NCBI GenBank assembly: GCA_025603075.1
Contig: MU626419.1
Span: 1 to 44,734 of the forward strand
Length of the DNA: 44,734 nucleotides
Direction: 5' to 3'
Source: Neoconidiobolus thromboides FSU 785
Taxonomy: Eukaryota > Fungi > Entomophthoromycota
Position 1 is the first letter of the stretch, and every line of letters begins with the position of its first letter. Made by a program: the position numbers and the translations under genes. Below, one piece after another: positions 1-44,734 of the stretch. The notes beneath the pieces were generated by a model. That model did no database searches and had not been told where the DNA came from. It saw only the letters and a program-made list of their open reading frames with translations.

Positions 1-1119
1 TGAATGATAGAAACAGATTGTTAAATGTTAAGATTACTTAAGTTATTGATAGTTAAGTTAATAAACAGTCAAAGAACAAGTAACTGTAATAATATGTAAA
101 AACTATTATTACTTGTACTATATAGGGATAATTAATTATAGTTTTGGGGCTAACCACTTCTTCCCATGCAGCTATTTATTAACTTAGCAATATATTAATA
201 ATGTAATTATAACATTAAAATAGTTTATTTATTTGATAATAAATCTACAATGTTGGTTATAAAGCAGTTGATAATAAATATTTCTCAATTAAGCTTTATA
301 AGAACATGTATTTAAGATCTAGTAGAAACTCAACTAACTTACAGTATGAGCTATAATAGAATAATTTAGAACTGTGTCTGGGTACTTTTGCTTTAATAAA
401 GATATGATTTTATGGAATTTTAAGCGAAGTTTTTAAAATACAAAATTTTTCAAAAATTGGATAAAATAATGAAATTAATTCAGACAACCCCATATTTAAA
501 ATTTCAATTTAAGTTTTTTAGTTTCATTTTTTATGTGTAATGTTTATTATATTATAAATTTAATTTTCTTCTTTATTATAACAGCTTGTATCAATTTTTC
601 TTTAATTTATTATTTTTTATATTTTACTTTCACTAAACTTTAAACATGCTTATTTTAAAAGTGCTTTTTTGATATTTTATAAAAAATACATATAGTTATA
701 AATTAAGGTTTTATATTTGATATACTTTTATAAGTATGATATATTTTTAGTGCTTTTTTAAGCCTGTTTTTAAACAAAAATACTTTTAGGTTTATATACA
801 TATCATTTTAATGTTTTTGTTTTATTATTATTTAATAAAATAACTGAGCTTTAAGTAAATTTTTAAAAATGTAATTATAATTTAATACAATTAGCTATAG
901 CTTAGTTAAAATTATTAATATTTAAGTTTTTACCCACTTTTTTGAATAAAATGACGAGATGGTGTCATAAAACGTTTTTAAATATTTCAACTAAGTCATT
1001 TTTAAAGTTGTTGTTTTGAAGAAAACAAATTTTAGAAAATCTAATAAACAGCCGAGCTAAAGTTAGTTTAAATAAAAATATTATAAGTTTTTGTTTTCTA
1101 TATTTTAAATCTTAATATA

Positions 1120-1219
1120 TGGGGATGTATTTTCATGACTAAGAGTTCTATTAATAATTTTTCCACTTGAATAGTGCTTAAAAGATATAAAAAGTGACGA
1201 AGCCAAAAAAACATCCCCA
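1120..1219 (+). mobile_element. ~100 bp MITE copy 1
   Basis: TA-TGGGGATGTATTTT...TTCCACTTGAATAGTGCTTAAAA...AAAAAAACATCCCCA-TA; terminal inverted repeats with flanking TA. Strand labels for this family follow my consensus orientation. Confidence 0.9.
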
Positions 1220-1845
1220 TATATATAGATTTGAATAAGAAAACCAATGTGAGGGGGGGGGACAAACGATTTAAACTCTCATTGATCTATTTATTTAATA
1301 TGTATTGCGAGATATTTTTATTAGTTTATTAATTATGTTTTAACTTAATATTAATATTAATATTATAGATTCACTCTAAAAGATATTATTATATAGACTT
1401 ATTCAAACATAACTAATTATTTTATTAGGATGCTCCAATTACTCTAAGATGATGGCTTCAACAAACTTGGTGATCTCAACTTTGATCTATATAGCGTAGG
1501 ATCCATTGTTATTAAGCTCTTATAGTGTGCCCATTTACATCTTTTACTTTATAGTGTCGAAGCCAGTAGACTACTCCTGTCACTGACTTAGATAAAGTCT
1601 TTATATATAACAAATTTAAAATTTTTATCTAAGGAGAATTAATTTTCGATATAATTTAGTTAATAATTTAATTATGAATTGCTATAGGCTATTTTTTTAC
1701 ACTGTTTTTTTAGTAGTTGCGTTGCCCATTTGCTATCACAGCACAATCATCCAATTTAGAAGGAGTTTCTTTAGGCAAAAGTGGATATAAAAGAGAAATC
1801 ATAAGCACTAGTTTTTTATGTCCAATTATATTTCAAATCACAATG

Positions 1846-1943
1846 TGGGGATGTGTTTTTTTGTTAAGAATTTTACTAATAATTTCTCTGCTCAAATAGT
1901 GCTTAAAAATGGAAAAAGTAATATAATCAAAAAAACGACCTTA
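1846..1943 (+). mobile_element. MITE copy 2 (right end decayed)
   Basis: TGGGGATGTGTTTTTTTGTTAAGAATTTTACTAAT...CTCAAATAGTGCTTAAAAATGGAAAAAGTAAT matches the family core. Confidence 0.85.
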
Positions 1944-2271
1944 TATGTGTAAAAATATACATATTATAATTAACTTTGAACTTTTATAAATCTTTTTAAC
2001 TGATCATTCATATCATTATAAAGTAGTTACAATGAATTGTATATTACGAATATATTTCTTACTTTGTTATCTATTTGAATACGATTATTGCCAAAACGCT
2101 TTTACTATTATTACATCAAAATATTTTCCATTTATCAACAGTATATTTGGATTATTTGCGTTTGAGAATACAAAAAAATAATTGACAAATTACTTTGCAA
2201 CAGAGTAATTGAATACTTAGTTTTATAAATCAATATGAATATAATAAATAAAATAAAAATAAAATAATAAT

Positions 2272-3330
2272 TTATTGATAATTAATAAACCAAGAGATAG
2301 CAGGTTCAATATGATCCTGTTTAATTGTACTTTTTTTAGCACCAAGGAAACCAGCAATAAAATTCATTTGAAATTTTTCAGCATGATAATTCCAAACAAA
2401 TGGAGTTTTTGTAAAACCAGCTGGTATTTGATTATAGGTAGTACCTGAAAACATATTACCTTCCTCTTTCCAATTCATAAAATCATTTTTGATATATTCA
2501 TTATCGGATTGTAAATAAGGATAGAATACATTAATCCAACCTGAAATAAATGGACCCCCTGAACCACCTTCCGGTTTATATAATTTAGTCCAAAAATCAT
2601 TATCAATAGTATCTTGTTTAGCTTGAATAAATTGATTCAATACTGGTATTAATTCCTTTTTCCAAAATTTCAAATCCTCAAACTTACTTAATAAAGTTTG
2701 ACTTCGTTGTAATAAATCTTTCCAATCTTCAATGGTACCTAATAAACTAATTTCTGGTATACCACATCTTGTGGTTACTGAATAAGTAAAATAGTTCTTA
2801 TATAAATCCATAATAGTTAAAGAAGTAACTGCAATAGCTAATTCATCTGAGGTCGAAAATGGTTTGTTAAGTAAACTACTTAAATCATTACTAACTTTTG
2901 TATTAATAATATCTACAAATTCAGGAAATAATTGTTGCCAATTGTTATTTCCACCTAAAATAAAATTATCTCTTCTAATGTCAATATTTTCCTGACCTGA
3001 ATGTTGAATACCTAATGTTTGTTTATATTTTTCACCATTTAAATTTACATGAATAGCTAATGCTTGTAAAATAACAATCCATAAATGATGAGGTGCTAAA
3101 GTTAAACCATGATGTTGGTCGTAAGCTAAGTGAATGGTTTCAGCAAATCCATTTAAACTTAAATAAGGATGTTTGTTATGTTGTATAATATTTGATTGAT
3201 CGAAAGCTTCAAATTTATTCTTTTTAAAAGAATCATTTTGTTGAATTCTTTCTTTAATTGATATCAAATCATATTTCTTAGTGGACTCTAATGAAACTTC
3301 ATTACTTGTTTTAATTACTTTAATATCCAT
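2272..3330 (-). CDS. DUF4419-family protein, 352 aa, intronless
   Basis: Recognised motifs HHGLTLAPHHLWIVILQ..HVNLN, TRCGIPEISLLGTIEDW, GGSGGPFISGWINVFYPY. Confidence 0.85.
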   Translation of the reverse strand: MDIKVIKTSNEVSLESTKKYDLISIKERIQQNDSFKKNKFEAFDQSNIIQHNKHPYLSLNGFAETIHLAYDQHHGLTLAPHHLWIVILQALAIHVNLNGEKYKQTLGIQHSGQENIDIRRDNFILGGNNNWQQLFPEFVDIINTKVSNDLSSLLNKPFSTSDELAIAVTSLTIMDLYKNYFTYSVTTRCGIPEISLLGTIEDWKDLLQRSQTLLSKFEDLKFWKKELIPVLNQFIQAKQDTIDNDFWTKLYKPEGGSGGPFISGWINVFYPYLQSDNEYIKNDFMNWKEEGNMFSGTTYNQIPAGFTKTPFVWNYHAEKFQMNFIAGFLGAKKSTIKQDHIEPAISWFINYQ

Positions 3331-3915
3331 TTGTCTTTTTATTTTAAAAAAAAGATAAATTTAATTGAAATAAAGTTTACTATCTTTAAAAATTCTTTAT
3401 AAAATTTAAAAAAGTGATGTCATTATAGCTTTCGTAAGCATTTTTAATAGCAATGACTTTATTGGCCAATTAATTTCTATCAAATTTAGTATCAATGTTT
3501 GCATAAAAGACACTAAATCATATTTATTTAAATAAAATAAAATAAAATAAAAATAAAATACTTAAACATTATAAAATATAATTAATAAATATAATTAAAG
3601 ACGTCTAATATGATCCATTTTAGAAATTAATATTAGTTATTTAAATAAGGTATGTAAAATTATTAAATAATATTTTTTAAATTTTAGATTTTCAAATATT
3701 TTATTTTTTGTGGTAAATCAATTAGTTTCACATCTTTTAAGAATAAAAACTAGAACAAATCAATTTTATTTTAAATTTAGTTTAACCCGATATCACTTCT
3801 TTTAATGAAATTTAATTAAAAAATCAAAAAGAATTTAGGAGTTTTAATCCGATATGTTGAAGATATAAATGAAGAATGTAAACGAATAAACAACAAAAAC
3901 TAAAACCAATATACT

Positions 3916-5592
3916 ATGATTGTAACTATAACTTTATTTTTACTTTTATCTCTCTTGTTCCTTTGGGCTTATAAAGTAACATTATAATATATATTATTTA
4001 AAAATTTAATCCATTTAGGTTTATTATTATCTTAATATCAGTCCATTGAAAGATATACCTGGGCCATTATTGTTATTACTCTTTCCACAACTGGACGACG
4101 TGTTAACTTTAGATTTCAAGGCTTATCAACGTTATGATAAATACCACAAGAAATATGGTCCAATAGTAAGAGTTGGTAAGGAATTTCATAGCTAATCAAA
4201 TCAATAAATTAAATGAAACATAGGATGGACTAAAGTAATTATATCAACTGAAGAAGGTGTTGAAAAAATATATTTAGATCCTAATTGTATTAAAGGCAGC
4301 TTTTATAAAAAAGTGCAAAAATTGTTAAAAAATTTATTTTCTATGACGGATAAACAAGAGCATAAAAAAAGAAAAAAGATATTGATGCCTTCATTTTCCC
4401 TCACTTTTATTAAAACAGTTGAATATAAAGTGATTGATGGTGGCATTAATCCATTGATTAAAACAATCCATGAGAAACTTGAAACAGATTCTACAATCGA
4501 TTTATTAGGATTATTTAAATTAACTACTTTAGATATTATCGGTGTTGTTAGTTTTGGAAAAAGTTTTAATGCCCTTAAAACTGGTAAAGCAGAGATTCAA
4601 GATTGGTTAAACAAAGGCTTTATTTATTTTTTCATTGCTGAAGCAATTCTGTTTCTTAAATTATTTCCCAATATTTATTATAGGAAAGTAATGACTTTTG
4701 CTTTAAATTGTGTTAAAGAAGCTAAGGAAATTAAGAAAGAAGATACTGTTTTAAACTCTTTAATTGAAGCGATAAACTCAGAAACTAATGAAAAATTAAG
4801 TGATTACGAACTTGCTAGTGAAGCATTATCTCAAATGTAATACAAATTAATCAGATTCTAAAGCTTATTAATCTAATTTCAATAGTGTTGCTGGTTCAGA
4901 TTCCACTGCTAATGCCTTGACTTGGTAATATTAAATTATAAAACAAACAAAATGAAACTTGCTAACTTTTATTAAAGGTTCTTCTATCTCTTATTGAAGA
5001 ATCCAGCTAAGTTGGAAGTTTTATCAAATGAAATTAATCAAAAAGTGAATGAGGAAAAGGATATAAGTAAAATTAATCGAAGTGAAATGAAATATCTTAA
5101 AGCATGTATTAAAGAAAGTATGCGCTTAATTTCAGGGGTTCCAGATGTTTTATGGAGACTTATACCTAAGAATGGTAAAGTAATTGAAGGTTATTATTTA
5201 CCTGAAGGAACTGAAGTAGGATCCAATGCACACACTTTACATACTAGTGAATCATTATGGGGTCAAGATGCAAATGAATTTAAACCAGAAAGATGGATCA
5301 AACATAATCAATTGATAGCAAACAACAGTAAATTTATACCATTTTCAGTGGGCAACCGAGCATGTATTGGAAGAAAGTGAGTATTTATTGAACTATTATT
5401 TTAATTGCTTTCATTAATTGGTCGGTTTTTAGTCTCGCCCAAACTATGATGGAACTTATAATTATTCATTTACTCACTAATTTCGAACTTGAATTGCTAT
5501 CTAAAGATTATACTTTGACTCCTCAAACACTCTCTTTTACTGCACCTAAAGAGGGTTGCTTCAATGTTAAATTTAAAGTAAAAGTAGTATAA
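3916..5592 (+). CDS. Cytochrome P450, 6 exons by manual splicing
   Basis: N-terminal membrane anchor MIVTITLFLLLSLLFLWAY, IPGP hinge, KYGPIVRVG, I-helix AGSDSTA, ExxR (ESMR), PERW, heme motif FSVGNRACIG. Short GT-AG introns join ORFs 4313..4840 and 4994..5380; stop TAA at 5590-5592. Confidence 0.93.
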
Positions 5593-5700
5593 TCTGTTAA
5601 ATAGATATGATTATCTGTTGAGTTTATTTTTCATTTAAATAAACTAGCTTAGTAATAAGCAATAAACCTAACTTATGATAAGATACTGTAACCCATTTAT

Positions 5701-6349
5701 TTAAATTAATTTTTTAATATTAACACGATATAATAAGGATAGAATAGAGAGGGCCAACAATACAAACATCCAAGCATGTGGACCAATAATCCTTTCTAGC
5801 CAACTGCTTTGTAATCCAGTAATATAAGTGATACATAATAATAAATATAACAAATAACCAAACATTCGATGAAAATAAATTGCTTTTTTAATCATTGGTT
5901 TATCTAAAACATTTGGGAAATAAATTGAAAAGGAACCAAATGCAATAACTGGGAAGGTGCTTAATATTACAACAAGACCTAAAAACCCATGCCATGAAGT
6001 AAAATGTTGAGCACCTCGATGAAATTTGTGATAATAAACAGCAATAAAACCAAGTAATTGTAATACTACCGAAATTAAATGAAATAATTGATGCAAAATA
6101 ACAGATCGTTCTTTATTAGCTTTATTCTTTGGTTTTTGTAATCGAGAAATCGCTAATTAAGTTAGTTAAACTGATCAATAAAAAAATATCATAAATTGTT
6201 AACTTACCATAAGTATGAAAAGTGAAATATAAGGTCATTAAAAGTGGATGCCAATTAAAGATAAGCCATATATCTTGTTTTAAAGTGATATATAAAAAAG
6301 ATAAGCATAAACTTATACTTCCTAATAGTATCACTAGGCTACTAACCAT
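5701..6349 (-). CDS. Cytochrome b561-family membrane protein, 2 exons
   Basis: FNWHPLLMTL exon joined through a GTAAG..ctaac..TAG intron to AISRLQKPKNK..LHQLFH..HFTSWHGFLG..FHRMFG; four heme-ligand His positions in transmembrane helices. Confidence 0.88.
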
Positions 6350-7089
6350 TATAAAAGATCAAGTAAAGAATTTTGAAAAATCATTTCATTTTTCATTACT
6401 TTTAAATAGGCTTTTGATTGGATTAGATAATGATGTTAATTTTGGTTAGAATGAGGTATAATCTAAAATTTTAAAAGCCAATCAATTCAGCGGACCTTGA
6501 CCATTTGCTACCTCCCTTAAATTTTGAGTGTTAGGGAGATGTCTTTGACTTTATTTTTTTGCTCATTTTCTATACTTAATAAATTTTAAAAATATAAACA
6601 GCAGCAAAAAACATAATCCACATTGAAAAGCCAATATCTTTATTAAAATAAGAATATTTTATAATGGTTTTATAATTTCTTCAAATAATAGACTTATGAG
6701 TACGAAATGATACTATAAATGATCTTATTTTTATTTCATTTATTATACTATTAGATACAAAAAACAAAAAGTGCTAACAATTTTTTTATTATGATTAGTT
6801 CTACCAAAGTCCTTATTTTCAGATTTAAAATATTTTCATATTGTTTCTTGAGTTCAAAATAAATTTCAATGGGAATACAAATAATGTAACGAAATAATAA
6901 CAAAAGGAAACTCAAATGTGGTGTCAAATTCAAAAATAAATGTAAGAATAGGGAGTAGAGTAGATGTAATAAAATTAAAATTAGATGGCATTAGTCGTAC
7001 ATTAAATAATATGTTTAAGCAGCTAGATTCTCATTCAAACCTATAATTTAAAGAAAGAATAAATGTCAATAGTTTTAATACTTGGTAAT

Positions 7090-8500
7090 ATTTAATTTTT
7101 GGAATATCTAAAATGGGTTGGAAAGGAATTCTAAATAGTAAATTAATAAAAGAGTCATAGCAATGATGAAATCTAGAAAAAAAATTTCTAGCTTGAGATT
7201 ATATTGTAGAAGAGTTTCAAAACTAATATCATTTCGTCACTTTTGATAGGAAGCATAATATTGAGAAGCATTAATGGAATAAAAACAAACCAGGCTTGTG
7301 GTCATTTTTAGAATATAATTCAATTTTTTCATCAATGTTGTAGATCCATGTAATGTATAATCTGATGAACTTAATTTAAGGGTAGTTTTAACAAAGAAAG
7401 TGCCAAATGTTCTATCTTATACCTTAATTGCTTTCTTCGTTTGCTTTGTTCTTCCATGAGATAGTATAACTCATAGTCAGATCTATAGGAAAACTTTACA
7501 GACAATAAAAGTGACTTTGACGCAATCCTACTCTGATCCTGACTATAACTATATGGTAACTTTGGGATTATTGTCTTATGTTAGTTTATTTTATTCAGTT
7601 ATAATCTTTCTAGACGATATTTTTAGATGCTATAAGAATGGCTCAATGTTTAGAGTATAATATAAACAATGATTTATTTGATGCTTTAAATGGTATGGAC
7701 ACAAGACAAAATGAACTGCTGCAAGGTAGGAGAACATGGAAAATTATTCAACTTACCTATTTCATTATACCACTTTATCCATCAGATGTACTTTTCATCA
7801 AATTTTAAATGAGGATCTCTTGCGTCGTTTTATAGAAAACTTGAGCAGATGTAATAATAGCAAAGAAAGATGCCATAAGGCCATGGATAAGTACCCATAC
7901 TTGTATGCTAAACATTTTATTGAAGTGGATATAAAAATATTGACTCACATACAAAAAGTAAAGGAGGCTTATAAAGTATATAAGGATTACTATAATATAC
8001 CTATCACTAATTTATTATTGCTTTAAAAGGAATTTATGAACTGTTTGAGTATATTAATAATTTAATTCAAGGCCAAAAAATTAGTAAAAGGCGAAATTGA
8101 ATATAGTAGAAAGGAATTAGAAGAAAGAATAAATGATTATGAATTTAATTCTAAAAGACACCTTAAAGTATTGATTCGTCATGTTATTATTACACTTTAC
8201 TATTCACCTGCTATGGTTGATCTGTAACCTGTTTGATTTACAAATCTAGAATTAAAACTAGTGTTTAACAATGGTAGTCAAGTTATTATATATTGTTTAA
8301 ACAGAAGGTTAGATAAAAGATTGAACCGTAGAAATTTTACTAAGATACGTCAATTCAACCCCAAGCATAAATTTCAGTCCAATATTAAGTACCTTTTTAT
8401 TATTAAATATGTTATTGCTTTTTCACTCATTAATTTGCTACGTCAAGGGTCAATTTTGCATCATGATAATATATATAGTGAATCAAAACAAAATGTATCT
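7090..8500 (+). pseudogene. Probable decayed fungal-specific transcription factor domain gene
   Basis: Broken frames give FFINVVDP (~7325), LDAIRMAQCLEY..GRRTWKII (7623-7750, cf. AIRMAQxLGLH..RRRTWW) and RHVIITLYYSP (~8177), with many stops and frameshifts. No Zn2Cys6 cluster found. Confidence 0.4.
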
Positions 8501-8750
8501 TATTAATCAAAGAACTTAATGAAGTGTCTAAATTTAACAATAAACGCCATGTCAAAGATCCTATTATTGGCTTAAATCAAATCAAACGTTACATCCACCA
8601 GTTTCAATTACCTCTGAATTTAATACAAGAAATGGCTGTGTTACTTAAATTAATATTTTTGATATTATTAAAATAAAAGTGAACTGTGTGTTAACTTTGT
8701 CAAAAAAATTATTTATATATTGGTTATCATTACCTTTCAAAATATACATA

Positions 8751-8849
8751 TGTGAATACTCTTTTTTGTTTAAGAAATTTACTAACCCTTTTTCCATCCA
8801 ATAGCACTTAAAAAACTAAAAAAAAGATGATACTAGAAAGACACCTTTA
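8751..8849 (+). mobile_element. MITE copy 3 (degenerate)
   Basis: TA-TGTGAATACTCTTTTTTGTTTAAGAAATTTACTAAC..TTTTCCATCCAATAGCACTTAAAA..ACACCTTTA-TA. Confidence 0.75.
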
Positions 8850-9045
8850 TATTGTATGTTTGATATTGAAAGTTTTTATTTGATAAAATTTAGTTAAGAT
8901 AGGTTATTAAAAAACCAAATTATTGTTATAATATAACTCAACATTAGTTAAACACAGATCTAGAATAAATGCGTGCATTATTTTCAATAAGAATTTGATA
9001 AATTATCAATACAGATATTCTTTTCACAAGCGAAGAAATAGCATA

Positions 9046-9136
9046 TGCGGATATATTTTTCTGTTTAAGGATTTTATTAACAATCTTTCTGCTCAAATAG
9101 TGCTTAAAAAGTGATGAAATTAAAAATATATTTCTA
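9046..9136 (+). mobile_element. MITE copy 4 (short internal deletion)
   Basis: TA-TGCGGATATATTTTTCTGTTTAAGGATTTTATTAACAATC..CTCAAATAGTGCTTAAAAAGTGATGAAA. Confidence 0.8.
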
Positions 9137-9602
9137 TACAATATTAGTACTTTAACTAATTTCCCAAACTTTCCCTTCTTACTAGTGATACTTATATTTT
9201 TAAAATATTTAATAGCTTTTGGTGTTATTTAAACAAATTTAATCATTTAAATCAATTCAATCATTTGAGCCAATATTACAATATTCATTATACAAAAATT
9301 AATCTGTTTAAACTTTGATAACTAAACCACAGTCAAATCTTATATAAATATTTATAAATTATTTAAAAATGAGTTAAACTCGACTTGATCTTTTTTGAGC
9401 CTAAAGTATAAATCATTAATTTCAATCTAATTTTTGCAGCCTGATAATCAACTTACTGTGTCACTCATTCTCAGTATTAGGATTTGTCAGTCTTCTGTTA
9501 CTTTTTTTTCTAAATTTTATTACTACAGTTTTTAATATTTTAATAAACAAAACATTATGTTATTAGGCAAAAATAAAAAATAAATAAAATGTTTATAATA
9601 TA

Positions 9603-9700
9603 TGTGGATGTATTTTTTCGTTCAAGAATTTTGCTAACAATCTTTCCACTAAAATAGCGCTAAAAATGGAAAAAGTAATGAAGACAAAAAAACATCCCCA
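9603..9700 (+). mobile_element. MITE copy 5
   Basis: TA-TGTGGATGTATTTTTT...AATAGCGCTAAAAATGGAAAAAGTAATGAA..AAAAAAACATCCCCA-TA. Confidence 0.9.
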
Positions 9701-10630
9701 TATAATTTAAATAAAAAGTTATAAAAGATCATTCATATTTCAAATAATTCATTTGACTCAAGCTTATAAGATTGAATCTATTAGTTTTACTTTACACTTA
9801 ATGTTTATGACATTATGGCCTCTATTAATTATAAAAATAAATCAATGTGAACCGGGACAGAGCTGAATAATGAGAGCTCCTACTAATTTAAAATAGTAAA
9901 TTATGGGGTCTAAACTGTTCCTGGTATTAAATATTAAAAAATAATTTATATGTGGTATGTACTTACAAAATCAACTGAAAAGCGTTTATTCTGCTACTAT
10001 ATTTTAATACCAATGATTACGAAGGTTTAACCTACTACTATGTTACTCAGACTAGCTTAAGAATTAGGTTAAATCAAATTAGATTCTCATAGATAGTTTC
10101 AAACAGAAGCCATAAGAAATAAATAAAACGGAGCCTATTTTTTGAAGTAAAACCCATCAACTTTACAAGTTTATATCATCTAGTAGTTTTTGTCTTTTTT
10201 GAATTACTGAAATTATAGTTTTTACCAGAAAAAAGACCAAATTGTATATTAACACAGTGTTATATTACTTTTAGAGATTATTTCGCCCCATTAGGAATTT
10301 GGTGTCTTTAATTAATATCTTGTTCATTTTAAACAGTTAAAGATAAGAGGTTTACAGCTAGACTTTTAAGGGAAACAATGCATCTCCAAATTGATTAATC
10401 AAATGTTAATTCTAAAATAAGAACAATAAAAATGACATTTTTATACTAATAAATCCTTCCTTCTTTAGTATTTAATTTCATATTCGTTTAACTTTTAAAT
10501 GTTATTGAATATATATTACTTCAGATACTGCTACAAACTCGTAGAAAAGGCGTCAAACTAAAAAATAAACTAAGTTTTTTTACCAAATTAAAATTTATTA
10601 CTACACGAATACAATTACCCATTGGCACTC

Positions 10631-11206
10631 CTAAAGTTTCTCGAATACTAATTTGAGGCTACCAGCCTCCTTAATTAAGCGATATCTTTCCAATACATAC
10701 GATTCATACATTTTGGAGGCAAGTTGCATGGCCTTGATGTGACTAGGTTTATAATGGGCTAACTTTGCCCATTCACGATTTGCCCATACACACATGGCTA
10801 AACATTCATTATTTTGATTTAGTGAAGCATACCAATACTTCAATAAACCACCCGAATTTTTAGCTTCTTCGTGGGCAAGAGCATCAGCGGTGTATAACTC
10901 TTCACTATTTGCATCTTTATTTCGAATGGATCGAAAAACAACAATATACCAAGAACCAGTCTCGTTTAAATTCAAATTTTCAGCAACTTGAGACCAATTG
11001 AAACTAGTAGTTATTGCTTCATGGATAAAGTCGTCAGTAATGCAAGTTAGCTCATCCAATATCTGTTCAAATTTGGTGTCAATGTCGCGTAAGACTAATT
11101 GACTAGCATCAATTCCTTTTGGTACTAATGAGTGGTTCAATTTCTTTAAACCTTTAGTATCATCTTTGATAAGATTATCAGATCTAAATGAAATATCCTT
11201 TAACAT
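10631..11206 (-). CDS. UPF0643-like conserved fungal protein (dimeric alpha-beta barrel type), 191 aa, intronless
   Basis: Motifs WYIVVFRS..ADALAHEEA..SGGLLKYWY..CLAMCVW..HIKAM..MYESYVLERY recognised from memory of the fungal UPF0643 family. Confidence 0.7.
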   Translation of the reverse strand: MLKDISFRSDNLIKDDTKGLKKLNHSLVPKGIDASQLVLRDIDTKFEQILDELTCITDDFIHEAITTSFNWSQVAENLNLNETGSWYIVVFRSIRNKDANSEELYTADALAHEEAKNSGGLLKYWYASLNQNNECLAMCVWANREWAKLAHYKPSHIKAMQLASKMYESYVLERYRLIKEAGSLKLVFEKL

Positions 11207-11760
11207 TATATTAAGAAATAAATTAACAGTTCTAAACTTTAAAAATTAAAAATAGTAAGAACAAAATAAAAAGTTAAATATTACTGCTTCTCCACTTTTA
11301 TACCTGTCAAACTTCAATTTTTAGAGAATGCTAATAATTTGTGACTATTGCTAAATAGTCATTTAAAATTAAAAATCACTTTCCCCTCTTTATGCTAAAT
11401 TTTATTTCCCAGCCCTTCATCTATGGGGTGACCTACTTTATAACTTGGGTTTATTATGCCATTTTAGTTTCGAATTTGAAATTTTAGCCTAATTTTAAAA
11501 AGTAATTAATTAAATTAATATCACTTAGTTCTTTAAATTTCGGATACTAAACATTAACTCTAATATTAATTTCTTATCATCTATTATACTCAAGATAATC
11601 TCTTAATTCTAATGAAATAAAAATTTAATTAAATTTAATATCAATACTGATATTAATACTAAACTAGTGATTAAATTCTATTTATGCAAGAGTGATGAAT
11701 AATAATACAATTAAATGGTGTAATTTTTGAATTGTATAATCTAATTAAGCTACTAAATGA

Positions 11761-11793
11761 TTCAAATTCAAATTCAAATTCAAATTCAAATTC
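11761..11793. repeat. (TTCAAA)5 hexanucleotide microsatellite
   Basis: Direct reading: ttcaaattcaaattcaaattcaaattcaaattc. Confidence 0.9.
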
Positions 11794-13197
11794 CTAATTT
11801 TATAATATTTTTATTTTTTTGATTACCCCAGGTTGAAGTTTACTAAATCAAATAACTGATATTTTGTTATTATAATTTGTAAACTTTCTATTTTAGAGCC
11901 TACGTGCTTTAATCGATTTAAAATATTTAATCTAACATTAGTTTGATTGTACTTATTATTGGGTAATTTCTTTGGGGCTGATTTTATTACAATTCTTCCT
12001 CTATTGTTTTTATTAAGTTAACATCGCTCACCATTAGTTGGGAACAACATTGAGATACTATCGCTTTTAATGCTGATACAATGTATTTATATAAGTTCTA
12101 ACATGCACTTTAAAATTCTTTAATTAAAAAGTATAGTGACATATTTAGGTTTTAACGTATTTAGGATGTTTATTTGTGCTATATCAGTTTATATCAATTA
12201 AGTCGAAATTAAACGATGATTAGGTGGTTCCATCATATCGTTTATAACTCTTATTGTGATTTTTATATAAAAATGTAATAATACTATTATTAAAATAAAC
12301 ATTGAATATCTTATAATCGTTTTTTAATATTAATTGGAATCATTACTACTTTAAAATGTTAAAAATTAGTTGAGCGTGAATATTTTTAAATAATGTTTTA
12401 ATAAAATAGAAATACAATAAACATCTTATATCATTGTTGTTGTTTTATTGAAAATCGTTAACCTCTATTTTGAAACAACTAAAAATCTAATTTAGTCATC
12501 ATCGGTTTTTAAGTTATATTGTTATAACACTTTTTATAAAAAAATAAAAAAGCAATGCATCATACTATACAAATTCTTATTACTTTAAAGAATTAGCATT
12601 TTACATAACTTCTTGTATATATTTGATAAGAGAAAATAAAAGGTTCCCTGGTCATCTGAAGTTTTTAATCCTTCCCACAATTCCTACAAGCCTTCATATA
12701 ATCTAAAAGCTTATGATTAGTTCACCTTTTCTATACTAAACTATTGCCTAAAAACTCCTTAGTCGCTAACACATCAACTTTTGATTCACTCTATAGCTGA
12801 ATTTGATTATACAAAGCTGAATGATACTTAGTTTAACTTAATCTATCTAAATCAGAATTAAAATCAAAAGAATTTGTAATTTTTCTTATTATAGTACGGT
12901 TTATTAATCCTTTTCATTTCATTTCTTTTGTTCTTCCTTACCATAATAAACTCTAATCTATAGATTACTTTATTTTTTCTATACATAAAGCACTTGGGCA
13001 TTTATTAATTGATGTTTTTTTTTAAAATTGAGAAGGTTAATAGTTTTGATACAATGGATTTTTAGCTTTATTTGTAAAAGAATTTATTTTTTGTTCAGAA
13101 ATCTACATGAATTTATAGTAATCTTTAGATTTTTGAAAGGATTATTCAAAAGCAAATAAAGATGTCCTAATTGATTTCGTTTTTTATTGAGTTTTTA

Positions 13198-13475
13198 AAT
13201 ATTCCATGTTTTAAAAAATAAAAGTACTTATACAATTTTTGATTATTTTATTATAGTTTATATTATGAGTAGTAAAATTCTATTAAATTTAATGAAAAAT
13301 CCCAGATTAGCAAAGTTTTTACTAATATAATCTATATATTAATATTGATCAAAGTTGTAGTATGTAAATAAATACATATTCCTATAAAATTTCATTAAGA
13401 AATATCTATTATTGACTGCTTTGTAGTCAACATTGCAGGTTTGCTATCAAACGAATAAAGTATTACAATACTATA
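13198..13475 (+). repeat. Dispersed repeat R2, copy a (no MITE inside)
   Basis: Colinear with 44268-44650, e.g. aaagttgtagtatgtaaat..tattgactgctttgtagtcaacattgcaggtttgctatcaaac vs aaagttgcagtatgtaaat..tattgactgcttttataactaacattgcagatttactatcaaat. Confidence 0.8.
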
Positions 13476-13987
13476 TGAAATATCGCTTTGTCAGCTCCAT
13501 GGTTGATTATAACATAATCACTTAAATTGTTGTGTTCTCGAGTTCGGGAACAATCAATTCAAACCCCCTTAGTTTGATTTGCTATGAGAATTTCCAGTTT
13601 CATTTCAAAGAATACTATCTTCTCGTTTTAATATTTGTACTTATCGGAGTATAAAAGGGATTTTAGAACATATTAGCTCAAGGCTTTTTAACTGAATCAT
13701 TCTCTGATATTTCGTACATTTAATAAAGCCACTAAATTCTCTTAACAGTATTTTAAGTATATTTTATAGTAGTATTGTCTATTTTACTTGTCTTACATAG
13801 TCTATAGCATATTATGTGCTATTCTTCATAATTCAGGTCTATCTTAGTTATATAAACCAAGACCTTTCGACTTGCGGCTAAGCCAATCAAGTAAAAACTG
13901 CTTTTGACTCTAACTACTGAGCGCCAGATTTCGTACTTTTGAATAAAGGTTCTTTAGGTATAAATTAATTAAACAATCTCCTATATA

Positions 13988-14081
13988 TAGGGATGTATTC
14001 TTGTATTTAAGAGTTTTAGCAATTTTTTCGCTCAAATAGTATTTAAAAGATGAAAATGGTGAACCAAAAAAAATGTTGCAA
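13988..14081 (+). mobile_element. MITE copy 6
   Basis: TA-TAGGGATGTATTCTTGTATTTAAGAGTTTTAGCAA..TCGCTCAAATAGTATTTAAAAGATGAAAA..GAACCAAAAAAA; right end decayed. Confidence 0.8.
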
Positions 14082-14559
14082 TATATTTTTAATAAGTGTT
14101 TATTATTGTTGTTATTAAGTTTCAACAATATGTATTATTTATTATAAAACTCTACAAACTTCGGGCCACTATAAATAGATATTAAAATTGATGTAAGCGA
14201 ATTATAGTGCTTATATAATGTGTTTCTCTCTATTATATTAAAACTTTTAAAAATTCTATTTTGAAGTTTAATTGTAAAAGCTTGGATTTTATTATCATTT
14301 CGATAAAAAATAAAGTCAAATAACTATATATTATATATCTATTAAATATTTAATAGAAATAGTATAAAACATAGGATTAAAAAAATAAATTAAAAATAAA
14401 TTAAAACAAGTCTTTCAAGTTAAATTTTATTTAATTTTAAGCTTCTTAAATCCAATTATTAATCACACATTAAGAGACTTGTAAATTTAGAACTTGAATT
14501 AATTTTTAAACAATTCTGAAACCAATTCAGACATCTCAAACTGATTTTTGAAAAAAACC

Positions 14560-14659
14560 TGAGGATGTTTTCTTTGATTTCATCACTTTTTCCATCTTTT
14601 AAGCGTTATTTGAGTAGAAAGGTTGTTAGTGAAATCCTAAATAAAAAAATACATCTTCA
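14560..14659 (-). mobile_element. MITE copy 7
   Basis: Reverse orientation: TGAGGATGTTTT..CATCACTTTTTCCATCTTTTAAGCGTTATTTGAG..AAAATACATCTTCA. Confidence 0.85.
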
Positions 14660-14907
14660 TTTTATTTTTTCAAGCTTAGAAACTAGAAGTAAAAGGAAAA
14701 TTTTGCTTTTAAAATGAGTTATAAATCCAAACCTAAATAATAAGCTTAATTAATTTCCACATCATTCTAATTTAATCTTTATAACCCAAACCCTATAAAA
14801 ACTATCAATCACTTGCCTTTTTGATAAAACATCAAATTCGCAGCCTTGACGTCATCTTGATAGTATTTGAATTAAAACAAATTTATCCTTTATTTTTTGA
14901 ACTTAAG

Positions 14908-17645
14908 ATGTCAATATTTAAAGCTGTTGGAAACTATATCTTTGGGGATGACCCTTCAGTAAGATCTGATCTAAAATTGGACAATGGTTCTTTGCGTTTA
15001 TATAATTTAAGAAATCTCAATAAGTTTATTACAATGTACTGCATTTTAATAATTAATTTTTATCTAATATCTTTTTTTTAGCTATAACCGATGTGAGATG
15101 TCAATCCAGAAAACTGATTATTTGTATCAACACCAACTCATTGTTTCCAGAGTCTTTGATGAGGGTGAAGAGGAAAGAGAATTAGAAAACTCAGGTAAAT
15201 AGAAAGCATTTGATCTACTTTATAACTAATTATATAGATGTAATTGACACTGAAATGACATTTTTAATTGACGAGAATATGAAATTCAAACATCAAAAAA
15301 TCAAAGAAGATAACGATGTTTATCAGGTATTTTCCTGGATTGGTCAAGATGTAATTATTTTTTTATCTATAGTTTTAAATATTAACGTTCTATAAGTCTA
15401 AAGGAAATGCTCGTAATTATGAGTTTAGAGTACTGAAAGAAGATGCTACTGACAACTATGCGAAAACTTTCTTGGATGCTATTGTTGGATGTGTTTTTGA
15501 AAGAAAATGCAATGCTTCTCGTGATCAAGCTACCATAGATGACATTGAAATGCTCACAAAACAACTGTAAGCATATTCAAAAATGAAGTAACAAATATTG
15601 ACTATTTTTTAGAGCTCAAGTTGAAATAAAGAGTGAACCACCAACACAATCAATTAAAGCAAAACTCTCCCCATTACCACCAAATTGTGTTGAAACGCTT
15701 AAAATTAAAGCTGGGTTAAATTTATATGATACTGATAAATCCATTCATGTATTTAAATCAAATGTCGATGTAAGGTTAATGAAAGAATCTGGGCCACATT
15801 ATGTTTGTAAGTTGGTAGTTTTTTCTATACGAATAATCTGACAAATTATTTTAGATTGGTTAACTGCAGAAGATGTAGATAAAGGCAACTCAGGACCTAT
15901 TTTATGCTTAAAATTAGGACTTGACTTAAATCCAAGGTTTACCAATGTAATATTTTTAACTTGTTTTTAGATATTTTCTAACCGTATATATATTAGACTT
16001 TAAAATCATTTATGTTTATAGAAAAAAGAGGTAATTAGTAGGATAAATTATTATTGATAAGTTATCTTACCTTATTAGACGGAAGATTTAATTCTTGGAT
16101 GTTAAAATTTAATGACGTAAAAAGCGATGTAGAGTTTAAGACCGTTTTTGCAAAATGCTTTTATGAAGTTGCTAACCAAAGGCCTTATGCTAAAGTCAAA
16201 GTAAGTCCTATATAATGCATAATAAAATACATTATTTAAATAAGTTGTAGGAAGACGAAAGAGTCTACATTGATAGATCTTACAATCTGGATTATGATAG
16301 CGATGGTAATTTTATTTACATATTTATTTATTTAATATTTATATTTTAATAAGAAATCGTACTTTCGGAAGAAGAAGAAGAAGCTAAACAAGAAGAACCT
16401 AAAAGGACTCCAAGCCAAAAAATTAAAAATTCTATTAAAGAGAATTTATCAGACTCAAATAATCATAACAAAAATTTATCTATTGGATACAAACATGATA
16501 GATCTTTTATCTCTCGTGGATCTAACATAGGTGTGTTTAAACATGGAAACGGAAACGAACTTGAGTATTGTGCTACTATTACTGATATTAAAGACTCTAA
16601 AGGAAAACTGACTAGTCCATCTAAGGTATTGTAATTCATAATAATATTTTTTTAATTTCTTAAGGTTTGTAGATGATGCTCCATAACCAAGATTCTTCTT
16701 TACTTTTAATGTTACCTAACGATAAATCTACATTATACGATTTGGATCTTGAAAGTGGGACCATTAAACAGAAAATCCAAGTCCATGATAAAATCAAATG
16801 TGATGATATTTTTTCAACTTCAAAGTATGCTCAAATGACATCAGAACAGACTTTATATGGATTAAATCCAAATTCTATGTATCGTATAGATCCACGTATC
16901 GGCGGTAAAAGTAGTATTGTACCAACCGAATTAAAGAGGTATGCTACTAAAGTTCAATTTATATGTGCAGCTACAACTCCAACTGGTGAAATTGCAGTTG
17001 CTTCGGAAAATGGTGAAATCCTGCTTTATAATCAAATAGGCAAGAATGCAAAGACCGCATTACCACCAAATGGGGATAAGATTTATGGGTTGGATATCAC
17101 TAACGATGGACAATATATAATTGCAACTTGTAAAACCTATCTTCTATTAGTTGATTGTAGAATCTATTCGGATGTTCAAAAGAGAACCGGATTCCAAAAA
17201 TCCTTCCCTAAAGACGAGAAACCTGCTCTAAAAAGACTTCAATTAAAGCCAGAACATGTTGCTCAAATTTCTCAAGATATTAATTTTACACCAGCCAAAT
17301 TTAATGCTGGTCAAGATATTCTTGAGAAGTATATAGTTACCAGTACCGGTAACTATGTGGTTTTATGGAACTTTCGTCAAGTTAAGATCGGTAAAACCTT
17401 TGCATATTCCTTAAAACAATATGAAGAAAGTATAGTTGGCGATAACTTCCGATTCAATCAGGATAGAACTATCGTTGTTGCTATGCCTAACGATTTGACC
17501 ATGGCCTCTCAAGGCGAGTTTAGAACTCCAGCTAATTTATTTCAAAAGGTAAACTTTATAGATAATTATTTATTTTATTTTTTTATTTAAAATTGATTTT
17601 TAGGGGAAGAAATCCAAGTCTTCTGTTGTAAATTCACCATCTTAG
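14908..17645 (+). CDS. VID27: Vacuolar import and degradation protein 27, multi-exon
   Basis: N-terminus MSIFKAVGNYIFG; HQLIVSRVFDEGEEE; C-terminal beta-propeller MMLHNQD..LDLESG..YRIDPR..KTALP..GLDITNDGQYIIATC..FTPAKFN..IVGDNFRF; last exon ends VVNSPS* (TAG 17643-17645). Confidence 0.92.
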
Positions 17646-18127
17646 GAAGCTACTAGTAATCATTCTCTAATATCTATTCTGAAACAAGCACATGCCATGA
17701 AAACTTTATGCTTGGTATCAGTTTTGTTATGCTATAAAGAATAAAAATCTTATTCTGATGTATTTTATAACCATCCGTTTTAATCAAATAACTTGCCTAA
17801 ATATTATAATTTTAAACTAAAATAGATTAGACCTATAGCACTATTTTATTATATTTTAAAAAGAAACATTGTAAGTGTTAAAAGGTCATAATAACTCTGA
17901 CTAATATTCTACAAAAATGTTAAATGTTTAGATTGAAATAGGAACAATGTATTCTTTAATGTCTAAACGTTTAATTCGTATATATATTAATGATTAAATA
18001 TTATGATAAATGTACTATCAGCTTATCTATGATTAAAGCTTTTCTTTTTCTATTTCTATTTCTATTTCTATTAAACCAATAATGATAATCCTATATAAAC
18101 TACATTAACTCAATAATTGAGGAATCC

Positions 18128-18160
18128 AAAATAAAAATAAAAATAAAAATAAAAATAAAA
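18128..18160. repeat. (AAAAAT)n microsatellite
   Basis: Direct reading aaaataaaaataaaaataaaaataaaaataaaa. Confidence 0.8.
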
Positions 18161-18697
18161 GCTACTAATAAAAAGCAATATTAAAACGGATAATAATATC
18201 TAATAACAGGTAAAATTGAATTTTTTATACGATTTCGCCCTATTTCATATAAGGATTTCTATCATATTCTCGCTTGGTAATTTCTCAACTTATATTAAGA
18301 TGTTTGTCATTTTAAACTCTACTCTTTCAACAAGCTTTTTACATCAATGTAACATGACCATTTGATATTAACACTGAAAATCGTTTTATACTTCTTTAGC
18401 GGCTATCAATAACAGGTTAGTTGAATGGCTTTTTATTTCCTGACATTTTTAAAAAATATCATAAGGCGCGATCTAAAGATATTTGTAAAACTATCATAAA
18501 CTAAGGTGGTCCTTATAAAACATCTAGTACTATTTGCTTGACTAAAATTAAAAACTTCAAATATTTTCTTATTAATTTTTAATACAGATCATTTTGCAAA
18601 ATTACAATGCAAATTTCGGCTAAAGCTGAGTTGTATTCGTCATACTAAATAAACTTCAATTGGATTTATTTTTAACTTTGATTGAAATTTAAACAAA

Positions 18698-20462
18698 ATG
18701 GCGTATGGAAACATAGAAAAAATGGAAAAAGATTACACTAAGGAGGTGGATGAGCTATTGGTGCGCGTTGAAAATTTGTTAAAAGTAACAATACAACTAA
18801 TCATAAGATAAATACTAACCTTTTAGGAAAACAAAATTGAAGCTACACTAGAAAGTTTAACTAGTTTTGAAAAAAAGACAAGAAATGTAATTTATTTTGA
18901 ATCCTTTTCTTTGATTGTTAATTCATTGTTTAGGCTGGTGACTCTATTTCTACAGGTCGAATTTTGGAGCAGATTGTTAAAGTGCACCATCATGCTGGAG
19001 ACTGGAAAGGACTTAATGAGTCTATTACCACTTTATCTAAAAAGCATGGACAACTCAAACAAGTAATTAAAACCTTCTGTTTTGTTTTAAAAGCTAAACT
19101 TTGCACTAGGCAAACACAAAATTGGTTCAATGTGCTATGACTTATCTCGATAACACTCCAGATATGGAAACCAAATTAGCTTTAATAGCTACTTTGAGAA
19201 CTGTGACTGAAGGCAAAGTATTGAATTATTTGTGAGAAATTTTGAGATTTACTAAACTTTAAAAGATTTTTGTAGAGGTTGAGCGCGCCAATCTTACTAG
19301 AATGTTAGCTAAAATCAAAGAAGAGGAAGGCAATCTTGTAGAAGCTTCCAATATTTTACAAGAATTACAAGTAGGATTTAATGATCTTTTTTTAAATATC
19401 TTTTAATTATTTGAATAGGTAGAAACTTTTGGATCTATGGAAAAGAGAGACAAAACAGATTTTATATTAGAACAGATGCGATTATGTTTATTAACTGAAG
19501 ATTATATTCGTACTGTGATAATAAGTAAAAAGATTAATACTTCTTTTTTTAAAAATTCAGAAAATGATGTAAATATATAATTATTTTCAAAATTCATAGC
19601 TAACTTTCATTCGTAGGATTTAAAATTACGCTTCTATAAACTTATGATTGAATACTCTTTGCATGAAGGCGAATATCTTAATATTTGCAAATATTATAGA
19701 GAAATTTATAACACTAAGAGTTTAGACTCAGATGAAGAAGCTAAGGCTGATGCGCTCAGTAGAAGTTTATTATTCTGTATTCTTTCACCATATGATCATG
19801 AACAATCAGACCTCCTTCACCGTATTTTAACTGATAAACAATGCGAAGAAATTGCATCTTTAGCTACGTAAGTTTTACTTAAATTTATTAAATTTTATTT
19901 ATCATATTTTAGTGAGTTAGCCAAGATCTTTACTGCTGATGAATTGATGCGCTGGCCAGTCATTGAAGAAACTTATGGACCAACCCTAGTTAAACTTGAA
20001 GTTTTCAAAACAGGTACTATGGATGGATTAAAGCGCTGGGAAGATTTCCATGCTCGAGTCATTGAACATGTAATAAATACGTACTATTTTTTTAATCCAC
20101 TTTTAAACATTTTTATAGAACATCCGTATTATATCTAAATATTACACTCGTGTTACTTTGGAACGCCTTACTCAGCTTTTAGATCAAACCATTGAGGTAA
20201 ATAATAATATTTTATTAGATAGTAGTGACTTAATTTTTTTTAGGAAACCGAGGAATTCCTTTCTAATTTAGTAGTTAAAAAGACGATTTATGCACGTATA
20301 GATCGCCCAGCAGGAATTGTATCCTTTGTTAAACCACGTAATACTGTAGAAGTATTAGGGGATTGGACCAGTGATGTGAATAGTTTATTAAACTTGATCG
20401 AGCAAACTACTCATTTAATTTCTAAAGAAGAAATGGTTCACAAAATCTCACAAACCATGTAA
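18698..20462 (+). CDS. RPN5: 26S proteasome lid subunit Rpn5 (PSMD12), multi-exon
   Basis: Spliced peptides [89 protein letters not shown]. Confidence 0.96.
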
Positions 20463-20571
20463 GGTAGAATGAAATAGTTTTTTTATTAATAAAGGGGAGT
20501 TAAATCATTTTGTTTTGTGTTATTTTATTAAGTCATAAAAATTTACTTATATGAAATGAACAATGCTCTTA

Positions 20572-22714
20572 TCAGATGTAATCAGCTTTTAAAGCTTTCT
20601 TGTTAACTTTACCCATAGCATTTTTAGGGATTTGATCTAATACCTCAAATCTATTAGGTAGCTTATAGTCAGCTAATTTATCAGATAAAAAAGTCAATAG
20701 CTTCTCTTTATCAAAAGAGTAACCACTCTATAAGTAAATGTTAATCTACAACTTATATCAATGACTTATTTACCTTCAAAACTAATAAAGCCAATATACT
20801 TTCCCCAAACTCTTGATGGGGAAGACCCAATACAGTACACTCTGAAATAGCCTCAAAGTCTAAAATTTCCTTTTCAATTTCTAATGCTGATAGTTTAAAT
20901 CCTTTATACTTTAATTATGATTAGTACTTTCGAATTATAAATTGAACTATTCTTACTTTAATAATATCGACACTGTTTCGCCCTAAAATTCGGTATCCAT
21001 GATCCAAAGTTAATTCCGCAATGTCTCCTGTTTTAAACCTGAACAAAGTCAACAATTTTGTTTAAACTTGGTATAATGTTACCATCCATCTTTAGTGAAC
21101 GCTTCTTTTGTTGCTATTTCATTTTTCCAATACCTGATTGAATTAAAATTACAATATACAATTATGATGCAAATAAACTATTACTCTTTAAATACTGAAG
21201 GTCCACGGATTTGAATTTCCCCAGATTGATTGTTATTATAAATGACATTATTATCTTCATCTACCAATCTTATTTCTACTGTAGGAAAGGGAAGTCCGAC
21301 GTGACCCTAATTTGAAATTAGTTATTATTATATATTTTTAACGACACCTACCTTAGTTCTTTCTTCAATTGGAGAATAAGGATTTGTTAAAGCCATCCCA
21401 ATCTCACTCATACCATATCTTTCTAATAGCTTATGGCCAGAAATCTGATGCCATTGGTCGAATACAGTACTTGGTAAAGCGGAAGAGCCAGAGGCCATTA
21501 AACGATAAGATTTGAAATTTTCAGTTACCTGTTTTTTCTCTTCGTCAGTTAACTTACTATAACATTGAATCAATGTAGCTAAATAAAATTTAAAAACTAG
21601 TCTTAAGGTTAAAGTAAACGAGTACCATAGATTGTTGGAACAGCCATAAACATATTGATTTGCTTATTGGTTAAAAATTGTTTCCATAATTGATCTGGAT
21701 TATATTTTATAAACTGTACGGTACCTCCATTGTATAGTATACAGTTTAAAGCCTTTATTTTTAAATTTGATTGATTGATTGATTAAATAGTAAAACTTAC
21801 ATTTATTACTCCCTTAATTAAATTATTAATATTAAGTGATAAATCATTTAGCTAGTATTGCCTTACATGAACGTGATGCAATGGCAAACAATGCAGGATA
21901 TGGTCACTTTTTTGATAGTCCCAAGCTGTAGTTAAAGCATCCATCATGGCCAATATATTTTTATATGTCAATACCACCCCTTTGGGTTTACCTATATAAT
22001 ATTTAATCGACTCGTTCTCATACAAATTATTTCACTTACCAGTGGTACCAGATGTATAAATAAACAATGCTTCCTTTTCAAGATCAAACTCAAAAAACTC
22101 AAAATCAAGATTTGAATTCTCAGCTAAAAGGATTTCTTTAGTTAGTGGAATACATTCGATGTTTATATTTTGTTTTAGTTGTTTAACCTTATCCTCATAC
22201 TGTGGATGATACAATAACACTTTTGATTGACTATTTTCTAGTACATATTCTAATTCTTTAATAGGATGTGACAAGCCTAGAAGGTTAGTACTATTAGGTA
22301 CTATTATTGTTTTGAATAGCCAAATTTACCCAACGGTACCGCTGTTGCTCCACAGGCCCATATTCCCCATTGCGTACAGGCGTATTCTAAACTGTTTGGC
22401 ATCAAGTATGCTACCCTTTCTGCTTGTAAAAACCTTAAAGATAAAAAATGCGACTATAAGGATTGACTAATAAGTACTTACTTCTTTTTTTGATCCTTCA
22501 GTAACATGTTTTTGATCCTATGAACCCCTTGGAATACCTGACTATAAGTATAGGCTTTATTATCCTCGATGATGCTTGATTTGGTTAGGTCATTGTTTAA
22601 GTTTCTGAGTGGCTTAGTGAATATAGGTATTAATGGTAAGTTTAGTTTTGATGAATACATTCTGTGCGTTGAGATGAAGAGTCTTTGTTTGAATAGGTTT
22701 GATAACCGCAACAT
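20572..22714 (-). CDS. ACSF3: ACSF3-like acyl-CoA synthetase (malonate-CoA ligase type) with mitochondrial-type presequence, multi-exon
   Basis: AMP-binding [51 protein letters not shown]; Arg/Ser/Leu-rich N-terminus [11 protein letters not shown]. Confidence 0.88.
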
Positions 22715-23277
22715 TTAATTAAAAAATATTTTATTTTGTAACGTCACGGTTCTTAATTTTTAATCAAAATGGCTATAATAAAAATAGGAATGAAGTAATT
22801 TAAAATTGAACTATAAAAAGTAATGGGATAATTAAATCATAAGATTACATCTACTACTTTTAGCTTCGTCAATAGATTTAGCGTTAATGAAGTCTATTTA
22901 TTTTGTATCAAAGCTGCTAAATGAATAATAGTGTAGAATGATGCCACATTAATTAAATACAGCCATGTTATTGAGCTTGAAATTTTTAGTTCTATAGTTT
23001 AACAATATTATTTATTCAGAATACTATCTAGTTTTTGGTATTTGTAAGTTGTTTTAATGCCCCGTCTTAAAGTCTTGTTGTTTAAGTTCGTATAGTGTTT
23101 AATATATATATAATTTATTTAAATGATAATTTAATATTTTCACTATAAATTCCTATATTAAAATCATTTACTACTGCTAACTATCAATATAACTTTGTAT
23201 AGTTTATTAGTATCACAAATAAAATATCACTGAAGCGACTGAGTGTACAGTACTAATCAAAGTTAGTTCTTAAACAA

Positions 23278-23946
23278 CTAAGCCTTTGGAGTATATTTTT
23301 TACGTTCTTGCGCGTATTTAAACTCTCCAACGACTTCCTTGACCTCAGGTATTTGAGAAATACGCTCAAAGTAACTAGAAAAATTAGGATATTGATCACG
23401 ATGCTCTTTCGTGTAAAACATACGATAGAGTCCATCCATAACACAAAACATAAATACATCTGCCAAAGTAATATGATTTCCAACTAAATACTCTTTTCCT
23501 TTGATTTCGTTATCAAGATAACTCAATGCTTTATCAATACGTGTATAAGCTGTTTCTTCGACTTTTTTATCATACTCAGCAAAGCCAAATAATGGCATAT
23601 ACAATTGAAGGGCTGGGGGAGTGATTTGAGTTGCACCGTAATAAGAATATTGAAGGATCTTAGCATAATCATTTTTATTAGAGCCTAATAGAGGGTTGTT
23701 TTCTTTTTGTGAAGCGATGTAAAAAGTAATGGCATCAGATTCTGTCAATAAAAGACCATCTTTAGATTCAAAAGCAGGTGCTTGACCTAATGGAAATTTA
23801 GCAATATATTCTTCAGTCTTATTATCAACACCGAATTTAAAGTTTGGATCGTAATCGATTTCAACATTGCTAAGCTTAGCTGCAATCAAAATTTTATTTG
23901 CTCTTTCGTAGTTTGGTATACTATGTAAGCGTCCTACTGCACCCAT
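23278..23946 (-). CDS. GST-fold protein of the EF1Bgamma N-terminal type, stand-alone, 222 aa, intronless
   Basis: Likely start MGAVGRLH (23946); KFPLGQAPAFE..DG..LTESDAI, KEYLVG.HITLAD; stops after RKKYTPKA with no EF1G C-terminal domain. Confidence 0.85.
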   Translation of the reverse strand: MGAVGRLHSIPNYERANKILIAAKLSNVEIDYDPNFKFGVDNKTEEYIAKFPLGQAPAFESKDGLLLTESDAITFYIASQKENNPLLGSNKNDYAKILQYSYYGATQITPPALQLYMPLFGFAEYDKKVEETAYTRIDKALSYLDNEIKGKEYLVGNHITLADVFMFCVMDGLYRMFYTKEHRDQYPNFSSYFERISQIPEVKEVVGEFKYAQERKKYTPKA

Positions 23947-24261
23947 TTTATTCTGTTTTTTGGAATAGTTAAATAAAAACAACACTTTTAAGAATTTATT
24001 CCGAAGTTAAAAATGATGACGAGTTATTCTTAATTGGTAAATAAATTTAAATAAAGGGGCTTTATTGGTTCACTTATACTCATAAACCCAAAAAATATTT
24101 TTATTTTAATGCAATGAAGCCATTAAGAATAAGCATTCCGATATATACTTCATTTGTATGGTTTATTAAAATAAAATTACAATTTTCATTTGCTCATTAA
24201 ATTATGCTTATGGTTATGTAAATAACAACTAAAAAATTGTTAAATTCATTTTCACTATTTT

Positions 24262-25056
24262 ATGGATAACCCAAACAACAATCCCAACTCATATCAACCC
24301 GATTCAAACCCACGAAAATCTGGAATACACGCCATCCTCAATACTGAAGATATGCTTTACAATCAATCCTATGATGTATCATCAAAACCCTTGAACTCAG
24401 TTCCAAATCAATATGAAGTAGACCCTAATTTACAGTCCATCCCAAATAAAAATATGCCTATAGAGCCAAATGAAGTTGCCAGAAGAGTAGCTCATCTTTC
24501 TATCAATTCCCCAAGAAACCGCCATCCACCAGCTATTTCTCCTTATCAATCTGGGTCTAGTCGCTGCGACTCACCAAACTCTAATCAAAGTGGAATGATA
24601 CGTTCTCATGGCAGTCTAACACCATACTATACTAGATCAACTGGTACAAACTCAAGGGATGAAATCAACTCGTCATCAGGCAAACCAAATGAGACAGCCA
24701 TTGAAAAGAGACAAAGACGCCTTATAAGAAATAGAATAGCAGCACAAGATTCACGCTTAAAGAAAAAGATGTATGTATCTGAGTTGGAAGAGAAAGTGAA
24801 ACGGTTAGAAAATGAGAACTTTAAGTTACATCATGATATTGTTATGTTGAATGATAAGCTACAGAATGGGGTTGTAATTAATGAGATCGATCAGGAAACT
24901 ATTACTGCAAACCATCATCAGCCTTTATTACCGCCCGATGTTAGGAAATTTTCTATACCAGAACATTTATTGCCTCCTCGTCCTCTATCTACTCCACCTG
25001 TTTCAACTAAGGAGGGGAAATATAAGGGAAACCGTGAGGATGATGAACAAAATTAA
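24262..25056 (+). CDS. bZIP transcription factor, 264 aa, intronless
   Basis: Basic region KRQRRLIRNRIAAQDSRLKKK followed by a heptad zipper (LEEKVKRLENENFKL); low-complexity N/P/S-rich N-terminus. Confidence 0.9.
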   Translation: MDNPNNNPNSYQPDSNPRKSGIHAILNTEDMLYNQSYDVSSKPLNSVPNQYEVDPNLQSIPNKNMPIEPNEVARRVAHLSINSPRNRHPPAISPYQSGSSRCDSPNSNQSGMIRSHGSLTPYYTRSTGTNSRDEINSSSGKPNETAIEKRQRRLIRNRIAAQDSRLKKKMYVSELEEKVKRLENENFKLHHDIVMLNDKLQNGVVINEIDQETITANHHQPLLPPDVRKFSIPEHLLPPRPLSTPPVSTKEGKYKGNREDDEQN

Positions 25057-25440
25057 TATCTTTTATAAGTCATATCTGTTGTACTCTTAAGTTAATTATC
25101 AATGATTTTGTTCAGATTCTAGTTTAATAATACGAAATTAATATTGTAAGTATTTTGTATTCTATCATTATTACTTTGATTATAGATGTGAAATTGTTTT
25201 ATCCTGTTTCACAAAGCAACCTTATAGCTTTAATAAATATATATTCGTTTTTAGTGTTTAATTTTTTTATGTGTTCAAATTTAAATCATTACACTTTTAA
25301 TTTAGTTCCTTTAATTTATAAATTAGTTTAAGCTGTTTTGCTTATCAAAGGATAAATATGAAAAGGAGCATGTAAACCTGGTGAACTCAAAAATCAAACT
25401 AACAAAAACAAGAAAACAAATTAGATTAATTCTCGTTTAT

Positions 25441-26559
25441 TATCATTTATTACTTCTTTTTTTATACACCTTGATAAAAGATGTAGTATATAGGGGTGTT
25501 TTTTTTGGCTTTGTTACTTTTTCCACTTTTTAAGCACTATTTAAGTGGAAAGGTTGTTAGTAAAATTCTTAAACAAAAGAATATATCTCCATATGTTATA
25601 GAATCATTATAATTAGATTCTGATAATTCTGATCAAATACTGCCAACAGCTTCAAACAATGCTCTTTCGTTTTGCGGATCTTTCTCTTTGATTGACCGCT
25701 TCCGCTTGGTATAAATAGACTCAGCAGGGTTTAGAAACAGAGAATTTGTGTTCACTTACTTCAATGAGCTTTCTGACATTTGGATCTTTATTAGCATATT
25801 TTCTACGATTATTATTACATCCGATGTATTCATTTGAGCAAACTTGTCTATAATTGATTCAATAAATTGAAAAAAAGATTCTATCAAAAAAGTTTAGTTG
25901 AGTCTGATGTTTGATTATCCCATTTTTATTCATAACATCACAGTAATATATCTTTTGTTTTGAATCCAGGACCGAGGGAAGTAAGCTTTCCAACTTTAAT
26001 TTTCTCCTTTTATACTTGGTGCGCATTGTAATGGAAAATGTTGCTTTATTTATAAAAAATATCCTAAAGTCATCAAAAATTAATTTTTTATTTAGAAAAA
26101 TGCTAGTATAGTGAGATCTCATTTCTAGCATATCTAAACCATTATCCTGAGGGACTGAATTTTCATCTTGAATGGCTAAATAAATACACTTCAAAAAGCA
26201 ATCAAATGCCTTTGTACATCTTGATGTAGTTGATCGGCCTACATTTACCCTCATTTCCTTTAACGGATTCTATTTTATTGCTGGCGTCATACTTTTGCAA
26301 TCTTCATCAACCCAACTTCGTATAGGTTTCTCTTGACTATCTGATAGGGCTCTCGAATTAAGTCTTGGTACTGCTCTCGATTTTCTACTCTGACCTTTCC
26401 TCTCAGTATAATTTCTTATAATGTCATAAACAGTAGTTTTTTTTGTAGCCTGTTATTCTAAGAATATCTTTTATATTATTTTCCTTAATATAAACTTAAT
26501 AATCATTTTTCTCACTTCATTATTCATACTAAACTTTTCTTTCGGGTAATCGATGTCAT
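25441..26559 (-). pseudogene. IS630/Tc1-like transposase-derived paralogue D, pseudogene, interrupted by MITE copy 8
   Basis: Broken frames give TTVYDIIRNY, RSWVDEDC, FFINKATFSITMRTKYK, HQTQLNFFD, FLNPAESIYTK, KEKDPQNERALFEAV and, after the MITE, ILHLLSRCIKKEVIND; several stops and frameshifts. Confidence 0.85.
25491..25591 (-). mobile_element. MITE copy 8, inserted in the coding region of pseudogene D
   Basis: TA(25489-90)-TAGGGGTG...ATATCTCCA-TA(25592-93); both flanks align to the H-M-L codons of paralogues A-C. Confidence 0.9.
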
Positions 26560-27073
26560 TTGAACTTAAAAAAAAGCATATAGCGGTTGGACTTTTTAGA
26601 TTGTTTTTAATAGAAAGTACCCAATTCATTAACTATTGAAAACTAGAAATCTATCCTAAAATTAATTTGATGATTTCATTTGAAGGCTAAGAACTTGATT
26701 TCTCGGATAATTGGCTGTGAAAAAAGTAAAATCAAATAGTGTTATATTTTCTGTTGGAAATATTGTATTGAGTTTCAAGTGATATTTTCTACCAAGACTT
26801 CAGCTACTAATTTAAAAATCAAAATTTGATAAATTGAGCTCCACAAAAAATGGGCAGTATATTGGAGCAGAAAATATCACTACCGCTATTGGTTTGACTT
26901 TTACTTTATATATATCTATGTCCTATATTGCGCTACTTTGTAGATATAATTATATTACTAGCAAATTGCTGCAAAGTATTTTATTTATTGGAAAAAAGGT
27001 ATATTAAGAACATATTAAATTTACAACTAGAAGTTATAAAAAAAACCAAAAAATGAAAGTACAAATGTAATAT

Positions 27074-28099
27074 TTATTCATTAAGGATCTCTTCTTTTCT
27101 GATACATTTTGGTAGTAAACTAAGCATGTGTTCAAAATAACCTTTACAATCAACCTCTGAAATTTCTAGTAAAACTTGTTCTAAAACTTCAAATAATTCT
27201 TCCTCACTTTGTGGATCTTTTCCTCTGACTAACTGCTTCCACTTGGTATACATGGCCTCAACAGGATTTAAAAACTCAGAATAGGATGGTAAAGAAACTA
27301 AATTATACCCTTTTGATTCAATAAATTTCTTCATTGCTGGATCTTTGTCAATATGAGCACTGTCCATAATAATTGTCGCTTCTGATATGCCTTTTTTCTT
27401 TAATTCTTTGATAATTGATTTAATAAATTGATCAAATGACTCAATATCAAAAAGTTTTAATCGAGCCTCAAATTGAACTATTCCGCATTTACTCATAGCA
27501 CAACACATTGATATATTCTTTGTACGAAGTGCAGGAATAAACTTGTTTGACTTTGGTTTTTTAATTATGGCTTTTCTATTCCGACGCATTGAAACACTGA
27601 ATGTTGCTTCATTTATAAAAATAACTTTAGAGTCATCGAGTTTTTCTATGTTATCCACAAAATTATTGGCATAGATAGCTCTGTTTTCCAGAGTAGACGA
27701 ATCGTTATTTTGAGGAGCTAAATTAATACGTTTAAAAGAAAAATGAAAGGCCTTCAGATGTTCATTTATTAAAGATTCGCTTACATTTAATCCCATTTCA
27801 TCCTTCATTTTCTCTTTTATAGCTTTTATTGGGGTGTTGCAGTTTTCATCAATCCAAGAATGCATTATTTCTCTCTGGGATTCCGATATGGTCTTATCTT
27901 GAGGTACTGCTTTTTTTTCTTGAACTTTTAATTTCAATTTTTCAGGGCAATCTTCGCTATTTAGATATTTGTTTATAATTGCTTGAACTGTGGTACGTTT
28001 AAGGCCTGTTTGTTTGGCAATGTTTGTAGCGTTGGTTCCATCAGTATAAGAGTTGATGACACTTTTTCGGTCTTCGTCGTTAATTTTTTGGTATTTCAT
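27074..28099 (-). CDS. IS630/Tc1-like transposase-derived protein A, 341 aa, N-D34E triad
   Basis: Two HTH regions (IAKQTGLKRTTVQAII; IKAIKEKM..VSESLINEHL..FSFKRI), VIFINEATF (normally IDE), IIMDS, LPSYSEFLNPVE with 34 residues between D and E. Intronless; no flanking TIR seen by eye. Confidence 0.88.
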   Translation of the reverse strand: MKYQKINDEDRKSVINSYTDGTNATNIAKQTGLKRTTVQAIINKYLNSEDCPEKLKLKVQEKKAVPQDKTISESQREIMHSWIDENCNTPIKAIKEKMKDEMGLNVSESLINEHLKAFHFSFKRINLAPQNNDSSTLENRAIYANNFVDNIEKLDDSKVIFINEATFSVSMRRNRKAIIKKPKSNKFIPALRTKNISMCCAMSKCGIVQFEARLKLFDIESFDQFIKSIIKELKKKGISEATIIMDSAHIDKDPAMKKFIESKGYNLVSLPSYSEFLNPVEAMYTKWKQLVRGKDPQSEEELFEVLEQVLLEISEVDCKGYFEHMLSLLPKCIRKEEILNE

Positions 28100-28299
28100 T
28101 TTGAGAAGTAAATGACGAATGAAACAAAAGTTTAAAAAAAATCACTTATTGCACTTTATTTTGACATGGTTTTCTGACCAAAATAGTTTTGGTTGGCTGG
28201 TTTTAAAGGGTTAAAAAGTTTATGCTATTTTCTCCTAAAATATTTGAAGATAATCTCCTCTCTATTATTAGCTCTCGTATTTGACTTTAAACTAGAAAC

Positions 28300-29251
28300 A
28301 TGTCATCAACGGACAGAGCGGCCAGTTTAGTATCCGAATGCTTACTTAAAGGCATGATAATGACCACACAAATATGCCCAGATTGTCCAGTAAATTTATT
28401 ATATTATTAAAACCATTTTACTAACTGGTATTGAAGTGCCCTTTGATGAGAGACAGAAAAACAAAGGTGTTGCACTGTCCAGTATGTGAAGAGGAAAAAA
28501 AATTAGGCACGAAAGAAGAGGAAAACTTACAAATTGAAGATATAGTAACAGAAAAAGGGGAAACTTTATCTCCTGAGACGGTTAATAGAGAAGATGATTT
28601 AGAAGCTAATGGAAATAATAAGAAAAGAAGAGACGAAATAAGTGAAACAATTGGAGCAAAACTACTTCAGGGATGGGCACTTTTAGATACTTTATGTCCT
28701 AATAGCAAATGCCAAGGGGTAAGTTTACAATAGTTATTTTTAAATTAGTATTAATTGAAATAGATTCCATTAGTCAGAAATAAAGAAAAGCATAGTTTAT
28801 GTGTAAGCTGTGGAACGCAATACATTTTGGAAAAGGATTACGACGAAAAAATACATGGAGCAAAAAGGAACCTATCTGAAGCTACAGCTAAACCAAAAGA
28901 CGCTGGTGACTTGAGGAAGATGGAGTATAAAAAAAAGGTATTTATTTCCGTATCAATAAAAGCGTTTTTTGATATTTTATATAGTTGAGCTTACCAAATA
29001 CTACATCAAAGTCAATAGAAGTAAAGTCATCTAAAGATAGTTTTAGTAGTCCACAGTATTCTAACTTAAAAGGATCATTTTCGCATAACATTTCTTCGAC
29101 AGAAAAGATAGCTATAGAAAAAATTAATTCACTTAATGACAGATTATCCCAAAGTAATAATATAATTGAGATAGAAAATTTAGCCAAAGCTTTATTAGCT
29201 TTACAAAAATTAGTGGAAAATACAATGACATTAAATAGCGATACAAGATAA
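28300..29251 (+). CDS. SSSCA1: SSSCA1/ZNRD2-like zinc-ribbon protein (Auto_anti-p27 domains), 4 exons
   Basis: SLVSECLLKGMIMTTQICPDC..PLMRDRK..HCPVC and second repeat ISETIGAKLLQGWALLDTLCP..C..VPLVRNK..LCVSC; C-terminal helix EIENLAKAL. Confidence 0.85.
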
Positions 29252-29366
29252 ACAGATTTTGAGTTTTGTTATTATACTTTAATAAATGAAATAAAATTCA
29301 TGACTTTTGGACTCAAGTTTAACACTTTACAGTTCTTTTGTTTAATTAAGTTATTGACTCTATAAT

Positions 29367-29760
29367 TTAATGGACTTTAGTTGGCTTATTTGAGACCTTA
29401 TTATTTTCTGAAGGCAAATTAATATCTTATCTCACAGTTAAATCCAAAATAGCTTTAGCCTGTTGATGGTCATGGATCACAAGCTCCATAACTTCTTGAA
29501 AGCTACCATTATCAGATTGCATCTAGTCTAAACATAAATTTTATCAAATACTAAAGTACAATAGATTACTTATTTAAAATAATACGCTCTTGCACTGAGT
29601 AGTGAGATAGCTATGTCATTTTTAGATACAAGGGCAATGGACCTTCAATTTAGTTTAATAATGCTAAAGGTAGAACAGAGGCTATCAACTAATTATAAAT
29701 TCATTGCTAAAATGACAAGGCGTAGTGTGTAACATTTGCTAAAACCATTGGCTATGCTTT
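29367..29760 (-). pseudogene. Decayed duplicate of the 3' part of RRP41 (unit 1)
   Basis: Translates SFQEVMELVIHDHQQAKAILDLTVR*..SNKPTKVH* vs intact [34 protein letters not shown]; homology continues through the intron into the upstream exon. Confidence 0.85.
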
Positions 29761-30020
29761 TTAGTTCCTGTATTAACTATGGTTTTTTTATGTTTTAAGT
29801 TATGAAATACAAAAATGATGCTGTATATCATTTTATATTTACTTTTTATTTCTTAAATTTATGCAATAATGCTTTTAAACATAGCTATCCTATTTACGCA
29901 AGGCTGATTAAAGCTTATTATTAACAAAAAATAAGTGTAGCCTAAAGACACATTGTAAAACAAAGGTATCAAAACAGAAAATAATAATCATGATAACAAC
30001 ACAAAAGTATTAATCAAATG

Positions 30021-31103
30021 TTATTCATCAATTATCTCCATTCTTTGTAAACATTTTGGTATAAAGCTTAACATATGCTCATAAAACGACTTGCAGTCGG
30101 CATTTGTTATTTCTGACCAAACATTGTTAACAGTCTCAAACAATTCTCTCTCATTTTGCGGATCTTTTTCTCTGATTAACTGCTTCCACTTGGTATAGAT
30201 GGACTCAGTAGGATTTAGAAACAGTGAGTTTGGCGGTAAACAGATCAACCTGTGGCCGCTTGCTCCGATTAGTCTTCTAATACTTGGATTGTTATCAACA
30301 AATACGCTATCCATAATTATTGTCGCTTCTGTTATATTGATTTGAGTAAACTTAAGGATGACTACTTGAATAAATTGATGAAATGATTCCTCATCAAAAG
30401 AATGTAACTGAGTCTGATGCTCAACTATTGCATGTTTATTCATAGCGCAACATAACAAAATGTTTTTTGTATTGAATCCAGGGCCAGTAACAGGAAACTT
30501 TTTATTTATAATATCTTCTTTTTTATATTTTGTACGTGTTGTAATACAAAAAGTTGCTTCATTTATAAAAAACACTTTAGAATCATCAAGTCTTGCTATT
30601 TCACTAACAAAAATACCAACATAAAAAGCCCTCATTTCTAGCGTAGAGAAATCACTTTTTTGGGCAACCAGATCATTACTTTCATCAGTACTTTTTTTTT
30701 TGTGGTGATTTGACCCACTATTTTGATCAGCAGAACTTATACGCTTAAAAGAGTAGTTAAAATCTTTCATACGTCTATGTATACCTGTTATGCCTAAGTC
30801 TATATTCTTTTCATCCTTCAGTTTTTTTGTCATTGTATTTAATGATATGGTGCAGTCTTCATCAACCCAAGCTTGTATAATTTCACTTTTAGAATCGACA
30901 ATTCGTTTTCTAGGACCTAGCTCTGCTTTTTTCTGTTTTTGTTGTCGTCTATAATCCCCTCCATCAAGATATTTTTTTATAATATTGTGAACAGTCCTAC
31001 GCTTAAAACCCATCACTTTGGCAATTAGCCTTGGGCAAGATCCATTAATATAGGAATCGACGATCCTTTCTCTGTCTTCATTGCTAATAAGATTATATCT
31101 CAT
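30021..31103 (-). CDS. IS630/Tc1-like transposase-derived protein B, ~360 aa, N-D34E triad
   Basis: Likely start MRYNLISNEDRERI (31103; the ORF track extends it to 31175); VFFINEATF, IIMDS, LPPNSLFLNPTE (D-34-E); 21-aa in-frame insertion relative to A and C. Confidence 0.88.
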   Translation of the reverse strand: MRYNLISNEDRERIVDSYINGSCPRLIAKVMGFKRRTVHNIIKKYLDGGDYRRQQKQKKAELGPRKRIVDSKSEIIQAWVDEDCTISLNTMTKKLKDEKNIDLGITGIHRRMKDFNYSFKRISSADQNSGSNHHKKKSTDESNDLVAQKSDFSTLEMRAFYVGIFVSEIARLDDSKVFFINEATFCITTRTKYKKEDIINKKFPVTGPGFNTKNILLCCAMNKHAIVEHQTQLHSFDEESFHQFIQVVILKFTQINITEATIIMDSVFVDNNPSIRRLIGASGHRLICLPPNSLFLNPTESIYTKWKQLIREKDPQNERELFETVNNVWSEITNADCKSFYEHMLSFIPKCLQRMEIIDE

Positions 31104-31311
31104 TTTATATATTGAACTATTGTTTAAATTATTAATGATGTCAAAAAATAATTGCCTATCATTTTTCAAATACATAGAGAACTAAGGTCAAATTGTTTTT
31201 GGTTGGCTAGTTTTGAATTTTGAAAAATGCTATATGACTTTGCCCTTTTATGCTAACTTTGCCTTAAGATTAATATTTTCAATTTTTCTAAACAAAACTA
31301 TACTTAAAAGT

Positions 31312-32300
31312 AGCTCAATAACAGATAGAATAAAAAGTTTTTATCTGAATGTTTAATCAAAGACAAAACAATGACCCAATGAATATTTCAAAGTCATTTG
31401 GTTAGCATAACAAACAAATCAAATCAGGCTACTATGTGACATTAAAGTGTCCTTTGATATGAGGTAGAAAAACAAAAATATTGCGCTTTGCATTGTCTGA
31501 CAGAGATAAAAAAGAATAGACATAAAAGGAGAAAATTATGGAAGCTGAAGATAAAGCCAGAAAGAGAAAGAATTGTTACACTTACTAGTTAAAGAGATGG
31601 TAAGTTAAAGGAAAGTTGACCTAACAGGAAATGAAATGGCATGAATGAAATATGTCGAACCAAATTACTTTAAACACAAGCGGTGTTGCACACTTTATAC
31701 TCTAATAACAAATATCAAGAGGTAATAATGTACATTAATTTGAAAATGATAATTAACTAAATATATCCTCCACTAGCTAGAAATAAAGAGAAGCATAGAT
31801 TATATATGAGCTATGAAACAAACTACGTTTCAAAAAAGACTCATAATGCAACAGTCCATACGCATGAATAAACCTACCTGAAATTCCAGATAAAACACAA
31901 AATAAAAGCGACTAAAAAGAGTTGGTATATAAAAGGGAGGTGTTATGGAGATATCGACTAAATATTTTTATATACAAGGGTGTTTTTTTTGTTTCATTTA
32001 TTTCTCCATTTTTTAAGCACTATTTAAGCGGAAAAATTGTTAGTAGAATTCTTAAACACAAATACATCCCCATATCTTGTGTAGTAAAATTTCTAATGCT
32101 ATACTAAAGCCAATAGAAAAAGGCCCACCTAAGAATGTTACTTAAAAGGGTCCTTTCCAAATACCATTTCCTTGACAGGAAAACCACAAACGAAGAAAAA
32201 TATAATTGTTAAGCAATAACTCTTTATTATATAGCAATGTATCTGAGATAGAGCATTTAAAGTAAACTCTATTAGATAACAAAGAAAACGATATAAAATA
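31312..32300 (+). pseudogene. Decayed duplicate of SSSCA1 (unit 2), with MITE copy 9 inside
   Basis: attaaagtgtcctttgatatgaggtagaaaaacaaaaatattgcgc (31441) vs intact attgaagtgccctttgatgagagacagaaaaacaaaggtgttgcac (28430); 5' and 3' parts also align; no open frame. Confidence 0.8.
31975..32072 (-). mobile_element. MITE copy 9
   Basis: TA-CAAGGGTG..TTTTAAGCACTATTTAAGCGGAAAAATTGTTAGTAGAATTCTTAAACACAAATACATCCCCA-TA. Confidence 0.88.
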
Positions 32301-32427
32301 CAGCGGTATTAAATAATTATTTAGATTAAACAGACTTTTAAAATTATATCATTATTCTTTAATAAAATACCGAGGCTTAAAATTGTATTTATATCTGTTA
32401 TCTTTAGTTTATCTATTTAACTATGCC

Positions 32428-32850
32428 ATTAGCTCTGAGGCTTAACGAATTTATTTGGACTTTTTCTACTCCTTAACTTTTACTGCAATCAACTTAATAT
32501 CAAATTTCACACTGAGACACAATATACTTTTAACTAGTGTTGGTATTAACGGATTTCAAGCTTTATGACCTCCTAAAAGCTATCATTATCTATCTCAATT
32601 ATGACCAAAAGATAATATAGGGATGTATTTTTTGTGTTTAAAAATTTTATCAAAAAATTTTTCACTCAAATAGCGCTTAAAAGATGGAAAAGGTGATGAA
32701 GCCAAAAAAACGTCCACATATAGTGCTAAGCATTACTCTGTCTTTATTTTTGAAATTATGAGTTTTAAATGGGAATATGTGATAGCTATTGTTGCTGCTG
32801 TAAATTGTAGAGGCCTCTTTGGTTTACTTGAGCCGTGCTAAACAGCTAGA
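32428..32850 (-). pseudogene. Decayed duplicate of the 3' part of RRP41 (unit 2), split by MITE copy 10
   Basis: caagctttatgacctcctaaaagctatcattatc (32557) vs intact caagctccattacttcttgaaagttatcattacg (35829); tgatagctattgttgct (32779) vs gagacagctaccgttacc (35956). Confidence 0.7.
32618..32718 (+). mobile_element. MITE copy 10
   Basis: TA-TAGGGATGTATTTTTTGTGTTTAAAAATTTT..CTCAAATAGCGCTTAAAAGATGGAAAAGG..AAAAAAACGTCCACA-TA. Confidence 0.88.
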
Positions 32851-33110
32851 AAAAGTAAGCTGTCAACAACTTGCGGTGGTTCAGTTTAAATAGATAAGTT
32901 ATTGAATTGTGCTATAACTACAAAGAATTGTGCTAACATTATATTTACTATCCATATACATTCGATTTTATATTAAAATCATCCTTTTAAAATCACCTGT
33001 TTTTGTAGAATTATCATCAAAAGACAAATACAACATAATAGATCGAAATCTGAAAAATGGAACTTTCAAATAACTAAAAATTAAATGACAATGAAACCAT
33101 AAATACATAT

Positions 33111-34133
33111 TTATTCATAAAGTACTTCTTCTTTTCCTATACATTTAGGCAAAAAATCGAGCATACGCTCATAGAAATCTTTACAATCAGTGTGAGTTAT
33201 TTCTGATAAAGCACTGTTGAAAACATTATATAATTCATCTTCATTTTGTGGACCATTTGCCCTGACTAATTGTTTCCATTTAGCATACATATATTCAATA
33301 GGATTTAGAAACAAAGAATAAGGTGGTAAGCAAATTAAGGTGTGATCGCTTGCTTCAATGGATTCTTTGATCTTTAGATCTTTTTCAATGTACTCATGAT
33401 CCATAATTATCACTGCTTCTTTAATATTCTTTTGAGTAAGTTTAAAAAGAATTGATTTAATAAATTGATAAAATGATTCAGTACTGAAGCGCTTTGGTTG
33501 AGTTTGCCATTCAATAATTTCGGTTTTATTCATACCACAACATATCGATACGTTTTTTTTACGGAGCATATTGTTAAATGGATCAACTTTTATTTTTTTC
33601 TTAGTTATTCTATTAATTGTACGCATTGTAATGTTGAATGTTGCATCATTTATAAAAATAACTCTAGAGTCATTAAGCTTCAATATGTCATTTATGAAGT
33701 TATTGGCATAAAAAGCTCTAAATTCTAAAGTAAGGGTGTCATTGTTTTGAGATGCTAAATTGATACGTTTGAAAGAATAATTAAAGTCATTTAAGCTTCT
33801 GCTTATAATGTCTGCGCTTACTTTGATCTCTATTTCATTCATCAATTTCTTTTTTATTGCATTTATTGACATAGTGGAATCTTCATCAACCCAGGACTGA
33901 ATCATTTTCCTTTGGGATTCTGGCATAATTTTCTTCTTCATTTCTCCTCCTTCTCCCCTGCTTGCTTTTATAGTATAATCCTCTCCATCAATATATTTCT
34001 TTATAATAGTATAAACAGTCCTAGGCCTAAAGCCCATTATTTTAGCAATTTCTTGTTGACGCGATCCATTGATATAGGAGTCAACAATCCTTTCCCTGTC
34101 TTCATTACTTATACGTTTCGGCTTCGATTTCAT
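33111..34133 (-). CDS. IS630/Tc1-like transposase-derived protein C, ~340 aa, N-D34E triad
   Basis: Likely start MKSKPKRISNEDRERI (34133; the ORF track extends it to 34181); VIFINDATF, IIMDH, LPPYSLFLNPIE (D-34-E); HTH IAKIMGFRPRTVYTII. Confidence 0.88.
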   Translation of the reverse strand: MKSKPKRISNEDRERIVDSYINGSRQQEIAKIMGFRPRTVYTIIKKYIDGEDYTIKASRGEGGEMKKKIMPESQRKMIQSWVDEDSTMSINAIKKKLMNEIEIKVSADIISRSLNDFNYSFKRINLASQNNDTLTLEFRAFYANNFINDILKLNDSRVIFINDATFNITMRTINRITKKKIKVDPFNNMLRKKNVSICCGMNKTEIIEWQTQPKRFSTESFYQFIKSILFKLTQKNIKEAVIIMDHEYIEKDLKIKESIEASDHTLICLPPYSLFLNPIEYMYAKWKQLVRANGPQNEDELYNVFNSALSEITHTDCKDFYERMLDFLPKCIGKEEVLYE

Positions 34134-34577
34134 TTTAAATTGAATATTATTTAAGTTTAAATAAAGATAATGAGGAATCATCTTTACAGTATTTCCAATT
34201 CAATTTTGGAAGGCTTCTAAAAGCTCCTTGCCAATTAAACTTTTCAAATTAACTAACTTTCTACAAATCAAAATGTATATTTTATGAGTTTTGTTACTGT
34301 AAACAGATGCATTTTAATCTGCTTAAAATTATCAAATTTACATTAATTGTACTACTATAGTTTTTAATAACCTGGCAGAAATATCAAACAAATCGGCAAT
34401 TTGGGATTAAACGCGTAGCACTTTTACTAATAACATGGAAAATAGTATCAAAATCGGTTTTTAATTGGCTAGTCTTCAAGTATTAAAGAATGGTTTAAAT
34501 TTTTGCCTATAGAGATTACCATGAACATGAACTTTCACAACCTTCAGCTTTCTCGTATTCAAACTTGAGATTGAAAC

Positions 34578-35560
34578 TATATCATCTACAGACACAGTAA
34601 TCAATCCAGTATTAAAATTACTACTTAGAGGTATGTTAATAGTCTTATAGACATGTCCAAATTGTTTAATAAGTCAATTACAATATTGAAATCAGCTTTT
34701 TAACAGGAGTTAAGATGTGCTTTGAAGCAAGATAGAAGAACAAAAATAATAAACTGCATAGTACATAAAAAGACGAAAGCTTGCGAGTTGAAGATAAATT
34801 GCCAGAAAAAACATGTTTGTCTGACTTAGTAGTTAAATAGGTGGTAAGTTAGAAGCTAATAAAATATTAAAAAAGGAAGAGATGGAATAATTATACTTGA
34901 AGCCAACCTACTTCAAGAATGAACACTATTTGGCGCCTGATGCTCTAATAGTGAGTATCGAAGGGCAAATAACAGCGTATTGTAAAATATGAGGATATAT
35001 TTTTTTGTTGAAAAATTTTACTAATAGCCTTTCCACTCAAATAGTGCTTGAGAAATGGAAGTGATGAAACCAAAAAAAAATCCCATGTGCTAGGGTTGAT
35101 TAAAACATATTCCCCCTTTTAGAAATAAGGAGAATTATACTTAATGTATAAGCTGTAAAACAATAATTTTTAGAGAAGGATTGTGATGGGAAAATGCATC
35201 GATCAAAAAAAACTTAGCTGAAAACACAATTAAATTAAAAAATGTTGGCGATGTGAAAGAGGTGGAACATAAAAAAGGCCCTTTTTAAAATAGTTTGAGT
35301 TATTCTATAATACTTTCTACAGCAAAATGTAAATAATGCTATACCAAAGCCAACATAAAAAAATCATATAAAACACTTAATAGCTCATAACGTTTTGACT
35401 CAAAAGGCTCATTTTCTGGTAGCATTTCTTTGAAAGAAAAAACAATTGTAAGAGAAATAATTTACTGAGCGAAAGATTATCATTTTGTAGTATACATTTG
35501 AAATAGAGAGCTTAGCTAAAGCTTCATTAGCTTTATAAAAATCAATAGAAAACATATACA
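34578..35560 (+). pseudogene. Decayed duplicate of SSSCA1 (unit 3), with MITE copy 11 inside
   Basis: ctacttagaggtatgttaatagtcttatagacatgtccaaattg vs intact ttacttaaaggcatgataatgaccacacaaatatgcccagattg; gaaatagagagcttagctaaagcttcattagctttataaaaatc (35500) vs gagatagaaaatttagccaaagctttattagctttacaaaaatt (29168). Confidence 0.8.
34990..35085 (+). mobile_element. MITE copy 11
   Basis: TA-TGAGGATATATTTTTTTG..TTTCCACTCAAATAGTGCTTGAGAAATGGAAGTGATGAAACCAAAAAAAAATCCCA. Confidence 0.85.
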
Positions 35561-35712
35561 TTAAGTAATCATGCTTAATAAAAAGCTTGGGAATATTATT
35601 TCAAAAATTCAATTATTCTTTTTTAATAAAGCGAACTAAAAAAATTACATAGTATCTGAAACTTGCTATTGTAATACTTATTCTATTTAATCAACACTTT
35701 TAGCTCTATAAC

Positions 35713-36825
35713 TTAGTAAGTTTTGGTTGGCTTATTTGAATTCTTCTTATTGTTTTCTGCAAGTAAAGTAGTATTTGATCTCACGGTTGAATCCAAAATC
35801 TCTTTAACTTGTTGACAACCATGAATCGCAAGCTCCATTACTTCTTGAAAGTTATCATTACGCAGTTTAGATTCAATCTATATAAAAATTCAATATTAAC
35901 ACTAGAATTTAGCCCATTCTTTACCTGTAACAATATAACTTTTCCACTCAATGGTGAGACAGCTACCGTTACCTCTGGCGACTGGGAGGATCTCTCTTCA
36001 ATTTGATTAATATCTAAAATGGGTTAATTATTTTTCAATATTAGCTTATTTAATACATACCAAGCACTGCAGTATTTTCTATAAAACCTGCAGAAGTAGC
36101 GCATACATAATCACTCATTGGTACACCAGCATGGATTAAAGCAAGTGTTGCTGCATTAATAGAGGCTTGGAGGATACCTGTTTTTATAAATATTTGAATA
36201 TAAAAAAATGAATTCATTTAAATTTACCGCCATCATCCTGTAAAATCTGTAAAAAAATGTCAATCTGTGAACGGGATGATAATTGGGTAAGGATGATGGG
36301 CTCAAACGTTTGTTTAACTGATTGGGCCATCTCCATAATGCGCCTAAAAGAATTAATTTCATGTTTCAAATACAATAAAAGATGTTAAATACTTGTCATT
36401 TTTACTACGCTTTTTACGTTCACTGGTACTGAATGGAGAAACATTAATTTCTACATTAATAAATGCTCTATCATGTAAAATGGCTGATCTTTTTCTTGGC
36501 TATTTAGAATTTATTTGGATTTAATCTAATTCTAATTGATTAAACATGTCCAATTTTACCTCTCTAGGTCCATAAACTGTTGCTAACACTTTAGTGTTTC
36601 CCAATTCTAAATAACTTGATCCATCAGCATCTCCTAATACTCCTACTTTAGACACTAGTTTTCTTAGCTCATTTGGTCGCCTGCCATCAACTCTTAAACC
36701 TAAATTTTAGTTGGTATTATACTTGAGACATTAATTATAGTACCTTCAATACTCAATAGTTCAACTCTGGACTAAAATCGAGGTTAGTTTTATGTAATCT
36801 TATATTTAAATTTTAAATCAACCAT
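35713..36825 (-). CDS. RRP41: Exosome core subunit Rrp41/Ski6 (RNase PH fold), multi-exon
   Basis: M|[10 protein letters not shown]|[92 protein letters not shown]; stop at 35713-35715. Confidence 0.95.
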
Positions 36826-37307
36826 TTTCAAATCAAGTAAAAACTAAAAAGTTGAAAAATTAGATTGAGCTTTGATTATTTTTAGATGAAATTTAAGAAT
36901 TTATAGCATCAATAGTAAAATATGAAGAAGCATAAAGAAATATGGATTGTACATGAAATTCAAGTAACTTTCATACTTTGTTGCTTTCATAAATATTATA
37001 ACTATCTACTATCTATTTTACGAAATATAAAGGCGTAATTTTAATTTGCTACATACAAAAACATTGGTTCATGTACTTTGTTTAATAATGAATAATAATT
37101 TATATTCAAAATGTTGAATATTTTGATTTAATATTAGACATTGAGTCATGAATTAAATATTACTTATTATGAATATTATCATTAAACAAGAAAACATGAT
37201 TATATATCGTGCATAAACTTGATTATGAAATTATTTTTGATTTAGTTTTAATTTAGATTAATAGTATCAAAGCTAATGAAATACAAATAATTTAGAATAT
37301 TTATATA

Positions 37308-37405
37308 TGGGGATGTATTTTTTGTCCAAGAATTTTTCTAATGAATTTTCCACTCAAATAGCGCTTGAAAAATGGGCAAAGTAGGAAAACCAGAAGAAAT
37401 ACTTA
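37308..37405 (+). mobile_element. MITE copy 12
   Basis: TA-TGGGGATGTATTTTTTGTCCAAGAATTTT..TTTTCCACTCAAATAGCGCTTGAAAAATGGG; right end decayed. Confidence 0.85.
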
Positions 37406-37463
37406 TATATTTATAAACTTGTTAAATTGGTATTTGTTTTTTATTTTCTTAAAAATTATTTTA

Positions 37464-37563
37464 TGGAAGTGTTTTTCTTGACTTCATTACTTTTTCCATT
37501 TTTAAGTGCTATTTAAGTGGAAAATTTGTTAGTAAAATTCTTGATCACAAAAATACATCCTCT
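37464..37563 (-). mobile_element. MITE copy 13
   Basis: TA-TGGAAGTG..CATTACTTTTTCCATTTTTAAGTGCTATTTAAGTGGAAAATTTGTTAGTAAAATTCTTG..AAAAATACATCCTCT-TA. Confidence 0.88.
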
Positions 37564-37758
37564 TATAGTTATTATTTTGAAATATTCAATAAAAGTTTCA
37601 GTTTACTTATAAACCTTTCAAAGAATTTTATGACGTTGGTTTTTTAGTGAAATAAAATTTTAATAGCTAAACCTAAGGATATTGTTGAACTCTATAATAC
37701 TTTATTTTTCATCAGTTAAGTTGATCATATCTTATATTATACTTATTTGAAATATATA

Positions 37759-37859
37759 TGGGGATGTATTTTTGTGTTTAAGAATTTTACTAACAAATTT
37801 TCCGCTTGAATAGCGCTTAAAAGGTGGAAAAAGTAATGAAATCAAAAAAATCATCCCCA
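37759..37859 (+). mobile_element. MITE copy 14 (close to consensus)
   Basis: TA-TGGGGATGTATTTTTGTGTTTAAGAATTTTACTAACAAATTTTCCGCTTGAATAGCGCTTAAAAGGTGGAAAAAGTAATGAAATCAAAAAAATCATCCCCA-TA. Confidence 0.93.
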
Positions 37860-38537
37860 TATGTTAAATATTAAAAAAATTATTTTTTATCACATTTTTT
37901 AAGTAATATTATAAAGGATACAAATTATACTTTCTGTTATAAAGAAGTAGGTTTATCTCTTAGATGCCTATCATTGGTCTAACTCCTGCTTTTCGCTCTT
38001 TATTTCCCTTCAGCCCACACTTACCTACGCATTTATATTTATTTCCTAGCCTTCATAAAGAAAAAACCTGCAAAATTTGCTCCTTCGAAGCTTGAAAGAT
38101 TAATAAAAACCACTCCAACAGAGCTTAGTAGCAACTGCCATTCAAACATCAATAAATGACAACACTTTTTTAATTGGTATTTAATCAAAAAAAATTAATT
38201 TTATATTATATGAATGGACAAAATAACAATAATAAACATACACAGGCTATATTTGTCAAACTATCAAACAGTATAATGGAGTATATTAGCCTAAAACAAT
38301 AAAGTTTTAGCTCAACAAATATTATTATAATGCATGTGGTTAAATTTAAGTTAATACAACTTGCTTAATAATATGAATCTACCTTCTTGTTCTGGAATAG
38401 TTAAAGTTCAATGTTTGAATTTGGATTATAAATCAGCTTTCTAATTGGCTACTAATTTGTAATTTTCGATAAGATTACATCACATTAATCTTATAAAAAA
38501 TAAATTAAATAGAAACTCAAAATTTTTAACAATAACC

Positions 38538-40154
38538 ATGACGAGTACCACCGAAATAAAACAAAAAGAGTTTGTATTGCCTAGAGCCAACTCTCCAAAG
38601 AGTGATTTCGAAACTTTAAAGAAATTATATCCTTCTAATTTGGAATTGAAGCACTTACTCATTGTACATAGACATGGTAAATGGGCTTTTAATTCCATTT
38701 TAAAAAACATAACATTTTGTTTTTAAGGTGATAGAACTCCATTAAGTCCACGTATGCCAAATTTGTTCCCTTTAAAATGGAATTTATGTAATTCTAGTAA
38801 CAAAGGAAGTTCTTTATTATTGAAACCATCCAATCCAGACTCTCGTCTGTTAGGTTCAGATCATGAAAATAGCCCACTTGTTTATCATAAAGTAATGGAA
38901 GGAGTAGATGGTCATGGAAAAACTTACAATCCAAAACCAAGAAACTCAACTAGTCATTTTAATACTGCTACTTGGTAAGATAAGATGTTTTTTAACATAT
39001 AAAAATTTTAAATGGTAACTTTTATTTAGCTCTTATGGACAGTTAACAGACATAGGACGTTCTACTTTATATCAACATGGTGAAGCACTAAAAAGGATTT
39101 ATGTAGATCATTTAAAATTCGTCCCACAAAATTTCGACCAATTGAAACAAAATCAAGTTTATTTACGTTCAACAGATTATCCACGTACTATCGACTCTTT
39201 ACATCATTTATTATTTGGTTTTTACCCTAATATAAATACTAACACAATCACCGATCTTATCATTCGATCACGTACCCATAAAGATGAAACCATGTTTATG
39301 GATTTCACTTGTAACAGATTAGTGCAGTTGAAAAAAGAGTTTGATTTAAGTTATCGACCAGAATTGAAGAAAGAATGGCAAACATTTAGAGAATTATTAA
39401 TTAATGAAACTTCATTGGCTGATGATCTAAAATCTAAAGAATTTGATCATCCTACTGCCATCCATAAAGTCTATGATACTATTAGTTCCGCTTATGCTCA
39501 TGGTATAAAATTACCGGATGGTTATACCGAACAACATCATGCCAAATTAGATGAATTAGAAGTTAAATTATGGTTTAAAGGTTTCCTTGAATCTAAAGAA
39601 AATGTTAAGCTTGGTATTGGTAGGTTTTATCAAGATATAAATTATCACCTTCAACAAGCAGTGGAGAATAAAGAACAAAATGAGGCTAAGTTGTCATTCT
39701 TTTCTGGACATGATACGTAAGTATTTTATATAATTTTATTTTTTGATTAAAGTTTTAATTGCTAATTTTTTAATAGTACTGTCGGACCATTTGTCATCGG
39801 GTTAGGTGCATTTGATAACAAATGGCCAGCTTATGGATCTATTGTAAGTTAATTTATAGTCATTTGAGCAAAATATTTAATAATTTATAGGCTATGGTCG
39901 AATTGTTTGAAGATAAGCAACATAAATCGAATCAAAAGCAGATCGCCAATAGTCAAGAGAACTATTATGTACGAGTAAAGTATAACGACCAAGTGTTGAC
40001 TCTACCACATTGCGCTAAATCAGGAAACCATCATCCAGAGCTAGGCGGCACTTTTTGTAAAATGGATGCGTTTGTAAAGCTTTTACACGAGATGAGTCCT
40101 AAGAAGTACTATGAAGAATGTAAAGGTTTCAAAGATGAAATTTCTGATCGTTAA
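38538..40154 (+). CDS. Histidine acid phosphatase (branch 2, RHGxRxP), multi-exon
   Basis: Splicing restores VHRHG|DRTP; GQLTDIGR, VYLRSTDYPRTIDS, FFSGHD, VRVKYND and C-terminal Cys residues. Confidence 0.92.
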
Positions 40155-40197
40155 ACATTCTATAAAAAAATTGACTACTTTATTTTTCTTTAGTATT

Positions 40198-40297
40198 TGG
40201 GAATATATTCTTTTACTTAATAATTTTACTAACAATTTTTCTACTCAAATAGTGCTTAAAAAATGAAAAAGTAATGAAACCAAAAAGAATAGCCACA
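40198..40297 (+). mobile_element. MITE copy 15
   Basis: TGGGAATATATTCTTTTACTTAATAATTTTACTAACAATTTTTCTACTCAAATAGTGCTTAAAAAATGAAAAAGTAATGAAACCAAAAAG; both ends decayed. Confidence 0.83.
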
Positions 40298-41817
40298 ATA
40301 TTGATTTTTATTTATACTAAATCCAAAACTTTTACATTTATCGAAAGAACATACTGAAGCTATAGTTGATAATAACCCTACTTGTTAGTTTTTATTTCTT
40401 GTTTCCCTTAAACTATTAATTTTATATATTACTTGATTAAGTTTTATTATTAATATTAAACTTTGATAATTTATCTTTTCTTTCTTCTATCTTATCATAA
40501 AGTTCCATAAACTCTGAGTTACTATGAATGGTTGTTGAAATTGATCTAGATGAGTTATAACGTTTATATAATGAGCTTCTCTCTACTGTATCAAAATTTT
40601 TAAAAGTTCCATTTCGAAGTTTAGTTATTAGTTACAAAAGCTTAGATTTTGTTTTTATTTTAATAGAAAACAAAGTCAAAGAACTATATATTTAGATGTT
40701 ATATACTATAAATCCATTAAACATTTAATAAAAATAATACAGAGTATATAATTAAAAAAATCAATTATTTACTAAAAATAAATCAATTAAAATAAGTTCT
40801 TTAAGTTAAATTTGACTAATCATGTTAAGGACTTATAAATTTAAAAACTTCAAAGCTGCATTGGTTTTTAAATAAATTCTGAAACCGATTTTGACATCCC
40901 CATTTTTGATTATACCAAGTTTAGCTATCTACGAATTTATAACCAATTTTTTTGTAATTTTTTTATTAATAGCAAAATGTCTTTACAATGCAATAATAGT
41001 TATTATTATTACTTGTTTGAAATTCAATTAAAGCTGACTTGCTTGTATTCATATTCGGACTTTAGTAACGTTCCATTTTTATCTCATTATAATACTCGAT
41101 ATGAGAGTACATTACATAATTGATAAGCTCCAAGGTGATGTTAGCTATAATCCTTTTACTCACGAAGATATTTGAGTGCAACGTTTCATAGACATAATAC
41201 TATAAAGCATATAAAGTATTTCTTAAGTAGCAGGTTTATTAAAAAAATTGTTTACTGGTAGCAGAGACTCTTTATATTTAGAAACTCTTTATAAAGAACA
41301 TTGAGATTGAGGTTTACTTGTTATATAAATGGTTACACTTTATTTAAAATATTAACTGATAAATATAAAGTATTTATCAATTATTAGCTTTTTTATCAAC
41401 ATTATAATTTGATTGTGAAAATTACCGTCAATATTGGTTATGAAGAATCACTAGCTGCTCTTATTTCGTTTTTAATCAACATTTAATCAACATATTACAC
41501 TTATCAATACTAAATTCGAATTATCAAATTACTTTCGGTTCTTGGGATCATTTTGTTATGAATCAATAATGAATTACAATATATACATTTCTAAGGGCTA
41601 TGTCAAATTGTTTTAGTTTGTTGTATTATCATATCATTGCTAATATAGCAATCTATAACTTGACTATAACTTCAGGTTTCTTGTAAATATCAGCTTTATC
41701 TGTTCAGCAGTTTGAAAGTTACTTATAATATAATTGGTTAGATTTTCTAAAAACATCATAAAAAATAACCTTTTAAAAAAACCATTTTAAAAAATTCATC
41801 TTTTGCTGTTGAATACG

Positions 41818-43194
41818 ATGCTTAAATTTGAGGATTTACCAGATATTATTTTAGAGGAGATATTTGATCTAATACCCCCATATGGATTAATTAAGCTTAG
41901 TACTTTGAATAAATTTTTTAATAAATTTATTTCTAGGATGATATTTAATAAAAAGTGTAACTTAGTTCCTGAATTCTATATTGATGATAAATTTCGAGAT
42001 GAATTTATAACTAGGAACGGAAACAATATGAATCATTTAAGTGTAGTTTCCAATAACAATATCCGATATCTTAAATTGTGTCCAAATATTTCTAGTCTAT
42101 CTATACATTGTTATAATAATTTGAACGAATTGGGTCTGGCAATAGCTTCAAATTCTTTCCCTAGATTAAGAACTCTTAAACTAAAAATATCATGTGAAAA
42201 ATCTGAATTTATAACTTTTTTACTAACCATTAAGCCTACATTGTATAATATTGAAAATCTTCATATAGAGCGTTTTAGATATAGACTTGATGAGACTATT
42301 GGCTATCTCAATACAAATAAGCTTGATGAAGTTGTTAGTTATCTCAATCCAAACAAGCTTAAAATATTGAAAATTTGTTCAGATTTCAGCTCCATTGTAG
42401 ATCTAGACTCATTAAAACAACTAGATGAATTAAAAAGTTTAAAACTGTTATCAGTAACGTGTTATAAGCGGTTATATAATCGTGTCTTTCATGATATAGT
42501 ACTTTATGAATCTCCAACCAAATTTGACGTAACTTTGAAGTATTTCAATGGGTACTTAGAACAACATAAAAACTTATCAAGGTTTAATGAGATTTACATA
42601 GATACAGTCAATGGAGAGTTCGATTTTAGAACACTTAATAAAATAGATAAACAAAAAATTAGAGCTTTAGGTTATATCAATCACAAAATGCTTGAAACTA
42701 TTGATTTGAAATCATTAGTGAATTTGAAGAAAGTAAGTATAACGGAAAAAGATGAACTACCAATTATTATAGGCTCAATTTCTTCAGTATCAACAATCCA
42801 CACTATTGAACTATGTTTCGTTGAACAACCCATTAAACCTCACAAATTAGTTTCGCTGAGAGATTTTGATTTAAGGAAAATTAAGCATACCAATACTTAT
42901 TACCACAAGCGACCTTTAAATAAGCAACATTTCATCCAATGTAGCTTTATAAAGCAGTTAACGTTTATTAATTGCTTTGTATCATTACAAGATATTTTTG
43001 ATGCTTTATATTTATTTCCTAACATTGAGTCGGTTACATTCAAGAAATTCACTTTTAAAAAATATAAAGAAAAAATAGTATACAGCCTTAGTAGTCCTAT
43101 ATTATTTCAATTTATCGAAGTTCGGTTTGAATATAACAAAACAGAAACTATGAATATTTTAAACAAGGATCCATTGATTACATTAATAAAATAG
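41818..43194 (+). CDS. F-box protein with degenerate LRR/RNI-like repeats, ~458 aa, intronless
   Basis: Likely start MLKFEDLPDIILEEIFDLIP..LIKLSTLNKFF (F-box pattern), then repeated LxxLxL/I units (LRTLKLKI, IENLHIE, LKILKI, LKSLKLL). Confidence 0.8.
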   Translation: MLKFEDLPDIILEEIFDLIPPYGLIKLSTLNKFFNKFISRMIFNKKCNLVPEFYIDDKFRDEFITRNGNNMNHLSVVSNNNIRYLKLCPNISSLSIHCYNNLNELGLAIASNSFPRLRTLKLKISCEKSEFITFLLTIKPTLYNIENLHIERFRYRLDETIGYLNTNKLDEVVSYLNPNKLKILKICSDFSSIVDLDSLKQLDELKSLKLLSVTCYKRLYNRVFHDIVLYESPTKFDVTLKYFNGYLEQHKNLSRFNEIYIDTVNGEFDFRTLNKIDKQKIRALGYINHKMLETIDLKSLVNLKKVSITEKDELPIIIGSISSVSTIHTIELCFVEQPIKPHKLVSLRDFDLRKIKHTNTYYHKRPLNKQHFIQCSFIKQLTFINCFVSLQDIFDALYLFPNIESVTFKKFTFKKYKEKIVYSLSSPILFQFIEVRFEYNKTETMNILNKDPLITLIK

Positions 43195-43329
43195 CTCAAC
43201 AAAGTAAGATAATAGCTAGTTTTATTGAGTCTGGACTCTAACATCTATTTTATGCAATATGGTTCATTATCTCCCTACTAATAAACCTTTAGCTATAATT
43301 TTTTTGATAATGATATAGCTTTCTAAACT

Positions 43330-43795
43330 ATTTAATATTTAATTATTATTTTATTTCCTAGAAATTCCAAACATCAACTTTTATCAATTTCTTTATTATC
43401 TCCATTTTTGCTTCCAGTATTCAATTTACTGTCATTCTTTTTATCTCCTTTCTTAGCTTCATTTTTCTATCCAGCCCTTTTATTATCTTGTGTATTTAAC
43501 TTTTTGTTCTAAATATTGTCTAGTTAGTTACTCTTATTCTCTTTTTCGCCCACATTTCTTTGTCTTTGCTTTTGTTTTTCCCTTCCTCATCATCACTTCT
43601 TCTATTTGATTTAATATTCACTTTGAACACTCAAATGTTTGTTAACCTTAAGATTCATCTAATTAGCGTGTTTGATTTAATTTAACTTAATTTAATTACT
43701 GTCATTGATATTGAAAGTATTAATTAGAACAGAAGCAGTAGCGCTAATGATAATGGAAGATAAAACCAAAGTAATATAAAATTGTCTAGCCTGCA
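43330..43795 (-). pseudogene. Possible decayed small secreted K/D/N-rich protein gene
   Basis: MQARQFYITLVLSSIIISATASVL resembles a signal peptide; after an intron-like stretch, broken frames give GEKENKSN, NTQDNK, NEAKKGDKK, NTGSKNGDNKEIDKS with several stops. Confidence 0.3.
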
Positions 43796-44192
43796 TAATT
43801 TGTTGACAAAAATTAAAAGCAAGGAGAGTGAATAAAGCGTAAGCAATAATTTCAAATTGATAAGTGTTCATAAATACAATGGGTCTTTCTTAACAATTTT
43901 TATAGCCTCTACTTCGAATTTTATTTGTCATTTTTTAAATGTTTGCTATAATCTTACTTTGTGTTTCATTGTTTAACTTTTAGTTTGTAAATATAAAAAG
44001 AACTAAATAACTTTCTTAATTCATCATTGATTCAGTTGTATTATTTTTATTATTTTATGAAATTAATATACCTCATTATAATATATTTAAGATTTCAATA
44101 ACATTTCAACATTTTATTTGTACAATATCAAATATTCGATTATTTCAATTACTGTTTTAATATATATGTATGTTATTTATATTTTAGTTATA

Positions 44193-44256
44193 TTGGGATA
44201 TGTTTTTATATTTAAGGATTTCATTAGCAAATTTTCCACTCAAACAACACTTGAAA
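44193..44256 (+). mobile_element. MITE copy 16, right part missing
   Basis: TA-TTGGGATATGTTTTTATATTTAAGGATTTCATTAGCAAATTTTCCACTCAAACAACACTTGAAA, then homology stops. Confidence 0.75.
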
Positions 44257-44267
44257 TTTTACAAAAA

Positions 44268-44650
44268 CAAATTCTTTATTAAAAAGCAAAAGTACCCCAA
44301 CACAGCTCTAAATTATTCTATTGTAGTTTGTACTGTAAGTTGGTTGAATTTTTATTATATCCAACAAAAATTTCCAGATTAACAAGGCTTTTACTAATAT
44401 AACATATGGGGCTGTTTTTTTTGGTTTCATTATTTTTCCATTTTTTAAGCGCTATTTGAGTGGAAAATTTGTTAGTAAAATTCTTAAACACAAAAATACA
44501 TCCTCATATATATTAATATTAGTCAAAGTTGCAGTATGTAAATGAGTACATATTTTTATAAAACTTTATTGAGAAACATTTATTATTGACTGCTTTATAA
44601 CTAACATTGCAGATTTACTATCAAATAAATAAACTATTTTAATGTTATAA
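44268..44650 (+). repeat. Dispersed repeat R2, copy b (contains MITE copy 17)
   Basis: Colinear with 13198-13475 on both sides of a 100 bp insertion. Confidence 0.8.
44407..44506 (-). mobile_element. MITE copy 17 with TA target-site duplication
   Basis: TA(44405-06)-TGGGGCTG...ATACATCCTCA-TA(44507-08); the matching empty site is at 13321-13346. Confidence 0.93.
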
Positions 44651-44734
44651 TTAGCATTATTAATATATTACTAAGTTAATAAGTAATTGCATGAGGGGGA
44701 GTGGTTAGTCTTAAAACTATAATTGACTATCCTT

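What the first reader, a model, noticed from the sequence alone, without database searches (positions are those of the whole stretch)
25441..34133. Tandem array of four IS630/Tc1-derived genes all lacking the first catalytic Asp (N-D34E): candidate domesticated, nuclease-dead family
Seen: A (27074-28099), B (30021-31103) and C (33111-34133) are intact, intronless, co-oriented and strongly diverged; D (25441-26559) is a pseudogene. All have Asn where IS630/Tc1 enzymes have the first catalytic Asp (FINEATF, FINEATF, FINDATF, FINKATF vs consensus FIDE). A-C keep the second D, the FLNPxE glutamate at exact 34-residue spacing, and both N-terminal HTH regions. I see no TIRs around them. Known: D-to-N at a DDE residue typically abolishes cleavage, and catalytically dead transposase derivatives have been domesticated elsewhere (e.g. 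CENP-B, PiggyMac-like partners in Paramecium). Inference: the D>N change predates the amplification, and these proteins are kept as DNA-binding or scaffold factors rather than as mobile elements. I know of no description of such a family in these fungi.
Basis: partly seen in the sequence, partly recalled or inferred. Interest (0 to 1): 0.85.

Follow-up and report, generated by a model that had tools for sequence, protein, structure and literature searches.

The report
Domesticated dead Tc1-like transposase gene array
A fungus related to Neoconidiobolus keeps and transcribes a tandem set of genes descended from a Tc1-type jumping-gene enzyme that share one change at its cutting site, so they are most likely host genes and not mobile DNA: a new example of a known phenomenon.

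Summary
A (27074-28099), B (30021-31103) and C (33111-34133) are intact, intronless, co-oriented Tc1/IS630-type genes. D (~25600-26530) is a pseudogene.

**Catalytic site.** In a profile alignment of the 150 best relatives, the Asn of FINEATF falls where 127 have the first catalytic Asp. The second Asp and the Glu, 34 residues apart, are kept. An AlphaFold model (pLDDT 88) matches Mos1, SETMAR and Sleeping Beauty.

**Not mobile.** No terminal inverted repeats flank the genes. The array is a ~3-kb segmental triplication that also copied a ZNRD2/p27-like gene.

**Selection.**
- The two extra ZNRD2 copies are full of stop codons, while A-C stay open.
- Neutral simulation left 0 of 2000 frames open.
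- Pairwise dN/dS is 0.26-0.47.

**Conservation.** Neoconidiobolus thromboides has a tandem array of the same Asn-bearing clade, beside a weak ZNRD2-like match. B pairs with one of its copies (support 100/98), so the change and part of the amplification predate the species split.

**Expression.** RNA contigs cover A, B and C. A related organism expresses 93-95% identical counterparts, one polyadenylated.

**Verdict.** This is a domesticated, probably catalytically impaired transposase family: a new member of a known kind. Function is untested. The scan had already noted this family on other contigs of this genome.

The parts
25600..26530 (-). Copy D: pseudogene of the same family (FINKATF kept; stops, frameshifts, second Asp lost)
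   Evidence: still covered by RNA contigs
25487..25597 (.). ~100-nt MITE at the 3' end of D
27074..28099 (-). Gene A, 341 aa: paired-like double HTH plus DDE_3 core with an N163-D246-E281 triad
   Evidence: RNA contigs and a polyadenylated 95%-identical counterpart
28100..28299 (.). Shared divergent promoter region of A and the ZNRD2-like gene; holds a CCAAT-like motif at 28185-28206, repeated at 31195-31216 upstream of B
   Evidence: family D16; the promoter role is inferred
28300..29251 (+). Intact ZNRD2/SSSCA1 (autoantigen p27)-like gene, 270 aa, 3 introns; the passenger of the duplicated unit
   Evidence: introns skipped between 28389|28437, 28717|28763 and 28935|28983 in RNA contigs
30021..31103 (-). 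Gene B, 360 aa, N-D-E triad, with a 21-23 aa insert in the linker; pairs with N. thromboides copy L002:12370-13419
31440..31860 (+). ZNRD2-like pseudogene of unit 2 (stops, zinc-ribbon Cys lost); still transcribed and spliced at 31720-31774
31971..32711 (.). Two MITE copies in inverted orientation (31971-32078 and 32615-32711) between B and C
33111..34133 (-). Gene C, 340 aa, N-D-E triad (FINDATF)
   Evidence: RNA contigs in X1 and X5, and a 92.6%-identical counterpart in X6
34579..35553 (+). ZNRD2-like pseudogene of unit 3 (multiple stops), with a MITE at 34983-35088

Best explanation
A, B and C are host genes descended from one Tc1-like (IS630/Tc1/mariner, DD34E) transposase. That transposase lost its transposon ends and changed its first catalytic Asp to Asn before the window's species and Neoconidiobolus thromboides diverged.

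The genes multiplied by tandem segmental duplication, not by transposition, and have been kept open by purifying selection acting on the whole protein.

The most likely mode of action (inferred, not shown):
- Each protein binds specific DNA through its paired-like double helix-turn-helix.
- It uses the remodelled RNase-H-like core for DNA or partner contacts and oligomerisation, not for cutting.
- It therefore acts as a sequence-specific chromatin or transcription factor, or as an inhibitor of related transposases. The paralogues may work as hetero-oligomers.
For: **Shown**
- Pfam DDE_3 plus HTH hits.
- A confident model (pLDDT 88) whose best structural matches are Mos1, SETMAR and Sleeping Beauty.
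- A profile match of the N-terminus to the SB PAI subdomain and Pax paired domains, and of D246/E281 to the DNDPKH and LNPIEN motifs of SB.
- Asn where 127 of 150 relatives have Asp.
- No TIRs.
- The ~3-kb unit includes a ZNRD2-like gene whose two extra copies are riddled with stops, while the three 340-codon transposase-derived frames have none.
- 0 of 2000 neutrally evolved copies stayed open.
- dN/dS is 0.26-0.47 overall and similar in the HTH region and the core.
- N. thromboides has three more intact members, a five-copy co-oriented array and a weak ZNRD2-like match next to it.
- B and L002d are sisters at 100/98 support, and monophyly of the window copies is rejected.
- RNA contigs cover A, B and C together with spliced neighbours. 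A related organism has counterparts 93-95% identical, less diverged than its ZNRD2 counterpart (~10%). One ends in a poly(A) tail.

**Established knowledge**
- Asp-to-Asn at a DDE carboxylate abolishes catalysis in retroviral integrases and transposases (for example HIV-1 IN D64N).
Against: - No direct evidence of DNA binding, of lost nuclease activity or of any phenotype.
- The pseudogene D is transcribed at similar depth, so transcription alone proves little.
- dS is saturated between paralogues. The close-counterpart test rests on 26 of 50 differences (12 synonymous, 14 not), and its p-value ranges from 0.002 to 0.06 depending on the assumed transition bias.
- The counterpart of C in the related organism carries a 1-nt length change in a T7 run. 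This is either a frameshift or an assembly error.
- D246, N278, P279 and E281 are invariant in the clade, and the conserved His five residues after D246 has become Asp or Glu. A purely non-catalytic role does not predict this.
Confidence: 0.75

Rival explanations
1. The proteins are still enzymes. The active site has been rewired, with Asn163 plus the new acidic residue at position 251 (formerly His) replacing the lost carboxylate. They nick, cut or join DNA at some target, alone or with a catalytically complete partner.
For: - D246, N278, P279 and E281 are invariant across a clade whose synonymous sites are saturated.
- The substitutions around the pocket (D163N, G166T, H251D/E, F284Y) are fixed, not scattered.
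- The core is as constrained as the HTH region.
Against: - No DDE enzyme is known to work with Asn at the first position (general knowledge).
- The G-R...G loop after strand 1, conserved in 75-86% of relatives, is lost and modelled with pLDDT below 50.
- Model coordinates could not be read, so the position of residue 251 relative to the site was not measured.
Confidence: 0.1
2. The genes are transposon-derived repressors. Dead transposases that still recognise transposon ends, or co-assemble with an active transposase and poison it, are kept because they restrain a Tc1-like element or the abundant ~100-nt MITE. This is a special case of domestication.
For: - The multi-copy, fairly fast-evolving family (dN/dS ~0.3-0.5) fits an arms race.
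- The window has 17 MITE copies, and the same MITE family sits in and beside the N. thromboides array.
Against: - No active Tc1-like partner was seen.
- MITE copies are about 75-88% alike, so the family looks old.
- MITE termini do not occur at the ends of A-C.
- An earlier scan report attributes the MITE to a Sola2 element, not Tc1 (s1-241640, not tested here).
Confidence: 0.1
3. The copies are ordinary decaying relics of a transposon that happen to be open, with no host function.
For: - They are intronless.
- The public gene models apparently omit A and C and call only 87 aa of B.
- One array member (D) is dead, and so are several N. thromboides copies.
Against: - 0 of 2000 neutral simulations kept the frame open.
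- The co-duplicated ZNRD2 copies decayed while A-C did not.
- Six intact members persist in two genera with a cross-species sister pair.
- dN/dS is below 0.5.
Confidence: 0.04

Closest known systems
SETMAR/Metnase (primate gene with a domesticated Hsmar1 mariner transposase domain)
   Same: - An ITm-superfamily transposase kept as a host gene.
- One catalytic carboxylate replaced by Asn, with the other two kept.
- The DNA-binding HTH domain is retained.
- It is among the best structural matches to the model (TM by target 0.78-0.81).
   Different: - In SETMAR the third residue is changed (DDN), not the first.
- It is single-copy, fused to a SET domain and derived from mariner (DD34D).
- Here the genes are unfused, Tc1-like (DD34E), and present as diverged tandem paralogues in two fungal genera.
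CENP-B, and fission-yeast Abp1/Cbh1/Cbh2 (pogo-derived)
   Same: A small family of transposase-derived, sequence-specific DNA-binding proteins in a fungus, paralogous and non-mobile. This is a model for how A-C might work.
   Different: - They derive from pogo, not Tc1-like elements.
- Their catalytic triads are largely degenerate, whereas here two of three residues and the NPxE motif are invariant.
- Membership was not tested. Pfam CENP-B_N scores only E = 0.048 on C.
PiggyMac-like (PgmL) partners in Paramecium
   Same: Several catalytically defective paralogues of a domesticated transposase kept together under selection. This suggests hetero-oligomeric scaffolding.
   Different: - They belong to the piggyBac superfamily.
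- They work with a catalytically active Pgm in programmed DNA elimination.
- No active partner or DNA-elimination process is known here.
Tc1/mariner-derived genes of Drosophila (CG14478, CG4570, cag, toy; PMC13548663)
   Same: - Same superfamily.
- Identified by the same criteria: no TIRs, conserved orthologues, purifying selection, expression.
   Different: - Per that abstract, each Drosophila gene kept either the DNA-binding module or the catalytic domain.
- Here both modules are kept, and the genes form tandem arrays.
Active Tc1-like DD34E transposases (Sleeping Beauty, and the DDE-intact relatives P0003-P0015)
   Same: - Same domain order, paired-like HTH and DDE_3 core.
- 34-residue D-E spacing and the LNPIE motif.
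- 28-36% identity to A.
   Different: - They have a complete DDE triad, the G-R...G loop and the His of the DNxxxH motif.
- Known active members such as Sleeping Beauty have TIRs and a TA target duplication.
- A-C lack all of these.

Membership tests
IS630/Tc1/mariner superfamily, Tc1-like DD34E transposase | DDE_3-type catalytic domain with an RNase-H-like fold | tested here: met
   Pfam DDE_3 scores 53.1, 32.4 and 50.8 bits against a cut-off of 28.6. The AF2 model (pLDDT 88) matches Mos1, SETMAR and SB at E = 1e-6 to 3e-11.
IS630/Tc1/mariner superfamily, Tc1-like DD34E transposase | N-terminal bipartite (paired-like) HTH DNA-binding domain | tested here: met
   HTH_SB, HTH_28, HTH_23 and HTH_32 hits. 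The family profile matches the SB PAI subdomain (E = 2e-9) and Pax5/Pax6 paired domains (E = 1e-8).
IS630/Tc1/mariner superfamily, Tc1-like DD34E transposase | Complete catalytic triad D, D, E | tested here: not met
   The first residue is Asn in A, B, C, D and all N. thromboides members, where 127 of 150 relatives have Asp.
IS630/Tc1/mariner superfamily, Tc1-like DD34E transposase | 34 residues between the second Asp and the Glu | tested here: met
   D246 and E281 in A. The same columns are conserved in B, C and relatives.
IS630/Tc1/mariner superfamily, Tc1-like DD34E transposase | Terminal inverted repeats and a TA target duplication around the gene (a mobile unit) | tested here: not met
   Flank-versus-flank alignments are no better than shuffles. 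The repeat unit instead contains a host gene.
Domesticated (exapted) transposase gene | Immobile: no transposon ends; copies arise by host-type duplication | tested here: met
Domesticated (exapted) transposase gene | Orthologues at a conserved position in another species | tested here: met
   - N. thromboides has a co-oriented tandem array next to a ZNRD2-like hit.
- B and L002d are sisters at 100/98 support, with AU p = 0.0115 against species-specific clades.
- Synteny rests on one weakly matching neighbour (E = 0.002-0.011).
Domesticated (exapted) transposase gene | Purifying selection on the coding sequence | tested here: met
   - dN/dS 0.26-0.47.
- 0 of 2000 neutral simulations stay open.
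- The co-duplicated neighbour copies decayed.
- The close-counterpart test gives omega 0.28-0.50, p = 0.002-0.06.
Domesticated (exapted) transposase gene | Expression | tested here: met
   - RNA contigs cover A, B and C with spliced neighbours.
- A poly(A) end was seen in a related organism.
- Strand and protein were not shown.
Domesticated (exapted) transposase gene | A demonstrated cellular function | not testable with these tools
   Needs genetics and biochemistry.

The most novel reading that the evidence does not exclude
The N-D-E proteins are not inert binders. They would be the protein half of a conserved two-part system whose DNA half is the ~100-nt MITE family.
- The MITE is kept at about 77-86% identity between two genera, although the N-D-E proteins of those genera are only ~50% identical.
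- The paralogues would form hetero-oligomers on these dispersed sites, through their HTH domains and a rewired active-site pocket in which an acidic residue replaces the conserved His.
- They would regulate neighbouring genes, or carry out a limited DNA transaction such as nicking or programmed excision.
Probability: 0.08. Interest if true: 0.85.

Novelty: new member of a known kind. Interest (0 to 1): 0.55.

Why it matters
Domesticated transposases are well known, but few derive from Tc1-like DD34E elements, and I found none described in the early-diverging fungal lineages (Zoopagomycota).

This case has three unusual features:
- The family exists as arrays of old, diverged paralogues kept in two genera.
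- The first catalytic residue is fixed as Asn, while the rest of the pocket is strictly conserved and specifically remodelled.
- A natural internal control sits in the same repeat units: the co-duplicated neighbour gene decayed.

It therefore offers a tractable system for asking what a transposase core is good for once it stops cutting.

It also matters for annotation. TE surveys probably count these genes as transposons, and the gene models seen here apparently omit A and C and call only a fragment of B.

Tried and rejected
- **Single-sequence phmmer of A against PDB.** It gave only chance cullin hits and weak SB matches. The profile search and the fold search replaced it.
- **Word-index homologue search.** It found a single protein. 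The exhaustive profile search was needed.
- **ORF 2272-3330.** It was tested as a possible fifth copy. It is an unrelated DUF4419 protein.
- **MITE copies as the genes' own TIRs.** The MITEs flanking C were considered. They belong to a dispersed family with 17 copies across the window. The terminal motif does not sit at the gene ends.
- **Context of the nearest DDE-intact relative.** P0003 lies on a 1971-nt contig of an unnamed sample. Other relatives come from metagenomes or Anopheles. The source lineage of the ancestral element could not be named.
- **Full list of counterpart differences.** The read-laying tables are truncated (25 and 307 rows not shown), so only 26 of 50 differences in A could be classed.
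- **Distance from residue 251 to the active site.** Model coordinates are not exposed.
- **Literature.** Searches found no description of this family. Muszewska et al. 2017 (PMC5751038) counted Tc1/Mariner as almost the only DNA transposons of Conidiobolus coronatus and discarded sequences lacking catalytic residues from their trees.


Full report
**What is there**

The window is AT-rich (GC about 27%). Positions 25.4-36 kb hold four co-oriented minus-strand copies of one gene.
- A (27074-28099, 341 aa), B (30021-31103, 360 aa) and C (33111-34133, 340 aa) are uninterrupted.
- D (about 25600-26530) has at least five in-frame stops and two frameshifts. Its second catalytic Asp is lost, and a ~100-nt MITE sits at its 3' end.
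- tblastn with A, B and C finds no further copy in the window.
- An ORF at 2272-3330 that I tested as a candidate is an unrelated DUF4419 protein.
- A, B and C are 46-50% identical in protein.

**Family and fold**

- All three hit Pfam DDE_3 above its curated cut-off and a set of HTH families.
- An exhaustive profile search of 1.84 billion representatives gave 6420 relatives, 173 of them at E below 1e-30.
- An AlphaFold2 model of A built on 71 of these has mean pLDDT 88. It puts Asn163 in the first strand of the core, Asp246 at the end of a strand and Glu281 in a helix.
- Its best PDB matches are the Mos1 transpososome, the SETMAR/Metnase transposase domain and the Sleeping Beauty catalytic domain.
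- The family profile aligns the MDN..H and LNPIE motifs with the DNDPKH and LNPIEN motifs of Sleeping Beauty. It aligns the N-terminus with the SB PAI subdomain and the Pax paired domains.
- The proteins are therefore Tc1-like, with a bipartite paired-like DNA-binding region and a DD34E-type core.

**The Asn**

I aligned the 150 best relatives to the family HMM.
- The column of A-Asn163 is Asp in 127 sequences.
- Asp246 is Asp in 136, and Glu281 is Glu in 129.
- The FINEATF-type motif is confined to a small clade: A, B, C and proteins of Neoconidiobolus thromboides FSU 785.
- The next relatives, at about 36% identity, have the classical F(I/V)DE(V/A)GF.
- Outside the clade Asn is sporadic (5 sequences), usually alongside other lost motif residues.

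The clade also shares other fixed changes around the pocket:
- Gly166 to Thr.
- Loss of the conserved G-R...G loop after the first strand, which is modelled at pLDDT below 50.
- The conserved His five residues after the second Asp replaced by Asp or Glu.
- Phe284 to Tyr.

Asp246, Asn278, Pro279, Glu281 and Trp287 stay invariant. An earlier first-stage note (s1-272493) had listed the His and loop changes, and one search confirms them.

**Not a mobile unit**

- Aligning the 400- or 800-nt flanks of each gene against each other's reverse complement gives scores within the range of shuffled flanks.
- The inverted repeats reported by the repeat finder are copies of a dispersed ~100-nt MITE, with 17 copies spread over the window.
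- Its terminal motif does not mark the gene ends.
- The DNA between the genes is itself repeated with a ~3.0-kb period, at 66-69% identity over hundreds of bases.
- That DNA holds a divergently transcribed ZNRD2/SSSCA1 (autoantigen p27) gene (Pfam PF06677).

The array is therefore a tandem segmental triplication of a two-gene unit, plus D.

**An internal control for selection**

The ZNRD2-like gene between A and B is intact: 270 aa, two zinc-ribbon motifs and three short introns, all removed in RNA contigs. Its copies in the other two units (31440-31860 and 34579-35553) carry many stop codons and have lost the zinc-binding cysteines. The three 340-codon transposase-derived frames in the same units have no stop at all.

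| Test | Result |
|---|---|
| Neutral simulation, window base composition, 10% divergence per lineage | mean 7 stops; 0 of 2000 frames open |
| Neutral simulation, 17.5% divergence per lineage | mean 12 stops; 0 of 2000 frames open |
| Nei-Gojobori dN/dS, all 15 pairs of the six intact members | 0.26-0.47 (dS about 1 or more, so saturated and the ratio if anything overestimated) |
| Mean dN/dS, HTH region / linker / core | 0.37 / 0.32 / 0.36 |

An earlier first-stage note (s1-272267) had proposed that the passenger genes died. One search confirms it.

**A second species**

N. thromboides has three intact full-length members:
- L001:125-1141, 338 aa.
- L002:9683-10684, 333 aa, annotated only as a 227-aa protein.
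- L002:12370-13419, 349 aa.

It also has decayed copies. Five copies form a co-oriented tandem array in L002, with a weak ZNRD2-like match (E = 0.002-0.011) just beyond it on the opposite strand.

A maximum-likelihood tree gives these results:
- The Asn clade has 100/100 support.
- B is sister to L002:12370-13419 at 100/98.
- Forcing A+B+C into one clade costs 28.8 log-likelihood units (AU p = 0.0115).

The Asn change, and at least part of the amplification, are therefore older than the split of the two species. The placements of A and C are not resolved.

**Expression**

Runs classed as RNA were laid on the region.
- In the run with no differences from the window (X1), one 4.1-kb contig covers A, the spliced ZNRD2-like gene and B. 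Another covers C and beyond. Coverage drops between D and A and upstream of B.
- Two further runs of the same or a very close strain agree.
- The contigs are unstranded and merge overlapping transcripts, so separate mRNAs are inferred, not shown.
- D is covered at similar depth, so transcription by itself does not prove function.

A run from a related organism (X6) holds counterparts of all three genes:

| Counterpart | Differences | Notes |
|---|---|---|
| A | 50 in 1050 nt | ends in a run of T, i.e. poly(A) on the coding strand, 14 nt after the stop |
| B | 51 in 743 nt | no gaps |
| C | 78 in 1048 nt | one extra T in a T7 run: frameshift or homopolymer error |
| ZNRD2-like gene | about 10% diverged | more than A, B or C (5-7.4%) |

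Of the 26 listed differences in A, 12 are synonymous and 14 are not. This gives omega of 0.28-0.50 and p = 0.002-0.06, depending on the transition bias assumed.

**Interpretation**

*Shown*
- An immobile, tandemly duplicated, transcribed gene family of Tc1-like origin.
- It is under purifying selection over its whole length.
- It is shared by two genera.
- Asn is fixed at the first catalytic position and the pocket is remodelled.

*Inferred*
- Loss of cleavage activity. The basis is the general finding that Asp-to-Asn at a DDE carboxylate inactivates integrases and transposases.
- Action through sequence-specific DNA binding and oligomerisation, as in SETMAR or the CENP-B/Abp1 proteins.

*Caveat.* The invariance of the two remaining catalytic residues, and the new acidic residue at the former His, are not predicted by a purely non-catalytic role. 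I therefore keep a rewired-enzyme reading at about 10%, and a transposon-repressor reading at about 10%.

**The MITE**

- The MITE ends in TATGGGGATGT and its complement.
- It is very abundant in RNA.
- It also occurs in the N. thromboides loci at 77-86% identity, the same as within the window.
- Earlier scan notes disagree on its target duplication, and one follow-up names a Sola2 element as its parent (s1-241640). I did not test that. If it is right, it weakens the idea that these Tc1-derived proteins bind the MITE (s1-272385).

**Organism**

- The window is a whole 44,734-nt NCBI contig.
- Its closest named relative in the Asn clade is N. thromboides, at only ~47-51% protein identity for this family. 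The source is therefore another entomophthoralean fungus, probably of Conidiobolus in the broad sense. I did not establish the species.
- An earlier follow-up on this genome called it 'probably N. thromboides'. My hits do not support that, because the N. thromboides proteins are distinct and are not masked as the window's own.

**Novelty**

- Literature searches found no description of this family.
- A survey of fungal cut-and-paste transposons reported Tc1/Mariner as nearly the only DNA transposons of C. coronatus. It dropped sequences lacking catalytic residues from its trees (PMC5751038).
- Domestication of Tc1/mariner transposases is established elsewhere (for example PMC13548663), so this is a new member of a known kind.
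- The scan has already reported the same family on other contigs of this genome, including a nine-member array (s1-247483).

Noticed in passing
window 1113-1227, 1843-1958, 8746-8852, 9038-9126, 9581-9704, 13985-14073, 14560-14670, 25487-25597, 31971-32078, 32615-32711, 34983-35088, 37305-37410, 37450-37572, 37736-37862, 40186-40289, 44190-44256, 44404-44509; also L002:8689-8785, L002:15070-15169 and six places in L003: A ~100-nt MITE with termini TATGGGGATGT / ACATCCCCATA has 17 copies in 44.7 kb and RNA word depth near 10,000. The same family is present in N. thromboides at 77-86% identity, as high as between copies within the window, although the N-D-E family proteins of the two species are only ~50% identical. 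Why the consensus is conserved across genera is unexplained.
   Followed up: partly
window 31440-31860 and 34579-35553 (+): Two pseudogene copies of the ZNRD2/p27-like gene are still transcribed. The first still has one intron removed (31720-31774, GT..AG).
   Followed up: partly
window 33593-33599: The expressed counterpart of gene C in a related organism (run X6) has T8 where the window has T7, inside the coding sequence. This is a frameshift if real, or possibly a homopolymer error.
   Followed up: partly
window 27074-34133: The public gene models seem to call only an 87-aa fragment of B (P0090) and neither A nor C. In N. thromboides an intact 333-aa gene is annotated as 227 aa (P0002). The family is probably under-annotated because it looks like a transposon.
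   Followed up: partly
window 28185-28206 and 31195-31216: A conserved 22-nt motif containing a CCAAT-like box (read on the minus strand) lies 86-92 nt upstream of the start codons of A and B, in the region shared with the divergent ZNRD2-like gene or pseudogene. A related copy is at 35719-35740.
   Followed up: no
window 30620-30700 (gene B): B carries a frame-preserving insert of about 21-23 residues, rich in Ser, Lys and Asn, in the linker between the HTH region and the core. It is absent from A, C and N. thromboides P0001.
   Followed up: no
window 2272-3330, 16673-17590, 23278-23985, 24262-25056, 41803-43194: The neighbouring genes are ordinary host genes: DUF4419, VID27 C-terminal domain, glutathione S-transferase, a bZIP factor and an F-box protein. 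The array sits in normal gene-dense DNA.
   Followed up: partly

Follow-up and report, generated by a model that had tools for sequence, protein, structure and literature searches.

A probably domesticated and catalytically dead family of Tc1-like transposases spread by segmental duplication in the fungus Neoconidiobolus thromboides

Domesticated transposase families are a well-known kind. The primate gene SETMAR (Metnase) is single-copy and carries a domesticated Hsmar1 mariner transposase domain, with a DDN triad, in fusion with a SET domain. The fission yeast CENP-B homologues Abp1, Cbh1 and Cbh2 are encoded by three dispersed, pogo-derived genes with a DDD triad, are conserved between species and have roles at centromeres and retrotransposons. 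Functions are also established for the inactive PiggyMac-like paralogues of Paramecium and for FHY3/FAR1 of plants, which derive from piggyBac and Mutator-like transposases, respectively. Claims of domestication usually lean on conservation between species. For selfish elements of viral origin, STORM is reported to be a totivirus-like tandem array that yeasts domesticated and that has been conserved between species over at least 15 My (PMC13756089). Neoconidiobolus thromboides is an early-diverging insect-pathogenic fungus in which no transposase-derived family of the present type had been described, and its genome supplies a built-in control: in the same duplicated segments, equally old copies of host genes decayed while transposase-derived ORFs did not, which is unusually clean within-genome evidence of selection. 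These ORFs probably belong to a transposase family that is specific to this lineage, has been domesticated, has lost catalysis and spread by segmental duplication.

The window examined here is a 44,734-nucleotide stretch of N. thromboides FSU 785 (contig MU626419.1). Positions 26894-36013 hold an array of three head-to-tail units of ~3 kb, each with a Tc1-like ORF (- strand), SSSCA1 (+) and the last two exons of RRP41 (-). Self-comparison and three-way alignment place unit 1 at 26894..29837 and unit 2 at 29838..32929; unit 3 (32930..36013) ends on the right at the duplication breakpoint, the start of the RRP41 penultimate exon. The initial annotation had proposed three colinear units with ORF stop codons 2947 and 3090 bp apart; the spacing is confirmed, and the blastn self-comparison and three-way MAFFT alignment show colinearity from end to end, through the ORF, the intergenic DNA, SSSCA1 with its four exons and three introns, and the final pair of RRP41 exons including the intron between. 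Across these colinear parts identity is 0.45-0.75. With whole units only 60-65% identical, an assembly artefact is excluded, and since homology continues through the former introns the duplication took place at the DNA level. Three units do make up the array, but the word triplication falls short of the genome, where four further passenger-bearing units lie on contig C225, for a total of seven at two loci. Homology stops at the RRP41 penultimate exon in every unit, those of C225 included. Colinear head-to-tail units that contain unrelated, intron-bearing host DNA and share one breakpoint are a tandem segmental duplication. A pair of segments further out (25054-25599 and 37007-37572, 61% similarity) was considered as an older, larger duplication and rejected, being a MITE present in both plus AT-rich noise.

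The passengers were searched for exon by exon in the 24.6-Mb genome, in Pfam and in the PDB, and each has one intact copy in that genome. As the initial annotation had it, SSSCA1 is intact in unit 1 only and RRP41 in unit 3 only. Intact SSSCA1 (autoantigen p27; 28300..29251, +, four exons, 270 aa) stands head-to-head with the first Tc1-like ORF, 200 bp away. Intact RRP41, an RNase PH exosome subunit (36825-35713, -, eight exons, 254 aa), has only its last two exons inside the duplicated unit. The spare copies are the last two RRP41 exons of unit 1 (29358..29660, -), the SSSCA1 of unit 2 (31313..32325, +; 12 stops and nine frameshifting indels), the RRP41 3' part of unit 2 (32440..32820, -) and the SSSCA1 of unit 3 (34579..35580, +; 10 stops and nine frameshifting indels). 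Together these four have accumulated 35 in-frame stops over 657 codons, and 26 of their 32 indels shift the frame; homology extends into their former introns, in line with their earlier description as decayed, intron-bearing copies. Three of the four also contain MITEs, as had been noticed: one in former intron 3 of the unit 2 SSSCA1 (31971-32078), one in the former last intron of the unit 2 RRP41 (32585-32722) and one in former intron 2 of the unit 3 SSSCA1 (34983-35084).

The Tc1-like ORFs of the same units, all on the - strand, are A (27074..28099, 341 aa), B (30021..31175, 384 aa, with an in-frame 63-nt insertion) and C (33111..34181, 356 aa). Each is open over more than 1 kb, without a stop and with in-frame indels only, and each matches DDE_3 and HTH_SB. 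Under an F81 model of substitutions alone, with divergence set to that of the passengers, a single ORF remains open with a neutral probability of 1e-7 to 1e-6, and the three together with one of 1e-19 to 1e-21; a pairwise identity as high as 95% would raise the single-ORF value to only 0.13. The initial annotation had inferred purifying selection from the dead passengers and named common neutral survival of 1-kb ORFs as a result that would overturn it. Such common survival was not seen: in a Monte Carlo simulation with the empirical indel spectrum, 0/12000 descendants kept at least 300 open codons, and the median longest open stretch was 63 codons. A run of 341 open codons in random DNA of the same composition has P = 1e-12. 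Chance neutral survival, or a mis-assembled triplication, has nothing in its favour beyond the AT-rich, repeat-rich context; against it stand these probabilities and unit-specific MITEs in units of 60-65% identity, which are beyond any assembler error, and we regard it as a negligible prospect.

The dN/dS ratios (NG86 and LWL85, bootstrapped) are 0.28-0.39 for the three ORFs, with no bootstrap replicate reaching 1, versus 0.86 (0.57-1.23) for the dead SSSCA1 pair; ORF dS is close to saturation, which makes the omega values approximate. Purifying selection on ORFs A, B and C, which sit at a fixed, immobile locus, is thus supported. Constraint is strongest in the HTH1 region and over the C-terminal portion of the catalytic domain. 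With dN ~0.4 and omega ~0.3, constraint is weak for a housekeeping role.

The ORFs might instead be recent transposon copies, arriving by independent insertion or in place of older ones at the corresponding site of every unit, and open only because of that recency. TA, the insertion site of Tc1-like elements, is abundant in this AT-rich DNA, and A, B and C form no clade in the best tree. However, the ORFs, with a dS of 1.0-1.3 and a third-position identity of 0.55, are at least as divergent as passengers and introns; they are therefore not insertions of a later date, and the equal age that had been assumed for ORFs and passengers holds. Homology is moreover unbroken across both ORF boundaries in the three-way alignment, TIRs are missing, loss of the catalytic Asp preceded the divergence of the copies, and an A+B+C clade is not rejected by the AU test (p = 0.08). 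Already contradicted by these data, independent insertion is extremely improbable.

Across the genome we mapped 18 Tc1-like copies, 10 intact and eight dead; the claim that the transposase-derived ORFs survived therefore stands for A, B and C in the array and fails as a general statement, and the eight deaths mean that no individual copy is indispensable. Copies elsewhere include k1, k4, k23, k26, C1a and C3a; C1a is a solitary copy without an array. One dead copy, D (25591..26527, -), lies 1.5 kb from ORF A with no passenger between, has at least five stops as well as frameshifts, belongs to the B/k4/k26 subfamily and has a MITE (25487-25637) at its 3' end. The family is monophyletic (100/100) and nested in the DD34E Tc1-like clade, sister to Hydra sequences; C1a is basal and keeps the first Asp, and the nine copies with Asn form a clade (96/94). 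Within this clade A, B and C are not closest kin, B grouping with k4/k26 and C with C3a/k1. Protein identity between copies is 39-61%, and near-identical dispersed copies, the sign of recent transposition, were not encountered. No orthologues were found in protein collections, where canonical DDE transposases, at no more than 36% identity, come closest; ORFs A, B and C are absent from the public protein set, whose sole entry for the family is a partial model of k23 (KAI9292018.1). A k-mer search and alignment found no conserved non-coding motif upstream of all ten intact genes.

The domain assignments converge on a Tc1-type transposase. PF13358 (DDE_3) is matched at E = 4e-14 (A), 1e-7 (B) and 2e-13 (C), NF033545 at E = 1e-19 to 4e-26, under its curated cut-off, and HTH_SB in all three, under the gathering score. 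A profile of the family finds the PAI subdomain of Sleeping Beauty (6urs) at E = 1.2e-6, and two three-helix bundles appear in the ORF C model; the N-terminal HTH is of the paired type (PAI/RED). The AlphaFold2 model of ORF C (pLDDT 83.7) has an RNase H-like, Mos1/Sleeping Beauty-like fold, and Foldseek ranks Mos1, Metnase/SETMAR and Sleeping Beauty as its best structural matches (E = 7e-11 to 5e-8). An LNPxE motif is present, and the His of the DNxxxH motif has been lost in the family. None of the ten intact copies has a complete DDE triad: eight, including A, B and C, have N-D-E, k1 has N-N-E and C1a has D-N-E. By comparison, D-D-E is found in 108 of the 150 best library relatives, and the outgroups have D..D34E. 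The tree places a single Asp-to-Asn change before the amplification of the nine copies. Each of the other Tc1/IS630-type ORFs checked also lacks one triad residue (C31 H-D-E, C52 D-N-E, C271 D-G-E, C618 G-D-E), and judging from these sequences a Tc1-type gene with all three catalytic residues appears to be missing from the genome.

Replacement of a triad carboxylate abolishes catalysis in DDE enzymes. The N-D-E proteins could nevertheless be active transposases with a non-canonical active site that mobilise the MITE, their ORFs being open because the elements are functional. The MITEs have been active recently, every Tc1/IS630-type ORF checked is short of one triad residue, and most copies conserve the second Asp and the Glu with 34 residues between them (counted in ORF A and a Hydra outgroup). 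Against this, besides the loss of a carboxylate, the second Asp too is gone in two members, and copies 45-61% identical in colinear units with dead host genes have been immobile since the duplication. No shared TIRs surround the family genes, only chance-level, unit-specific imperfect inverted repeats, although neutral decay at such divergence would erase TIRs, so that their absence weighs little. Inverted repeats flanking C1a were considered as TIRs; they are crossing and imperfect, and not convincing. The assembly is in 799 contigs, and an active element may be unassembled or of another superfamily. Altogether, we find active family transposases very unlikely. Colinearity with non-transposon DNA, the one common breakpoint, the lack of shared TIRs and an Asp-to-Asn loss older than the amplification support spread by segmental duplication rather than by transposition, as the initial annotation had held.

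The MITE insertions in the array are unit-specific and came after the duplication. Genome-wide, candidate members of the MITE family number at least 2844, many of them 94-100% identical, which indicates recent activity. What mobilises thousands of near-identical MITEs, when the Tc1-type genes all look catalytically dead, is a testable question. The ORFs may have been kept for a transposon family, with the dead transposases binding the ends of the MITEs or of an autonomous partner as repressors or helpers and the arrays forming part of a mobile-element ecosystem. The size and recent activity of the MITE family and its entry into the array after duplication are compatible with such a role, as is the constraint on the HTH1 region, and birth-and-death turnover with fast protein evolution suits a scenario of conflict. 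Yet MITE termini were not found flanking family members or the other Tc1-like ORFs examined, nor did any sequence link the MITE ends to the flanks of a family member, and immobile genes at fixed host loci can be selected only via host fitness; we therefore hold this role to be improbable. A related and also doubtful conjecture, to which we give slightly more room, is that the ten dead, fast-evolving transposases, as a birth-and-death family, recognise the MITE or a missing autonomous partner by sequence-specific binding. If true, this would be a transposon-control or MITE-wired regulatory system expanding by segmental duplication, comparable to vertebrate KRAB zinc-finger clusters.

The history that we favour, that of a domesticated family spread by segmental duplication, would have begun at an ancestral locus with a Tc1-like gene (-), SSSCA1 (+) and RRP41 (-). 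A ~3 kb segment would have been duplicated in tandem at the DNA level, with breakpoints at the RRP41 penultimate exon and ~180 bp past the Tc1-like stop codon; passenger-bearing units would also have reached another locus (contigs C225/C3). Since a single SSSCA1 and a single RRP41 would have sufficed for the cell, the spares would have decayed neutrally, later gaining MITEs, while each Tc1-like paralogue probably stayed under moderate purifying selection (omega ~0.3). The first Asp changed to Asn once, before amplification, in the nine array-borne copies, and birth-and-death growth by segmental duplication would have led to the present ten live and eight dead genes. The proteins retain a DNA-binding region with a paired-type HTH as well as the transposase fold of RNase H type; as the DDE triad is incomplete, they most likely work as non-cutting DNA-binding proteins, and we infer that the family benefits its host. 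A dead transposase family would thus have reached ten genes by segmental duplication alone.

Among described systems, SETMAR resembles the present family as a transposase of the IS630/Tc1/mariner type that was retained as a host gene with a single substitution in its triad, and its transposase domain is a significant match of the predicted ORF C structure. It differs in that its third residue is changed, here the first (or second) Asp, and in being single-copy and SET-fused, compared with ten stand-alone, tandem-amplified paralogues in one fungal genome. Abp1/Cbh1/Cbh2 are likewise fungal paralogous transposase-derived DNA-binding proteins of the same superfamily that do not transpose, DNA binding being predicted in our case; they belong to the pogo clade, with DDD and three dispersed genes, whereas the present family is Tc1-like and known from one genome. 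Canonical DD34E Tc1-like elements (Sleeping Beauty; Hydra vulgaris LOC105845029, our P0004) share DDE_3, the PAI-type HTH, the 34-residue spacing, LNPxE and the fold. The family described here departs from them in its incomplete triad in all ten copies, the lost DNxxxH His, the lack of TIRs and of near-identical copies, and its position inside duplicated host DNA. The PiggyMac-like paralogues and FHY3/FAR1 are also multi-member transposase-derived families that have lost catalytic residues and are still selected, but they come from other superfamilies and are not arranged as tandem units alongside hitch-hiking pseudogenes. STORM is reported to be, similarly, a fungal tandem array of selfish-element ORFs with fast protein divergence, differing by its viral origin and cross-species conservation from a transposase-derived family of one genome (PMC13756089).

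Neoconidiobolus thromboides FSU 785 is an insect pathogen of the Entomophthorales. Its assembly comprises 24.6 Mb at ~27% GC, has short introns (~45–55 bp), and includes the window as the entire contig C162. Three Tc1-like ORFs lie on its reverse strand: A (27074–28099, 341 aa), B (30021–31175, 384 aa) and C (33111–34181, 356 aa), all open, all with DDE_3 and Sleeping Beauty-type HTH matches, and with stop-codon spacings of 2947 and 3090 bp. The initial annotation assigned them to three head-to-tail units of ~3 kb, each also carrying SSSCA1 and the 3' part of RRP41, and this was confirmed element by element. Sensitive blastn self-comparison aligned 26894–31174 with 29838–34202 (60% identity across 4.5 kb), 28179–29660 with 34449–36012 (61%) and 31149–32588 with 34408–35860 (57%), and a three-way MAFFT alignment gave end-to-end colinearity of 26894–29837, 29838–32929 and 32930–36250. 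No inverted repeats common to the units were found. Well to the left of the array, an intronless DUF4419 gene (2272–3330) shares 68% identity with a paralogue at another place in the genome.

Gene models for the two passengers were assembled from window coordinates and searched against databases exon by exon. SSSCA1 is intact only in unit 1 (28300–29251, forward strand, 4 exons, 270 aa, Auto_anti-p27 match), and RRP41 only in unit 3 (36825–35713, reverse strand, 8 exons, 254 aa), with RNase_PH exon matches in colinear order and Rrp41 structures as the best PDB matches of its exons; the whole genome holds a single intact copy of each. Codon-by-codon projection of the four spare passenger copies covered 657 codons and found 35 stops, together with 32 indels of which 26 are out of frame, in agreement with their earlier description as dead. 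Their former introns are still homologous between units (intron 1, 47 nt, aligns ungapped at 0.49–0.62 identity), so the copies derive from DNA rather than mRNA. As had been noticed, three of the four carry a MITE; it is 100 nt long and absent from the other units. These insertions (31971–32078, 32585–32722 and 34983–35084) all lie in former introns and none in former exons, which may be chance with n = 3. A ~105-nt MITE at 37756–37866 has at least 2844 candidate copies genome-wide, many of them 94–100% identical, which points to recent movement. Yet every Tc1/IS630-type ORF checked lacks one triad residue: those on C31 (H-D-E at the three triad positions), C52 (D-N-E), C271 (D-G-E) and C618 (G-D-E).

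The survival of A, B and C as open frames had been attributed to purifying selection, with the dead passengers as a neutral yardstick, and several results bear this out. Between A and either B or C there are no stops, and all coding indels are multiples of three (e.g. a 63-nt insertion in B). In random DNA of the window's composition 7.8% of codons are stops, and 341 open codons have P = 1e-12. Under a neutral F81 model in which each lineage diverged as far as the dead passengers (pairwise identity 0.60–0.65), the probability of remaining open, from substitutions only, is 1e-7 to 1e-6 per ORF and 1e-19 to 1e-21 for all three; at 95% identity it is 0.13 per ORF. When an empirical indel spectrum was included in simulation, none of 12000 descendants retained 300 open codons (longest open stretch: median 63 codons, maximum 222), so that neutral survival is not common; the actual dead fourth copy, D, still has 131 codons open. 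NG86 dN/dS was 0.39 for A–B (bootstrap 95% interval 0.26–0.53), 0.28 for A–C (0.15–0.39) and 0.28 for B–C (0.19–0.40), with none of ~900 replicates reaching 1, against 0.86 (0.57–1.23) for the dead SSSCA1 pair and ~0.5 for live-versus-dead pairs. The dead passengers thus behave as expected of a built-in control. Against open transposase ORFs it is usually objected that they are simply young. That falls away here, because these ORFs are as old as the units: their dS of 1.0–1.3 (near saturation) and third-position identity of 0.55 indicate a synonymous divergence no smaller than that of introns and intergenic DNA (identity 0.45–0.66). Constraint is moderate (dN ~0.4); the regions most affected are the first HTH and, within the catalytic domain, the C-terminal third.

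The Tc1-like gene and SSSCA1 stand head-to-head in each unit, and therefore the region between them was copied along with every duplication; this may be why the SSSCA1 passenger travelled with the Tc1-like gene. The 200-bp gap between A and SSSCA1 (28100–28299) may be a shared bidirectional promoter. The intergenic region is unconserved between units (identity 0.48–0.58).

A six-frame genome search with local mapping found 18 family copies, 10 intact (A, B, C, five on contig C225, one at the start of C3 and a solitary one on C1) and 8 dead; the dead include D (25591–26527), 1.5 kb left of A with no passenger in between, and seven others. C225 also bears four dead SSSCA1–RRP41 passenger stretches (5–1012, 2779–4112 and, reversed, 29047–30189 and 30610–30960), and wherever the RRP41 part is present its homology stops at the breakpoint seen in the window. 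The triplication first described therefore stands as three units in the window, but is part of a larger amplification to a minimum of seven units with passengers, spread over two loci. Colinear units and a breakpoint common to both loci uphold the proposal that the genes spread by segmental duplication, and C162 is marked as the place of origin, being the only contig on which the passengers are intact and RRP41 has its unduplicated 5' part. At the second locus (C225:1–30964 and C3:1–1141), two inverted arrays flank ~12 kb of ordinary genes, an SLC12 transporter among them; the C225 end, with dead SSSCA1, probably adjoins the C3 start, with gene C3a. Mirror-image sister pairs are k4/k26, k7/k23 and k1/C3a (where k denotes intact C225 copies), and all six of these ORFs have stayed open since that duplication as well. 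The same-strand subfamily order is reversed, C-like then B-like at C225 1223–5446 and B then C at 30021–34181 in the window. Plain block copying does not yield such an order, which might have arisen through a circular intermediate or through unequal exchange. A, B and C were not found in the public protein collections searched, and the only annotated family proteins are a truncated k23 model (KAI9292018.1, C225) and a fragment of a dead C3 copy (KAI9298884.1), both "hypothetical" and both 100% identical to translated stretches of those contigs.

Alignment with canonical relatives, such as P0004 (Hydra vulgaris LOC105845029; FIDE..., DNxxxH and LNPIE, i.e. D..D34E), shows the first Asp replaced by Asn in nine of the ten intact members, k1 lacking the second Asp as well; the solitary C1 copy, C1a, keeps the first Asp and has Asn for the second. 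A HMMER scan of 1.84 billion representatives returned 9278 relatives; among the best 150 of these, 108 have a D-D-E triad, and the family's FINEATF signature occurs only in this genome's own two gene models. The animal relatives P0002 (Anopheles gambiae LOC133391178), P0055 and P0039 lack a full triad (G-D-E, G-N-E and T-E-E), which may reflect independent decay or domestication. In trees, the ten intact copies form a clade (100/100) within canonical transposases, adjoining Hydra sequences. In this clade C1a is the basal member and the nine copies with Asn are monophyletic (96/94), so a single Asp-to-Asn change preceded the amplification. The closest kin of B are k4/k26 (91/64) and those of C are C3a/k1 (92/90), suggesting that the A/B/C split came first and that the second locus received its units afterwards; an A+B+C clade is disfavoured, though not rejected (AU p = 0.08).

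The initial interpretation is supported and extended. Units multiplied by tandem and dispersed segmental duplication, passengers decaying neutrally while selection kept the ORFs, whose products lost triad residues and retained the transposase fold. Given the established behaviour of DDE enzymes, we infer that the family's proteins are unable to cleave DNA and work by binding it. The fold predicted for C by AlphaFold2 (pLDDT 83.7) comprises a pair of HTH bundles plus an RNase H-like domain, and matches Mos1, Metnase/SETMAR and Sleeping Beauty. The family is most likely a domesticated transposase, a well-known kind, set apart by its internal passenger control and its expansion through segmental duplication.
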